Of a stretch of DNA of 64,000 nt, positions 1 to 64,000 are shown piece by piece. The position numbers and the translations under genes were made by a program. The DNA lies in NCBI RefSeq assembly GCF_006345805.1, contig NC_042997.1, forward strand, positions 128,402,001-128,466,000, given 5' to 3'. Below the pieces are notes generated by a model, which saw nothing but the letters and a program-made list of their open reading frames with translations, was not told the origin of the DNA and did not search any database. Each line of letters begins with the position of its first letter. Position 1 is the stretch's first letter. This DNA is from Octopus sinensis (taxonomy: Eukaryota).

Positions 1-395
1 CTCAAATACCAAAAGTATTGTAAAATATAGTTTTATTGAAGCTAGAAAACGTCATATACTGTTATTCAGCATTTCACATAACTGATTATCAGGCAGAAGT
101 GAACCTTTGGAACAATAAGACAGCTTATAGATATATACGTTTGTTTATAGATGCATGCGCACACACAAATGTACACATACACACGCACTACTTGGATTTA
201 TCCTCTCTAATCACCCTCTTATTCATTACATCTGTAATAAAGAATTCAGCCTGAATTTTTGGCTAATTCATATTTTGTTAATTATAAATTTTGATTTGCT
301 AAAGATCAGCTGTCTTAAATAATCAATAACAGATCAATTAATGCAGCAATTTGTGCCTCTAACTTCATTTATTAAACTCACTAACAAACCAAAGT

Positions 396-518
396 CAGAA
401 GTTGGGGTAGGTTCCTTTATGCAGGCACTTTTGTTAAATTTGGTAGCAAAATCTCTCTAAGACCACACCTTATTACCTTAAGAAAGAATAATATATTAGG
501 TAATTATAGTAAGCTAGG
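396..518 (+). mobile_element. Decayed fragment of a dispersed repeat family (...aaatctccctcaaaccacacc...cttaaaaaagaagga...)
   Basis: Similar by eye to copies at ~20290-20460, ~39830-40060 (-), ~56130-56280 and ~63285-63380. Confidence 0.45.
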
Positions 519-712
519 TGCTAATGTAATTAATTTACTGCACCAAAAAGAAAAAAAAAAAGAAATTGGTCAAAATTATATCCATTGTGAAGAGAAATTC
601 ATTATCTTAAACAATTCTAATCAAGAAAGGCAAGGGGGAAAACTCTCGAAATCAAATTAATTAAAATTATTCAAAATTCAAATGCAGTGAAAACCTAGTC
701 TAATCTTTAGCA

Positions 713-743
713 AACATGTTTCTGTTTGATCAGACCTCATCAG
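713..743 (-). ncRNA. Decayed minimal type-I hammerhead ribozyme-like motif (Penelope-associated type)
   Basis: Minus strand reads CTGATGA-GGTCTGATCAAACA-GAAA-CATGTT. Stem II is two substitutions from the palindrome GGTCTGATCAGACC and stem III is the palindrome ACATGT. Stem I is not supported. Confidence 0.3.
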
Positions 744-2176
744 TGGAGTATAGTCTATTCATTACTGCCATATCTTAGATGATTAGAAAGAATATATAAA
801 AATTCAGTGAATGAACATTAAGAAGTATTAACTTTACAAAATGATCTGAGGAAAAAAACGTCCCAAAAGATGGAATGGTCATGGCTGGAACACCTTTGAG
901 CATTCGTTGGTTGGCTAACAGTTGACCAAGGGCTAAGAAGCAACAACAACAATACTCAAAATATAACTCCACTTTTTCCACAACTCTGAAGTGTTTCCTT
1001 CTGGTAGACTTACAGTTTTCTTTTCAAAATGGCACAACAATATTGAGGTTGGCTTATGTTTTGGGAGATAGCCAATTTTGTTTTATTCCTTTAATATTTC
1101 CATCAATTACTAACCCTGATATTATTGGTAAGTTATGTTTATCAGAAATGTATTTTAAAAATTCTGCTCATCTGTCTGAGACTGTCTCTAAATCTCTCTT
1201 TCTTTTCTCTTCTACTTATGTTTGAAGATTTTGTTTTAGCTGATTATAGGTGAGCTGATAATATATATAAGAAAAGAAAAGCAACAACAGAAAAAAAAAG
1301 CAACAACGAAAGAAGCAAACTTTTAGATGAGAGAGAAATATATCAAAAGTAAAATATGAAGTTTGCTCTCATTCTCAGTTTCTAACAGGTTATTTGAAGG
1401 TAAATTACAATCCTTAGTGTCTACTAAGTTATTATATGAAACAGAAAACAAAGTGGAATCAGAAGAAATTTCTAGACATTAAAATGAGGGAAATTAGATT
1501 CTCATGGTAATCTATTTAAGATCTGAAATCATATAGAATCTCTCTGTCATTTCGTTCACCTTTATCTCTCCTACAATTTTTTTCTTTGTGTGTGTGTGCG
1601 CGTGCGTACGTGCATGCATGCATGTGTGAGTGTGAGTGCATATGTGTGCGTGTGTTCATATGAGGTTTTCAAAAGGAGAATAGTTGAAAAAAAAAATGAA
1701 TAGTTTGTTAGTGTGAGGTGAAGGTTCAATTATAATTACACTGCTAAAAGTCTATGAACTATACAACATTATTGAAGCTGAGAATTGGTGGAGGTTGTAG
1801 AATGAAAAGAAGGTAAAAGAAAATATTGATTTACTGCGTTGACTAGAGAGAGAGAGAGAGAGAAAAGTGGGGGAGATAAAGGTGTGTGTGTTGTAGTATG
1901 ATTACTGATGAGAGAAGACTCTTAGAATGAATTTAATCACCATAAAACAATATATGGAAGAAGGGAGAATAGAGGTAACTATTAAACATTTAACATTGAA
2001 AGGGAGGTGATAGTATAATGTTCTTTTATTTCAAATAGTTATAAAGGAAATATAGGATTTTATAGAAGGAACAAGAATGCTTCACTTGTAACTGGTTTCA
2101 ATTTTAAAAGTCTGAATTAAATTTATGAAGTTTTTTTTATATAACTTGTTTTATGTGTGGATGGATACCATTTCAG

Positions 2177-2215
<39 letters not shown>

Positions 2216-2659
2216 CAGAGAGAGTTAGCATCTCTCATGTATTTATATAATCATCTCAGTAATATATTTAAGATATTATTACAGATCTATCCATATTTAT
2301 CATCTCAGTTATATATTTAAGATGTAATCTTTGTAGTTTATCTATTTTATCATCACAGTTATATAAACATGTATCTGTAATCTCAGTTATAGATATAATC
2401 TCTGTGATATATCCATATGATTTCTATCATTGCATTCATTTAGATAACTTTATAATCTCAGTTATATAACAAAGATAACATCTTAGTTCATATGAACACC
2501 CACCCCTATGTAATATGAGGTAACCATGTATCCTTTACAGCAGTTCAACACCTGGTGTAAAGCTACTTCCCCATCTCAAATACACCCCTCCACACATACA
2601 CTTAATTGTGGGTGCATTTTCCATTTCCTTTCTCCCTGATCTTTTTAGTGTTGCAAGAT

Positions 2660-2862
2660 ACTTGGCACCTCACTAGTGCTGGTGGCATGCAAGGAGGTAC
2701 CCAGTACACACTGTAAAATGGTTGACATTAGGAATAGCATCCCGCTATAGAAACCACGCCAAAACTAACACTGGAGCTCAGCACAGCCCTGTGGCTTACC
2801 AGATTCTGTCAAATCACCCTACCCATTCCAGCACAGAAAATGGATGTTAAATGATGGTGATG
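2660..2862 (+). mobile_element. RTE-LINE/SINE shared 3' tail copy ending in (GAT)n
   Basis: ...gcatccc gctatagaaacc...acccattccagcacagaaaatggatgttaaatgatggtgatg matches the 3' end of the LINE at 7900-8070. Confidence 0.8.
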
Positions 2863-2975
2863 CTTATATATGTGTTTGTGTGTGTGTGTGTGAGTGATTC
2901 GTTTTACTTGCATATTCAGACACCAGCTCAGTTATATATATAATCTCAGATTTATACTTAAGATATAATTATATC

Positions 2976-3014
<39 letters not shown>

Positions 3015-3111
3015 ATAAAAATATTATCTTGAATATCACTATTTATAATCCTCATAACATGTGTATTTTATGTATATGATATACACATGTAACATATGGA
3101 TATTATTTAGG

Positions 3112-3170
<59 letters not shown>

Positions 3171-3172
<2 letters not shown>

Positions 3173-3375
3173 CATAATCATCATCAATTTAACATCCATG
3201 TTCCAGGTTGGTATGGGTTGGACGGTTTGACAAGATCTAATGGGCACAAAGACTGCAAATTTGCTTCAGTGTCTGTTTTGCCATGGTTTCTGCTGCTGGA
3301 CACTCTATCTGACACTAACCACTTTACAACATGTATTGAGTGTTTCATTCATTCCTTCAGTACTAGTGAGACTGG
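3171..3375 (-). mobile_element. RTE-LINE/SINE shared 3' tail copy (inverted relative to 2660-2862)
   Basis: catcatcaatttaacatccatgttccaggttggtatgggttggacggtttgac is the reverse complement of the tail. Confidence 0.8.
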
Positions 3376-3594
3376 CGTGCAAGTTGCAAGCCCATAAACC
3401 TCAAGGTGGGTAACTTTATACTAGGAGACAAGGGGTAAAAGTATGGGAGAAGAGGCCAGAGTAGAACAGTTGTCTTGTCATAAGGAAGCTATATAACTAC
3501 CCATACATATTCAAGTTATGAGTCATGATTAAATAATCAAGGTAGACAACAGAATTAAAAAAGTAAACTGGTATTATATATATATATATTATAT

Positions 3595-3638
<44 letters not shown>

Positions 3639-4209
3639 GAGAGAGAGAGAGAGAGGTAAACATTCAGAAAAAAGAAGTTGAAAGGTTGTACATATGCATG
3701 TAAACAAACAAACATTATTCTATACAGAACATAGAAGGTACAGATATTTGTATTAAAAGAATTGTATTTACATACAAACACACACGCACGCATGCACACA
3801 CACACACATATCTTCATTATTCCATTTTATACAGTCACATCAAATATGTCTTGTAAAAGTAGCTTAGTCTTTTGAGACAAACACGCACACATTGTAACAT
3901 AGACTTGCATACTTTCAGTAGCAGTTTAATTTCTGCCTCATGAAAATTATATTTCTTGTATTATGACGCCAAACCCACAAACATGCAATTAATAGCATTA
4001 CACTTAGTATATACATTGATGTTCAAAGCAGCAGATATTGACTGTCTAGCATCAAAACATTCACTGAGAGATATACTCTGAATTCTATACATTAAATTAG
4101 CATTTGTATACTAAATTGGAAAATATTTTACATTTTATAAATAATTGATATTTATTTATTTATTTTAGTCTGGGTAGGAACTGCTTACCTTGCCTACTCT
4201 AGCAGCATA

Positions 4210-4640
4210 CATCGTCACCATTGCCTTATCACCCACTTTTCCATGCTGGCATGGCTCAGAATTTGTTGAAGTAAATTTTTTGCAGCAGGATGCCCTTCCT
4301 GTTGTCAACCCACACCTGTTTTCTAAGCAAGGAAATATTTTCTCATGATTGTATGTTCTCAAAGATGAGTGTAAATGTACAACACTGCTTGTATGATGTT
4401 GATGTTTATCTACTGTTATTGCATGATGCCAAAACAAGGAAAGTCACTCACATTCCCAGGCACACACACACATGCACACACACACAACCAGTTTCTTTCA
4501 GTTTTGTCTTACAAATCCACTTACAATACCTTTTGCCGATCCAGGATTGTAAAAGAAAACACTTGTCCAAGGTGTCATATAGTGGGACTGAACCAGAAAG
4601 TAGGAAGCAAACTTCTTAATCACACAGCCATGCCGATATA
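4210..4640 (-). mobile_element. tRNA-headed SINE (head + internal CA tract + body + RTE-type tail)
   Basis: Reverse complement of head ggcatggctgtgtgattaagaagtttgcttcc...ggttcagtcccactatatgacaccttggacaagtgt, and tail motif ggatgcccttcctgttgtcaacc. Confidence 0.75.
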
Positions 4641-4660
4641 CATACATGCATACACACATA

Positions 4661-5500
4661 TATATATCAAAAGAAACTGGAATTTTGCAATATTATTTTA
4701 TTCACTTAGTTTTACATGTTTACACTTTTATCCCCATCAAAGTGTTCTCCATTTGAAGCATTGCACCGGTCCAGACGTTTATTCCACTGTTTGAAGTAGT
4801 GCCAGAACTCTTGTGACGCAATGCCTTTTAACTCACCCATCATTTTTTCTTCACCTCTTCCACAACAGCAAATTCTGTAGCACCAGCTTTCATCACCAGT
4901 TCATGACACACATTCAGTCATGACTGCTTTTGAGCTGCCATGAACAAGTGAGGCACATATTTTGCTGCAACTCTTTTCATTTGCAATTCCTCACTCAAAA
5001 TTCGTTGGTAGGAGCTCCAGGACACACCAGTCATATCAATTGTTCAGTGACAGTCCTCCAAGACCAGTTCATGAATTTTCATGATGTTTTCATTCTTTCA
5101 GGAGGTTGCTGGCTGTCTTGAACAAGGTTGGTTTTCAAGCAACAAGTGGCCATTCCTAAAGTGTGTAAGCCACTCATAAACTGGTGTTATGCTCATGGCA
5201 ACATCCTTGTAAGCTGCATGAAGCATAACAGCCATTTCAACTGCTGTTTTTCCCAGCAGAATACAGAATTACACAGAAGCATGCTGTCCCTTCTTTTTAG
5301 CCATTGCAAAAAATTGACAAACTAGGGAGAAGCTCTGCAAAGCAGACACACCACATAGCTGTACAACCTCAGAGGACACCACTAGTTGGCAGGCTGATGC
5401 CTGAGGGTTGCATCAAGTGGCTTCTAGCAGCAGAAGCTGGAACTACGACGGGCTTATCCAACAGAGAACGTTTCCAGTTACTTTTGGGTACCTCCTCCTA
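4661..5500 (-). mobile_element. Internally deleted, decayed mariner-family DNA transposon
   Basis: Minus strand from 5304: MAKKKGQHASV*FCILLGKTAVEM...VYEWLTHFRNG...SWSSYQRILSEELQMKRVAAKYVPHLF..., joined near 4897 to a C-terminal FAVVEEVKKK...FKQWNKRLDRCNASNGE. TIR 5473-5500 (taggaggaggtacccaaaagtaactgga) with a partial match at 4667-4681. Confidence 0.85.
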
Positions 5501-5574
5501 TATACACACATACATGTGCACGTACACACGCACATACACATATGTATGTGTTTGTGTGTGTATAAATAAATATG

Positions 5575-5725
5575 GCATGACTGTGTGGTTAAAGAGCTTA
5601 CTTCCCAACAATGAAGTTTTAGGTTCTGTCCCCGTGTGGCACTTTGGGCAAGTGTTTTTACTATGGTCCCAGGCGAACCAAAGCTCTGTGAGTGGATTTG
5701 ATAGATAAAAATTGAAAGAAGCCCA
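5575..5725 (+). mobile_element. tRNA-headed SINE 5' half
   Basis: ggcatgactgtgtggttaaagagcttacttcccaac...ctttgggcaagtgtttttactat...gtgagtggatttgatagataaaaattgaaagaagccc. Confidence 0.8.
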
Positions 5726-5852
5726 AGGAAATGGAGTAAGTAGTAGGTATGACATATGTTTCAAAAGACATTAAATGAATTTTACATAACTTTAAAATTC
5801 TCGTCACTTTCATGTCCATTATCATAAAAGTATTCACCAAGAGAAATGAGGT

Positions 5853-6248
5853 AAAAATTCATACAATTTCAACAGTGGATGTTGAAATGGAGGCATGAAA
5901 AAGGTCAAGCACCCTTTCGTATTGCTGCCTTAGAAACAATCTTCAGTGAAGTGGGAAAATGTATAGCTTTAAGACAGTTAGTTCCTCATCTGTATGAATG
6001 GAGTTTATAGGGTGGTTATGGAGAGTTCACCGGTGACTTGTATTATCACTATAATAATATTAGTCACTTATGAACTCTCTCCAGCCACACCATAAACTCT
6101 ATTCATGCAGATAAGGAACAGACTTTCTTAAAGCCATACTCCTTTCCACTTCATCAGAGTTTATTTTTAAAGAGGCAATATGATTTGTTGCTTGACCTTG
6201 TCATACGTGCACTCCCAATTCCACTGTTGAAATTGTATGAAATTTTTT
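5853..6248. mobile_element. Foldback/MITE-like palindromic element (~190-bp arms, 23-nt loop)
   Basis: aaaaattcatacaatttcaacagtgga pairs with tccactgttgaaattgtatgaaattttt. Internal blocks ggtcaagca/tgcttgacc, gttcctcatctg/cagataaggaac and gtgact/agtcac also pair. Confidence 0.85.
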
Positions 6249-6711
6249 CCTTTCTTTTGGTAAATTCTTTTACAAAAATAAATCTGGAAGCAACAGGTAG
6301 AAAAGCACCTGATGACAAAGAACACTGAACATCTATGAAGCATCTTTAAGTTAAATAATATTCATTTGGTGTGTCTTCTGAAACATATGCAGTACAGAAC
6401 TACCTACTCCATTCCCTTCAACCACAGATTCATTATTGCATTATTAGTATCTTTTGCCATTATATACTGGAGTTGTCTAGTGATAGTCATCTTATTTAAA
6501 TTTCTAATTTGATATGGGACATGAATATATATTGATTGATAGGCTTTATTGATTGATTATCATCTACTTTGTGTCATCAATACAAGCCTTGTCTGTATTT
6601 GAAGCTAACCAATTGTTTATACTTCAACCATTTTGGATCTCCCTAATTTATGTATGTATAAATGTGTGCAGGTGTGTGTGTGTGTGTATGTTTTTGACCT
6701 TCTCTATGATC

Positions 6712-6826
6712 AGGTGTGGCTGTGTGGTAAGAATCTTGCTTCCCAATCACATGGTTCCAGGTTTAGTGCCTCTGCATGGCCCTTTGGGCAAGTGTCTTCT
6801 ACTATAACCTTGGGCTGACTAATACC
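6712..6826 (+). mobile_element. tRNA-headed SINE head, truncated and joined to a LINE fragment
   Basis: gtgtggctgtgtggtaagaatcttgcttcccaatcacatggttccaggtttagtgcc...gggcaagtgtcttctactataacc, with decayed A/B boxes. Confidence 0.8.
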
Positions 6827-8070
6827 TAATGAGTAGAGACTCCATAAGATGTACCTTGTGTAAGCTATGGACACATAAGAGGTGTAGCAATATCAAAGAA
6901 AGGCTAAATAGGAAAGTAGTTTTTGTGTGTGGCAAATGCTCAGGGGGCAATAAACACAGAAAATGTGCAGAAAACAGCTTCCATCACATGCCAAGGGGAA
7001 AAAAACTAGAAGTAGTTGATAGCTTCCATTACTTGGGTGTCCAAGTCAGTAAGAGGGGGTGGATGCTCTGAGAGTGTAGCTCTAGAATAAGAATAGCCAG
7101 AACAAAGTTCAGAGAACTCCTACCTCTGTTGATGACAAAGGGCTTCTCGCTCAGAGTAAAAGGTAGACTGTATGATGCATGTGTATGAACAGCCATGCTA
7201 CATGGCTGTGAAATATGGGCTGTGACTGTTGAGGACATGTGTAATCTTGCAAGGAATGAAGCTAGTATGCTCCGCTAGATGTGTAACGTCAGTGTGCATA
7301 CACGACAGAGTGTAAGCGCCCTGGGAGAAAAGTTGGACATAAGAAGCATCAGATGTGGTGTGCAAGAGAGACGACTGTGCTGGTATGATCATATGTTGCA
7401 TATGGATGAGGACAGCTGTGTAAAAAAGTGTCACACCCTAGCAGTAGAGGGAACTTGTGGAAGAGGTAGACCTAGGAAGAGCTGGGATGAGGTGTTGAAG
7501 CACAACATTTGAACGTTGGGCCTCACCAAGGTGATGACAAGTGACCGAGACCTTTGGAGATATGCTGTGCTTGAGAAGACCTGGCAAGCCAAGTGAGACC
7601 ATAACCATGGCCAATGCCAGTGCAGCATAACCAGCCCATTTAAGAGCACCCTTCAATCATTGGGCAATAAACTGCGCTTGCAAAGACCTGTTGAGTCAAG
7701 TGAAGTCATTGTCATGGCAGATGCCAGTACTGCCTGAGTGGCACCCATGCCGGTGTCACATAAAAATAACCATTCAAACGTGGTCATTGTTAGTGCTACC
7801 TGATTGGCTCTCATGCTGGTGGCACGTAAAAACCACCATTCAAGCGTGGTCAATGCCAGTACTGCATAACTGGCCCTCATGCTGGTGGCATGTTAAAAGC
7901 ACCCACTACACCCTCAGAGTGGCTGGCTTTAAGAAAGGCATCCAGCTGTAGAAACTTTGCCAGATCAGATTGGAGCCTGGTGTAGCCTTCTGGCTTGCCA
8001 GCCCTCAGTCAAACCATCCAACCCATGCCAGCATGGAAAGTGGACGTTAAACGACAACGACAATGATGAT
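6827..8070 (+). mobile_element. 5'-truncated RTE-clade LINE (RT C-terminus, 3' UTR with 66-bp tandem units, (GAT)n tail)
   Basis: SIRCTLCKLWTHKRCS...CGKCSG; KKLEVVDSFHYLG; KFRELLPLL..KG.SLRVKGRLYDAC; MCNVSV...RRLCWYDHMLHMDED...GRGRPRKSWDEV. Stop at 7594-7596; frameshifts present. Confidence 0.92.
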
Positions 8071-8073
8071 GAG

Positions 8074-8138
<65 letters not shown>

Positions 8139-8662
8139 AGAAAAAGTCATTAAATAGTGCAAGACAGTAGTATTGCTTCCTAGTAAAAGAAAGCACCATC
8201 AAATTGTGTGTGTGTGTGTATAAGCACACACTTGCCCATTCATTAAAACAAACTGTGCTTTACAAAACAGAAGACTAGATATGGTTTTTGTTGATAAAGA
8301 AACTACCAAACATTAAATAATCATCACTGTTATATATATAAAGACAACACTTTTACCTTTAAAGAATTTTGATAAAATTGGTAAGTACTCTGAAGTTAGG
8401 TTAGAACTCCCAAGACGCTGTCAAAGAAGGGCAGATGTGAAAAGAACAATAGTCAGAGAAACTCAGCACAATTTTCTGAAAGCTTTCATTCTACCATAAA
8501 CAACTTCAAATAAAAATAACACCATACAAAAATATCAATGTTGGTCAGAATTGCTAATATTCTAAGAAAAATATTTTCTGTGTGAAGTCTTCAGATGTTA
8601 CAGAGAGAAGTATTATTTTCATTTCCAATGTCTACACTGTGTATTCAGCCATTAACAAATTT

Positions 8663-8677
8663 TTATTATTATTATTG

Positions 8678-8754
<77 letters not shown>
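8663..8754. repeat. Compound microsatellite (ATT)n(AGT)n
   Basis: Directly visible; explains the poly-L/poly-V ORF 8582-8788. Confidence 0.95.
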
Positions 8755-8755
<1 letters not shown>

Positions 8756-8949
8756 ATTTCTTGTATTTGCCTGCAGGGCAATGGCTGATGGGGACAGTTG
8801 ATAAATTACAAGGACAAAGATAATTGTGGCAATTTATATACGAAGTTGAATGTGTAAAAAGAAAAATTTAGGTGAACTACAATAAATTTTTAAAAAGGAT
8901 GAAATATAAGGATAAGATATTCAAATAATGAAAATGTGATACTTCCCTT

Positions 8950-9100
8950 CTGATACAAGAAGATGTCCAACAAGGCTGATTGAGGAACTCTGCAGATCCA
9001 AGATCACATTGAACACCAAGGGCAAGGACCCTCTCTAAACATCTTACTGTGATTTATAAGTACATACTTAGAGTTGTCCCACCCACTCTTGGTATCTTCA
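8950..9100 (-). mobile_element. Possible RT domain remnant (LSPLLFN-like motif)
   Basis: Minus strand GSLPLVFNVILD at ~9030-8997; heavily decayed. Confidence 0.3.
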
Positions 9101-9429
9101 TAACTCACTCACATCTAAACAAATTCACTTGAAGACAGCACCTCCTTTTCTGCCTTCCCATTTCCCAAGTGAAACTTGAAACTGTTATTGACTACAAGGT
9201 ACCAAGATATTAAACAGAGTACCTGGATTAAATACAGAACAGTGGGTATTAAGACTGATTAAGCAAAAGGAAATCACACATACAGTTGATTGTGAAGATC
9301 TCCAATAAGGGGTAGAAACCATCCAAAATAATTCAGGGCATCCCATACAAAGCCCAAATGACATTGATTCATAGACTGTTTAACAATCTTCTGTATTCTT
9401 TTTAAAACTTTTTCATGTACATGCTACAA

Positions 9430-9960
9430 CATATACAGATAATTGAATGCACAAGGATCCTTGAGCACATTCCCAGCAGCTGTCAGACAATGCTGGCTGT
9501 AGGGTGCTATCACCAATGCCACAGCAAGATCCTGAGGGTTGTAGTAGACACCAGAATAGGAATGTTAATCTAACACTTCTGCACAATGCTGGTGTGATGG
9601 TGATAATGTCAATTGCCTGAACTACCTCCATAAGCTTGCTTTTTCAGGTTGACTTGTAGCTGAAGGTCCCAGAAATGTTACCGCAACATTGTCAAGGTTG
9701 CACATGGTGCTGATTTCAGAAGCATCCAAGCAGGTGATTCTGTTAGAAGTCTCTGTTCCCTATGAGAACTTTAATGGAAAGGCAAATGAGAGGAAGATCA
9801 AAATATACTGCGCTGGTGGAATTATGTCAAAACAATGAGTGGTAATGATCCCATTGAGATAGGATGCAAAGGGATAAAAGGCCAGCTCCTCTGCATAGCC
9901 TAAAACATGAGTAGAAAGCTATCAAGTTGGCTAAGTGGGTAGTAGAGTTTGCTTCAGTGT
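9430..9960 (+). mobile_element. Hero/R2-group (RLE-type) non-LTR retrotransposon 3' remnant
   Basis: LEHIPSSCQTMLAVGCYHQCHSKIL (CCHC-knuckle/RH region), HMVLISEASKQVILLEVSVPYE...ANERK and PIEIGCKG, matching the PD..ELTVPWE..ERK..KY..PIEVGCRG restriction-like endonuclease pattern. Confidence 0.75.
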
Positions 9961-11019
9961 GTCCCCCCTATTCCCATCTCAAAATACATGGATACTTGTC
10001 CCTCCTGTATTGTCTTTTAGCTTTTGTTTGTTGTGTTCACTATGTGTGTGTGTGTGCATACACACACACACACGCGTGCGTGCATAGGATATCAATCTCA
10101 TAAATTTATTGTTTTTCTTTCATTTCAAATTTTCTTACATATACAATGTTATGCATAATGTCATAAGCCACTAATTTTGCACCTGAGTAAAATCACACCA
10201 GCTGAATGTATTACCTGTGTATGCCACACTTACATATATATATATATATCATAGCTGTTACTTTGTTGAAGAGTTTTATGTATTATTATATAAAAATATT
10301 TGCATTAATGTTGTGTGTGTATTTATACATACGTACATATATGTATGTGTGTGTGTGTGTGTGTGTCAGCATATACACACACATGAAAATTATCAATCTC
10401 AGTTGTAGATCTATTGTTTGTCTTTGATCTCTAATTGTCCAACATACAAATAACATTATGCATATTGCTGTATACCACAATTTCTTTTATATATCACTCC
10501 TGTGTAAATCACACTTGTATATGTCTTACCTATGTATGTCACACCTATTCATATATCACACCTATTTATATATTACACCTGCCACCTAACAGGAGAAATT
10601 GGTTTACTGTTATGTAAAAATATCAAGTCTGTGCCATTGTGGTGCACAACAATTTGTTAAGTAAAGAAGATATATTGCAAAAAAAGAAAAGGAAAAAGTT
10701 AATAGAAATTATGTTTGACAATTAGTACATTTAATTGTTTATAGATATTGATTACATATTTTGATGCTTAATACAAATTATATTGATTCTGTTGTTTACT
10801 CTATCTGATGTATATCTATAATGCAGTACAGTGCATTTGAGTGTAGTACATAGCAGTATATATAGAACTATAAAGTACAGGACATACAATAGTGTACCAT
10901 ATAGCACAGCGTACTACCAAGCAGTGCAGTACTATGAATTACAATATGTTATTGTATTTTATGGTTTGCACTGTTTTGTAGTCATATGATACTGGCATAC
11001 CCTCAGTGTTGAGTATGAG

Positions 11020-12060
11020 TCTTCACCAGATATAAATTTTATGGGACTACATGTAACTGTGTAGGCCAAGTTTGGTTGCACATTGGGCATATTTTGTCCC
11101 ACAGGGGAAGAGGCACTGTCATGGTCACTTTTTATGTTCATATTTATCATTGGGATATCTGGTTTGTGCTGTATTAAAGTGTTGGGCTACACCTTTGTGT
11201 TGATTATTTACCAACAATTCCCACATTCATGCTATGCTTTTTCTAATTTCTTTGAGTACATCTTTAAATCACTTCCTTTATCTTGTATGCTCTTTCTTTT
11301 GTTCAGCTGTGAACAAAATATCTGCACATTATTTGCATGACAAGGCCAGTCTACCAATGCTGGTATCACATAATCATGGTTTCAGTGCAGAAGATATTGA
11401 CTTACTAAGGTGCTGAGCTGGCAGAAACGTTAGCACACTGGGTGAAATGCGTAGCTGTATTTCGTCTGCTATTACATTCTGAGTTCAAATTCCGCTGAGG
11501 TCAACTTTGCCTTTCATCCTTTCGGGGTCGATTAAATAAGTACCAGTTGTGCACTGGGGTCAATATAATCGACTTAATCCGTTTGTCTGTCCTTGTTTGT
11601 CCCCTCTGTGTTTAGCCCCTTGTGGGTAGTAAAGAAATAAGAAGATATTGACTTACTTAAGAATGCAGATGTACTTCCATGTTTTCTACCACTGGATATG
11701 CAAGATTTTCATGAAACATTTCTGATCGTATACAGAAATGTTGCTTATATTTGGTATAGTCTTCAGAGACTTTGAAGAAGAATGGTTGCAATAATTACCT
11801 TAGACACCATACGTTTGGCTGTTTATCTTTGATCATAATCATCGTATACCTATTTCCTCATGTGACCAAATGTTTAAACTTACATATTGTTTTCAGTATT
11901 AGGTCTTTTGAAATTTCTGTTCTATAGAAGGTGGCTGTGCCCTACACTTTACACCATCTGTCTGTAACAAGTGGGTTCCTGTTTGTTGCATGCTTATTGA
12001 TACAAAAGCTTTTGTTTACTTATGCTGAGATTTTAGAAAATGTCATGGTTAGTTGATCTT
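11020..12060 (-). mobile_element. Old RTE-clade LINE 3' fragment, interrupted by a SINE
   Basis: Minus strand KVIIATILLQSLKT, CFMKILHIQW, FKDVLK..WELL and the terminal FPCG..CATKLGLHSYM*SH zinc-finger-like end typical of RTE. Confidence 0.7.
11407..11639 (+). mobile_element. Full-length young SINE (second tRNA-like head family) with 18-bp target-site duplication
   Basis: aaggtgctgagctggcagaaacgttagc...gagttcaaattcc (B box)...cgattaaataagtaccag...aaagaaata, flanked by AGAAGATATTGACTTACT at 11389-11406 and 11640-11657. Confidence 0.92.
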
Positions 12061-13901
12061 CAGGGCATAAATGATAACATGCAGTGCAAAAACATACTAT
12101 AGTAATGTGCTATAAGCTTTTGCACTGTAGAATATACAACCACTCTATTCATTACTGTATACTACCATTCTGTACTGTACAGTACCATGCAGTACATGAC
12201 TACTCAGTGCAGTTCAATGCAATTATTAACACATTTTTTTCTATCTTCACAGTATTTTTAACTGCTGAGCAGACTTTGGGCATTGAAATATGAAGAGTAA
12301 ACAGGTTGACACCAAAAGAGTAACTGTCTATAAAACATTAACTAAAAAATCCCCAGCCATCCTATACCTCCATGGGAAAGTGGATGTAAAAACAATGGTG
12401 ATGATGAATATAATGTGAATTTTTCATATATTTGTAAGAAGATAATGAACATTAGGTTTATATTTTCAAGTGTATAGATATGTTTAGCTGTGTGTATGTG
12501 TATATTATATATACTAGTGTAACTGCCTTTAAGAAAAGGGTATTTTTTAAAAGAAATAAGCTAAAAATGGTATTTAATAAATGCATTGACATTACATATA
12601 TGTAGTACAGACTTGTAAAGCAAAAATAATTATATCTTTATTTAAAATACTTCAGCAGGTTAGATTCAGAGGTAATTAGATACGAGGAACATTTTTTTAT
12701 AAAGTAATATTTTTTAGGTTAAAACAATAAAAACAGTTAATTGTATAAGATTTTTTTCCAACTATCATTTTAACAAGTCAATGGTGAACCTGCACCATCA
12801 AAAATGACAGCAGTTCACACATATATTAAGCCATTCATATTCATGACTTATGCTAAGGAATGTGGAAAAAGTATGCAACATCTACTGCCCTCAGTTTAGT
12901 TACTTTAGTTCATATGTAATGGAAATTTTCATCCCTTAAAGAAGTTGAACTAATGAAAAGTACAAGTTCAACTTTAATTATCCCATGAATGACATTGAGA
13001 TGATCATTAAGATAGATAAGTCCATGAAAGAGGTACACACTTATAATAGTACCAAGGTGGTTTATATAAATTTGGTATTATAAAAGAAACAACAGGTTGT
13101 AATTTTTCAAAAGAAAAAAACTGTTACTTAAACTGTGTATAATGTAGCAACATTAAATGAATTAATAATTTATGAAAAGATTTAGCTGGTTTGGATCGTT
13201 GAGTAAAATAATAGTGGAGTTACAGATTTTCAGCTGAATTGTGTGATTGGGTCATTTATCATCATCATCATGTTCTTTATTCTTTATGTTCTTCAACAAT
13301 ATATAAATCTTACTTAAAGTAGCTCACAATTTGTAGCATCATTAAGGGTTGCTAGTGTAATTAAGAGATATCATCATAATGAAAGTTTAACAGTGTAAAT
13401 GGTATTGGTGCAATCAAGGGGTGTTTATGTAATAGTCATCAAGTTAACAATATCTTTTTTTTTAATAATATCTGTAACTATTTGCTATTCTAACTGGCTG
13501 CTTCTTTTTGTAATTTCCAAACACTTTTCACAATTCTTCAATGACTTACGACTTTCCTGCCAGTGCATATTTGCAGCTTTTACTATCATATAATTCAGAT
13601 GATTTTTTTTTAATAAATTTCCCTCTTGTAGTGAATAAATACATAACCTTTTGTAAAGGTTAATGGGAATAACAACTTTTAAGGTAAATCTTGATGTGTT
13701 GGGTTACTGTTAATAAAATAGTCTTTCACTATTTCACATCATCATGAATATTTATTGACATTTGCCAGTTTAGCTGAAATCTTCCAATTCTGCTTTATTG
13801 AAAATAATGTTTCTTAATTAAGCCACCAGTACTATTAATTTAACATCTGTAGTCAAATATAATAATTTTGATTTTGAAGAAATTTTACAAACTGAAAAGT
13901 T

Positions 13902-13904
<3 letters not shown>

Positions 13905-13934
<30 letters not shown>

Positions 13935-14150
13935 GTTTAGCATCCGTTTTCCATGCTAGCATGGGTTGGACGGTTCAACTGGGGTCTGTGAAGCCGGAAG
14001 GCTTCATCGGGCCCAGTCAGATCTGGCAGTGTTTCTACGGCTGGATGCCCTTCCTATCGCCAACCACTCCGTGAGTGTAGTGGGTGCTTTTTACATGCCA
14101 CCCGCACAGGTGCCAGACAGAGCTGGCAAACGGCCACGAACGGATGGTGC
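13905..14150 (-). mobile_element. Young RTE/SINE tail copy with (CAT)n end
   Basis: (cat)n cgtttagcatccgttttccatgctagcatgggttggacgg...ggctggatgcccttcctatcgccaaccactccg; CpGs retained. Confidence 0.9.
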
Positions 14151-14479
14151 TTTTATAATTTATCAATATATACAAATGTTCAAATCTCAATAATATTTCT
14201 AGCAAATATAAATCTTTATATGTATATGTTTTCAAGCTATTTCAAATGAATGCTTATATATTATCATTCTTGTTTTATTTTAAAATTTTGCCTTGATCAA
14301 TATCTTTAAATTGTCAGATACTAACTATAATACTAGAATAACATTGCCACATAAAATACTTGCTATGACTTTTAATTTCATGTTAGCTACCTTTCTTTCA
14401 GAGGTAACTTTTCAGGAAATAAACATAGTTATTGTAGTTTATATTACTCATTTATAAATTTGAGGAGCTTTACATATAC

Positions 14480-15100
14480 TGGGACTCTCAATTTCTGATG
14501 ACACTTCATGGCTACTTAACATATATGACATTGCAAATCTCTTCAGAATCAGAAAATATTTCTACTTTCATCAGCTATCAACCCATTACAAGGCACTCAC
14601 ATCAAAGTACTGCCTACATATCTAGGATAGAGTTGTTGCTAGAATCATACAACCCTCTTAAACCCACATTAAAGTACTACTCACACATCTGGGACAGTGC
14701 TACTGTTATATATACAAACATTCTGGTACCACATTTGAATTCTAGCCACATATCTGAAACATTACTACTGTTACACACGTACATTGGCATACACACACAT
14801 GTTTTAGACACCCACCAATCTCAGTGACTAATTGATAACTATTCACCAACCAACACCCACGGTTATCCCAAGCCCACAGATGTGCTGTATCTTCCTTATT
14901 TCTTATAGAATAATTACAATGACTCCTACACTTCTAAATTCAAAAGCTGTGTATGACCACCACCACTCAGTGCATCCTACTTGTTATACTCCAAAATCTG
15001 AACTAAGCATGCATTCAATTCCTCTTTAGAAATGCAGCTCTCATGAACTTCCAACCTACTCTCATCAAAACAAGAAAACTTCAATTTTGCCCATTAACTG
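14480..15100 (+). mobile_element. CR1/Jockey-group LINE 3' remnant
   Basis: LKPTLKYYSHIWDSA (RP.LEYCS.VW motif) and HRCAVSSLF (HRR...SLFY motif); many stops. Confidence 0.55.
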
Positions 15101-18009
15101 TACCAACCTTTAAAAAATATTCTAAAAAAATGAATATTTTCTACCTTTTCACTGATTCAAGACGAAGCTTTTTGATCTTCTCTTTTACTAACTAGAGAAT
15201 CTAAATAAAATTATCCACTTGTATATAAATGTTTATTTCAATAATATTCTTCTCAAAAATGGAAATATCATTTCAATAGTTATAATAAAAAAAGAAAAAC
15301 AGCTTTATTAACAATATGTAAAAAAAAAAAGTTGCCCTTATATATCTCATTAAAATACTGAGAGGCGTTTAAAATGTGTAACATTGGAGATGATGCTGAT
15401 TTAATCTTCTGCTGTGTATGAATATGTATGAATGAACGTAAGTGAACGTATGTAAATATGTGAGTGTATGTGTATATGTGCAATGTCTCCATGTGTATGT
15501 GAGCATTTGTGATTATATGTATATATGTGTATGAGGAGGCATATGTTTATACACATAGGCTTGTGTGTGTATGCATGTATTAATGGTTTTACATGTGTGG
15601 GTGTGTACCTATACATGTGGGTAGGTGTTTATTTAAAAAACCATTCTTATCTATTAAATGATTATATTTAGTATATTTGTGAGATTACAGATTTATCCAG
15701 TTTTATATATATTGCATCCATTTATATTTAAATGAATGCAATCCTTTAATTCTATCATATTTATTGCTCTATTCATTGTGCCATCCATTCTACTGAAGTC
15801 AAATTCAGTGAAACTACTTTCAATATTTCCTGTTCTTACTGTAAAACATCATCGGCCTATATAAAGTTCTCCCTATTGACAACTATAATTTACTGATCTT
15901 ACCACCAATTCACCTTTCAGAAATCCCATCTTTCTCTTCATTTTGTACTTTCTGACAGTAAGAGGAAAACCTCTGACTCTCAATTGACAGAAAGGCACTT
16001 GCTGCCAACAATCGTTACCATCTGCTTACTTAGTGCTTTACTACTAAACAGCTGCCTGGTATTCTGTAGAATCTTTAACAAAAATTCTTCCATTGAAGCT
16101 GTACTTGCCAGACATTTTAAATGTTTGTAGAATTGGCTTTGAAATGAATACAAGTGTCTTTAGAATATTGTTCTTAGATTCTTCTTTGTTTCATAACATC
16201 TCTCTACTTAAACGTTATTTTACTATCATTGTTTATATTCACATGTATTATAGAAACTATTACGCTACTTTAACTAGCTTAGCTTCTAAATTGTTGCTGC
16301 TTCTGCTTCTCTAAAGAGGATTACATGGGTTTATTTTAATCTTTCCCCCCTCTCTCTCTCATTCTCTGTCTCTATTCACATATCTACCTGTCTCTCTCTA
16401 TGTTAGATTATTTTTCCTTGTACCTTTTATTCAAATATCTCCTCAATATTGCTATAATTAGCTGCACTGTTAGATTTTTCTTTCCCTTTGCAAATAAATT
16501 AGTTGAACAAATTTATAATAATCATACATATTACTCATATTCAAAATTTCAGTTTACTACATGGTAACAATGATTGAGTGGAGGTGGTAGTTGGTGGTTA
16601 TATCAATGATGATGGAGATGATGATTATTTATTACCTATTTGTTGTTGCCATATTCCACTCCCACCCCAACTTCTTCAGTTAATTCACATATTTCTATAA
16701 AAAATCCCACTATTTATGTCATTTTCATATGAATAAATATACATGCATGCATTCAAACATGCATCTTTATATGCATGTAGATATATATGTTTGTAAGTAA
16801 AATTAGTGAGGCAGTTTTCTCTTTCTCTCAGCATACACACGCACATGAATATATTTGTAATTATATAGTCTATATGTATTAGACATGTTTAATAGATAAC
16901 AGATTGATAGGTAACCCCTATAACTAATATCAAAATATATGTATTCACTTTTATTTGCTTATAAGTGAGAAGCTGTACAATTACTTCTTGCTACCTAAAG
17001 CTAGATCTTGCACCTCTGTAGATAACATTGAATGCATTATTATTGATAGATACACAACTTTTGATGAAATGGTTTTGCCAGTTGTTATTTCAATAGTTTA
17101 TTGATAGCCACAATCTACAAGATAGCTGTGAAGTTGCTGATCACTTACTTAGTACTTTTCATTCACAGCTGCTGTTAGAGGCATGGAAGTATAATTAATT
17201 GTCATTATGAGGACAGAGATGCGTGGAGGAAATGTGGACTCCACAAGCTGCAGTGTGACCAACCTGTCTAGGAAAGCAGTAACTCCAAATAGAAATTAAT
17301 TTATTGTAGAGGACCTTGTTGTCCTCTCTCTCATGCCAATGATATGGTAAAATGCACCTAGCCCATGCTGTAAAGTGTTTGGTGCTAGGAAGGGTGTCCA
17401 AATGTAAAATGTATGTAAAAAAAAATTGATATACAAAACAAACTGATGTAATCAGTTTTCTCTCTATTGGTTTGTGCATACCTGATGACAAAGGATGGGT
17501 ACTGAGATGTTGGGTGATGTTTCCAACACATGCAAGTACAGAAAAAACAAAAAAACAGACTGAAAATGATGACGAAGATGATGATGATGTACTGAAATAT
17601 CACAGCCATTTATTTTATGATTTCTGGAAAATAAAATTAATTTACGGCAGATTTGAACAAGTGGTTTAACTTTTGTACCAAAATTATTGACTTCTTAGAT
17701 AGGAATAGGGCCACATATTTGTGAAGAGAGGAGAGAGAAGGGAGGAGTTGTTAACTGAATTGACTCCATTATATGACTGCTATTTTATTACTCATAAAAG
17801 AATGATAGGTAAAAGTCAGTAAGTTAACCCTAACAGGGTTTCACTTAAAATGTACCAAGCTCTAGATAAATACTGTAAAACTAACCCCATTGTCTAACTC
17901 CATTGCAGTAGCAGCACCAGTAGTAGTGGTTGTAGTAGCAGCAGCAACATAAATACATTTCTGGGCTCATCTTTCTGAAGTCAGCTGGTAGGGCCACATT
18001 AAATGCATT

Positions 18010-18853
18010 GGCTGTAATTTCATCATGAGCCAATCATTGGTAAATTCATCATCGTACCAAACATATCATAGATAAATTCATCATCATGCTTTTTATCTGC
18101 AGAGTAAATATTTCTTTGAACATTATTTAAAGTTTTTATTCATTGAGGAAATATATTGCATCTCATTAACAAAGAAAAAGACATTCAAAGACAAAAAATT
18201 ACATCTTACAATCTAGAAATTTTTAGAAATCTTGAAACAGGAACAATGAAGAAACGAAGTAATAATCATACAGTATAATGCCAATCCATAAATTCTACAT
18301 TGCAAAAAGAAATATAACGGTAGTGCAGCATGAATTCAATGCATCATCAATGAATATCAAAATTGCAAAATACTGGATTATTTAAAAGGCATTGCTCGTA
18401 ATTTGTCTTTTTCGCATGTTTCTTTTTCTAACTTAAAATAGCGTTATCTCTTTACTGCATTTCTTTGTGATTCTTTCCTTTTTATAAAAGTGACTGTGAT
18501 TTGCTTTTTATATATATATTCAGTAAATTTGATATTTATAATCTTTCAATTTCTTTTTCATTGCTAATGAAATGCGATGTATTTGCTTTGCAAGTAAAAA
18601 TTATATATAATGGTTAGTGAATTATTCTGTGGATAAAAAGCATGGCGATTAATTTACCGAGGAAATATTTGGCAATACAATGAATTTACCGACAAGGTAT
18701 TTGGTATGATGATGAATTTACCGACAGCATTGGTTGTGATGAAATTACCAAGTGATGAAATTACAGAAGATTATTTACCATAATGTAATTACTTAACATT
18801 ATTTACCGTGATGTAATTACTCAAGATTATTTACCATCATGTAATTACTGGCC
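18010..18853 (+). mobile_element. Non-autonomous MULE/Foldback-type element with internally repetitive TIRs and a transposase C-terminal remnant
   Basis: Left arm 18010-18103 (ggtaaattcatcatc repeats...atgctttttatctgcaga) is the reverse complement of right arm 18626-18853. Internal IQCIINEYQNCKILDYLKGIARNLSF at ~18334-18411 resembles MULE transposase ends. Confidence 0.7.
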
Positions 18854-21469
18854 AGCTCCTTACCTCTACCCCTACTTTCTTTACAGATACAAACTATAGA
18901 ACTTTTTAGTTAGACATCAATCATATCAACTACACCTGTGTGAGAAATTCTGCAATTTGTAAAAAAATTGTAGTTTGCCAGAACACATTGATGTGAAGGG
19001 AATTCTTGAGTGGGTGAAGACTGGCATACAAAATACTGTTCAATGTTTGGTTTTAAAAAATAAATCTTTACAGGAAATTATTTTGCAACTCTAATAGTAT
19101 TAATACATTTAATGTACTGAATATCAGCAAACTAATTAAAAATAATTATTTGATGATGCAAAGATAGCATGAACTCAGTGACAAATAACTTGGTGCTTTG
19201 GCAGAATCTATGAGACTGCATGCATGAGGGCCAGGTCCTTCCACCCATCTTTTCACCAATCCTTATAAAGTGTCACAAGCATAAGATTATCTTTGGTAAT
19301 TGCTACAGAGTTTGTGGAAATAAAATACAGGTGATAATCAATGGGTTAGTTTGAATAGAAAATGAGTGTAATTAAAAAGAAAGCTTTAAAGCCCTGAGGC
19401 TATTAGAGTTACAGTAAATGCAAGAGAAAGTACAAAATAGCAATAGGTCAAAGATTTAAAGTTTTCTGTCTAAAATGTTTCATCAATCAAGTTTGGTTTC
19501 TAATATGATCTAACATCACAATAATTGGTGGAGTTATGCCACTGTCATCTAGAATATGAAAACTGTGTAACAAAGGGTCAATAGTCACACAGAATAGAAA
19601 ATGAAGTCTATTTTATGTGCTTTTAATAATGTGGCAAGACTTCAAGAAAAATCACAGGAAATGATGAATTCTTGTATGTATAAATAGAAAGATTCCTCAA
19701 AGTGAAAGATATTGATGATAAATGAGTTTCATATATTTCCTACAGTTAAAATTGATTCCTAACATTTTCTATAAGTGTCCAAAGTGGGGAAAGGGTACAG
19801 CTGATTAAAGCAACCCCAGGATTTGACTGGCACTTCGTTTATCAACCTTAGAGGTGGCACTGCATTGCTGACCTCTGTGTGATTTAAGCAACGAATGTAA
19901 GGGTATGAAATTGAAAAATGCAAAGCAGTTGGTCTGACACTCTATAGTTACCAACATTCCACTCTCCCTGATGTAATGGTTTAATATTATTTAACATTTC
20001 AAGAGTATTGTGTCGGCAAATATGATAAAGGAGACCACATTGATAGCAGAAGAGGATGTCTGCCATCAGTGAGGATCTTTAACCATATTTGCAAATACAA
20101 TACTGTTATAATGTTTAATGATGTCGATCTATTGATTACACAATATATTAGAATTTTTCTGTTTGGCATTTCACTTTTTGTCATTCTAACCTAATTCTAT
20201 TCCATTCATTTCCCATAAATATTGCAACTGTTGCTATGATACCTTTAGAAAACACTATTTCTACTGATCCAACAAAGGGGCCTCTACATGGCTGCTCAGC
20301 CTGCTAGAAATAGCAACCAGATCTCCCTCAGACCATAACCTACTTAAATTTTTTTTTAAACAAGGACAACTTATATAACATAGTCTTAGATATGCTGTCT
20401 GAATAAAATAGGGGATGGCTGAAGTGCTTTTGATCATAAATCTGCTCTATCATTGCTGAGAGTAAAATGGCAACTATATCATCAATTATTTTTATGTCCA
20501 ATGCAAGATTCAATTTCAATCTGCCTATCTATCTGTATTTCGAGTATCCAGAGACACAACAGTTATAAAACATATCTACAGGTTTGGAGTTGATGAAATG
20601 AAATTTCTTTTTTTATTTGTAATATCTTGAAACATTATTTTGTAAGGTTTAATATAGAAAATATTTCTGTCTTCACAAACAGGAAAGAATGTGGATTTTC
20701 AACTGAACCAATGCACGACGGTGACTCTCTAATAAGTTACTAGCTGTAGGTCTTTACATTTATAAACTTAAAATATATTCATGCCAGCCTTTTGTCCTAT
20801 ATTTGATATAAATAACAGCCACTTATGAAAACAACCAGTCGAATTTAAGAAAAAAAAGAAAACAAAAGCAGCCGCTAGCCACATCTATTTCTGATGAAAT
20901 GAATTCTTACAACATGACCTACAGACTACTATTTTACAATGTATAATATAATATTAGTTTTCTATTTGTGTCCCCCACCAGAAGGGCCTTAAAAGTGAAT
21001 TACAGGAGGAACAGATAATGATATTTATCATTCTATTTTCTAAGACACTGATTTTACTGATAATTTCTGTATCATCATATAATGGGGGGGGGGGGTTATC
21101 TTTGTTATGTTATAATTCAATACAAACTTCCTAGTTAGCGACTTGTCCTAATTTAATCATCTGTCTTTTTATAGCAACTAGTTAATGAATTAATTTAATT
21201 TTTCTTCTATTTTTGTATTTGTGTCATTTTCATGTGAGTCATACATTTAATGATAATGATTTCTAGCTTTGGCGTTAAGCTTCAAATTTGTAGAGGTATG
21301 GATGTAGTCACTTGAATGAAGTTCAGTGCATGACTGGTTCATGCTTGAGCAAAAGATAAGAGCAGGCAAAATTAACACGACATCAACAAGATTTGATCTT
21401 ATAATGTAAAGATGGGCATTTAGTCCAGCACTCCTAATTCTTCCCATTTATAAACAATAATAACAATAC

Positions 21470-21790
21470 CATCAACCCCCAGCACTTAACTAACACATTA
21501 TTTTATCAATCCCCAAAGGGTGACCTAGGTGGGATTTAAATTCAGAGTGTAAAGAGCTAGAACATATAATAATAAGAAGAAGAACCCTTTCTAATATAGG
21601 CACAAGGCCTAAAATTGTGGGGGAAGGAGCTTGTCAATTACATCAACCCCAGTGTTCAACTGGTTATTTTATCAACCCTGAAATGATGAAAGGTGAAATT
21701 GGCCTCAGTGGAATTTGAATTCAGAATGTAAAAATGGATAAAATACCACCGAGCATTTTGTCCGTCATACTAACAATTCTGCCAATTTGT
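21470..21790 (-). mobile_element. Two decayed SINE fragments (second head family); further copies at ~17700-17880, ~19790-19880, ~22330-22540, ~35070-35330 (all -)
   Basis: ttttatcaaccctgaaatgatgaaaggtgaaattggcctcagtggaatttgaattcagaatgtaa is the reverse complement of the 11407 SINE core. Confidence 0.75.
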
Positions 21791-22049
21791 CACCTGAATA
21801 ATTATAATTCTTTCTAATTTTGGTATACTTCATTTTGACTTTCTTATAGTGTTTTCTTGACAGAGATATGTGGGTGGTTTGCCATTGCCTTCCTCAACTG
21901 TATGGCTGTTAATCCACAAAGAGCTCATCCACCCTCAACAGATCTTCTTTTTTTGTCCTGCTGGGTGTCCAGACACCTTCCTCATGCTACTTAAATGGGT
22001 GAGCTAGTTTAGTTACCAACCACTCAACCATAGTACTACCTATTTACAT

Positions 22050-22320
22050 AGTACCAGAAGCAGGTCTTGTCAGCCTGTTATGAGATCCCTGACCTGACCT
22101 GCATTTGAAATGTGGGTGTATAGGTAAATGTTGCAATCCCTGACAAAGATCATCAGTCAAATGGATGGGTGTTACATCAGACATTTGGAAAACATTATCA
22201 TGGAAGAGTAAAAGGTAGTTGTTCAAGAGGCAGACAAAGAATGCAATGTATGGACAATATCAAGAGCCAGTTAGACAAAAGTGGCAAGGCAGTCTTATCA
22301 GGAAGACTTTTATTGTAGTG
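22050..22320 (+). mobile_element. RTE-clade LINE 3' remnant
   Basis: GRVKGSCSRGRQRMQCMDNIKSQL (G..EG.R.RGRQR..W.D pattern). Confidence 0.55.
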
Positions 22321-22813
22321 TCCTCAATGCAGGGCAGGCATAAGATTTTTGGTATAAGACCTACAACTTTGAGGTAGAAAAGTAGATTGATTGCATTGAC
22401 CTCAGTAATTGCCTTGTACTTTGTTTTATTAACCCTGAGATGAAAAAAAAAAGGCAAAGTTGACTGCAGTGGAATATGAACTCAGAGCAAATACCACAAT
22501 GTATACTGTCTGATGCTCTTATGATTCTATCTAAAGCCGCACATTTTAAGAAAGAATTGTAGCCAATTATATCATTTCCATTGTGTGACTTGTACATATT
22601 TAATCAATCCTGGAATGATGAGAAAACAAGGTGAAACCCATCACATGAAGAGACATAACTAAATTATTCATGTCATTTTGTCTGCCATTGCACCAATTCT
22701 TTCAAAGATTTCAACCAATGATAAGAATTTAAAATCAAGCCGTTTAAATGGAAAAGTAGAGTGAATGTAGTCAACACTGTGTATCTTACTGGTAGTTTTT
22801 TTTTTTTTATCAG

Positions 22814-22890
22814 CTCCAGCTTGATGGAAAACAAAATGGGAACAGTAGAATCAAAGAAAACTAATGATGATCTGTCTGTATCAGCAAGAA
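22814..22890 (+). CDS. Candidate exon (SSLMENKMGTVESKKTNDDLSVSAR); unverified
   Basis: T13-ATCAG acceptor, 77-nt stretch open in one frame, GAA|GTAAAT donor, and caaaATGG context before MGTVESK. Confidence 0.2.
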
Positions 22891-24411
22891 GTAAATAAAA
22901 GAGGTTCACACAGTAGAATAAATTATTTTTCCATAAGGAAGAAGTGAAGTCCAATATTTCAGCCAGGATCTGAGAGGGATGATGTGTTTACAAAGATATT
23001 AGGACTCCTCAATAAAACACAGATGTTTCCCATAAAGAACATAACAAAATCTTAGTCATTTTGCCTTGCATTTTACTTATTCTGTCATCTATACCATCTA
23101 CATTATTCAATTATTCAGTTCTAATATTACTCATAAAAATTGTAATTCTATGAAACTTGTTTGGTTAGACAAGTTCTTATGCCAAAAGTACAGCCCAAAA
23201 GTGTTAGATTTCCCTCTCCCAGTCACATGATATACAGACTTATCCAAACTTATTGGCTACCACTGCATAATTTTTACCAGTATAGACAACAACCTGACTC
23301 CGATTTTCACCAGTAATTCTATGAATGATCTTAGCTAGCTTTTCTCCAACAGATGTTAATCTTAACTGTCATATGACAAGCTTTATAAGTTTTATATTAC
23401 CTGTAATAGAAAAAAAGAAAAACAGTAAATTTTATAGAACAGTTATTCCAATCTTATTGTAAAATGACAAGATCTTTAGCTATTGTGACAGCAGCTGAGA
23501 ACTTTACATCAGCATCCTTTTCTCAAACAAAACACAAAATATAGATAATTTCATAAGCAGGGCAGAGAACAGTTTCAAACCAATTTGTAAATACATCAAA
23601 TGAATTTAGTGAATAATAAAATAGTGTTGATTCATTTGTTAAAGTAATTTCTTTACTCGTTTTTGAAAAGAGAACATTTAAATCTAGTTGACATTTACAT
23701 GTATTCTACTTCCTTAATTTTTAATGATGAAAATATAACATGTTTTAGAGGATACACATATAATATTCTGGCGTGAATGAGCTACACTAAATTATTGTGG
23801 TGTAAAATACTAAAGCTACAACTTTTAATTTGTAATGACTTTGATGAATAGGGAACAAAGTTTTGCTCTTTAATTAATTCCCATAAATTTAGCTTTTTAT
23901 AATGTGTATTTTAATTGCAGTATGTAATGGATTCAAGACACTAACAACTATTTTGCTGTTCACAGGTGTTATAATTAAGGATGTAAATGTTCATTATTGA
24001 GGCATATTATTTTTAATGAAATTTAAGATGACAATTTGATTTCTTATTTTTTAATATATTTGTGTTTAACATTTGAAATTGTATTGTTTAAAGTAGACTT
24101 TAAATAACTAGTGAATGAAAGTCAGTAATGAGCATTAAGTTGCTAAAGGACCAAATATACAGAGAGAAATATATCTAAGGAACATATATAAACACACGTG
24201 CATGTGCACACACACACACACATACACAATAACTGAAAGGTTCCAATTTCCAGTACTCCAAGTTACTCATTTGCAATCACCCGTTGGTAAATCCAGCTTG
24301 TTTTCTTTTAAAATATTCGTTGTTTGAATATTGTTTTGAAATATAAAATCAAAGCTGCTCACATTTTTTATTTCATTTATTGTTTTCATGGTAATATTAT
24401 AAATGACTTAT

Positions 24412-24620
24412 AAGGTGGTGAGCTAGCAGAATCATTGGTATACTGGGCAAAATGCTTAGTGACATTTTGGTCTGCCTTTATGCTCTGATTTCAAATGCCA
24501 TCAAGGTCGAATTTGCTTTCATCCTTTTGAGATCTATAAAATAAGTACAAGTTAAGCCCTGGAAATCAACTTACCCTTTCCCTGAAATTGTTGGCATTGT
24601 ACCAAAATTTGAAACCAATA
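24412..24620 (+). mobile_element. SINE (second head family)
   Basis: aaggtggtgagctagcagaatcattgg...aaggtcgaatttgctttcatccttttgag...ataagtacaag. Confidence 0.8.
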
Positions 24621-25084
24621 TCATAAATGTCTTAAACTCAGTGTCTTAAACGCAACCAAGCAAGTACAGGAAACAACTCCAGGCATGTTTTATCTTATTC
24701 TGACTTCTTCAGCAGAAATACAGTCTTGTTATAACTTGCCAAAGTGGTACCAAATAAATCATAAAACAAGTATAAAAAATATAATTGTTTTGAAATAATA
24801 ATGTAATGCCAACTTCATTATAAAACAATAAGGAAATGGATGACAGCTTATTGAACATAGACTTGCATTTTCCTGTTGTTAGTCATATGAGTGGCATATA
24901 AGAATGAAATATAATGACAGTGTTCTTTTTTAAATTTTATTTAATTTGACCTTATAGGTGCAGGTATGAGTGTTTTTGAGGATGCACATGTAATATTCTG
25001 GTTCAATTGAACTACATTAAATAAATTATTGTGGTGCAAAACACTGAATCTACAACTTTTAGTTTGTAATGACATAGATGAATA

Positions 25085-25220
25085 AGGAATAAGAAGCTTG
25101 CTTCCCAACTGGTTGGTATTAAGTTCAGTCTCACTGCATGACACTATAGTTCTAGGCTGATCAAAAATGTTGTGTAGATATGGTAATAAACCCAGCCAAT
25201 TGTGTGTGTGTGTGTGTGTA
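25085..25220 (+). mobile_element. SINE head whose 3' half appears at 27111-27372
   Basis: taagaagcttgcttcccaac...aagttcagtctcactgcatgacac followed by (GT)n; body and tail resume after the mariner. Confidence 0.6.
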
Positions 25221-25850
25221 TCATCATCATTTAATAATGTCCATTGTCTATGCTAGCATGGGTTGGATGGTTTGACCAAGGCTGGAAGGCTACACCAGAC
25301 TCCAGTCTGATTTGGCATGATCTTCTATGGCTGGATGCCCTTCCAAACATCAACCACTCCAAGAGTGTAATGGGTGCTTTTATGTGCCACTGGCATGGGT
25401 GCCATTTGCATAACACTGGTATCTGAATGACTGATTTTGTTTGGCTTGATGGGTCTTCTTCACAAGCATGACATAATGCCAAAGGCCTCAGTCATTGCTT
25501 CTGTGAGGCCCAACACTCAGAAGGAACTCGGCCACTTTGTCTCCGTGAGGTCCAACACTCAGAAGGAACTCAGTCACTTTGTCTCTTTGAAGCCCAGTGC
25601 TCAAAAGGATCTCAGACACTTTGCCTCCAGAAGGCCAATGCTCAAAAGGAACTCAGCCACTTTGCCTCCGGGGGGCCCCAACACTTGAAAGGAACTCCAC
25701 CACTTCGTCCCATGTCTTCCTGGGTCTACCTCTACCCCAAGTTCCCTCCACAGTTAGAGATCAGCTCTTCTATACACAACTGTCCTCATCCATGTGCATC
25801 ACATTACCATACCAGCATAGTCGTCTCTCTTGCACACCACATCTGATAAC
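25221..25850 (-). mobile_element. RTE-clade LINE 3' fragment containing a 42-bp tandem array (25503-25705)
   Basis: Reverse complement of the same family as 6827-8070 (cagatgtggtgtgcaagagagacgactatgctggtatggtaatgtgatgcacatggatgaggacag...ggtagacccaggaagacatgggacgaagtggtg). Confidence 0.85.
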
Positions 25851-25881
25851 TCTTATATATATATATATATATATGTATGTA

Positions 25882-27110
25882 TTAGGGTGTTTGGAAAGTA
25901 ATTGCGTTTTTTCATCACTATGAAATATAAATCAACTAATCACATTAGATCCAAGGTTGAATGGGCAGGGACAGTCTAGAAATAACATATCATCTCTCCT
26001 ATCCAACAGTTTGTCATTCATAGTTGCTTTGGTAATTAACCCCATGGAGAATAAGAACTTTATGAAACAACATATTCGCCATTGCTTACTGCATGAACTT
26101 TGAAAGAAAAGTACCACTACAGAAGCGATGAAAAACATTGTTTTATAAACATGGATGCAGTGAAAGCTTCTACATGTCAGCTGTGGTTTAAAAGGTTCAA
26201 AGAAGGCAGTTGTAATGTATCCAACAATCCTTACTCTAGAAGATGACCCACTCTGAGTGATGACTTTTTGAATGAGACTATTGTGTTGGATCCATATCAA
26301 AGTACTAGAGATTTGGCACAAAAATTTAATGTCGTGTTCAATTATCCCACAAACATCTCAAGCAAATTGGAAAAATATGCAAAGAGAGAATTTGGATTCC
26401 ACATGAGCTTACGCTTGAGAACCAAACACAATGTTTCACCATCTGCAGCAGTCTCCTAACCTGTCATTTTTGGAGCGCATTGTTACTGATGATGAAAAAT
26501 GGGTTTTGCATCACAACAAAAAAGACAATGGTTATCATGTAATGAGAGGCTAGTGCTAAAATAAAAAGCAGAACTCCATCCTCAAAACCCCTTGCTTTGT
26601 GTTTTGTGGAACAGCAAAGATATCATCCATTATGAGCTATTGGAACATGGAAGGACCATCAATGCAGAAGTCTAATGCCTACAACTTTATCGCGTCAATG
26701 AAAAATTACGTCGAAAGTGGCCAGCTTTGGTAAACAGAAAAGGTGTTATTCTTTAGTATGACAATTCATGGCCACACTCTTCAAAACAAACCTAAGAAAA
26801 AATAAGACCATTAGGATGGTAAGTTTTTCCATATCCTCCATACTCACCTGACTTAGCACCTATGGATTTCTATCTGTTCCAATCACTAGAATATTTCAAA
26901 AGAAGCAAAACATTCAGAAACAGAGAGGAAGTTGAAAACAGTCTTTCAGACATTTTTCAAGAAAGGAAATAGGTTTCTTTGAATGTGGCATAAAAACGTT
27001 GGGCTGCAGTCATTGAAAACAGTTTTGATTAAAGCAATTCAGATAACCAAAGTTTATATTCGTTTTTATATCCTTTCTAGTAAAATTCAATTACTTTCTG
27101 AATACCCTGG
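25882..27110 (+). mobile_element. Near full-length decayed mariner (D,D34D) transposon
   Basis: TIRs ttagggtgtttggaaagtaattgcgtttt / aaaattcaattactttctgaataccctgg, next to (TA)n. ATG at 26044: MENKNFMKQHIRHCLL, WFKRFKEG, WIPHEL, FLERIVTDDEKWV, YDNSWPH, PYPPYSPDLAPMDFYLF; several stops and frameshifts. Confidence 0.95.
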
Positions 27111-27372
27111 TGTGTGTGTTATTGCTTGTGTGTACCCTTGTCTTAACATCACAGAATGTTATAAATGGGTATCATTGCCATACAAGTGGTATTGTTCATT
27201 TGTAGCTTTCTATGAAAAAGATGTTCTTACCATGGGGAAATATCTTGCTTGGAAACAAGTGAGGGTTGGTGTCAAAGATCATCAGACTGTATAAAAATCT
27301 GCCTTAAAAATTATGTCCGACCCATATTAGCCTGGAATACTAGGCATCAAATGATGATGGTGGTGGTGATGA
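27111..27372 (+). mobile_element. SINE body + RTE-type tail
   Basis: gtgtgtacccttgtcttaacatcac...catggggaaatatcttgcttggaaacaagtgagggttgg...aaatgatgatggtgg. Confidence 0.7.
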
Positions 27373-27974
27373 AGAAGACCTTCATTTGTATATAAAACTG
27401 AAAAATTAATCTCTTGTTTTTGCATAAAGTCCACTTTAATTTTATTGATGTGTAACTTTAAATATTAATTATCCAAGATATTAAACTTAAATTTCAATGA
27501 TGTACTTTTATATCATTAGCAACATTGATGGTATCATCATCATAATCATCTTCATTAGTTTAACACTACTTTATGTATTTATTTCATTGCTATATAATGT
27601 TTTATATGGTTTTAATAGATCTGCATACATGTTTAAAGTTCAAACATTAATATATACATGTTAATGTTTAATATGTTGTTGTTGTTTTGTGTGTGTGTAT
27701 GTGTTTTATATATATTTCATAATATGAAAATGGATGACAGAGGCATTGTCAGGCCACGCCGAAGAAGACAGTAACCCCAAATAAGAACTGACACAAACCA
27801 TAATGACCTGTCCAACACTTGTCAGTATAGAAAGCAGAGTACATAATATGTACACACACAAACAAACTACACACATTATGTATACACTAAAGCTAAACAC
27901 ACAAGTTTACAGGTAGTGTGTTGGCACATTATCTAAATAGAGTGGTAATATGTAGTAGTATCACCTACTTTTCT

Positions 27975-28366
27975 AATACTAGAACATATACTAAACTTAG
28001 AATTTTTCTTGGGGTTGCTTAAAATCTTTCCTTTAACCACATCATAGCACCACATTTTGAACAATTTTCATCCATGTTCACATTTTTCCATCCATCATTT
28101 CTGTTCTTACGACTATGAATTTATCATCTGTCTTATGTTTTGAATCAGCTTCCCCTATCTGTTCTGGTTCTTTTTTTAAAGCAGCCAATGCAGTCCTTTC
28201 TTCTTGTTTGAAGTGTTCTTGCATTAGTGAATCCTATTTCGGTTTATAGCCTACGTATTGCTTGTTCAGATGTTTCAAGTTCTTCCCTTGCATTAGATTT
28301 TCTTCTGTCATTTACTTGTCTTTGTGGTTTTTGATCTGGACTTTCATGTGCCCTTCTATTAGCCAT
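27975..28366 (-). mobile_element. Helitron Rep/Hel N-terminal remnant
   Basis: Minus strand MANRRAHESPDQK...ELETSEQAIRRL, then MDENCSKCGAMMWLKE...KFSICSSIRKV (M..C..C.A..W..E...F..CC..GKV pattern). Confidence 0.6.
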
Positions 28367-30089
28367 TTTTTTTTGTCTGTTATTTTCTTAGGTTTGTAAT
28401 CTTAGTAGTTTGTAAGCTACAACAGATATGGTCCCTGTTGTGATGATATCTCTTTTCACTGGATGACATTGTTGTATTCTTGTTACTTTCTTTTTTTTCC
28501 CCCCATTCTCCTTCTCCTCTCTTTTTTCTCTTTCTCTCCCTTGCTTCTCTCTCTCTTTTTCTCTCACCCTCCCTCTCTATTACTCTTGGGTTCTTGATAT
28601 TGAAATGTCTTTTAAACTACCTAAATTGATTACAGTGTTAAACAGTGAAATTTAGTAAAGTAAGTCTAAAACGAAACTCAAAAAATTTGCCACACACAGA
28701 GAAAGATTAAATTGTTTTAATTATACTCACACTCACAGGCACACAAGCAAGCAGACACATGCTTGCACACACATGTACACACACTTTGATGGAATAATAT
28801 GTATACACACACTAACATACACACACATCAATGAAAATACAGGTACATAGACATTGACAAAAAAAAATCACACATACTTATAAATGAACTGTCACAAACA
28901 GATGATGAACACATGTAAACCAACACATTTGTACACATTGTCAGAGAGTTACAACATGCACATGCACACAGGTGTATGCAGATAAGCACACCGCCAAAAA
29001 CTTAAAATACACACATTTATAAACAGAACCAGATAAATACAGCCACAAACCTATATACACATTCACACAATCACATCTGCCTGATTAAAATTCTATTTCT
29101 AAAGTCAAACCTTCTTTTCCTTTCCTCTCCTGCTCATTTTCATATCTTCTTATTTTCCTTCCTCGTTTGCACTCTCCACTGGTAAATACTGTTATTACCA
29201 CTCAATCCAACACACCCACCTTTTCTTTTATCATTAACTTCTCACCACTTACCCTGCCTCCTAACGTTTTCATTATATTAACACCTACATTAACAGCATA
29301 TTTATCTGAATATGTGCGTAATGAAAGATTTAACTGAGAGGTTAATAGATATATAAAGATAGATGTTTAATTGTTCATTACAAAGTTACATCATATGCAT
29401 TGGCTTAACTAATATTTAGTTAGTTTTCAATTTATTCAACTTTATATGTCTGTTAAGATACAAAGATCTGTGGAACATGAAAAGAAAAGAAAAATCCCTT
29501 TACAAGTATGTCCGCATGCTCACACACATTTCCACACATATATGCATATATACATGTATTTACATATATTCAGGTATCAAAGAGATATTTTTTCTGTTAT
29601 CTCCATTCACAAATATGTGGAACTCGGAGTAGCAGCAGAGTGAATCATCAGCTTTGAATAAAGAAATATATTCTATTATATGTTTTGAGTACTCAGTTTC
29701 TTGTTTGTGTCTCAAACTGTACACACACACACACATATAGTTATTCATCTGAAGCTGATGATTTATACTGTAACTAGTCTGTTATAGAGACAGAGCTGAC
29801 ATGAGCTATTGACACATACACTCACTGAAACATATTGTAATTTACTCCCTGATGATTCTCAATTTCAAATATTGATTTTGAGCCAAAACTTTTATTCCTA
29901 ACCAAGTATGTTTTCATTATTTTCTGATACCAAATGAAAGTGGGTGGTAGCAAAAGATGAATATGTTTGTCTCCTAGCTTGAACCTTGTTATTTTGAATA
30001 TTGCTATCAGGTGTGTATTATGTTCTTGAGCAAGATACTCCACTCTCTCAGACATTCACTAACTCAGTCAATATAGTAAATTTTTATTG

Positions 30090-30510
30090 TCATACTTTTA
30101 CTATCATTATCATTAACATTGTTGTTGTTATCATCATCATCATCATTATAATCATCATTCACTATATTCATTCATTTTTAAAACAGTAGGTTGAAATTTG
30201 TAAGAGATTTTGTTGCTATTTTTAGTGGGTGAAGCAGCTACATGGAAATTTCTTTGTCTCGCATCATCAACATTATCATCATTATCATCATTGACTGTGG
30301 CAGTGGTATCACCATCCTCATCATTGTCCTTAATATTCACATCATCATTATCAGTAGCAGTGCCGTAGTGTCACCAAATTTATCATCACTATCATCATCT
30401 TCACTCTCATCATCATCACCAACATCATCCTCATCATTATCTTCCTCCTGGCTATCACCACCATAATCATTCTTATTCATCATTATCATCTGCATCTTCA
30501 TCATCATTAT
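30090..30510. repeat. Degenerate (CAT/ATT)n low-complexity tract
   Basis: Directly visible; explains the poly-I/S/D ORFs. Confidence 0.9.
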
Positions 30511-30919
30511 AAATATTTGATTGAGATATTTACAAGATCAGATATAAACTTCTTGAACAAAAAAAGAAAAAAGGAACCAAACAAAAATTTCAAAAACTCA
30601 ATAAAACAATAAAAAAAACCCAAATCATCTTTCATCAGAGAGATACTAGTCACATCTGTACTGAGATAAAAATTTGATAAACTAAACTTTGTAGAATTAG
30701 CATCTCATTCTGTAGATAGTAATCTCTTAATAATTCTATATAGTGTTAGTATTTTGATAGTCATTTTGTATAATTGGATAAAGATGCAGGATGAAATTAT
30801 GTTATAGAAAGACATGAAACAAAATGACTGAAAAAAAATTATTCAATTTTATTGATTTTATTACAGTTCTGACCATATTATTATGAATATGCACTGGAGG
30901 ATATATACTGCATACATTC

Positions 30920-31420
30920 TTTTTATTCTATTTACTGATTTCAATCATTAGACTACAGCCATGCTAGGACACCACTTTAAGAAGTGTTAGTTGATTTTAC
31001 TAACTTTGACATCACCATTCTTGCTACCACAGCACTTATTTCAGTCTGATACCTATTTTATTGATTCCTGTTTGTTAAACTGCTTAGTTACAGGACATGA
31101 AAAAACTACACCATTTTTGTTTTGTTTTGACTAGTGTACACATAAACATACACATTGCACACTCAGGCATGCACAAAACGTGTGTGTGTGTGTGTGTGCA
31201 AACTCTTGGATAAAAAATAAAAGAGACCAAAAGAAAGAGAACTCAATCCAAGTTATATAATTTCCAAAGAGCTATTGAGATTAGTAAAAACTAAAATTCT
31301 TTTCTAAAACAATAAATCTGTAAAGTTTATTGCTGAAGGTGAGACTATAGTTGAAAATATGAACACTCTTGTCTAAGATACCTTATAGTGTGATCGAACT
31401 TGAGACTGCGTGATTGTGAT
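30920..31420 (-). mobile_element. Decayed full-length SINE (head + microsatellite + core/tail)
   Basis: tttcaatcattagactacagccatgctagg...aaactgcttagttacaggacatgaaaaaactacacc; head remnant at 31320-31420. Confidence 0.6.
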
Positions 31421-31589
31421 GACCATGTTTTTTGTTAGTATATCTATTCATCATGTAACTATTGATTTATGTTAAGAAAATCAGATTAGATATAAATAAA
31501 AATTAAATCTTAAATGTTGTGTCTATTCAGCTGTCCTTTGTTTAGTGATATGACAAAAAGAGATTAAATCATTTGAGTGTAAAAGAGAG

Positions 31590-31860
31590 ACTTACTTTAC
31601 TTAGACTTCCCCTACATTTCAAGATGTAGGCAGCAAGCTTCTTCCAGCATGGTTGATCTGCCACAGATTTTCCTGCTCCTATCCAACTGGTCCTCGTGCA
31701 TTTCAGGTCTTCCTCAAAAGACTAGTGTCAGATATTATTGGGCTGGCTCTTTTCTCGGTTTCCTTCTTCCAGTATTCATGTTATTGCTGTCTGTTTACCA
31801 AATAGCCACCATATGCAAAATGTAGCCTGCCAGGCAAAGCTGTTAACAGTGCTTGCTGCA
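31590..31860 (-). mobile_element. RTE-clade LINE 3' end
   Basis: Minus strand ILEEGNREKSQP...FEEDLK...SW...ADQPCWKKLAA, with a ctaagtaaagtaagt tail. Confidence 0.6.
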
Positions 31861-32617
31861 TGAAAACTGAATAGTAAAGTGGTTGTTATCATATTTGATT
31901 CAATAAGTCAAGAAATTTCAATATATTACTGATTTGTCTAAATGATTAATTCTAATAAAAATGAGACAGAAAGAGACAACTCCAAAATTTTAATTAAATA
32001 AATATGGAATGTTAGTGAGGAAGTAAATCTGCTCTTTATGAGACCAGTGACAACCTTGGATATGTTTCAGTCATTAAAATGTAGACTTACAAAAGAGTTT
32101 TGTAAACTGAAACCAAACAACAAAACATTTGTGACAGTCTGAAAATATTTTTATCAAATAATCAAATTGTCAGTTTTGGGAGAAATTTTTATCCATTTTT
32201 GAAATTTTGTACAGTTCATTGATTACAATATTCTGGAGTATTAATTTTCAGCCTCTATCTTTTCACACTTGCTATTTTGTCTTGAGAATTAAAAACAGAA
32301 AAAAAAAAAAAAAAAACATCATTTCTACAAATTTTCAGTTTAATTTCTCATTGAAGTCAATTTATCTCTTTCATTTGAAAGATTTCTTTAACTAAAACAA
32401 ACCCTAATCTTGAAATTTAAGAGAATTAATATTTTCAGCTTATGTAAATCAATTACCCTCTGTTTTAATTAATTTACAGTGAGCTTAATTATTTATAATC
32501 TTAACACTATTTGAGCTTATCTTTGCATTTTGCAATGAAGCTTTGAACCTCTCTCTCTCCTTCTTCCACACCAGATAGAAATGTTTACTTGTTGTTGATA
32601 ATAACAGATCTTAGATC

Positions 32618-32653
<36 letters not shown>

Positions 32654-33649
32654 AGCAAGAGAAGAAGGGAGAAGAGATAGTTACTATCATTGTTATTGTT
32701 ATCATTATCATCATGACTACCACCATATCATCATCATTATCATAATCATCATCATTCCCCATCATTATGATACTGAGATATAAGGCTGGTATTGGACTGA
32801 ACAATCAAATTCCCCAGAAGTGACTTTTAATAATTTGCAAACAGTCGACGTTTTAATTGTGGTTTACATTGGCAATTCCTCAAACTGTGAAACTTCTAAT
32901 TTGAGTAGATAACTCTCAGATACAGTCACCAACCAACGTTACTGGTTTGTTATAACTATAATAAAGGTGATATAATCACACAACATAATAAGCTGCCACC
33001 AACTCAATTTCACTTCTGTATTGTTTACTGAACATATTAATTATCTAATAACTGACACAGCACATTGCTGTAGACATGATCAGTGATTCTTAGAGAGTTT
33101 AATGTTTAATTACACATTTCCCACATTGTCTGCTCTTCCTCCAGTGAAATAAAGCATTGTTGTAGTAAGAGCAAATGAGTGGAGATCAGAGATTAAACGA
33201 TAACTTAAACATTTAATTTTGCTGCCAACCCACTTCTAATAACATGTATTATATCTAATTTAATTTAATTTCATATTTTGATCACAATTTTGGTTTCTCT
33301 TTTATGACTGTACTAAAATCTTTTACAAGCTATTTACACTTGTATACTAATATTGACTTGAAGAATTTCTGAGACTTAGTTCTGAAAATTTCTCTGAAGC
33401 TAATATTATCTAATATTTATGTACTTGTCTTATCAAAGCTGTAGACATTTTATTTATTTGTATTCATTTCTTCCTAAGACATGATTGGTTGAGAGAGTTC
33501 ACTTCTTGTGACTTCTTTTACATTCTGGTACAAAACCTCAAAACTGTTTTTTTACTCTAAAAGAACAACAGGTGGATTCAGAGATGAATTAACAGAATTT
33601 ATTGATAGAAATGTGACACAAGGGAATCCAAAGAGTCAGTTTTCAAGGC

Positions 33650-33785
33650 TGTCATCACCGTCATTTAATGTCCATGTTCCATGCTGGTACGGGTTAGACA
33701 GTTTGACAGGATTTGATGTGTCCAAGGACTGCATTGAGTTCCAATGTCTATTTTGGCGTGGTTTCTACAACTGGATGTATGCATG
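33650..33785 (-). mobile_element. RTE/SINE tail copy
   Basis: tcatcaccgtcatttaatgtccatgttccatgctggtacgggttagacagtttgac. Confidence 0.75.
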
Positions 33786-34019
33786 CTAATAATTTTCTCC
33801 AGTTCAAGTGGTAACAATTGTTTGGGATTATCCAACATTGGACCACAGTAAGGGTTTTGTTTTCTTTATACCAAGACACTTATTTTTAACAAGCTTTAGC
33901 TCAGGCCATTTAGCAAAGTTGTCAGAAAGACTATTGTTTTATCCAGGGGAGATGTGTTCACACTCACTTAATCATTTCATAGCCTCATACCTTATGCATG
34001 TTTTAATTAATTTTTTTAA

Positions 34020-34197
34020 ATAATCTGAAATTTAGATGAGTTTAGTAAAATAACTGATGTTTGTAACATGATTTAACATAAGTTTCATACATAAAATTAT
34101 GATGGAAGCTTAAAAGTTAAATATAAACACTTTAAAATACACACTTTTTATGATAGAATCAGGGCGGTGTCGAGTGGGTTGGTATTGAAAGGGTTAA
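34020..34197 (-). mobile_element. Partial piggyBac-type MITE (one CCCTTT end with TTAA)
   Basis: ...gggttggtattgaaaggg-ttaa at 34176-34197; other end not found. Confidence 0.5.
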
Positions 34198-35830
34198 TTT
34201 TCCAGGAGGTAGAATTAAGTATTAACAGTTTTTAGTTTAAGTTTATCCTCTTGTTTTAATTAACATTGTTTCACATGGCAGCTACTACCAGTCAAAATAA
34301 TAGGGCATTGGATAATTGACTAATGGTACAACAGTTCAGATCTTTTTACTGTATTCTTTGTATAAAGACACTCCTCTTAGAAATGTCTCAATCCACCCAA
34401 ATCAAAATAGATACCATGCATGATGCAACTCATTGCAATAGGTAACAAAATAGCTCTTTAATTTATAATTATTCCTTTAACTTGTACTACTAAATTGAAA
34501 TACTTCTATGATTATAGAATTTGACTCTCTTCGAGAGAACAGGCTGCACTAGGTTGACATTCCTTAAATACTCAGTGTAAAGAAAATGTCTGCATGTACT
34601 GCGCCTATGATCAAATGGACAATGTTTTATTTTTTTATATTGTATTTACATGGAAGAGGCTTATTTTTTACCTGAGTCTTCTGAGACATGGATTAGATTA
34701 ATGTTTCTCTTGAATAAGTTGCAAGTTAATGACCGGAGGAAAAAAACATAGGCAGGGTGGAATTCAAGAGAGTAACATTGACGAGGAAAGATTGAGTAGA
34801 GTGGTTAATACACATCTAGGACATTTTAGGTTAAGTGACACTCTGTCCAAGATACTGTGGGAGCAATACTCCATTTTGAGTCTCACCTGATTGCAGGTTA
34901 ATGTTAATAGTTCCTGGAAAAGGATAAGAAAATGGGTATCCAACATAAATGTATTTGTTCTTGGAATAATTAGCTGTTACATATTTGCTTCTTTAACTTG
35001 CTATCTATTTTATTTCATGGCTCATAATAATATTGGTTTGTTACATAGACACAAGTCCTGGAATTTGAATGGGGAAAGTACAGTTGATTATATCAACCCC
35101 TAGTACTTTATTTTGTCAATTCTAGAAAGATGCAAAGCAGAGTTAACATTGGCAAGATTTGAGCTCAAAATAAGATCTGATACAATTATTGCAATGCTTC
35201 TGTTACTCCTGCTTAACAATTTTACCAGTCAACTGCCCTATCAACTGATAATTTATTTTTTTAATACTAGAAGGATGAAAGGGAAAGTCAACAGTGGTGA
35301 GATTTGAACTCAGAATATGGTTGACTTTATCTTTCGAATAAAATTGATAAATCTTAGCAACCAATCAGCTGCAAGTTAAATTACTACTTTTAGAAATGCT
35401 TTCATTCCAATTTTTTTTATGTAGCTTTTTAGTTTTATATTAAAATCAAATAGTTTTGAATAAAATTTATTTTCTTATGTTGCTATAAAGATCTGATTAT
35501 GTTACTAGTTTTTTTTTCTCTTTTTCTTTCTCCTAGGAGCTTAACTACATCCTATTTATTTTTATGAGTCAAAATAAAAAAGAAACAAGAATATTAAATC
35601 TCTCAAAATAGTATTAGAATCTCAAAGAGATTCTTCTAAACTGATATGTTCATCCACAAAATAAACCTTTCTTTGAACTGTATTCTTTGTGTTTAAATCT
35701 GACTTAATTAAAAGCTTCTAAGGTTATTACATTGATATTAGTTTTCAGATACTAAGTCAAATCTTTCTACAAATATTTTATAATTTTCTGTTTTTGTTTT
35801 TATTTCTTTATTCAAAAATCAAAATTGTAA

Positions 35831-35904
35831 ATACTAATAATTAACTCTTCTTTTATTTTTCAGGTAAGTGATAACCATACTGATTCCATTCCACAAATGT
35901 AAGT
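35831..35904 (+). other. Recursive-splice-site / RS-exon-like element: 3'ss at 35863, GTAAGT at 35864, second GTAAGT at 35899 (35-nt exon)
   Basis: TACTAAT branch-like motif, TTAACTCTTCTTTTATTTTTCAG|GTAAGT, then ...CACAAAT|GTAAGT. Only frame 0 is open (VSDNHTDSIPQ). Confidence 0.6.
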
Positions 35905-36949
35905 CGAAAACATCTCAATTTTCAACTTTGTTATAAATTATATATTATTTTTACATATTCTGTTTTACTTGTACTACAGTGTTTTTTTTTGTTTTTTTTA
36001 TCAGTCTTCACTCTATTAAACTTGTATTATTCACTCTTGAATAACCACCACTGTTCTGCAGTTGTGATCATACAAGTTGACAAAATACATAGAATTAGTG
36101 AATTAGCATTTGTATCAGTCTAGTTAGTTTCAATCAATCGACATCAAATTCTTTAGAAAGAAATTTACTGATTTTATGTAATAATATTTCCAGTTACCCT
36201 TATCTTATTTCTGACTCCTTTCAATTAAATGTCAACCATCTGCATGATGTCATTGATGTCAAGATGTAGACAAGGTTGACAACTGTCCCCCTCTTCATTA
36301 TCTTTACTATTTTTTCCAACCTTGGTGCACAAATCCTAAGTGCCTTTCATGTATACATAATTTCCCATTTCCTTATGCCAGTAGATTGTGATGAATGAAG
36401 ATTCCCAGTGGTACATATAACATAACTTAATTGTTGTTTAACTAGTGTTGATGTTGAGAAGTAAATTTAGTTGTAAATATATATGTATATATGTGTGTGA
36501 GAGAGCATGTGTGTTTGTGTGTGTGTTTCCACCCACAATTCATAGAAATCTCTAAAACAATACAACAAACTCAATGTTTCCTGAATCTAAATCTCTGAGA
36601 ACCATGTTTTATTACACTATAAGAGCAAATGAACCCTCAGGTGCAAGCATACTCTAATTATAGATGTATTTTAACATTATATAAATACTGACACAAAAAT
36701 ATCTCCAGAAATATTCTATATTGGCATCTCAAATATGTATTTCTTTTTAAAATTATTTTATTATGATATAAGGGCAATACTCATGATTTCTCCATGGGCT
36801 CAACTCCAACACAGATAGCAGGTGAGGGGTAGGAAATTACTCTCAGGCCAGAGTAACAAAGTAGACACTGGGGCTAGATGTTGGTGTTCAGCAGAGCAAC
36901 AGATCAAGTCTACCATTTAAGAACTGGTGCAGTCCATTTAGCAGGCTTT

Positions 36950-37330
36950 TATCCTTTATTTGTTTCAGTTATTAAACTGTAGTCATGCCTTGAAGAGCTT
37001 TTAGTCAAATGACTTGGCTCCAGTACTTATTTTTTTTAACCTGATACCTATTCTCTCAGTCTCTTTAGCCAAACTGCTAAATTACAGAGACAAACACACC
37101 AACTCTGGTTCACTGGTTGTCAAGCAGTAGTGGGCAATAAACATAGGCACAAATACACACACACATGTGATGGGCTTCTTTCAGTTTTCATCTGCTAAAT
37201 CCACTCACAAGGTTTTGATCAGCCCAAGACTTTAGTAGAAGATACTTGCCCAATGTGTCATACAGTGGGATTGAACCTGGAACCGCGTAATTGAGAAGCA
37301 AGCTTCTTATCACACAATCATGTCTGCACC
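36950..37330 (-). mobile_element. Full-length tRNA-headed SINE (head + CA tract + core + tail)
   Basis: tgtttcagttattaaactgtagtcatgcc...aaactgctaaattacagagacaaacacacc...gggcttctttcagttt...caagcttcttatcacacaatcatgtc. Confidence 0.85.
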
Positions 37331-39159
37331 TATGGTTTCTATATAGTTTCTCTATGGAATATTCAGTTTCATTCTCAAGGTTTGAATCAAATTAAGACTA
37401 ATAGTAGAAGATACTTTCTCTGACTGTAATGCAGTGGTATGAACCTAGAATCTCATGATTTGTAAAGGAAACTCTTTTAAGCACAATCGTCTCTCTAACC
37501 ATAAATTTATATACTTCTGTATAACTATACATTGTGTTTGCATATGTGTGTGTGTGTGTGCATGCATGTGTGTGTGTATGTGTGCATGCATGTGTGTGTG
37601 TGTGTGCGTGCATGTGTGTGTGTGGTGTGTGTGTGTGTGTGTAAAATTGTTATATTTAATTTATTTTAATTGTATGGGCTGCCATTAATTCATCTTAGGA
37701 AAGGAATTTTTTTTTATATTATTAAATTTCCTTTTCTTTCTAAATCTGAAGAAATTCTTGCTGAGATCAGAGCAGTTGACTCATAAACCTGTGGATCTTA
37801 AACATTCAAGATCATTCACATTTCAAATACTTTCAATATATTATAAATTGTTGAAAGATTAAAATACAAAATGACAAGTAAAAACTCTAAACTGTCTGTA
37901 GCTATTTGCTAAGTACTATTAATAGTTTCAAATTACTTTTATGGAGTTTTATGTATTTTTATTGTTGTCTTATTTTCAATATTTTTTAAGGCTTTCTATC
38001 TCTTTGTTTCCCCCACCTTGCCCTATGAAAGTTCTGTATGATCTTATTGAAGGAACTTAATAGAAATAATACTTCTGGAATGGAGTCAGGGATCTTCAGC
38101 ATGAAAGAAAAAAAATAATAGCTTCTGTAATGCAGATATTTGGCTGACTAATCTAAGTTGACTTGTTTTTATTAAGAGTGTGGAAGCAATTAGTATGATT
38201 TCATTTTTGTCATGAATATCAAGTAGAAACCTACCCTTTTTAAAACTTATTCCCTACCTCCATTTATTAAAAGAGATCAAATAAAAGCATATATTTTTTT
38301 TAATAATTAGCTTTAAAAAAAAAAACATGTGAGAGATATTAAAAATTTAGATTTATTCTATATTTTATTGATATAGTGATTTTCCTTGTGAAGAATTTCT
38401 CTCCTTAAAACAGCACAGTTGAGAAATATAGTTTCACTAGTTTTGTTTGTAATGTTATTTCATTTCTTTAGAAGTTTGGTCATATTTCTTGGACTTGGCA
38501 AAGACTCTTTACTTTTAGTTTCTTAAATCTGCCAAACTAGAGCATCAACACCACTGCCATTTCATGGTTGAAGTGTTGCAAAAGCATTCAGCTGTAAATC
38601 ACAACGTTCAACAATACAAGAAATGGTGAAGTATTAACTGCTCAAGGCTTTGGAATCTTAGATTTCAGATTCATTTAGTTTTAAAAGAATTTTGTGTGTA
38701 GTTTTCAAGTTTGTAGAAAGGTTGCATGTTGCTGAAAGGAAGATAGTTTAGATTTTACATTTGAATCTGGACAACTGTGTAATATGTGACCCATGTAACA
38801 GAAGATTAATTTCAGGTAATGAATTGAAGGTCAAAGAATGTCTGGCAGTGACAATTTACAATTCAGTATCTATTTCTTTCTTTCTTTCTCTTTCTAAATA
38901 AAATCAGAATGACCTACTAGTTATAGTATGATAATCTTTGACTCTGTGGTTGTGAGTTCAAATCTTAGAAAAGTTATTGTGTTAGATATTTTTGTGAAGC
39001 AATTTATTTACTTGCTTCACAAAAATACTTTGTCTACTTGGTTTAAGAATATAGATATTCTGCTTCAATCTTTGGGGTTATGGAGGGCATGTCTTTTAAA
39101 TTTCACTGTCTGAATTTGTATATCTATGCAATTCATGTTGAAATGGAAAGAAAAACACT

Positions 39160-39470
39160 CTTTACTCTTGTGCTTGTTTGTTTTAGCCATTGGACAGCAG
39201 CCAAGCTGGAGTATTATCTTGAAGGGTTCAGTCAATCATATCAACCACAGTACTTATACATCCGTACGTGTGTATGTACATATGTATGCCTGTACTAAAA
39301 TATTGACTGGCTTCTGTTAATTTTCAGCAACCAGATTCACTTATAAGGCATTGGTTGGTCCAGAGCTGAAGTAGAAAACATTTGCCAAATGTACCGCACA
39401 GTGAATCTGAACTGGAAACCACAAGGTTGCACTGAAAACTTCTTAACCACACAACCATGCCTGCACCTAT
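39160..39470 (-). mobile_element. tRNA-headed SINE, internally deleted
   Basis: gccattggacagcagccaagctggagtattatcttgaaggg...acttcttaaccacacaaccatgcc. Confidence 0.7.
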
Positions 39471-40925
39471 ATATGTAATTATTAGATATTGTTACATCAG
39501 ATGTTTTCCCATGCTTCTGAAGATTTGATGATTCTACCAAGTTTGACATTTCTGTTGTTCAGAACAAACGTGTTAACAATAGATGCCCTTTCTGTGCCAA
39601 CTGTGCAACACCTTTAAGTCTGAAATGTCAGCTGTTGGTCATTGTACTATCTGCAGTACAATTCTTAACAGATTGTAATGTCAAAGTAAAAGGCCGTGAA
39701 CAAACTATTAGATAGAATGAATGAAAGTAAGGTCATGGATTCACTGAATTTTGTGATTAAAATTTGATAACAGATTAAATGATGCCTCTTGTATCCAGGT
39801 TTTGTTGTTATATAATGCCAAGTTAGTCCAATTAAGTAAACCAATGGTCAAAAGCATTCCAATAGTGACAATCTTGTCCTTTTATATATATCTACAATTA
39901 CTTCCTCCATTCTGTCCTGGTTTATTATTTTTTTTTAGATGAGTGCAATTTGAGGAGTTTGGAGTAATGTTCCTAGAATGATGGTTGATTTCATTGATGA
40001 TCCCTCATTGGCTTATATCAGAGATTGAAATTTGAAGCAAAAGTGATGAAACTACAACTATGTTTTGAAGAAGCTTCATGTTCATCCTTAAACTTTTGTC
40101 TTCATTTCAAGAAATTGGGTCTTTCATAGGAATATCTCTTCAAAATTATCCAAACTAATTTCTTAACTTGTCTACAGATGTAGCATCAACATCTGTCTTT
40201 ATTCTTATTATATATGATATATCTACAAATGTTTCATTAAGAGATTTTGTTATGACATAACGTGGTATAGACAAGTTTGTAAGACATGCAAATCTATACA
40301 ATTATGCATATGTTATGTTTAAACTCTCAAATTGTCAGGTTATACTGCAATATAGACAGGTAAATACTGATATGCTACAACACTGAAGAACAAAGTAACA
40401 CATTAAATTCAAATAAGGAATACCACTATTCAAAAATGGAAGTGGGCTGTAGTACATCAGCCAATCAGAATTGTAGGTAGCTCAGTTAGACTGACAAAGA
40501 AATCGACAGTAGAAAGTAGGAGAGTACCAGGTTATGAATAAGTAGGAAGGGGACCTAACGTAATCTAATACAACAAAGAACAAAAAAGTTTGAATGGTAT
40601 CTTCTATTTTAAAATGTTGTTAAACCAAACCATTCAACATAGAATCAGACACTAGTATCAAAAATTTGTAACTGGCGCCAACCTTGATCTCAGACTCAGT
40701 CAATATTTTGAAGTATGCTGTAGATGCTATTAGTCAAAGGACAATATATTAAATCATATTGTGTAGTGTGGTTGCATATATGCCATATATAAGTATATAA
40801 GTGCCTTAATTTGCTTTCACAAAGATAACATGTAGAAAATTAAAATGAATACACTAGAGTAAATTGGGAGAGATAGCAAATTAATATATAGAGGAATTAT
40901 TGTGGATTAATATGAAGAATTAAGA

Positions 40926-41229
40926 AAAACTTTGAAAAAATTCAACAGAGAAAGAGACAAAAAAACTGTGCTATATTTATAATTACAATACCAAGAATAT
41001 TGAACACATTAAGAAAAGCAGATTAAGATAAAAAAAAGAAAAAAGAGGGGAAAGGTAATTGAGATAAATATGATGGGTTCAGGCATACTCAGACCTAAAC
41101 ACAGATTAGGCCTAGGTAAGTAGTTTTAAGTATTAATTGGCATCTAATTCTTTAAAATATACATACTAGCTTATATACTAAGAAAATTTAGATTACAATC
41201 TGTCAGACATTTATTTTAAAGTTATGAAC
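40926..41229 (+). repeat. Left arm of 304-bp perfect inverted repeat
   Basis: Checked block by block by eye against 42244-42547, including homopolymer lengths (A6, A7, A8, A6); no mismatch found. Confidence 0.95.
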
Positions 41230-41619
41230 AAAAATTATCATAATTTATAAGTAGAAATAGAAAAAGAATCAGAACCAATAGTTGTACTAAAAAATGTAAA
41301 TTAACTAAGAAGCCTGATCTACCAAATTAAAATAATATTGACATGTTTATTATAAATTATATATTAAGAAAATAAATAAATCATTTAACTAATTAAATAA
41401 ATTAATGTCTAAACTTAGAAGAGTGCTAGGTATGAATTTATATGATTTATATTATTACTAGGGGGAAATCATACAAATATGAAGTAGATATTTAATTTGA
41501 ATCTATTTAATTTATTTTTTTTATTTAATTTTACCAATCTATTTGATATCATTCGAATGATAAATAATTATAAACTAAGATTGTTTAAATTCAAATTTAA
41601 ATCAATGAAATTAGAGCAA

Positions 41620-42060
41620 GTATGTTTGTAATACACCAAGAATCCTGTTATAGGATGCATTTAAAGTGTTGAAAAATAGATTTCAAACAATTCCATGTGA
41701 CAGAGATTGCAACCCATATCTATTGCTGACATAGGACTTTGCATACCTAGCTATGCTCCATGATAAATTAAACTCTGTATTATTTCCTTTCAATTTCCAG
41801 ATTTTTGTGGCAAGAGAAGTTGATTTTGCTTTACTTCTGGTTATGTAATCTTCATTTGTTATCAATCGTCCCCTATGTATCTGAAAGACCATTGATCAAT
41901 TTTTACAGTACACCTATACATGATCTTTATAGTCAAGTATTTATTGTTGCACAGTTTAGTTAAACCTAGGGAGAGGAACAACTTGGAGTACACAATTGAC
42001 TGTATTATTCTGTCTTCTGTTGTTTTGAGTTGCTATAAGTGTTGGTATCTCTATCATTAT
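41620..42060 (-). mobile_element. Penelope-like element GIY-YIG endonuclease remnant
   Basis: Minus strand KIMYRCTVK...FRYIG, KSTSLATKIWKLKGNNTEFNLSWSI..AKSY, and CNLCHMELFEI in the next frame; frameshifted. Confidence 0.8.
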
Positions 42061-42243
42061 TTGTTTTACCATTATTACTATTATAAACATCTCTTAGATC
42101 CTCATCGGTGTTAAATTGATTATGACTGCTATTATAATTCAAATTATTCCTACAATAATTACTCTTTATACTATGATTACTGTCATTATCAACATTACCC
42201 TTCTTCTTCTTCTTCTTTTTCTTCTTCTTTTGCTTCTTTTAAA

Positions 42244-42547
42244 GTTCATAACTTTAAAATAAATGTCTGACAGATTGTAATCTAAATTTTCTTAGTATAT
42301 AAGCTAGTATGTATATTTTAAAGAATTAGATGCCAATTAATACTTAAAACTACTTACCTAGGCCTAATCTGTGTTTAGGTCTGAGTATGCCTGAACCCAT
42401 CATATTTATCTCAATTACCTTTCCCCTCTTTTTTCTTTTTTTTATCTTAATCTGCTTTTCTTAATGTGTTCAATATTCTTGGTATTGTAATTATAAATAT
42501 AGCACAGTTTTTTTGTCTCTTTCTCTGTTGAATTTTTTCAAAGTTTT
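42244..42547 (-). repeat. Right arm of 304-bp perfect inverted repeat, embedded in (CTT)n
   Basis: Flanked by (CTT)n at 42200-42240 and 42548-42566. Confidence 0.95.
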
Positions 42548-42599
42548 CTTCTTCTTCTTCTTCTTCCTCCTCTCATCATCATCATTATTACCAAATTTT

Positions 42600-42950
42600 T
42601 TATAGAGGGATTGTTAGGGAACTCAGTATAAGTCATAACAGTCTTACGCAAAATATCAAACCTTACTCTCCTACTGGTAGAGTGGATGTGGATTTCACAT
42701 TTGTTTGAATCAGTACTGCATTTATTAGGGGAATGTTTACTTATCTTATTATGGTTAATAGCAGCAATATTATCTGCTAAATTGGTTGTGGTAGAGAAAA
42801 AAATGGTGTAATAATACTTTTATTAAATATTTTACTGTATTTATTAGGAGGGAAGTGGTGTTCTCATGCACTACAAAAGCTCCTAGCTAATTGCATAATT
42901 ACATTTATTGCACTGGGAGGGTTATACCACATGTCATTTTTATGTAACAG
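42600..42950 (-). mobile_element. Penelope-like element RT-endonuclease linker remnant
   Basis: Minus strand MWYNPPSAINV...HHFPPNKYSKIFNKS...NLADNIAAINHNKI (WFNPP, HFP, KIFN, HNK motifs). Confidence 0.75.
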
Positions 42951-42969
42951 ATGCTTACCAAGAAAAAAA

Positions 42970-43160
42970 AGTTGTGAGCTGGTAGAATTGTTAATATGCC
43001 AGAAAAAAATGTTTATTGTCATTTTGATTCTCTTTATATTCAGTGTTCAAATTCTGGTGAGGTCAGATTCATCTTTTATCTTTTGGGGATTGCTGAGATA
43101 AGTACCAAGTGAGCTCTGGGACTGATGTAACTAACTAGCCTTCTGCCCCCTGCCCCCAAA
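42970..43160 (+). mobile_element. SINE (second head family)
   Basis: gtgagctggtagaattgttaatatgcc...gtgttcaaattctggtgaggtcagattcatc...ataagtacc. Confidence 0.75.
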
Positions 43161-43192
43161 TTTCAGGTCTTGTTCTTGTGCATATAATAGAA

Positions 43193-43242
<50 letters not shown>

Positions 43243-43364
43243 TACAATACTGATACTTACTACTGTGACTGATATTTTTATTTATATTTCCATATTTTGG
43301 GCTAATGTTATGCTTATTACAAGTATCTTTATTACAACTACCATTATAATGATTATTATTATTT

Positions 43365-44050
43365 TCATATACACACAACAGATTAGACTGATGGAAAAGA
43401 AAAAAATCCCAACATAGGCTACAACAAGTAATCTTAGATGCCAGGAACTCTGCTAAGATTGTAGCTGTCTCTAATAACATTGTTTTCTGGAGCTGTACTA
43501 AACTGGGTTTTATGCCTATTTCCTTTATTCCTCTGTTCAGATCTTTAGGGATAGTTCCCAATGCACCCATAACTACTGAGATACATTTTACCCTCACTTT
43601 CCATAGTCTCTGTAATTCAATGACTAGGTCCTGGTACTTTGCAATTTTTTCTATATCTCTCATATTGAATTTTTCATCATTTGAGACTGTAAAGTCAATT
43701 ATCTGGCACTTTCTATTCTTTTTATCTATTACTACCAAATCAGGCCTTCTAGCCTCTAGTACTCTGTCAGTCTGAATGTTAAAGTCCCACAACATCTTGT
43801 ATTTCTTACTTTCTAATACTTTACTGGGTGCATGCTCATACCATTTATTAGTATGTTCAAATCCTAGCTTTCTACTAAATCCCAGTGGAGTACTCTCGCT
43901 AGGTTGTCATATCTTTTCTTGTATTCTTTCTTTTCCTTGTGCGCTACATTCACTTACTATATGAATAATGCTTTCCTCTTTTGATTTGCATAACCTACAT
44001 TGGGAATCTAGTTCAGACTTTTTTACTATTAAATTCATTACACTTCTTGA
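43365..44050 (-). mobile_element. 5'-truncated R4/Dong-clade (RLE) LINE ending at a (TAA)n array (43195-43365)
   Basis: CRLCKSKEESIIHIV...YKKRYDNLARVLHWDL; WYEHAPSKVLE; MLWDFNIQTDRVLEARRPDLVVIDKK...IIDF...KIAKYQDL...VVMGALG...LQKTMLLETATIL. Confidence 0.9.
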
Positions 44051-44430
44051 GAACAGTGCCTTACATAATTTAAATTTTTATCTCTGACTTGTGGAAGGGT
44101 AAGATTAACCTAGATTTGAGTTCTAAAATAACATCTAGTAAGTTTGCTACCTTGAAGTTATTGTCCATTGAGATGCTCCTAAACAGTTTATTTTCTTCCT
44201 GATCATTTCAATGTCAGCTTTACTAGTGCTAGGAATAACAAACAAATGTCATCACAATACAAACCTTCTGAGAGATCTGGGAAGTTTTCAGGTAAGCACT
44301 GACAAGATCAGTGACTTGGGCAGAGTCACTGTATCTCATGGTAATATTGAAATTACTGGTTCAGTTCTTTCTAGTCCAAAGTTTCCTATCAAATACAATA
44401 ACTTAGCCTCTAGTATGTAGAATGATACCA
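44051..44430 (-). mobile_element. Penelope-like element reverse transcriptase remnant
   Basis: Minus strand FNITMRYSDSAQVTDLV, GLYCDDIC, DIEMIRKKI, NLLDVILEL...PFHK, NYVRHCS (FDVTMGSYDGAE, GLYRDDG, NFLDVTL motifs). Confidence 0.75.
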
Positions 44431-44443
44431 ATATTGCTACATA

Positions 44444-44637
44444 TTAGAGAAGAATTTTCATTGTGAAAATTAATGACTTATTAGTAATATGGGGGGATAT
44501 ACAGGAGTGTATGTACATATATTGTTTATGTGTTTGTATACACATATTAATCTAGCCTCCTATGCGCATATATTCCAGTATATTGCCTGTATTACTGAAT
44601 AAGTATTTAATATTCACAATGAAAAATTCTTCTCTAA
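44444..44637. repeat. Old ~190-bp hairpin/MITE-like element
   Basis: ttagagaagaattttcattgtgaa pairs with ttcacaatgaaaaattcttctctaa; weaker pairing continues inward. Confidence 0.65.
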
Positions 44638-44659
44638 CACACAGTAATATTACATATAC

Positions 44660-45049
44660 AGCAAGTTTGTCCTACTATAGCCGCGGACCAACCAAAGCCT
44701 TGTGAGTGGATTTGATAGAAACTGAAAGAAGCCCGTTATATATATATATATAATAATATTAGGGAATAAATCCAAACTTACAGGGAAAAATTAGATTTAG
44801 GATTAAATCCAATTTTATAGTGTAAATATATTATTTTATATTATATTAAATTAGAGATAAAACCACTATTAGGCAAATCAAACAGTGAAAAACATAAGCC
44901 AATACATAAAATATAAAAGTTAAAAATATTTTAAAATTAATTTTATGTATTGGCTTATGATTTTCATTGTTTGATTTGCCTAATAGTGGTTTTATCTCTA
45001 ATTTAATATAATATAATATATATATACATAAATATGTATACATACATAT

Positions 45050-45093
<44 letters not shown>

Positions 45094-45300
45094 TTGTGTG
45101 TCTGTGTTTGTCTCCCTCCCACCACCGCTTGACAACCGATGTTGGTGTGTTTACGTCTCTGTAACTTTGCAGTTCAGCAAAAGAGACCAATAGCATAAGT
45201 ACTTGGCTTACAAAGAATAAGTCCTTGAGTTGATTTGTTCGACAAAAGGCAGTGTTCCAGCATGGTCACAGTCAGATGACTGAAACAAGTAAAAGAATAA
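44660..45300 (+). mobile_element. tRNA-headed SINE (head 44660-44740, core/tail 45090-45300) split by an insertion in its (TA)n
   Basis: gtgagtggatttgatagaaactgaaagaagcccg...; gtgtctgtgtttgtctccctcccaccaccgcttgacaaccgatgttgg...gactgaaacaagtaaaagaataaaag. Confidence 0.8.
44755..45015. mobile_element. TA-flanked hairpin element (76-bp arms 44837-44912 / 44940-45015, 2 mismatches, 27-nt loop)
   Basis: tatattaaattagagataaaaccactattaggcaaatcaaacagtgaaaaacataagccaatacataaaat and its reverse complement. Confidence 0.85.
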
Positions 45301-45319
45301 AAGAAATACATATGCGTAC

Positions 45320-45415
45320 ACATGTATGTATATATATATGTATATATGTATATATATATGTATATATATATATGTATATATAATATATATATATGTATAT
45401 ATATGTATATATATG

Positions 45416-45450
<35 letters not shown>

Positions 45451-45502
45451 TATATATATATATATATATGCCTACACATACACATATATATATGTGTGTG
45501 TA

Positions 45503-45564
<62 letters not shown>

Positions 45565-45597
45565 TATATACATATAGATGCATACACACATGTAGAT

Positions 45598-45674
<77 letters not shown>

Positions 45675-45745
45675 CATATAGATGCATACACACATGTAGA
45701 TACACATATATATATGTTTATATATATAGAGAGAGAGAGAGATAT
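45320..45745. repeat. Complex (TA)n/(TACA) array with a ~104-bp internal duplication
   Basis: catatagatgcatacacacatgtagatacac at 45571 and 45675. Confidence 0.9.
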
Positions 45746-45800
45746 ATGTGCGCGTGTGTGTGTATCAATGTTCTCTGAGTTTTATTTTTCTTCTTTGCAG

Positions 45801-45823
45801 AATCCAACTCACTCACTAACAAA
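45801..45823 (+). CDS. Candidate 23-nt microexon; unverified
   Basis: TTTTATTTTTCTTCTTTGCAG acceptor and AAA|GTGAGA donor; two frames open (NPTHSLT / xSNSLTNK). Confidence 0.3.
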
Positions 45824-46939
45824 GTGAGAAGTCTCTTTTGCTTGAGTCAAGATACATTTTGAGATTTGTGACTGAGTTAATGTGCGAATAAATTTGCACT
45901 CATGTAATCAGTGTGCATGCCACCTTTAGTACATGTGCATGTGCTATATGCACTGTGTTTGTGTGCATATCTTCATTCCAGGAAACTCAAATAGAGAATC
46001 CCTGAAATGTAATTTTTATATGTAGATTTTATACATGGAATTTGTTAAAACTTATCAACTGAAATCAGTGATTATATCACTCTTGGTGTAATGAATTTCA
46101 CATGTTACTCTCCATACATATGTAAATATATTCATATTTTCAGATTCATGTTTACACATTACGCTGAATACTAGATTACAATGTATCTTGAGAAGTATGT
46201 ATTCTTTGCTTCATATTTACTAATGCACATAAGCATACATGCACACAAGCATACATGCACACACACATGTAAATACTGCAAATACACACTACATGTTGTA
46301 TATTGTAATCAGAATCAATCATTAAATTTTTAAATCAGAAATAATATTATCATCATCATCATTATATTTAATATATTTACATGTAGATGCTAGGATATAC
46401 CAACTGGAGAAAAAATACTTAAGAAGCGCATGTAACAAGGTTATTTGAATAGCAGCTAAGTTTTGTGTGCGTGTGTGTGTGTTTGTATTTGTGTCTGTGT
46501 GTGTGTGTATGTGTGTGCATGATAGTTGTGTTAGTTAAGCAGTTCACTTTGCAATCATTGGGTAAGTTATCTCAGCTATAGCCTCAGGCTGACTAATTCC
46601 TTGTAAGTAAAATTCAGTAAAGAGAAACTGTTGGAAACCCCATCTTCGTGTGTGTGTGTGTGTGTGTGTATGTGTGTGTGTGTGTGTGTGTGTGTATGCA
46701 AATCTGACTGATAATTTGGTGTGTCAAACAATAAAACCTTATAGTACTTAGTCTACCAAATTACATCTCTTGAGTAAACTTCACAATTTTATAAATAAAG
46801 TCTGCTGAAATAAGCAATGAAATAAGTTCCAGACCATTGTAATGGGTTGATATAATTGATGAAGGTGATGCCCTAGCATGTCTGTTGCAGGCAGTGAATA
46901 AAAGAATAAAAGAAGAATAAAAATAAAAGGAAAGTAAAA

Positions 46940-46941
46940 CT

Positions 46942-46994
<53 letters not shown>

Positions 46995-47029
46995 ATTATA
47001 TATATATATATGTATGTATGTGTATATAT

Positions 47030-47085
<56 letters not shown>

Positions 47086-47181
47086 TATATAAAACATATA
47101 TACACATACATACATATATATATATATAAAAACATATATACACATATATACATACATACATATATATAAACATATATACAT

Positions 47182-47214
<33 letters not shown>

Positions 47215-47399
47215 TATATATAAACATATATACACATATATACACATATATACATACATATATAAACATATATACACATATATACACATATATACATACA
47301 TATATAAACATATATACACATATATACACATATATACATACATATATAAACATATATACACATATACATACATATATATATATATATATATACACATAT

Positions 47400-47451
<52 letters not shown>

Positions 47452-47541
47452 ATATATACACATATATACACTTATATACATACATATATATACACACACA
47501 TATATTCATATATGCATATATATATATATATATATATATAT
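46940..47541. repeat. ~600-bp (TA)/(TACA) array with a 42-bp higher-order repeat (47221-47346)
   Basis: taaacatatatacacatatatacacatatatacatacatata x3. Confidence 0.92.
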
Positions 47542-47697
47542 CATTTACCGATTACTGATTTAAAGTTTATTCTTGTGACTGCTCACATAACTGTTCACAG
47601 TAATTAATGTGAAGCATCACAAAATAAAAAATATATTGAGCTGAAGGTTTTTTGGGGTTTTTTTTTTGTTCCAGTGATCAGACATAATTGTGTGTGT

Positions 47698-47730
<33 letters not shown>

Positions 47731-48199
47731 ATACTCATGTGTTCATATTTGTATACAGATATATGAGACAGACAGGGGGAAACACATAAACTATTCTATA
47801 TATGAGATTTGTTGTGGAAGTCGTAATTTATCCACTCTGATAATTTCACTTTGCAGCTTGACTAGAAATGTAGAACTACGTTGTAGTATGGAGTCTGCTG
47901 TACTGCAGCAAGAGTGATGATCTTGCCAAGAAAGACACCACTTATATGTAGTGTATTGGATTTATATATAATGTAATGTTGTTGTGATACAGTAAATACA
48001 TTTGAGATTAGAATCTATACAGATGAAATAAATGTGTCAGATGTCTTCAAAGGATTGGAAGGATAATTAAAAATAGGAAAACATCACAATTTGATTGATA
48101 TTGGAATAAGTTCAAAAGCAGACCTTGATGAACTTTCACCAAGTATTTCGAGTTAATCTTGTAGGACTGGAATTAGTAAGAGGCAAAAAAAAAAATGGT

Positions 48200-48221
48200 A
48201 ATAATAATAATAATGATGATG

Positions 48222-48272
<51 letters not shown>
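48200..48272. repeat. (AAT)n microsatellite; a CT-rich polypyrimidine tract follows at ~48815-49380
   Basis: Directly visible. Confidence 0.9.
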
Positions 48273-48273
<1 letters not shown>

Positions 48274-50147
48274 AGGAAGTAAAAAGAACAAATCCGTTGC
48301 AACAAGCAAACAGTAAAATACAATAAAACACCTAAAGAAAACAAGCCAAAAGCAGATATGAATCCTGTCTTAATATTTTATTTCTGAAAAAGAAATATTT
48401 TGTCCATGCAGTGTTTTGATTGAAAGCCATTACAAAGTAGACTAATTACTCTTTTACCAATTCCATCAGCATATTAAATTGAGCTAATGTAAAATAAAAC
48501 ATGTCTCATCATTAGAGGTTAGGAATATGGTGGGGTTAATGATATGTATCTTTGTCTGATTTCAAATCAACCATTGTAAAATGGAGAGAGAGAGAGAAAT
48601 GACCAAGTAAATCAGGACTGGGAGAAAATGGAAAATATTTTTTTTTGCTCTTTTGTTTTGTTGTATTTTTTTTCTGTGTTTGTTAGTTTTTGAATAAAAC
48701 CTCATCCATGACTTCTTTTGTTTATGCTTGAATTGTCTGATCAGAAATTGAAGACCTTTGTTATGTTCAGCTGAATTGTCAGGTAATCCTGCTCCATTTG
48801 GCACACTCTGACAGGTTTCCTCTCTCTCTATCTAACTCCCTAGCTCTCTGTGTCATATGTCTTTCTTCTCTCTCTCTCTCTCTCTAACTCACAATATCAT
48901 GTCTTCTTTCTCTAACCCTCTAACTCCTTAGCTTTCTTGTCCTTCTTGTCTCCTTCCCTTCCTCCCTATCTTTTTCTTTCTCTCTCTCTCTAGACCTGTA
49001 GCTCTCGCTTATTTGTCCTTATAACTCTCTCTCTCTCTCTCTCTCTCTCTCAATCTGTAGCTCTCTTTCTAACTCACTCTCTGTCTCCTCTATTTTTCTC
49101 TACTCCCACTTTCTCCCCCTCTCCTCTTCTCTATCCTCTGTTCTCCCCCTTCTCTCCCTCACTCACTCTCTGATATGGTGCTCTTTATCATATTATATGC
49201 AATGCCCATAACTTTCAGGGTATTAGTCACATTCAAATTCAGTTTCCTCTGTCTCCCAACCTCATTTTCTCTCTCTTTTGTCATTCTCTTTATTCTCTCT
49301 CTCTATTTTGGTCCTTTCTCTGTGTTCTCTCACCAATTCACTTTCAAAACTTTTATTTTTCTTATCTGATTCCTGTCTAATTTTCTCCTATCTGCCCTCT
49401 CTAAATGCCTTAATCATCCTCACTATTTACTAAAACAAACTCCTTTAATTTTACATAACCTTCATTCGTTAATCCTTCTAGTTATCATTTCCCTTCTCCC
49501 ACTAGCCTATCACTCCAGTCACAATTTTTGTGATAATATTTTATAATGTACATGGATATTGAGAATATCAAACATTCAGTTTCAGATAAAAAAGTGTAAT
49601 AGCCCCACTGCCAAGACTTAAACAATGTATCTATGGTTTGTCAAGTAATAATATTATTTATTATACTGCAGTCCATCTTAATTTTGGTGTTGTGGAGGAT
49701 ATTGTTCTGCTACTTTAACCCCACTGTCTTCTTTCCCCATTATAATTTATCGCCCTTTTAGGGCTAGCAGGATACATTAATTGCCAAATAGATATGTAGT
49801 TTGAATACTATTACTAAGGATTATTGCTCTTTTCTACTGAAAATTACACTGCTTTTCTATCTTGTATATTTTATGTCACATTTGATGAACAATAGCATTG
49901 TTCATTAAACAGATTTTGGTGGGCTGATCAGTGGGTCACAATGTTTACAATAACAAGTGTGACAAGGAAATGCCTGTGCATCCCAGGTGGAGAAATATCA
50001 CAGGATATTTTTGTTTAAAAGTACAAGTTTTTTAGGCAACTGTTGTTTGCATCTTTAGCTGATATACTTTAGTACAAGATATACTCATACATGTATGTAC
50101 ATATATATGTGTATATATCTATATGTATCTCTCTATATATATATATA

Positions 50148-50330
50148 ATCATCATCATCATTTAACATGCACTATCCATTCTGGCATAAGTGGGATAGTT
50201 TAACAAGAGTTGGCCAGGCACTAGCCTCAGTTGAGGTCAGTTTTGGCAAGGTTTTTACAGCTGGATGCCCTTCCAAATGCCAACCACTTTACAGTGTGGA
50301 CTGGGTGCTTGTAAGTGGTATCTGCACTGA
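50148..50330 (-). mobile_element. RTE/SINE tail copy
   Basis: atcatcatcatcatttaacatgcac...ctggatgcccttccaaatgccaaccactttacagtgtggactgggtgc. Confidence 0.8.
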
Positions 50331-52201
50331 CAGTGCTTGCAAGACAATATATACATATATATATATGAGAATTAAAGGTAATCACAAGTTTATATTTACA
50401 GTTCCTATGTGCATTTCACCATAATTGCTTGGATTCCCACAGCAGATCATCAGAGAAATGTTATTGCATTAATTTATAGGTAACTATGTGTATGCACACC
50501 CACACACACGCACACAGAACAGTATTCTGTACAGTTTCTGTGTAAAAAAATTTCACTTGCCAAAATTGCTGTGCAGTGAGATTGATCTCAGAATGATGTG
50601 TTTGCAACTAGAACTTCTTAACCACACAGCTACACCTGCTTCCATACCTGCTTACAATATATAATAATCTTAATAGTAAATGTCATAATTTACATATTGA
50701 TATTCTGAAATAGTTCTAGAATAAACCAGTTTCTATTGTCAGAATGATATAAATATAATACCACAGTTTGGAGTTAATTGCATCTCTAACATCTTATATT
50801 CTTCAATGTTTTTGTGTTTTTTTGTTTTGTTTTTTTTTCTCTGAGATTATTATTCCTTGTTTATTGTTCAGCACTGTCTTTTTCTTTTTTAGCCATTTCC
50901 TCCATACTCTATAACATTAAAGATCTGACACCATTTACGTAGCTCTAAGTGTGATTGCCAATGTTATTGTTGTTGCAGTTGTAACTGTTGTGATTGTTGT
51001 TATTGTGATTATTGCAATTGTTGTTGATGTTGTTGTTTTTAGTGTAGTCTAAATAGATACAGGAAATCCAGTTAAAGCATTAAATTAATCTTAGTGTCGT
51101 AACACTAAGACAAATTAAATTGCGTGTGAAGGAGGTAAAATGTCTCGCTCAATAAACTTTCCTTATGGAGGTGATTCTACTATTTATTTGTGATATATAG
51201 ATGCCTCTTAACTGGTTCTGTCTTCATAATAGACTCAAGAGACTGTTGACCAAAACAATAATACTTCGATGGTCTCTATCAATGAAGTTTATTGCCTCAA
51301 CTACTTTACTTATACATCCGGACATTCACTATACAGCTGCCTATGAAATCAGGATGTGTGTGTATGTGTGTATATATATATGTATGGATGCGTGTGTGTA
51401 CATGTATGCATGTTTAAGCATATATGTATACATATCTATCTATATATATATATACATATATATCTATATATGTATATATATCTATCTATATGTATACATA
51501 TATGTATACATATCTATCTCTGCTTCTGTGTACATATGTTTATTGAGAAAGAGAGAGAGAGAGAGGCAGAGAAACATGTGTGCATACATCTTTTACTGGC
51601 TTCATTAATTGAACTATGGCCATTCTAGGGCATCACCTTCAATGGCTTTTAACTGATTATATGAACCCCATATTTTGTCTAGAACTAACTCCAGCCTTCT
51701 CATTAGACACAAAATGCAAAGTGGACATTGGCTTAATGGAAGAGCCTGAATACCATAGGGTATATAAATAAAACTGTGTATATACATATGAGAAATGTTT
51801 CCCTATCCACTGACACATATAACTCTACACATAGATGTTCCTGTTGTTCCCTGTATATGTATAGGTATATATGTTTATTGTGTAAGTATATCTGTATATT
51901 GTTTATGTTTGTATCCGTACCACATGGAGTACCCTGCAATACAACAGATGGTTTTTGATCAAACGATAGAGAAATAATTTATAACAATAAAGTCCCCTGA
52001 ATTATAAGAGCTTCTTTTTGGTCATAAAAATATGGCAATCAATATATCTAATATAGACATTTTGAAACTTCTAGTATTCCTCGACCCACTAAGATTTTCT
52101 GAATATTTTCTTAATATGTAACTAACATTGAGTACTTAATATTTTTGTTCATACTAACAACACCACATATCAATCTGTCTATCTTCTCCACCCACTATTT
52201 C

Positions 52202-52600
52202 TTAGAAGGTCTTCACACACCTTCTCCATCATGTTCTCTTGAAAGCAACCCTTTCCAGCTGGATTCTCAAGCATGACTAATTGAGACTATGAATTTTATC
52301 CTACCATCTTGTTCTTGATCTTCCCCTAGGTTTACTGCCTGTTGCTTAAGTTTGAAGAATCTGTCTTGTGATTCTTTTCTGTGACATTCTAATCCCATCT
52401 CTGTAGTACTGTTAGTGTGAGGTCTCAGTGCAGAGAAGTAGCAGCTCAGCCAGAAGAGACTCCCTGATCTCTGAGCTACACATTCTATCAAGTAACATTA
52501 CTCTCGAGATCCTGCAGAAAACCCCCATTTCAACCACTTGTATTCACACTCATACATTTTTGGTCATTACCTAACATCCATGACTATAGGTGAGAATAGG
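52202..52600 (-). mobile_element. RTE-clade LINE 3' remnant
   Basis: Minus strand IRMSQKRITRQILQT*ATGSKPRGRSRTRW*D...VAFKRT*WRRCV. Confidence 0.65.
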
Positions 52601-52928
52601 CACAGAAACCAAACTGCAGATAGCAAGTTGGGTTTTTTTTAACCCTCTCCTCGCCTGAGGATTAAACATCAGAGGTGGTGCATTTCTGTACCAACACCTG
52701 CAGTTCTAGTTTCCAATTCAGGCATCAGCTTCCTTCAGGTCTTTCTACATTTAAGAGTACATGATTGTGATACATATATTTATTTTAATCATTGTTGCTT
52801 AATATTTCTTTTATTAATTAATTCCTGCTTAACAAGGCATAGTACACATAAGCAAATGTATTTTTGCTGTTTTCATATAAGAATGACAATTCTAAGCAGG
52901 CTATGAATAACTGATTTAGTGTCTGTAA

Positions 52929-52961
52929 CTGATGAAGCATAACCATGCAGAAATGCATGTT
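52929..52961 (+). ncRNA. Decayed hammerhead-like motif
   Basis: CTGATGA-A-GCAT-AACC-ATGC-A-GAAA-TGCATGTT; stem I not supported. Confidence 0.2.
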
Positions 52962-54099
52962 TGATGAAGGCATTCATATCCCAAGCTCAGTGTGATATAT
53001 AATATGATATGATATGATATGATATAATATAATGTAACATAATATAATATAATATAATATAATATATTGTAATGGTAGAATTGGTGTCGAAGTTTGTAAC
53101 AAAATTTAGTGGTTGTGCAAACTATAAGTTCACTTTGTTTAATAGGAAAAAACATGTAATACACATACATAAAAGTAGTAGTAGTAGTAGTAGTAGTAAA
53201 CTGCTGCAGCAGTAGTGGTAGTAGTAAGCTGCAACATCATATGATCAACAACTTCAAGAAGGACAGTATCAAACAGCTGAAACAACACCAGCAACCAACA
53301 TATATATATGACAATATGAAAGAAAACTATTGAAATCTCTTATATAAATAAAACTGTATTACATAAAACATTGATAACTGAATATTTTAATTATAATTCT
53401 TGTATTTAGAAGAAATGCATTGAAAATATTTGGGTTGTATAGATTTCATTTCTATCAATTTTTTATCATCAAACTGTATTTATATGTATTAGGTTTTCAA
53501 AATATTGCTTCCACCATTCTAGTTTATGTCTCAACCAATATCAAATAGTCCCACTCTGAAAGAACTTATTGTCTTACAATCAATTTTAGTCATAATGATT
53601 TATGGTTGCCACTGTAGTATCGCATTACTATTCTTCTTTCAGTCTTTGGACAATTTTATTGTCTATGCTGCATTGTAGGCTAGCAGTTTCCCCTACTAAA
53701 TATAGATGTAGCTGTTAGCTATTGTAGTATAGAGATCTACAATATCATACTCAGATAGATATACTTATGTGCATTTATATATCTTATTTTATAGGCCTAC
53801 TCTGCATTGTGTAGAGTGATGTACCTGTAGATATATCTTATATCATAGAAATGCATTGTCTAATATAGATAGATGTATTTTGTAAATAGAAAATATATTC
53901 TATATTGAAGACCTTAAGAGTATGTTATGTACATAGAAATACTTGTTAGATATAGTGTATTGTGGACCTTCATTATTTTTATATAGGTGTACCTATTAGA
54001 TATATTTTGTAATGCAGTGTCCTATGTAGAGATATCACATATCAGGTACTGTTTGTAGACCTGCATTGTTTCATATATATCTACTAGCTAAGTATATAT

Positions 54100-54785
54100 C
54101 TTTTATCTTTTACTAGTTTCAGTCATTAGACTGCAGCCATGATAGGGCACTGCCTTGAAAAATTTTAAGTCAAATGAGTTGACCCCAGTACATCATCATC
54201 ATCATCATTTAACGTCCGCTTTCCATGCTAGCATGGGTTGGACGGTTCAACTGGGGTCTGGGGAGCCCAAAGGCTGCACCAAGCCAGTCAGATCTGGCAG
54301 TGTTTCTACAGCTGGATGCCCTTCCTAACGCCAACCACTCCGAGAGTGTAGTGGGTGATTTTATGTGCCACCGACACAGGTGCCAGACGAGGCTGGCGAA
54401 CGGCCATGCTCGGATGGTGTTTTTTATGTGCCACCGACACAGGTGCCAGATGTGCTGGCGAACGGCCACGATCGGATGGTGTTTGTTACGTGCCTGGTGC
54501 TTATTTCATCAATCACTCTTGCTGAATCACTAAGTTAGAGGATGCAAGAATACCAACATGGTTTGTCAAGTGGTGGTGAGGGACAAAAATAGACACGAAG
54601 ATGTACACACATAGGCACATGTATGACAGGCCACTTTCAGCTTTCATCTACCAAATCCACTCACAAGGCTTTGATCAGCCCAAGGCTATAGTAGAAGACA
54701 CTTGCCCTAGGTGCCACACTGTGGGACTGAACCTGGAACCATGTGATTGGGAAGCAAGCTTCTTACCACACAGCCATGCCAGCAC

Positions 54786-54790
<5 letters not shown>
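54100..54790 (-). mobile_element. tRNA-headed SINE interrupted by a young RTE-tail copy (54190-54500) with a 62-63-bp tandem duplication
   Basis: Tail 54100-54190, inserted (cat)n...ggatgcccttcctaacgccaaccactccgagag..., core 54500-54600, head 54620-54785. Confidence 0.85.
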
Positions 54791-54841
<51 letters not shown>

Positions 54842-55342
54842 GCATACATGCATACTTTATTTATCATGTATTGTAGCCTACAGTGTCTCAGATAGAGAGA
54901 TGTGCCTGTTAGATATATGTTCAGTGTTATAAAGCCAAGGAAAGTAGAATGGCAGGATTATGAGAGTGTTGTTCTGTTGCTTTTTTCTTATTTTTTCATT
55001 TTGGGGGTGTTGGGTGGGAAGACGTCTCTCATGGTATCACAATATTAATTAGATTTGAATTTTCTGAAAGTGCTCAGTGGGTTGCGAGCAGTTACATGCA
55101 TTTAGATTTACAAATTGAGGGGAAAAAATACAATCAACACATCTATCAAAGTTTTATTTATTTGTTTGAAAATGCTGATTCACTTTGTTGTTACTCTGAG
55201 ATTCTTATCACATATGATCCTTAATTTGTTTTGTCACCTGAAGAATTGTACATAGCAAGACACACTGAGTGGTGATGTAGCAAGTAAATGCCTTTAAGTA
55301 AATGCATGTATGATGATGGTACACACACACGTACACATATAC

Positions 55343-55405
<63 letters not shown>

Positions 55406-56574
55406 CACACATACACACACAAGCACTTGCTCTATACATTCACAGCATGCATAGCATATATAGTTTTCAACTGCAGTAATGAAGCTTCATAACACAGACA
55501 CTCACGCACATAAATATAAGTATTCTTTATAAAGCACTTCAATCAAGTTCTTGAATCTGAAGAACTAAGAATTCCTTTCTAAAATTGCAATTCAATTCTT
55601 TAATTGAAAGTTTGATTATTTAGAGTCAGGAATCGCGGAAGAAAACAGGCAGAACTAACAAGATTTCCCATGGAACTCCCTGTTATTTCTAATGTCTTCG
55701 GTTCTTTCTTTATTTTAGACATGATCAATTTAAGAAATTAATAATTCTATTGAATTAATTAATTTTTGAGAGAAAAAGGAACACATGTATTTTTTGTTTT
55801 GTCATGTATTTATTTATTTTTTTATTTTGTCAAAGGAACTGGAATAATTAATTGATAAATAAACACATGTAGACAGATTCACACTCATACACTATACATG
55901 CATTCACACACACACACACACACTCATTTTCTATCTCTGTCTCTCTCACTCTCTTTCTCTCCCCAACATCTTTCTCAGATCTGCTATGCACATCTGTGAA
56001 CACTGAAGCAGAAATTTACCAAATATAACATTACATACACGCATTAACAGTTCTGTCATCATTTTAGAATGACTTATACAAATATAATAAATCACACAAC
56101 CCCCACCCCATATAAGTTTATAATGGATCTTCCTTTGGTGATTCAACATGCTAGAAATAGTGACCAGATCTCTCACAAATTACACCCTGCTGTCTTAAAA
56201 CAAGAAGGACACACTAGATAATGTAGTCCTAGAAACACTGGATAAAAAGTAAGATAGTCACAGCTAGCCTTTACTTATCAGTTACCAATTACATACATGT
56301 AGGAACGACTTTACATTACAGGTTATATATACAACCATAACTATTACTCACAAACAAGTATTACCTGGTAGTATGAACCATGATTTCACTAATTGTTTTT
56401 TGATACCTATGAAGGTGTCACAAGATGTAGATACTCTTTCGGCCTTCCCACCCATGACCCAGTGGAACATAGACAGGAGTTGAAAAGACAGGAGTAACAT
56501 GAAATGGAGTGCCTTGCTGAAGCACACTACCAGGTCCAGGAATTGATCCCATAACCTGATGATTACAAGTTTAA

Positions 56575-56793
56575 CCCTTTAGCATTCATATTACTCTGTC
56601 AGATATAATTCTTATTTATTTACATTGATTTGATTTAAGTTGCATTATCTCATAGCTTTGAGGTTTTGATGATGTGATTGTTTATTTTTAGAATGACATT
56701 GCTGGATAAGTTTGAGAGGTCAGATCTCGCTGTTCTGAACATGAAATAGGCAGAATTTCTTTATTGGATATGAGCGGTTTAAAAGTTGAAGGG
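56575..56793. mobile_element. piggyBac-type MITE with TTAA target-site duplication
   Basis: TTAA-ccctttagcatt ... aagttgaaggg-TTAA (TTAA at 56571-56574 and 56794-56797). Confidence 0.7.
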
Positions 56794-56959
56794 TTAATGT
56801 GCTAATCTCTATGCCTGTGCCTCTACTTACACATGCATATATGTGTGGAAAAAATTGCAAAGTTACTGAAATTATGAAAAACTAGTAATAGCACCTTACA
56901 TACACTAACATATTTGAACACACATACATGCAATGACCTTTATACAACAACTTACACAT

Positions 56960-57070
56960 ACATACATACATCATACACACACATACATACATACATACAT
57001 ACATACATACATACATACATACATACATACATACATACATACATAAAAACACACACGTACATACATACAC
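56960..57070. repeat. (ACAT)n tetranucleotide microsatellite
   Basis: Directly visible. Confidence 0.95.
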
Positions 57071-57663
57071 ATACATGTGCAAGGTATGTTATGCAAGCAG
57101 CTGTCACATACATCGATATATGAACAACCTTACATGGATTTTCACATACATACATGACTGAAGAGTCTTATACAGAAGATTTACACATACATAAATGTAT
57201 GAAGAATTTCCACAGCATTTTAGACATACATAGATTAAGATGAATTTTACATAGCAATTTAATTTACACATACATAGATGAACAAATGTGTATAGATGTA
57301 AGAAATGTGTTGATTAAAGAGACAATAATTTGTGTACCCAAGTAGAAATAGTGAAATATAAAATTCTAAAGCGAATCTGTTCAACTCATTATTAGCCACA
57401 AACATCTGTGTGAAGAGCTCTATCTCTCTTTTCCCCTCTCTCACTTTCTCTTACTCTCTCTTTCTTTCCCCTCTTCCCTTCCTCCCTCTTTCCTTCTCTT
57501 AGTCTCTGAAGAGTTCTCCCTTTCTTTGAAACTTCTGAAGAACTTCTTCTCATTATATGCGTGTTCCCTTCGGAGAATATTTCTATTGAAACAATAGAAT
57601 TCCTGTAAACTAGCTGCATGTAAACATCAGTAATTTCAGGTACACATTGTACCATTAGGACTG

Positions 57664-57694
<31 letters not shown>

Positions 57695-58369
57695 TGCATA
57701 AATATACCTACATATACATCATACATACTAAAGCATTCATAACCTTGCACACATATGCGTATATCCATAAACATACATATACACATATAAACAGGCACAG
57801 TAGTCTGATGTTTATGTTTTCCATTAAGTTCAACTAGCATCATTAGTGTCATTATTCAACTCGCTTTCTTTCTCTCTCTCTCTTTCTTTCTCTCCCTCTC
57901 CTTTCCTCTGCATATGTGCCTGTATGTGTGCATACACCAGTCATGAAACATCAGAAAATATATCACCATACACCATCTTCCAGAAGAATAAACCAACCCT
58001 TTAGAATTCTATCTTAACCCTTAAGTATAATTTTACACTAAAAATTTCCCCAGTTAAAATCTATTAGTTATTTTTCTCTCTTTAATTGCTGTATCATATG
58101 TACCATTGATTACCACATGAATAGCATCAAGATGACTTTTACATTAGCTACCAGTCTTGTCTACACAGACTAAAAGGAGAGAGCTTCTATATGATCATTA
58201 GACCATGTAGAGATTTCACTGCTTGGAACAGCTGTTAAATCTTTATCAAACCACTACCATCTTAAAATCAGAATACATAGGTTAATGTAACTTGGGTATA
58301 CTATTCCAGGATTGCTCTGATTAAAGATTAACTTGGAACTGAACATACATTCAAGCATGTCTGTGTAGC

Positions 58370-58740
58370 TAAGAAGTTCATATTGTAACCACATGGTTCC
58401 AGATTTAATCCCTTTGCACAGCGCCTTGGGCAAGTGTCTTCTACCATAACTTAAGCAATACTGTATGGAAAAGTTGATGTAAAATGATGATGATGATGTT
58501 ATGTATCTTACTTGAAAAATAGGTATGGGTAAGTGACAGGAAGAGCATCCATCCATATAATCCTGCCTCAAATAACTTTCTGTCAAAACCCATGCAAGCA
58601 TAGAAATAAAGACATCAAACAGGTCACTTGTCATATTTATTCTGCCTGAGTTGCATAGACACTCCCTGTCACCATTATAAATGAAGTGAAGCAATAATTG
58701 GCCTGTTGCAAACCTATAACCAACGATGTTATTGTTCACA
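58370..58740. mobile_element. SINE head fragment (+, 58370-58460) abutting a SINE tail/body (-, 58490-58740)
   Basis: aaccacatggttccagatttaatccc...ttgggcaagtgtcttctacc; gacaggaagagcatccatccatataatcctgcctcaa. Confidence 0.65.
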
Positions 58741-60480
58741 AAATATAATATAAAATAGATTTAAAACAACAGCCTTATCTGTGTCTTGCACTATGTTGTT
58801 ACTTGAAAAAGCAATTCTCCATATAATTTAAATGTCCATTCTCTGATCAAGGATTTACTACTTTTTCTTTGTAGTTTTATAATTATGTTCTGTTGCTTAA
58901 AACATACACATTGAATTATTCCTTAGAGTTTACCTACATTACTTTGTAAATACATCACAACATTAATATGGCTTCTCAGACTTTTGTCTCAAATCAATGA
59001 AGTTAGATAGCGAGGTTTTATTGTTGTAAGAATTACTTAAAATATAGTCTGGCATGAGGTTGAGTAATTTAGTTGTGGAAAGATGCTATTCTCCAATATA
59101 CATTGATTCAAGTGTGCTGGACTGAAGATTCATGGTATTTTTCTTATTTCTAGTTTAGCCAGATGTGAAAAGTCAATGTCCATGATTTTTGCAGGTCCTC
59201 TGAGATTGGTAGGTGAAAACAAGAAATCACAACTTATAGCTGCATACCAACAAACTTTCTCTCAGTTTCCTTCAACTCAGTTTCATTTACAAGGCTTAGG
59301 CTGACCTAAGATTAGCAAAAGAAGCTTTTGGTTATGGTGCCATGCAATGGGATTGATCTTAGAATTAGTTAATTGTGATCTAAACTTCTTAACTGCACAG
59401 CTATGCTTGCTTCCATTTGCAAAACTATTACATTATTATTATTAATTCATTCTTATTATTGTCTAACTTTATAATAAAATACAAATTGGAGGGAATGACA
59501 CTTGTAATTATCTGATTCAAGTAACACATTTAAATGTTTGAATTTAAAATCTAATCAAATTCATGTCTACTTGTAATAAATAGTTGATAAATGTCTTTAA
59601 TTTAAGGTAACAGCTTAAACTGTAAACAATATTTCTCCTTAAATTCTCTTTAGCACCAAATGTTGGTATTTTATTTAATATGTTAAGTATGACGGAGAAA
59701 GATTATTAAATTAAACTTAACAGAAATCACTTTTAAACCCGTTTGCTCCTGTGTCACCAATTCTATATCTCTCTACACTCAGCTACCAGCTGTAATAAAT
59801 TCTTTTGGTTCCCAACAGCTGTTAGGTTAATGAACCTAATAGCTTTCTTAGTTATTACACTGAATTGTAATTTCCAGGTCAACTCCTATTCTCACTAACC
59901 TCAAATGTTGTTCTTGTATCTCTCCCACCCCACTGCATACCACCCACATTTAACCATAAGATTACAACAGAAGATTTACTGAAGTTGGAATCTTTGTTGT
60001 AAAAGGGGTTATGAAACAAAAGTAGCAACACATATTCTTCAGCTTATCAAAATGATTGTTTTACTTCTTACATATGTAATCTTGTTCACCATATGACATT
60101 AATAATCTTATGCTTACTTAATTATTAAATTATTAAAAGGTCTATTAAATAGCAGCTAATTATATTTGGGAAAATTAATTGTATTTGTGAAAATTAATTT
60201 TATACACTGGTTAGGGTTTGGAGGTCTCCATAATCAACATGTTCAGTAATTTTAAGCGATAAAACATTAAATAATTAAATAATACAAATAATCACTGCTG
60301 AAATATAATATTAACTCCTACTGTGAAAGATTCAAAGAAGAAACATATTTGGGAAGCAGTTAACCAAATATAGTTGACTTTTGTTTGGAGACAATTAAAA
60401 TTTGAAGGCAGATCTAACAGAAGGACTGCAGAATAATTCTGTCTTGCTTAATGCCCCCCCCCCCTTCCCAACCTACTTAC

Positions 60481-60510
60481 TGTAGATATAATAGGCATTC
60501 TAACAGGAAG
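60481..60510 (-). CDS. Candidate 30-nt microexon on minus strand; unverified
   Basis: TTCTTTTTTCTTTATGCCCCACTCCAG acceptor, ACA|GTAAGT donor followed by a G-run; LPVRMPIIST in frame 0. Confidence 0.2.
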
Positions 60511-60999
60511 CTGGAGTGGGGCATAAAGAAAAAAGAAGGCATCTGAAATAAGCCAGAAGTTACTACTTTTGGATAACTCATTTCATTTCCAGTGCAGCTT
60601 CATTCAATTTAAAGACAAAGTTAGAGCATCCAACATTTTTGTTTCCTTCCCAAAGTTTTTGCCATTCCAGTCACATATGAATAAATTTTTGTTCTGTTTG
60701 TCCCTTTCTGTTTCATTGTATGACTTTAAATAGTGAAACATGGTTGGGAGTGGGGGAGGATTAAAACTGAGTGTAGTTTTTGGTAGCTAATTTTATTAAT
60801 TGCTGAGCTCCTTCTCTATTCAGGAATGAAATTTTTTCTGAATCTGAAGAGAAAGTCTAGCTTTTTAAGTCAGTATCAGAGATCATTCAAAGATTTTTAA
60901 TATGAGTATCTGTAACATTCAAACAGTTTTAGCTGTGTATCATGAGTAATCTAAATTTTGTAAGTGTATTTTTCTGCTATTGAATGGAAGTAGTTTTTT

Positions 61000-61200
61000 T
61001 TTCATATCTTGTTGAAGGATGTTTTCAATATTTGATTGAAGGAAGTGGTAGAAGTCTAGCATGTGGATGATATCTGTGATGAAAGGTTGTCGAAGAGTGA
61101 GAGGTGGTATAATCTGAATAAGAGTGTGTTTAATTAGAAGTAATGATCAAGAGCGTTAACATTCAGAAGGGAGAATGTTTGAGACATAGTTAAAGAGAGC
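61000..61200 (-). mobile_element. Possible CR1/L2-like LINE 3' end with A tail
   Basis: Minus strand C/A-skewed decayed coding-like tract ending in an A run; motif match weak. Confidence 0.3.
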
Positions 61201-64000
61201 ACAGTTAAACTATTAGTAAACATACAAAAGTTAAATTCTGCTCCCATTACTTGCATTCAATTATAATAATAAAGCATCAATATCTCACGGTAAAATAAAT
61301 GTTTCTAATCTAGGTTTCTGAAAAATAATAAAACAGGAAAATTTTCATTTGGATTGTGTACATAAATACCTCTAGTTCTGTGATTCAAAGAATTGAAAGA
61401 CTGACTGAGCCAGAAGGAAATCATAGAGTGCAATTCTTGTACACAGTAAGAACTGTATTGAAAATATACTCTCACACACCCACACACATCATCATTGATA
61501 TATACATTCATCCATGTATGTTGAACAAATGCTTCAATAGAGATTTTTAGATTAAACTACAAAAAAGAAATAGATGTTTTTGTTTGATGCTTGGTGACAA
61601 AGTGTAAAAGAAGCATGCACTACATACAGCCTGCCATGGCTTGCTGTGCAACATGCAATGAATTTGAAAATAGTAATTATTTACAAAACAAACTAATGCT
61701 TAAACCATGAAGTGTACAGAAGGAAGGGAAGAAAATTCTATATATAGGTTGAAGAATTGAAAAATCATCATAAAATTTTTCTCTCCGCTCTATTCAGAAT
61801 TTATTACTAACAATTAGAATTATCTTAAATGTTGGTGAGGGGATGTATTTGAATGTGTGTTGTTGACTGTGAACCTTTTATATATTATGTTCTTGTGATT
61901 TCAGAGTTATCCTTCATTGAAATTCTTGGGCTAAATTTGTTTAGGCGTTCTTTGATTTCTTAGTTTTTGGAGATCTTGTTTTGTATATTATACCATATAT
62001 TATTACCGTGTGGTTGTCCTTCATTGACATTCAAATTCCAGTAAAGGTTATACTTGTATGCTGTAACCAGCAATATTTTCCCTTAAAATTTGGCAGCTCT
62101 TTTCACTTTCATTTCCCACTGGTTATGAAATAAAAACAATGTTAATTTGTTAATTAGGAAGCAGAACTTAAAGCTATAAGAAAATATGAGGCTGTGAAGT
62201 TCATACTTTCCCTAAAAACATTAACAATATAAAAGAAGCAATATCAAACAGGACTTGAAACTGGAATATATACCAATAAAAAATATTCAACATTAGAACT
62301 GCCTTCTTTCCAGAAATATGATAAAATCCAACACAAAAATTCAGTTATGTCACCTAATAAGTGTCACCTAGAAGTTTAGTTTTGAGGCAGTTTGTTTTTC
62401 CATATATTCTACCATCAAATGGGAATTTGAGTTCTTGTAATTAGTAGAAAGCTACAGCAATTAGCATTTACATTCGCCCTGTTTCATGGTTGCCTTTTTA
62501 ACTGACATTTCATTGAAACATTTCTTATGATGCTATCAGCATGAATCTAATTGGCTGTGAATATTTTGCTTTTCTCTTCTTTTTTATTTGTCTGTTTGTT
62601 TGTTTGTTGTTTTGGGAGTTTTCTTTGCTTTATTTTTCTATCCTTATTCACCACACCCTGTGTGTATATTATTTGAAGACCACCGGTTGATAAGCTCATA
62701 TTTTGTTGACTAGGTTTCCTTTGAAGTAACTAATTTATATTTTTCCAATAAATTACAACTTTATCAAGAAACAAGGAGATAAAATAGAAAATTTCCCAAA
62801 CAAAGGTTTAAAAACTGATAAAAATAAATATTTGCTTGAATGTTGACTTGCAAATTCTTAAAAGATTCCAACTTTGCATATAATTTTTTTTCAGCTAATT
62901 TTTTTCAGTCATTTTAATTAAGCAACATACCATTATTGTTTTTTTTAACCTAGTCTTTTAGGCAATATAATCTCTATTATTAAACAGCTTTCTGTGCAAC
63001 AGAATTGTCAGTCGTATTGTTTCTAAAACATATAGAGCAAGGAATAAAAGACTCCAGATATTGATGTTTACAAGCAACAATACTTTGGTATAATCATACA
63101 AAGCTTTCTAATTGTTATTTCATTCAGTCTTTCCTCTTTTCATTGCATTTTCTTTAGTCATTTTATCTCACTCTGGATTACAGTGGACTGAAGCCAAAGA
63201 AAGCTTGAAATATTTATTTAGATAATCCCCTTTCTAAGTCTGTTATGAACTCTGTTACATTCTAACAAGTAAACCAACAAAGGAGCTATGTAGATGTTCA
63301 AACTACTAGAAGTAACAGCCAAATCTCTCATATTGTACCTTGATAATTTAGTTATAGATACACTAAAACTGAACTTTTTTGTTGTATCTCACCATCCCTT
63401 AACATGTTTACTCTTGAGGACAAAACTAGCGTACTCTCTACCTAGTGTATCACTGCTATAATACATTATATTATGTTTTCCAGAATTGCACCCTCTTAAA
63501 CTTATACCCTGTAACCTGTACTTCTATATCTTATGAAATTCTTCTCCGCAATGATCATTAGTCCTTTTCCATGTGTACCTGTCATACTACTATGTTAATT
63601 TCTGCATTAACTGTCCGAGTGTCATAGTCAGTAAACTGAGAGAGGCTTCACAAATTATGCAAAGCTCTTCCTATCCTCACTCCCCCTAACTAACCAAAAA
63701 TACAAGAATCTGCTAGAATAACAGAAATAAAAGAATAATATTTTGAGATTCATAACACTAGAATTTTGTAAATATTGCTTATTCTGTTCCACCAAATACT
63801 ACATTGTTAATAAAATTCATCTCATACATTCTTAATAGAATTTTCTTCCTGTTCATATTTTAACAAATTCAAATTTACTTAATGACACCTTGCTGCATAT
63901 AATTTGATGCTCTGTCCCCTTTGCAAATATCAAATGTTTGATATTTCTCATAGATGGCTATGCAAAACTCAATAAACTTCACCTAGAATTTTGACTATTT

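What the first reader, a model, noticed from the sequence alone, without database searches (positions are those of the whole stretch)
35831..35904. Recursive splice site / RS-exon architecture deep in apparently intronic DNA
Seen: a branch-like TACTAAT, a ~20-nt pyrimidine tract and CAG followed immediately by GTAAGT, with a second GTAAGT 35 nt later, in repeat-free T-rich flanks. Established: AG|GT 'ratchet points' subdivide long Drosophila introns, and vertebrate RS-exons have this same layout (3'ss + reconstituted 5'ss + downstream alternative 5'ss). Inference: the window lies in a very long + strand intron removed stepwise, with optional inclusion of a 35-nt frame-shifting exon (only frame 0 open, VSDNHTDSIPQ). 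I am not aware of recursive splicing being characterised in cephalopods.
Basis: partly seen in the sequence, partly recalled or inferred. Interest (0 to 1): 0.72.

Follow-up and report, generated by a model that had tools for sequence, protein, structure and literature searches.

The report
Candidate recursive splice site, unverified
The sequence really does look like a textbook "recursive" splice site of the kind that lets flies and vertebrates remove very long introns in steps, but the tools could not show that this DNA is transcribed, lies in an intron or is conserved, so it remains a good candidate rather than a discovery.

Summary
The motif is present almost exactly as described. On the + strand:
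- TACTAAT at 35832-35838
- a 17-nt pyrimidine tract at 35845-35861 (16 of 17 Y, with TT at -5/-6)
- CAG|GTAAGT with the junction at 35863|35864
- a second GTAAGT at 35899-35904, which bounds a 35-nt unit open only in frame 0

The 9-mer alone is at chance level (1 seen, 0.53 expected). With its tract, a site this good is expected about 0.005-0.04 times per 64-kb window. Adding the downstream donor and the branch motif lowers this to about 1e-5 to 1e-3.

Every sequence-level feature of Drosophila ratchet points and vertebrate RS-exons is met. The defining functional features could not be tested: a sense-strand long intron, junction, saw-tooth or lariat reads, and conservation. I found no coding exon in the window, the strand-skew signals conflict, and no orthologue of the site could be retrieved. 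The "cephalopod" origin is also unverified.

Two controls temper the reading. The strongest + strand acceptor lies 327 nt upstream, which allows an ordinary non-coding exon. An equally strong 27-nt exon-like unit lies on the opposite strand 950 nt away.

My estimates: recursive site about 0.38, chance pseudo-site about 0.35, ordinary exon boundary about 0.2.

The parts
35832..35838 (+). Branch-point-like TACTAAT. The presumed branch A is 35837, 26 nt upstream of the acceptor G.
   Evidence: TACTAAY occurs 22 times in the window on both strands, giving P of about 0.005 of falling in a 28-nt branch zone. For CTAAY the figure is 0.056.
35845..35861 (+). Polypyrimidine tract CTCTTCTTTTATTTTTC (16 of 17 Y), with TT at -5/-6 and C at -3.
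   Evidence: The acceptor PWM score is 10.2, rank 5 of 3489 AG sites on the + strand.
35862..35863 (+). Acceptor AG; the putative ratchet junction is 35863|35864.
   Evidence: The AG-free zone extends 107 nt upstream.
35864..35869 (+). GTAAGT directly after the AG: the donor that would be reconstituted after ligation of an upstream exon. In place it reads CAG|GTAAGT.
   Evidence: the only CAGGTAAGT in the window. The donor PWM score is 13.0, rank 2 of 3593 GT sites on the + strand.
35864..35898 (+). Putative cryptic 35-nt RS-exon (GTAAGTGATAACCATACTGATTCCATTCCACAAAT). It is 34% GC, its length is not a multiple of 3, and it has stops in 2 of 3 frames.
35899..35904 (+). Second donor, AAT|GTAAGT. 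It is weaker on the exon side than the first donor and is the only plausible donor within 330 nt downstream.
   Evidence: all other GT sites score 2.0 or less. Its PWM score is 7.4, rank 69.
35515..35536 (+). Strongest acceptor-like site of the whole + strand (tttctctttttctttctcctag|GAG), 327 nt upstream. It belongs to the rival reading, in which 35537-35863 is an ordinary non-coding exon.
   Evidence: score 13.0. The 327 nt are 22% GC and closed in all frames.

Best explanation
This is a candidate intronic recursive splice site (a ratchet point) with a cryptic 35-nt RS-exon, on the + strand.

Proposed mechanism, all of it inferred from sequence and from the published fly and vertebrate model:
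1. The branch site (TACTAAT), the tract and the AG at 35863 are recognised together with the downstream donor at 35899. This defines a 35-nt exon.
2. An upstream exon is ligated to 35864.
3. That ligation recreates a donor, xxG|GTAAGT. It is stronger than AAT|GTAAGT at 35899 and so wins the donor competition.
4. The 35 nt are then removed with the rest of the intron and leave no trace in mRNA.
5. If the second donor were used instead, a 35-nt frame-shifting, stop-containing exon would be included, as a poison exon.

Only the sequence elements are shown. Use of the site is not shown.
For: - All DNA-level features reported for Drosophila ratchet points are present. These are juxtaposed acceptor and donor around AG|GT, a prominent tract and TT at -5/-6 (196 of 197 ratchet points have it; 10.1101/006163).
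- The features of the cryptic RS-exon also fit. It is short, out of frame, and bounded by a donor weaker than the ratchet donor (PMC8605326; measured here).
- The acceptor ranks 5th and the donor 2nd among about 3,500 candidates each on the + strand, and they abut exactly.
- A site this good is expected 0.005-0.04 times per window. The full composite is expected about 1e-5 to 1e-3 times.
- The site lies in sequence that is unique within the window.
- No coding exon is detectable anywhere in the 64 kb, which would fit a very long intron.
Against: - There is no evidence of transcription, strand or intron status. T>A suggests + sense, but C>G suggests the opposite.
- The window could equally be intergenic.
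- The core motif is expected by chance hundreds to more than 1,000 times in a genome of this type.
- An equally strong exon-like unit lies on the opposite strand 950 nt away (34887-34913). The strongest + strand acceptor, 327 nt upstream, offers an ordinary-exon reading.
- At 35 nt the RS-exon is shorter than the roughly 50 nt typical of flies.
- Conservation could not be examined.
- In the held library, no paper reports recursive splicing in cephalopods or octopus.
- By my recollection, few motif matches in vertebrate long introns are validated.
Confidence: 0.38

Rival explanations
1. This is a chance pseudo-site. A perfect donor 9-mer happens to fall at the end of one of the many T-rich tracts of AT-rich, non-coding (possibly intergenic) DNA, with a second GTAAGT and an A/T-rich branch-like heptamer nearby. 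It has no function and is not used.
For: - CAGGTAAGT alone is at chance level, and GTAAGT is not enriched (37 seen against 41 expected).
- The local sequence is 46% T and 78% A+T, which favours both tracts and TACTAAT-like words.
- The window has 19 acceptor-like sites scoring at least 8, and 13 exon-like acceptor-donor pairs across the two strands. One of these is a 27-nt unit on the - strand as strong as this one.
- A looser definition, 'strong acceptor abutting a donor of at least 10 bits', is expected 0.06 times per window even in shuffles.
- There is no sign of a host gene.
Against: The complete composite at the observed strengths is rare under every null I could build: about 1e-5 to 1e-3 per window. 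That means only about one to a few tens of cases per genome. It is the only AG|GTRAG site in the window with a real tract and a downstream donor.
Confidence: 0.35
2. This is an ordinary exon boundary of an unannotated + strand transcript (an lncRNA or a UTR). There are two versions. In one, CAG|GTAAGT is simply the donor of a 327-nt non-coding exon, 35537-35863, that starts at the window's strongest acceptor. In the other, 35864-35898 is a normally included or alternative (poison) 35-nt cassette exon that merely begins with GT.
For: - The acceptor at 35536 scores 13.0, rank 1 on the + strand. It lies 327 nt upstream of the rank-2 donor, which is a typical exon length.
- The 35-nt unit has its own acceptor and donor.
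- Expressed exons that begin with a donor are known in flies and are said to be numerous in mammals (PMC8605326).
Against: - The 327 nt are 22% GC, lower than the window mean of about 32%. They are closed in all frames and end in a full branch site, tract and AG, which is unusual inside an exon.
- The 35-nt unit has stops in two frames and shifts the frame.
- No protein or RNA-family match touches the region.
Confidence: 0.2

Closest known systems
Drosophila intronic ratchet points, i.e. zero-nucleotide recursive splicing (Ubx, kuz, Bx, luna; Burnette 2005, Duff 2015, Joseph 2018, Pai 2018)
   Same: - The consensus (Y)n-TT-NCAG|GTAAGT.
- A branch site about 25 nt upstream.
- A short, out-of-frame, stop-containing cryptic exon ended by a weaker donor.
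- A position far from any detectable exon.

   Different: - Fly sites are defined by junction reads, saw-tooth coverage, lariats and strong conservation, none of which is available here.
- The cryptic exon is 35 nt here against about 50 nt in flies.
- The organism is not an insect. It is reported as a cephalopod, which I could not verify.
Vertebrate RS-exons in very long neuronal introns (Sibley 2015; Blazquez 2018; Boehm 2018, as summarised in PMC8605326)
   Same: The layout of acceptor, reconstituted donor and downstream alternative donor. Inclusion would introduce a premature stop (a poison outcome). The genome appears large, repeat-rich and long-intron-prone.
   Different: Vertebrate RS-exons are usually longer. 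They are validated by iCLIP or RNA-seq, and their regulation depends on the exon junction complex. Nothing comparable could be tested here.
Predicted recursive site in the 230-kb intron 2 of locust NPF1 (PMC8892266)
   Same: That site too was called from the Burnette motif matrix plus an upstream branch site in a giant-genome invertebrate.
   Different: The locust site has supporting U2AF65 RNA immunoprecipitation and a known host intron. This site has neither.
Intronic pseudoexons and poison exons
   Same: A strong acceptor and donor flank a short non-coding segment deep in non-coding DNA.
   Different: Pseudoexons do not need a donor abutting the acceptor. That AG|GTAAGT juxtaposition is the one feature here that is rarer than ordinary pseudoexon architecture.

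Membership tests
Recursive splice site / ratchet point | Juxtaposed strong 3' and 5' splice-site consensus around a central AG|GT | tested here: met
   CAG|GTAAGT at 35861-35869. The acceptor scores 10.2 (rank 5 of 3489) and the donor 13.0 (rank 2 of 3593) on the + strand.
Recursive splice site / ratchet point | Prominent polypyrimidine tract with TT at -5/-6 (196 of 197 fly sites) | tested here: met
   16 of 17 Y over 35845-35861, with T,T at 35858-35859. Criterion taken from 10.1101/006163.
Recursive splice site / ratchet point | Branch point a few tens of nt upstream of the AG | tested here: met
   TACTAAT at 35832-35838, with the branch A 26 nt from the AG and no intervening AG. This is a sequence match only; branch use is not shown.
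Recursive splice site / ratchet point | Downstream cryptic RS-exon: short, frame-breaking, ended by a donor weaker than the ratchet donor | tested here: met
   A 35-nt unit with stops in 2 frames. Its donor AAT|GTAAGT scores 7.4 against 13.0 bits, and it is the only credible donor within 330 nt. Criterion taken from PMC8605326.
Recursive splice site / ratchet point | Located in a long intron, on the sense strand of an expressed gene | tested here: inconclusive
   No coding exon, Pfam host-gene domain, Rfam family or tRNA was found in the 64 kb. Strand skews conflict. The window's own open reading frames (ORFs) are absent from the protein collection. Intron and intergenic DNA cannot be told apart.
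Recursive splice site / ratchet point | Core conserved well above flanking intron across related species | not testable with these tools
   No orthologue of 35.8 kb could be retrieved. A related genome at 87.5-88.8% identity exists in Logan runs SRR11869384, SRR11869385, SRR11869390 and SRR11869394, but I could reach it only at 57.9-60.2 kb.
Recursive splice site / ratchet point | Splicing intermediates: exon-to-site junction reads, saw-tooth intronic coverage, lariats from the site | not testable with these tools
Expressed RS-exon / poison cassette exon | The 35 nt are present in some mature transcripts | not testable with these tools
   There is no transcript resource. Protein searches over the region returned nothing, but an 11-codon segment would not be detectable anyway.

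The most novel reading that the evidence does not exclude
The site is a genuine, selected ratchet point in a giant intron of a cephalopod (or other lophotrochozoan) gene. It would be the first recursive splice site outside insects and vertebrates. It would also imply that stepwise intron removal with cryptic RS-exons is an ancestral bilaterian solution for long introns.
Probability: 0.3. Interest if true: 0.55.

Novelty: new member of a known kind. Interest (0 to 1): 0.3.

Why it matters
Recursive splicing has been documented in flies and vertebrates and predicted in a locust. Cephalopods have large genomes, long introns and elaborate neural RNA processing, yet the held literature contains no report of it for them. 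A validated site would extend the mechanism to a third major animal lineage. It would also give a simple motif rule for finding more such sites. A single motif match without expression or conservation data does not establish this. Its value is as a precisely specified, cheaply testable candidate.

Tried and rejected
1. Orthologous DNA through predicted proteins.
- The 79-aa open frame 35884-36120 gave no hit.
- A concatenation of 22 open frames from 34.9-36.8 kb gave 8000 word candidates, none significant.

2. An exact-pattern scan of metagenome contigs for the site found 0 matches.

3. Host-gene search.
- Stop-to-stop ORFs were filtered by length, entropy, GC and amino-acid composition.
- Pfam on 10 selected ORFs gave only a Mos1-type HTH domain above cutoff.
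- Rfam and tRNA scans were empty.
- Only transposon debris and low-complexity frames emerged.

4. Organism identification.
- The LINE-like ORF hits only proteins of 56% identity or less from unnamed ENA assemblies and a coral.
- Ten window ORFs are not in the collection.
- A search of papers for the SRA run numbers led only to an unrelated paper.

5. The site as part of a repeat or transposon. There is no second copy in the window and no flanking inverted or direct repeats. This reading is rejected within the window and cannot be tested genome-wide.

6. Strand of transcription from base skews. After masking, T>A is 2% and C>G is 3% on the + strand. These signals point in opposite directions, so they are uninformative.

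7. A Markov simulation timed out. I replaced it with an analytic estimate and block shuffles.

8. The - strand reading of the site itself shows no splice-like or coding feature.

Full report
**What is in the sequence**

- TACTAAT lies at 35832-35838. The presumed branch A is 35837, 26 nt from the acceptor.
- The pyrimidine tract CTCTTCTTTTATTTTTC lies at 35845-35861. It is 17 nt with 16 pyrimidines, T,T at -5/-6 and C at -3.
- The AG is at 35862-35863 and is followed at once by GTAAGT at 35864-35869.
- A second GTAAGT lies at 35899-35904.
- The enclosed unit, 35864-35898, is 35 nt and ends in ...CAAAT. The second donor is therefore AAT|GTAAGT.
- Only frame 0 is open (VSDNHTDSIPQ). The other two frames stop inside GTAAGTGA.
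- No AG occurs for 107 nt upstream of the acceptor. No other credible donor occurs within 330 nt downstream.
- The surrounding 2 kb has no second copy in the window apart from microsatellite matches. It is not flanked by inverted or direct repeats.

**Is it more than chance?**

The 9-mer CAGGTAAGT alone is not: 1 is observed against 0.53 expected. GTAAGT is not enriched either, at 37 against 41.

The combination is rarer.
- Of the 13 AG|GTRAG sites on both strands, this is the only one behind a real tract.
- With a simple position-weight-matrix (PWM) score, the acceptor ranks 5th of 3489 AGs on the + strand. The donor ranks 2nd of 3593 GTs.
- Shuffles that preserve composition in 50-200-nt blocks give 0.01 sites per window of the form YAG|GTAAGT behind a tract of at least 80% Y.
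- Those shuffles under-count acceptor-like tracts by 2.3-4.4x relative to the real window: 19 against 8.3, and 9 against 2.0.
- The better figure is therefore 0.02-0.04. That matches an estimate from the real tract positions: 1733-3535 positions at about 1.2e-5 each.
- A stricter PWM definition gives about 0.005-0.01.
- A GTRAGT 25-105 nt downstream adds a factor of about 0.04. A CTAAY motif in the branch zone adds about 0.06, or about 0.27 for the loosest branch consensus.
- In a 2-3 Gb genome the core motif should therefore arise by chance hundreds to about 1,500 times. The complete composite should arise only about once to a few tens of times.

**Controls inside the window that temper the inference**

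- The strongest acceptor-like site of the whole + strand lies 327 nt upstream (last intron base 35536, score 13.0). An ordinary 327-nt exon, 35537-35863, ending at CAG|GTAAGT is therefore a formal alternative. Against it, that segment is 22% GC and closed in all frames.
- On the - strand, 950 nt away, a 27-nt unit (34887-34913) has an acceptor of 10.2 and a donor of 12.0 bits. At most one of the two can be in sense orientation in one gene.
- The window holds 13 exon-like acceptor-donor pairs at moderate thresholds. Shuffles give 3.1, largely because of the excess of tracts.

**Context**

I found no host-gene exon.
- The long open frames are microsatellite translations, SINE-like repeats or transposon debris.
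- The debris includes a Mos1-type HTH domain at 5101-5268 (-) and mariner-like frames at 26.2-26.7 kb (+).
- It also includes the C-terminal part of a non-LTR retrotransposon ORF at 43166-43906 (-). Its homologues are at most 56% identical, in unnamed eukaryotic assemblies and a coral.
- Other debris is RTE-like frames (a non-LTR retrotransposon family) at 6.8-7.5 kb (+) and a 1.64-kb element with 363-nt inverted ends at 40914-42557.
- Rfam and tRNA scans are empty.
- After masking, base skews show T>A by 2% and C>G by 3% on the + strand. These point in opposite directions under the usual transcription-asymmetry pattern.

The window may be a very long intron or intergenic DNA, and I cannot say which. 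The organism could not be named. The window's own ORFs are not in the protein collection.

**Attempts to reach orthologous or transcript evidence**

- Protein-based routes to the orthologue of the site failed.
- A metagenome pattern scan found nothing.
- One route did work elsewhere in the window. The 168-aa open frame at 58257-58760 (-) matched a Logan protein. Its four contigs, from runs SRR11869384, SRR11869385, SRR11869390 and SRR11869394, align collinearly to 57891-60156 at 87.5-88.8% identity.
- So a related genome with about 12% background divergence is public. It would allow the conservation test, but I had no handle on its copy of the 35.8-kb region.

**Comparison with what is known**

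- Drosophila ratchet points are juxtaposed acceptor and donor sites with an unusually strong tract. TT is present at -5/-6 in 196 of 197 sites. They are strongly conserved and divide introns into segments of 2.6-63 kb (10.1101/006163).
- They require a cryptic RS-exon of about 50 nt that is poorly conserved and out of frame. It is skipped because the ratchet donor out-competes its own donor (PMC8605326).
- The same layout underlies vertebrate RS-exons.
- Recursive sites are conserved about twice as well as control AGGT sites (PMC6110457).
- A site has been predicted from the same motif in a 230-kb locust intron (PMC8892266).
- No paper in the library links recursive splicing to cephalopods or octopus.
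- The present site meets all four DNA-level criteria. The three criteria that define the phenomenon (sense-strand long intron, conservation, splicing intermediates) are inconclusive or untestable here.

**Verdict**

Only about one to a few tens of chance composites are expected per genome. Against that stands an unknown number of real sites, which could be tens to hundreds if the clade resembles vertebrates or flies, or few if it does not.

My estimates are:
- about 0.38 for a site used in recursive splicing;
- about 0.35 for a functionless chance site;
- about 0.2 for an ordinary exon boundary of an unannotated transcript.

That is interesting but not surprising to a splicing specialist. The interest score is 0.3.

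Noticed in passing
window 34887-34913 (- strand): A 27-nt, frame-preserving, microexon-like unit: ccattttcttatccttttccag|GAACTATTAACATTAACCTGCAATCAG|gtgagact. Its acceptor scores 10.2 and its donor 12.0 bits. It is as exon-like as the reported unit but lies on the opposite strand 950 nt away.
   Followed up: partly
window 35515-35537 (+ strand): The strongest acceptor-like site of the whole + strand (ttctcctag|GAG, score 13.0), 327 nt upstream of the reported site and in the same T-rich stretch.
   Followed up: partly
window 58257-58760 (- strand); loci L001-L004: A 168-aa open frame, far longer than chance allows in this AT-rich DNA, with no Pfam match. Logan contigs from runs SRR11869384, SRR11869385, SRR11869390 and SRR11869394 align to 57891-60156 at 87.5-88.8% identity. 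This shows that a related genome is public. In that species the frame is broken differently, so the frame is probably not a conserved gene.
   Followed up: partly
window 40914-41274 and 42201-42557: 363-nt inverted repeats at 94.5% identity bracket about 0.9 kb, forming a young element of about 1.64 kb with terminal inverted repeats. Each arm carries an AG|GTAAGTAG site.
   Followed up: partly
window 43166-43906 (- strand): A 247-aa open frame matching the C-terminal region of non-LTR retrotransposon proteins. The best matches are 56% identical, and some hits carry a zf-RVT domain. It runs into an AAT-type microsatellite.
   Followed up: yes
window 4715-5268 (-) and 26247-26730 (+): Two degraded mariner/Mos1-type transposase remnants in opposite orientations. 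The HTH_48 domain at 5101-5268 scores above the Pfam cutoff. The second remnant was recognised by eye only.
   Followed up: partly
window 2669-2873, 3167-3370, 7818-8072, 13915-14154, 25220-25407, 33653-33777, 50087-50317, 54189-54435: At least eight copies, 68-87% identical and in both orientations, of a SINE-like repeat of about 170-250 nt and higher GC. A second family has copies at 4495-4658, 5543-5725, 6650-6837, 37117-37332 and 54563-54849.
   Followed up: partly
window 23401 (- strand): A second strong acceptor directly followed by GT: gtttttctttttttctattacag|GTAATATA. Its donor is weak and no donor follows downstream. It is a weak ratchet-like site on the other strand.
   Followed up: no
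window 28081-28616 (- strand): Charged, protein-like open frames (for example ENNRQKKMANRRAHESPDQKPQRQVNDRRKSNAREELETSEQAIRR) next to a GA/CT-rich low-complexity block. They may be a transposon remnant. The block explains the strong GC skew at 28-30 kb.
   Followed up: no
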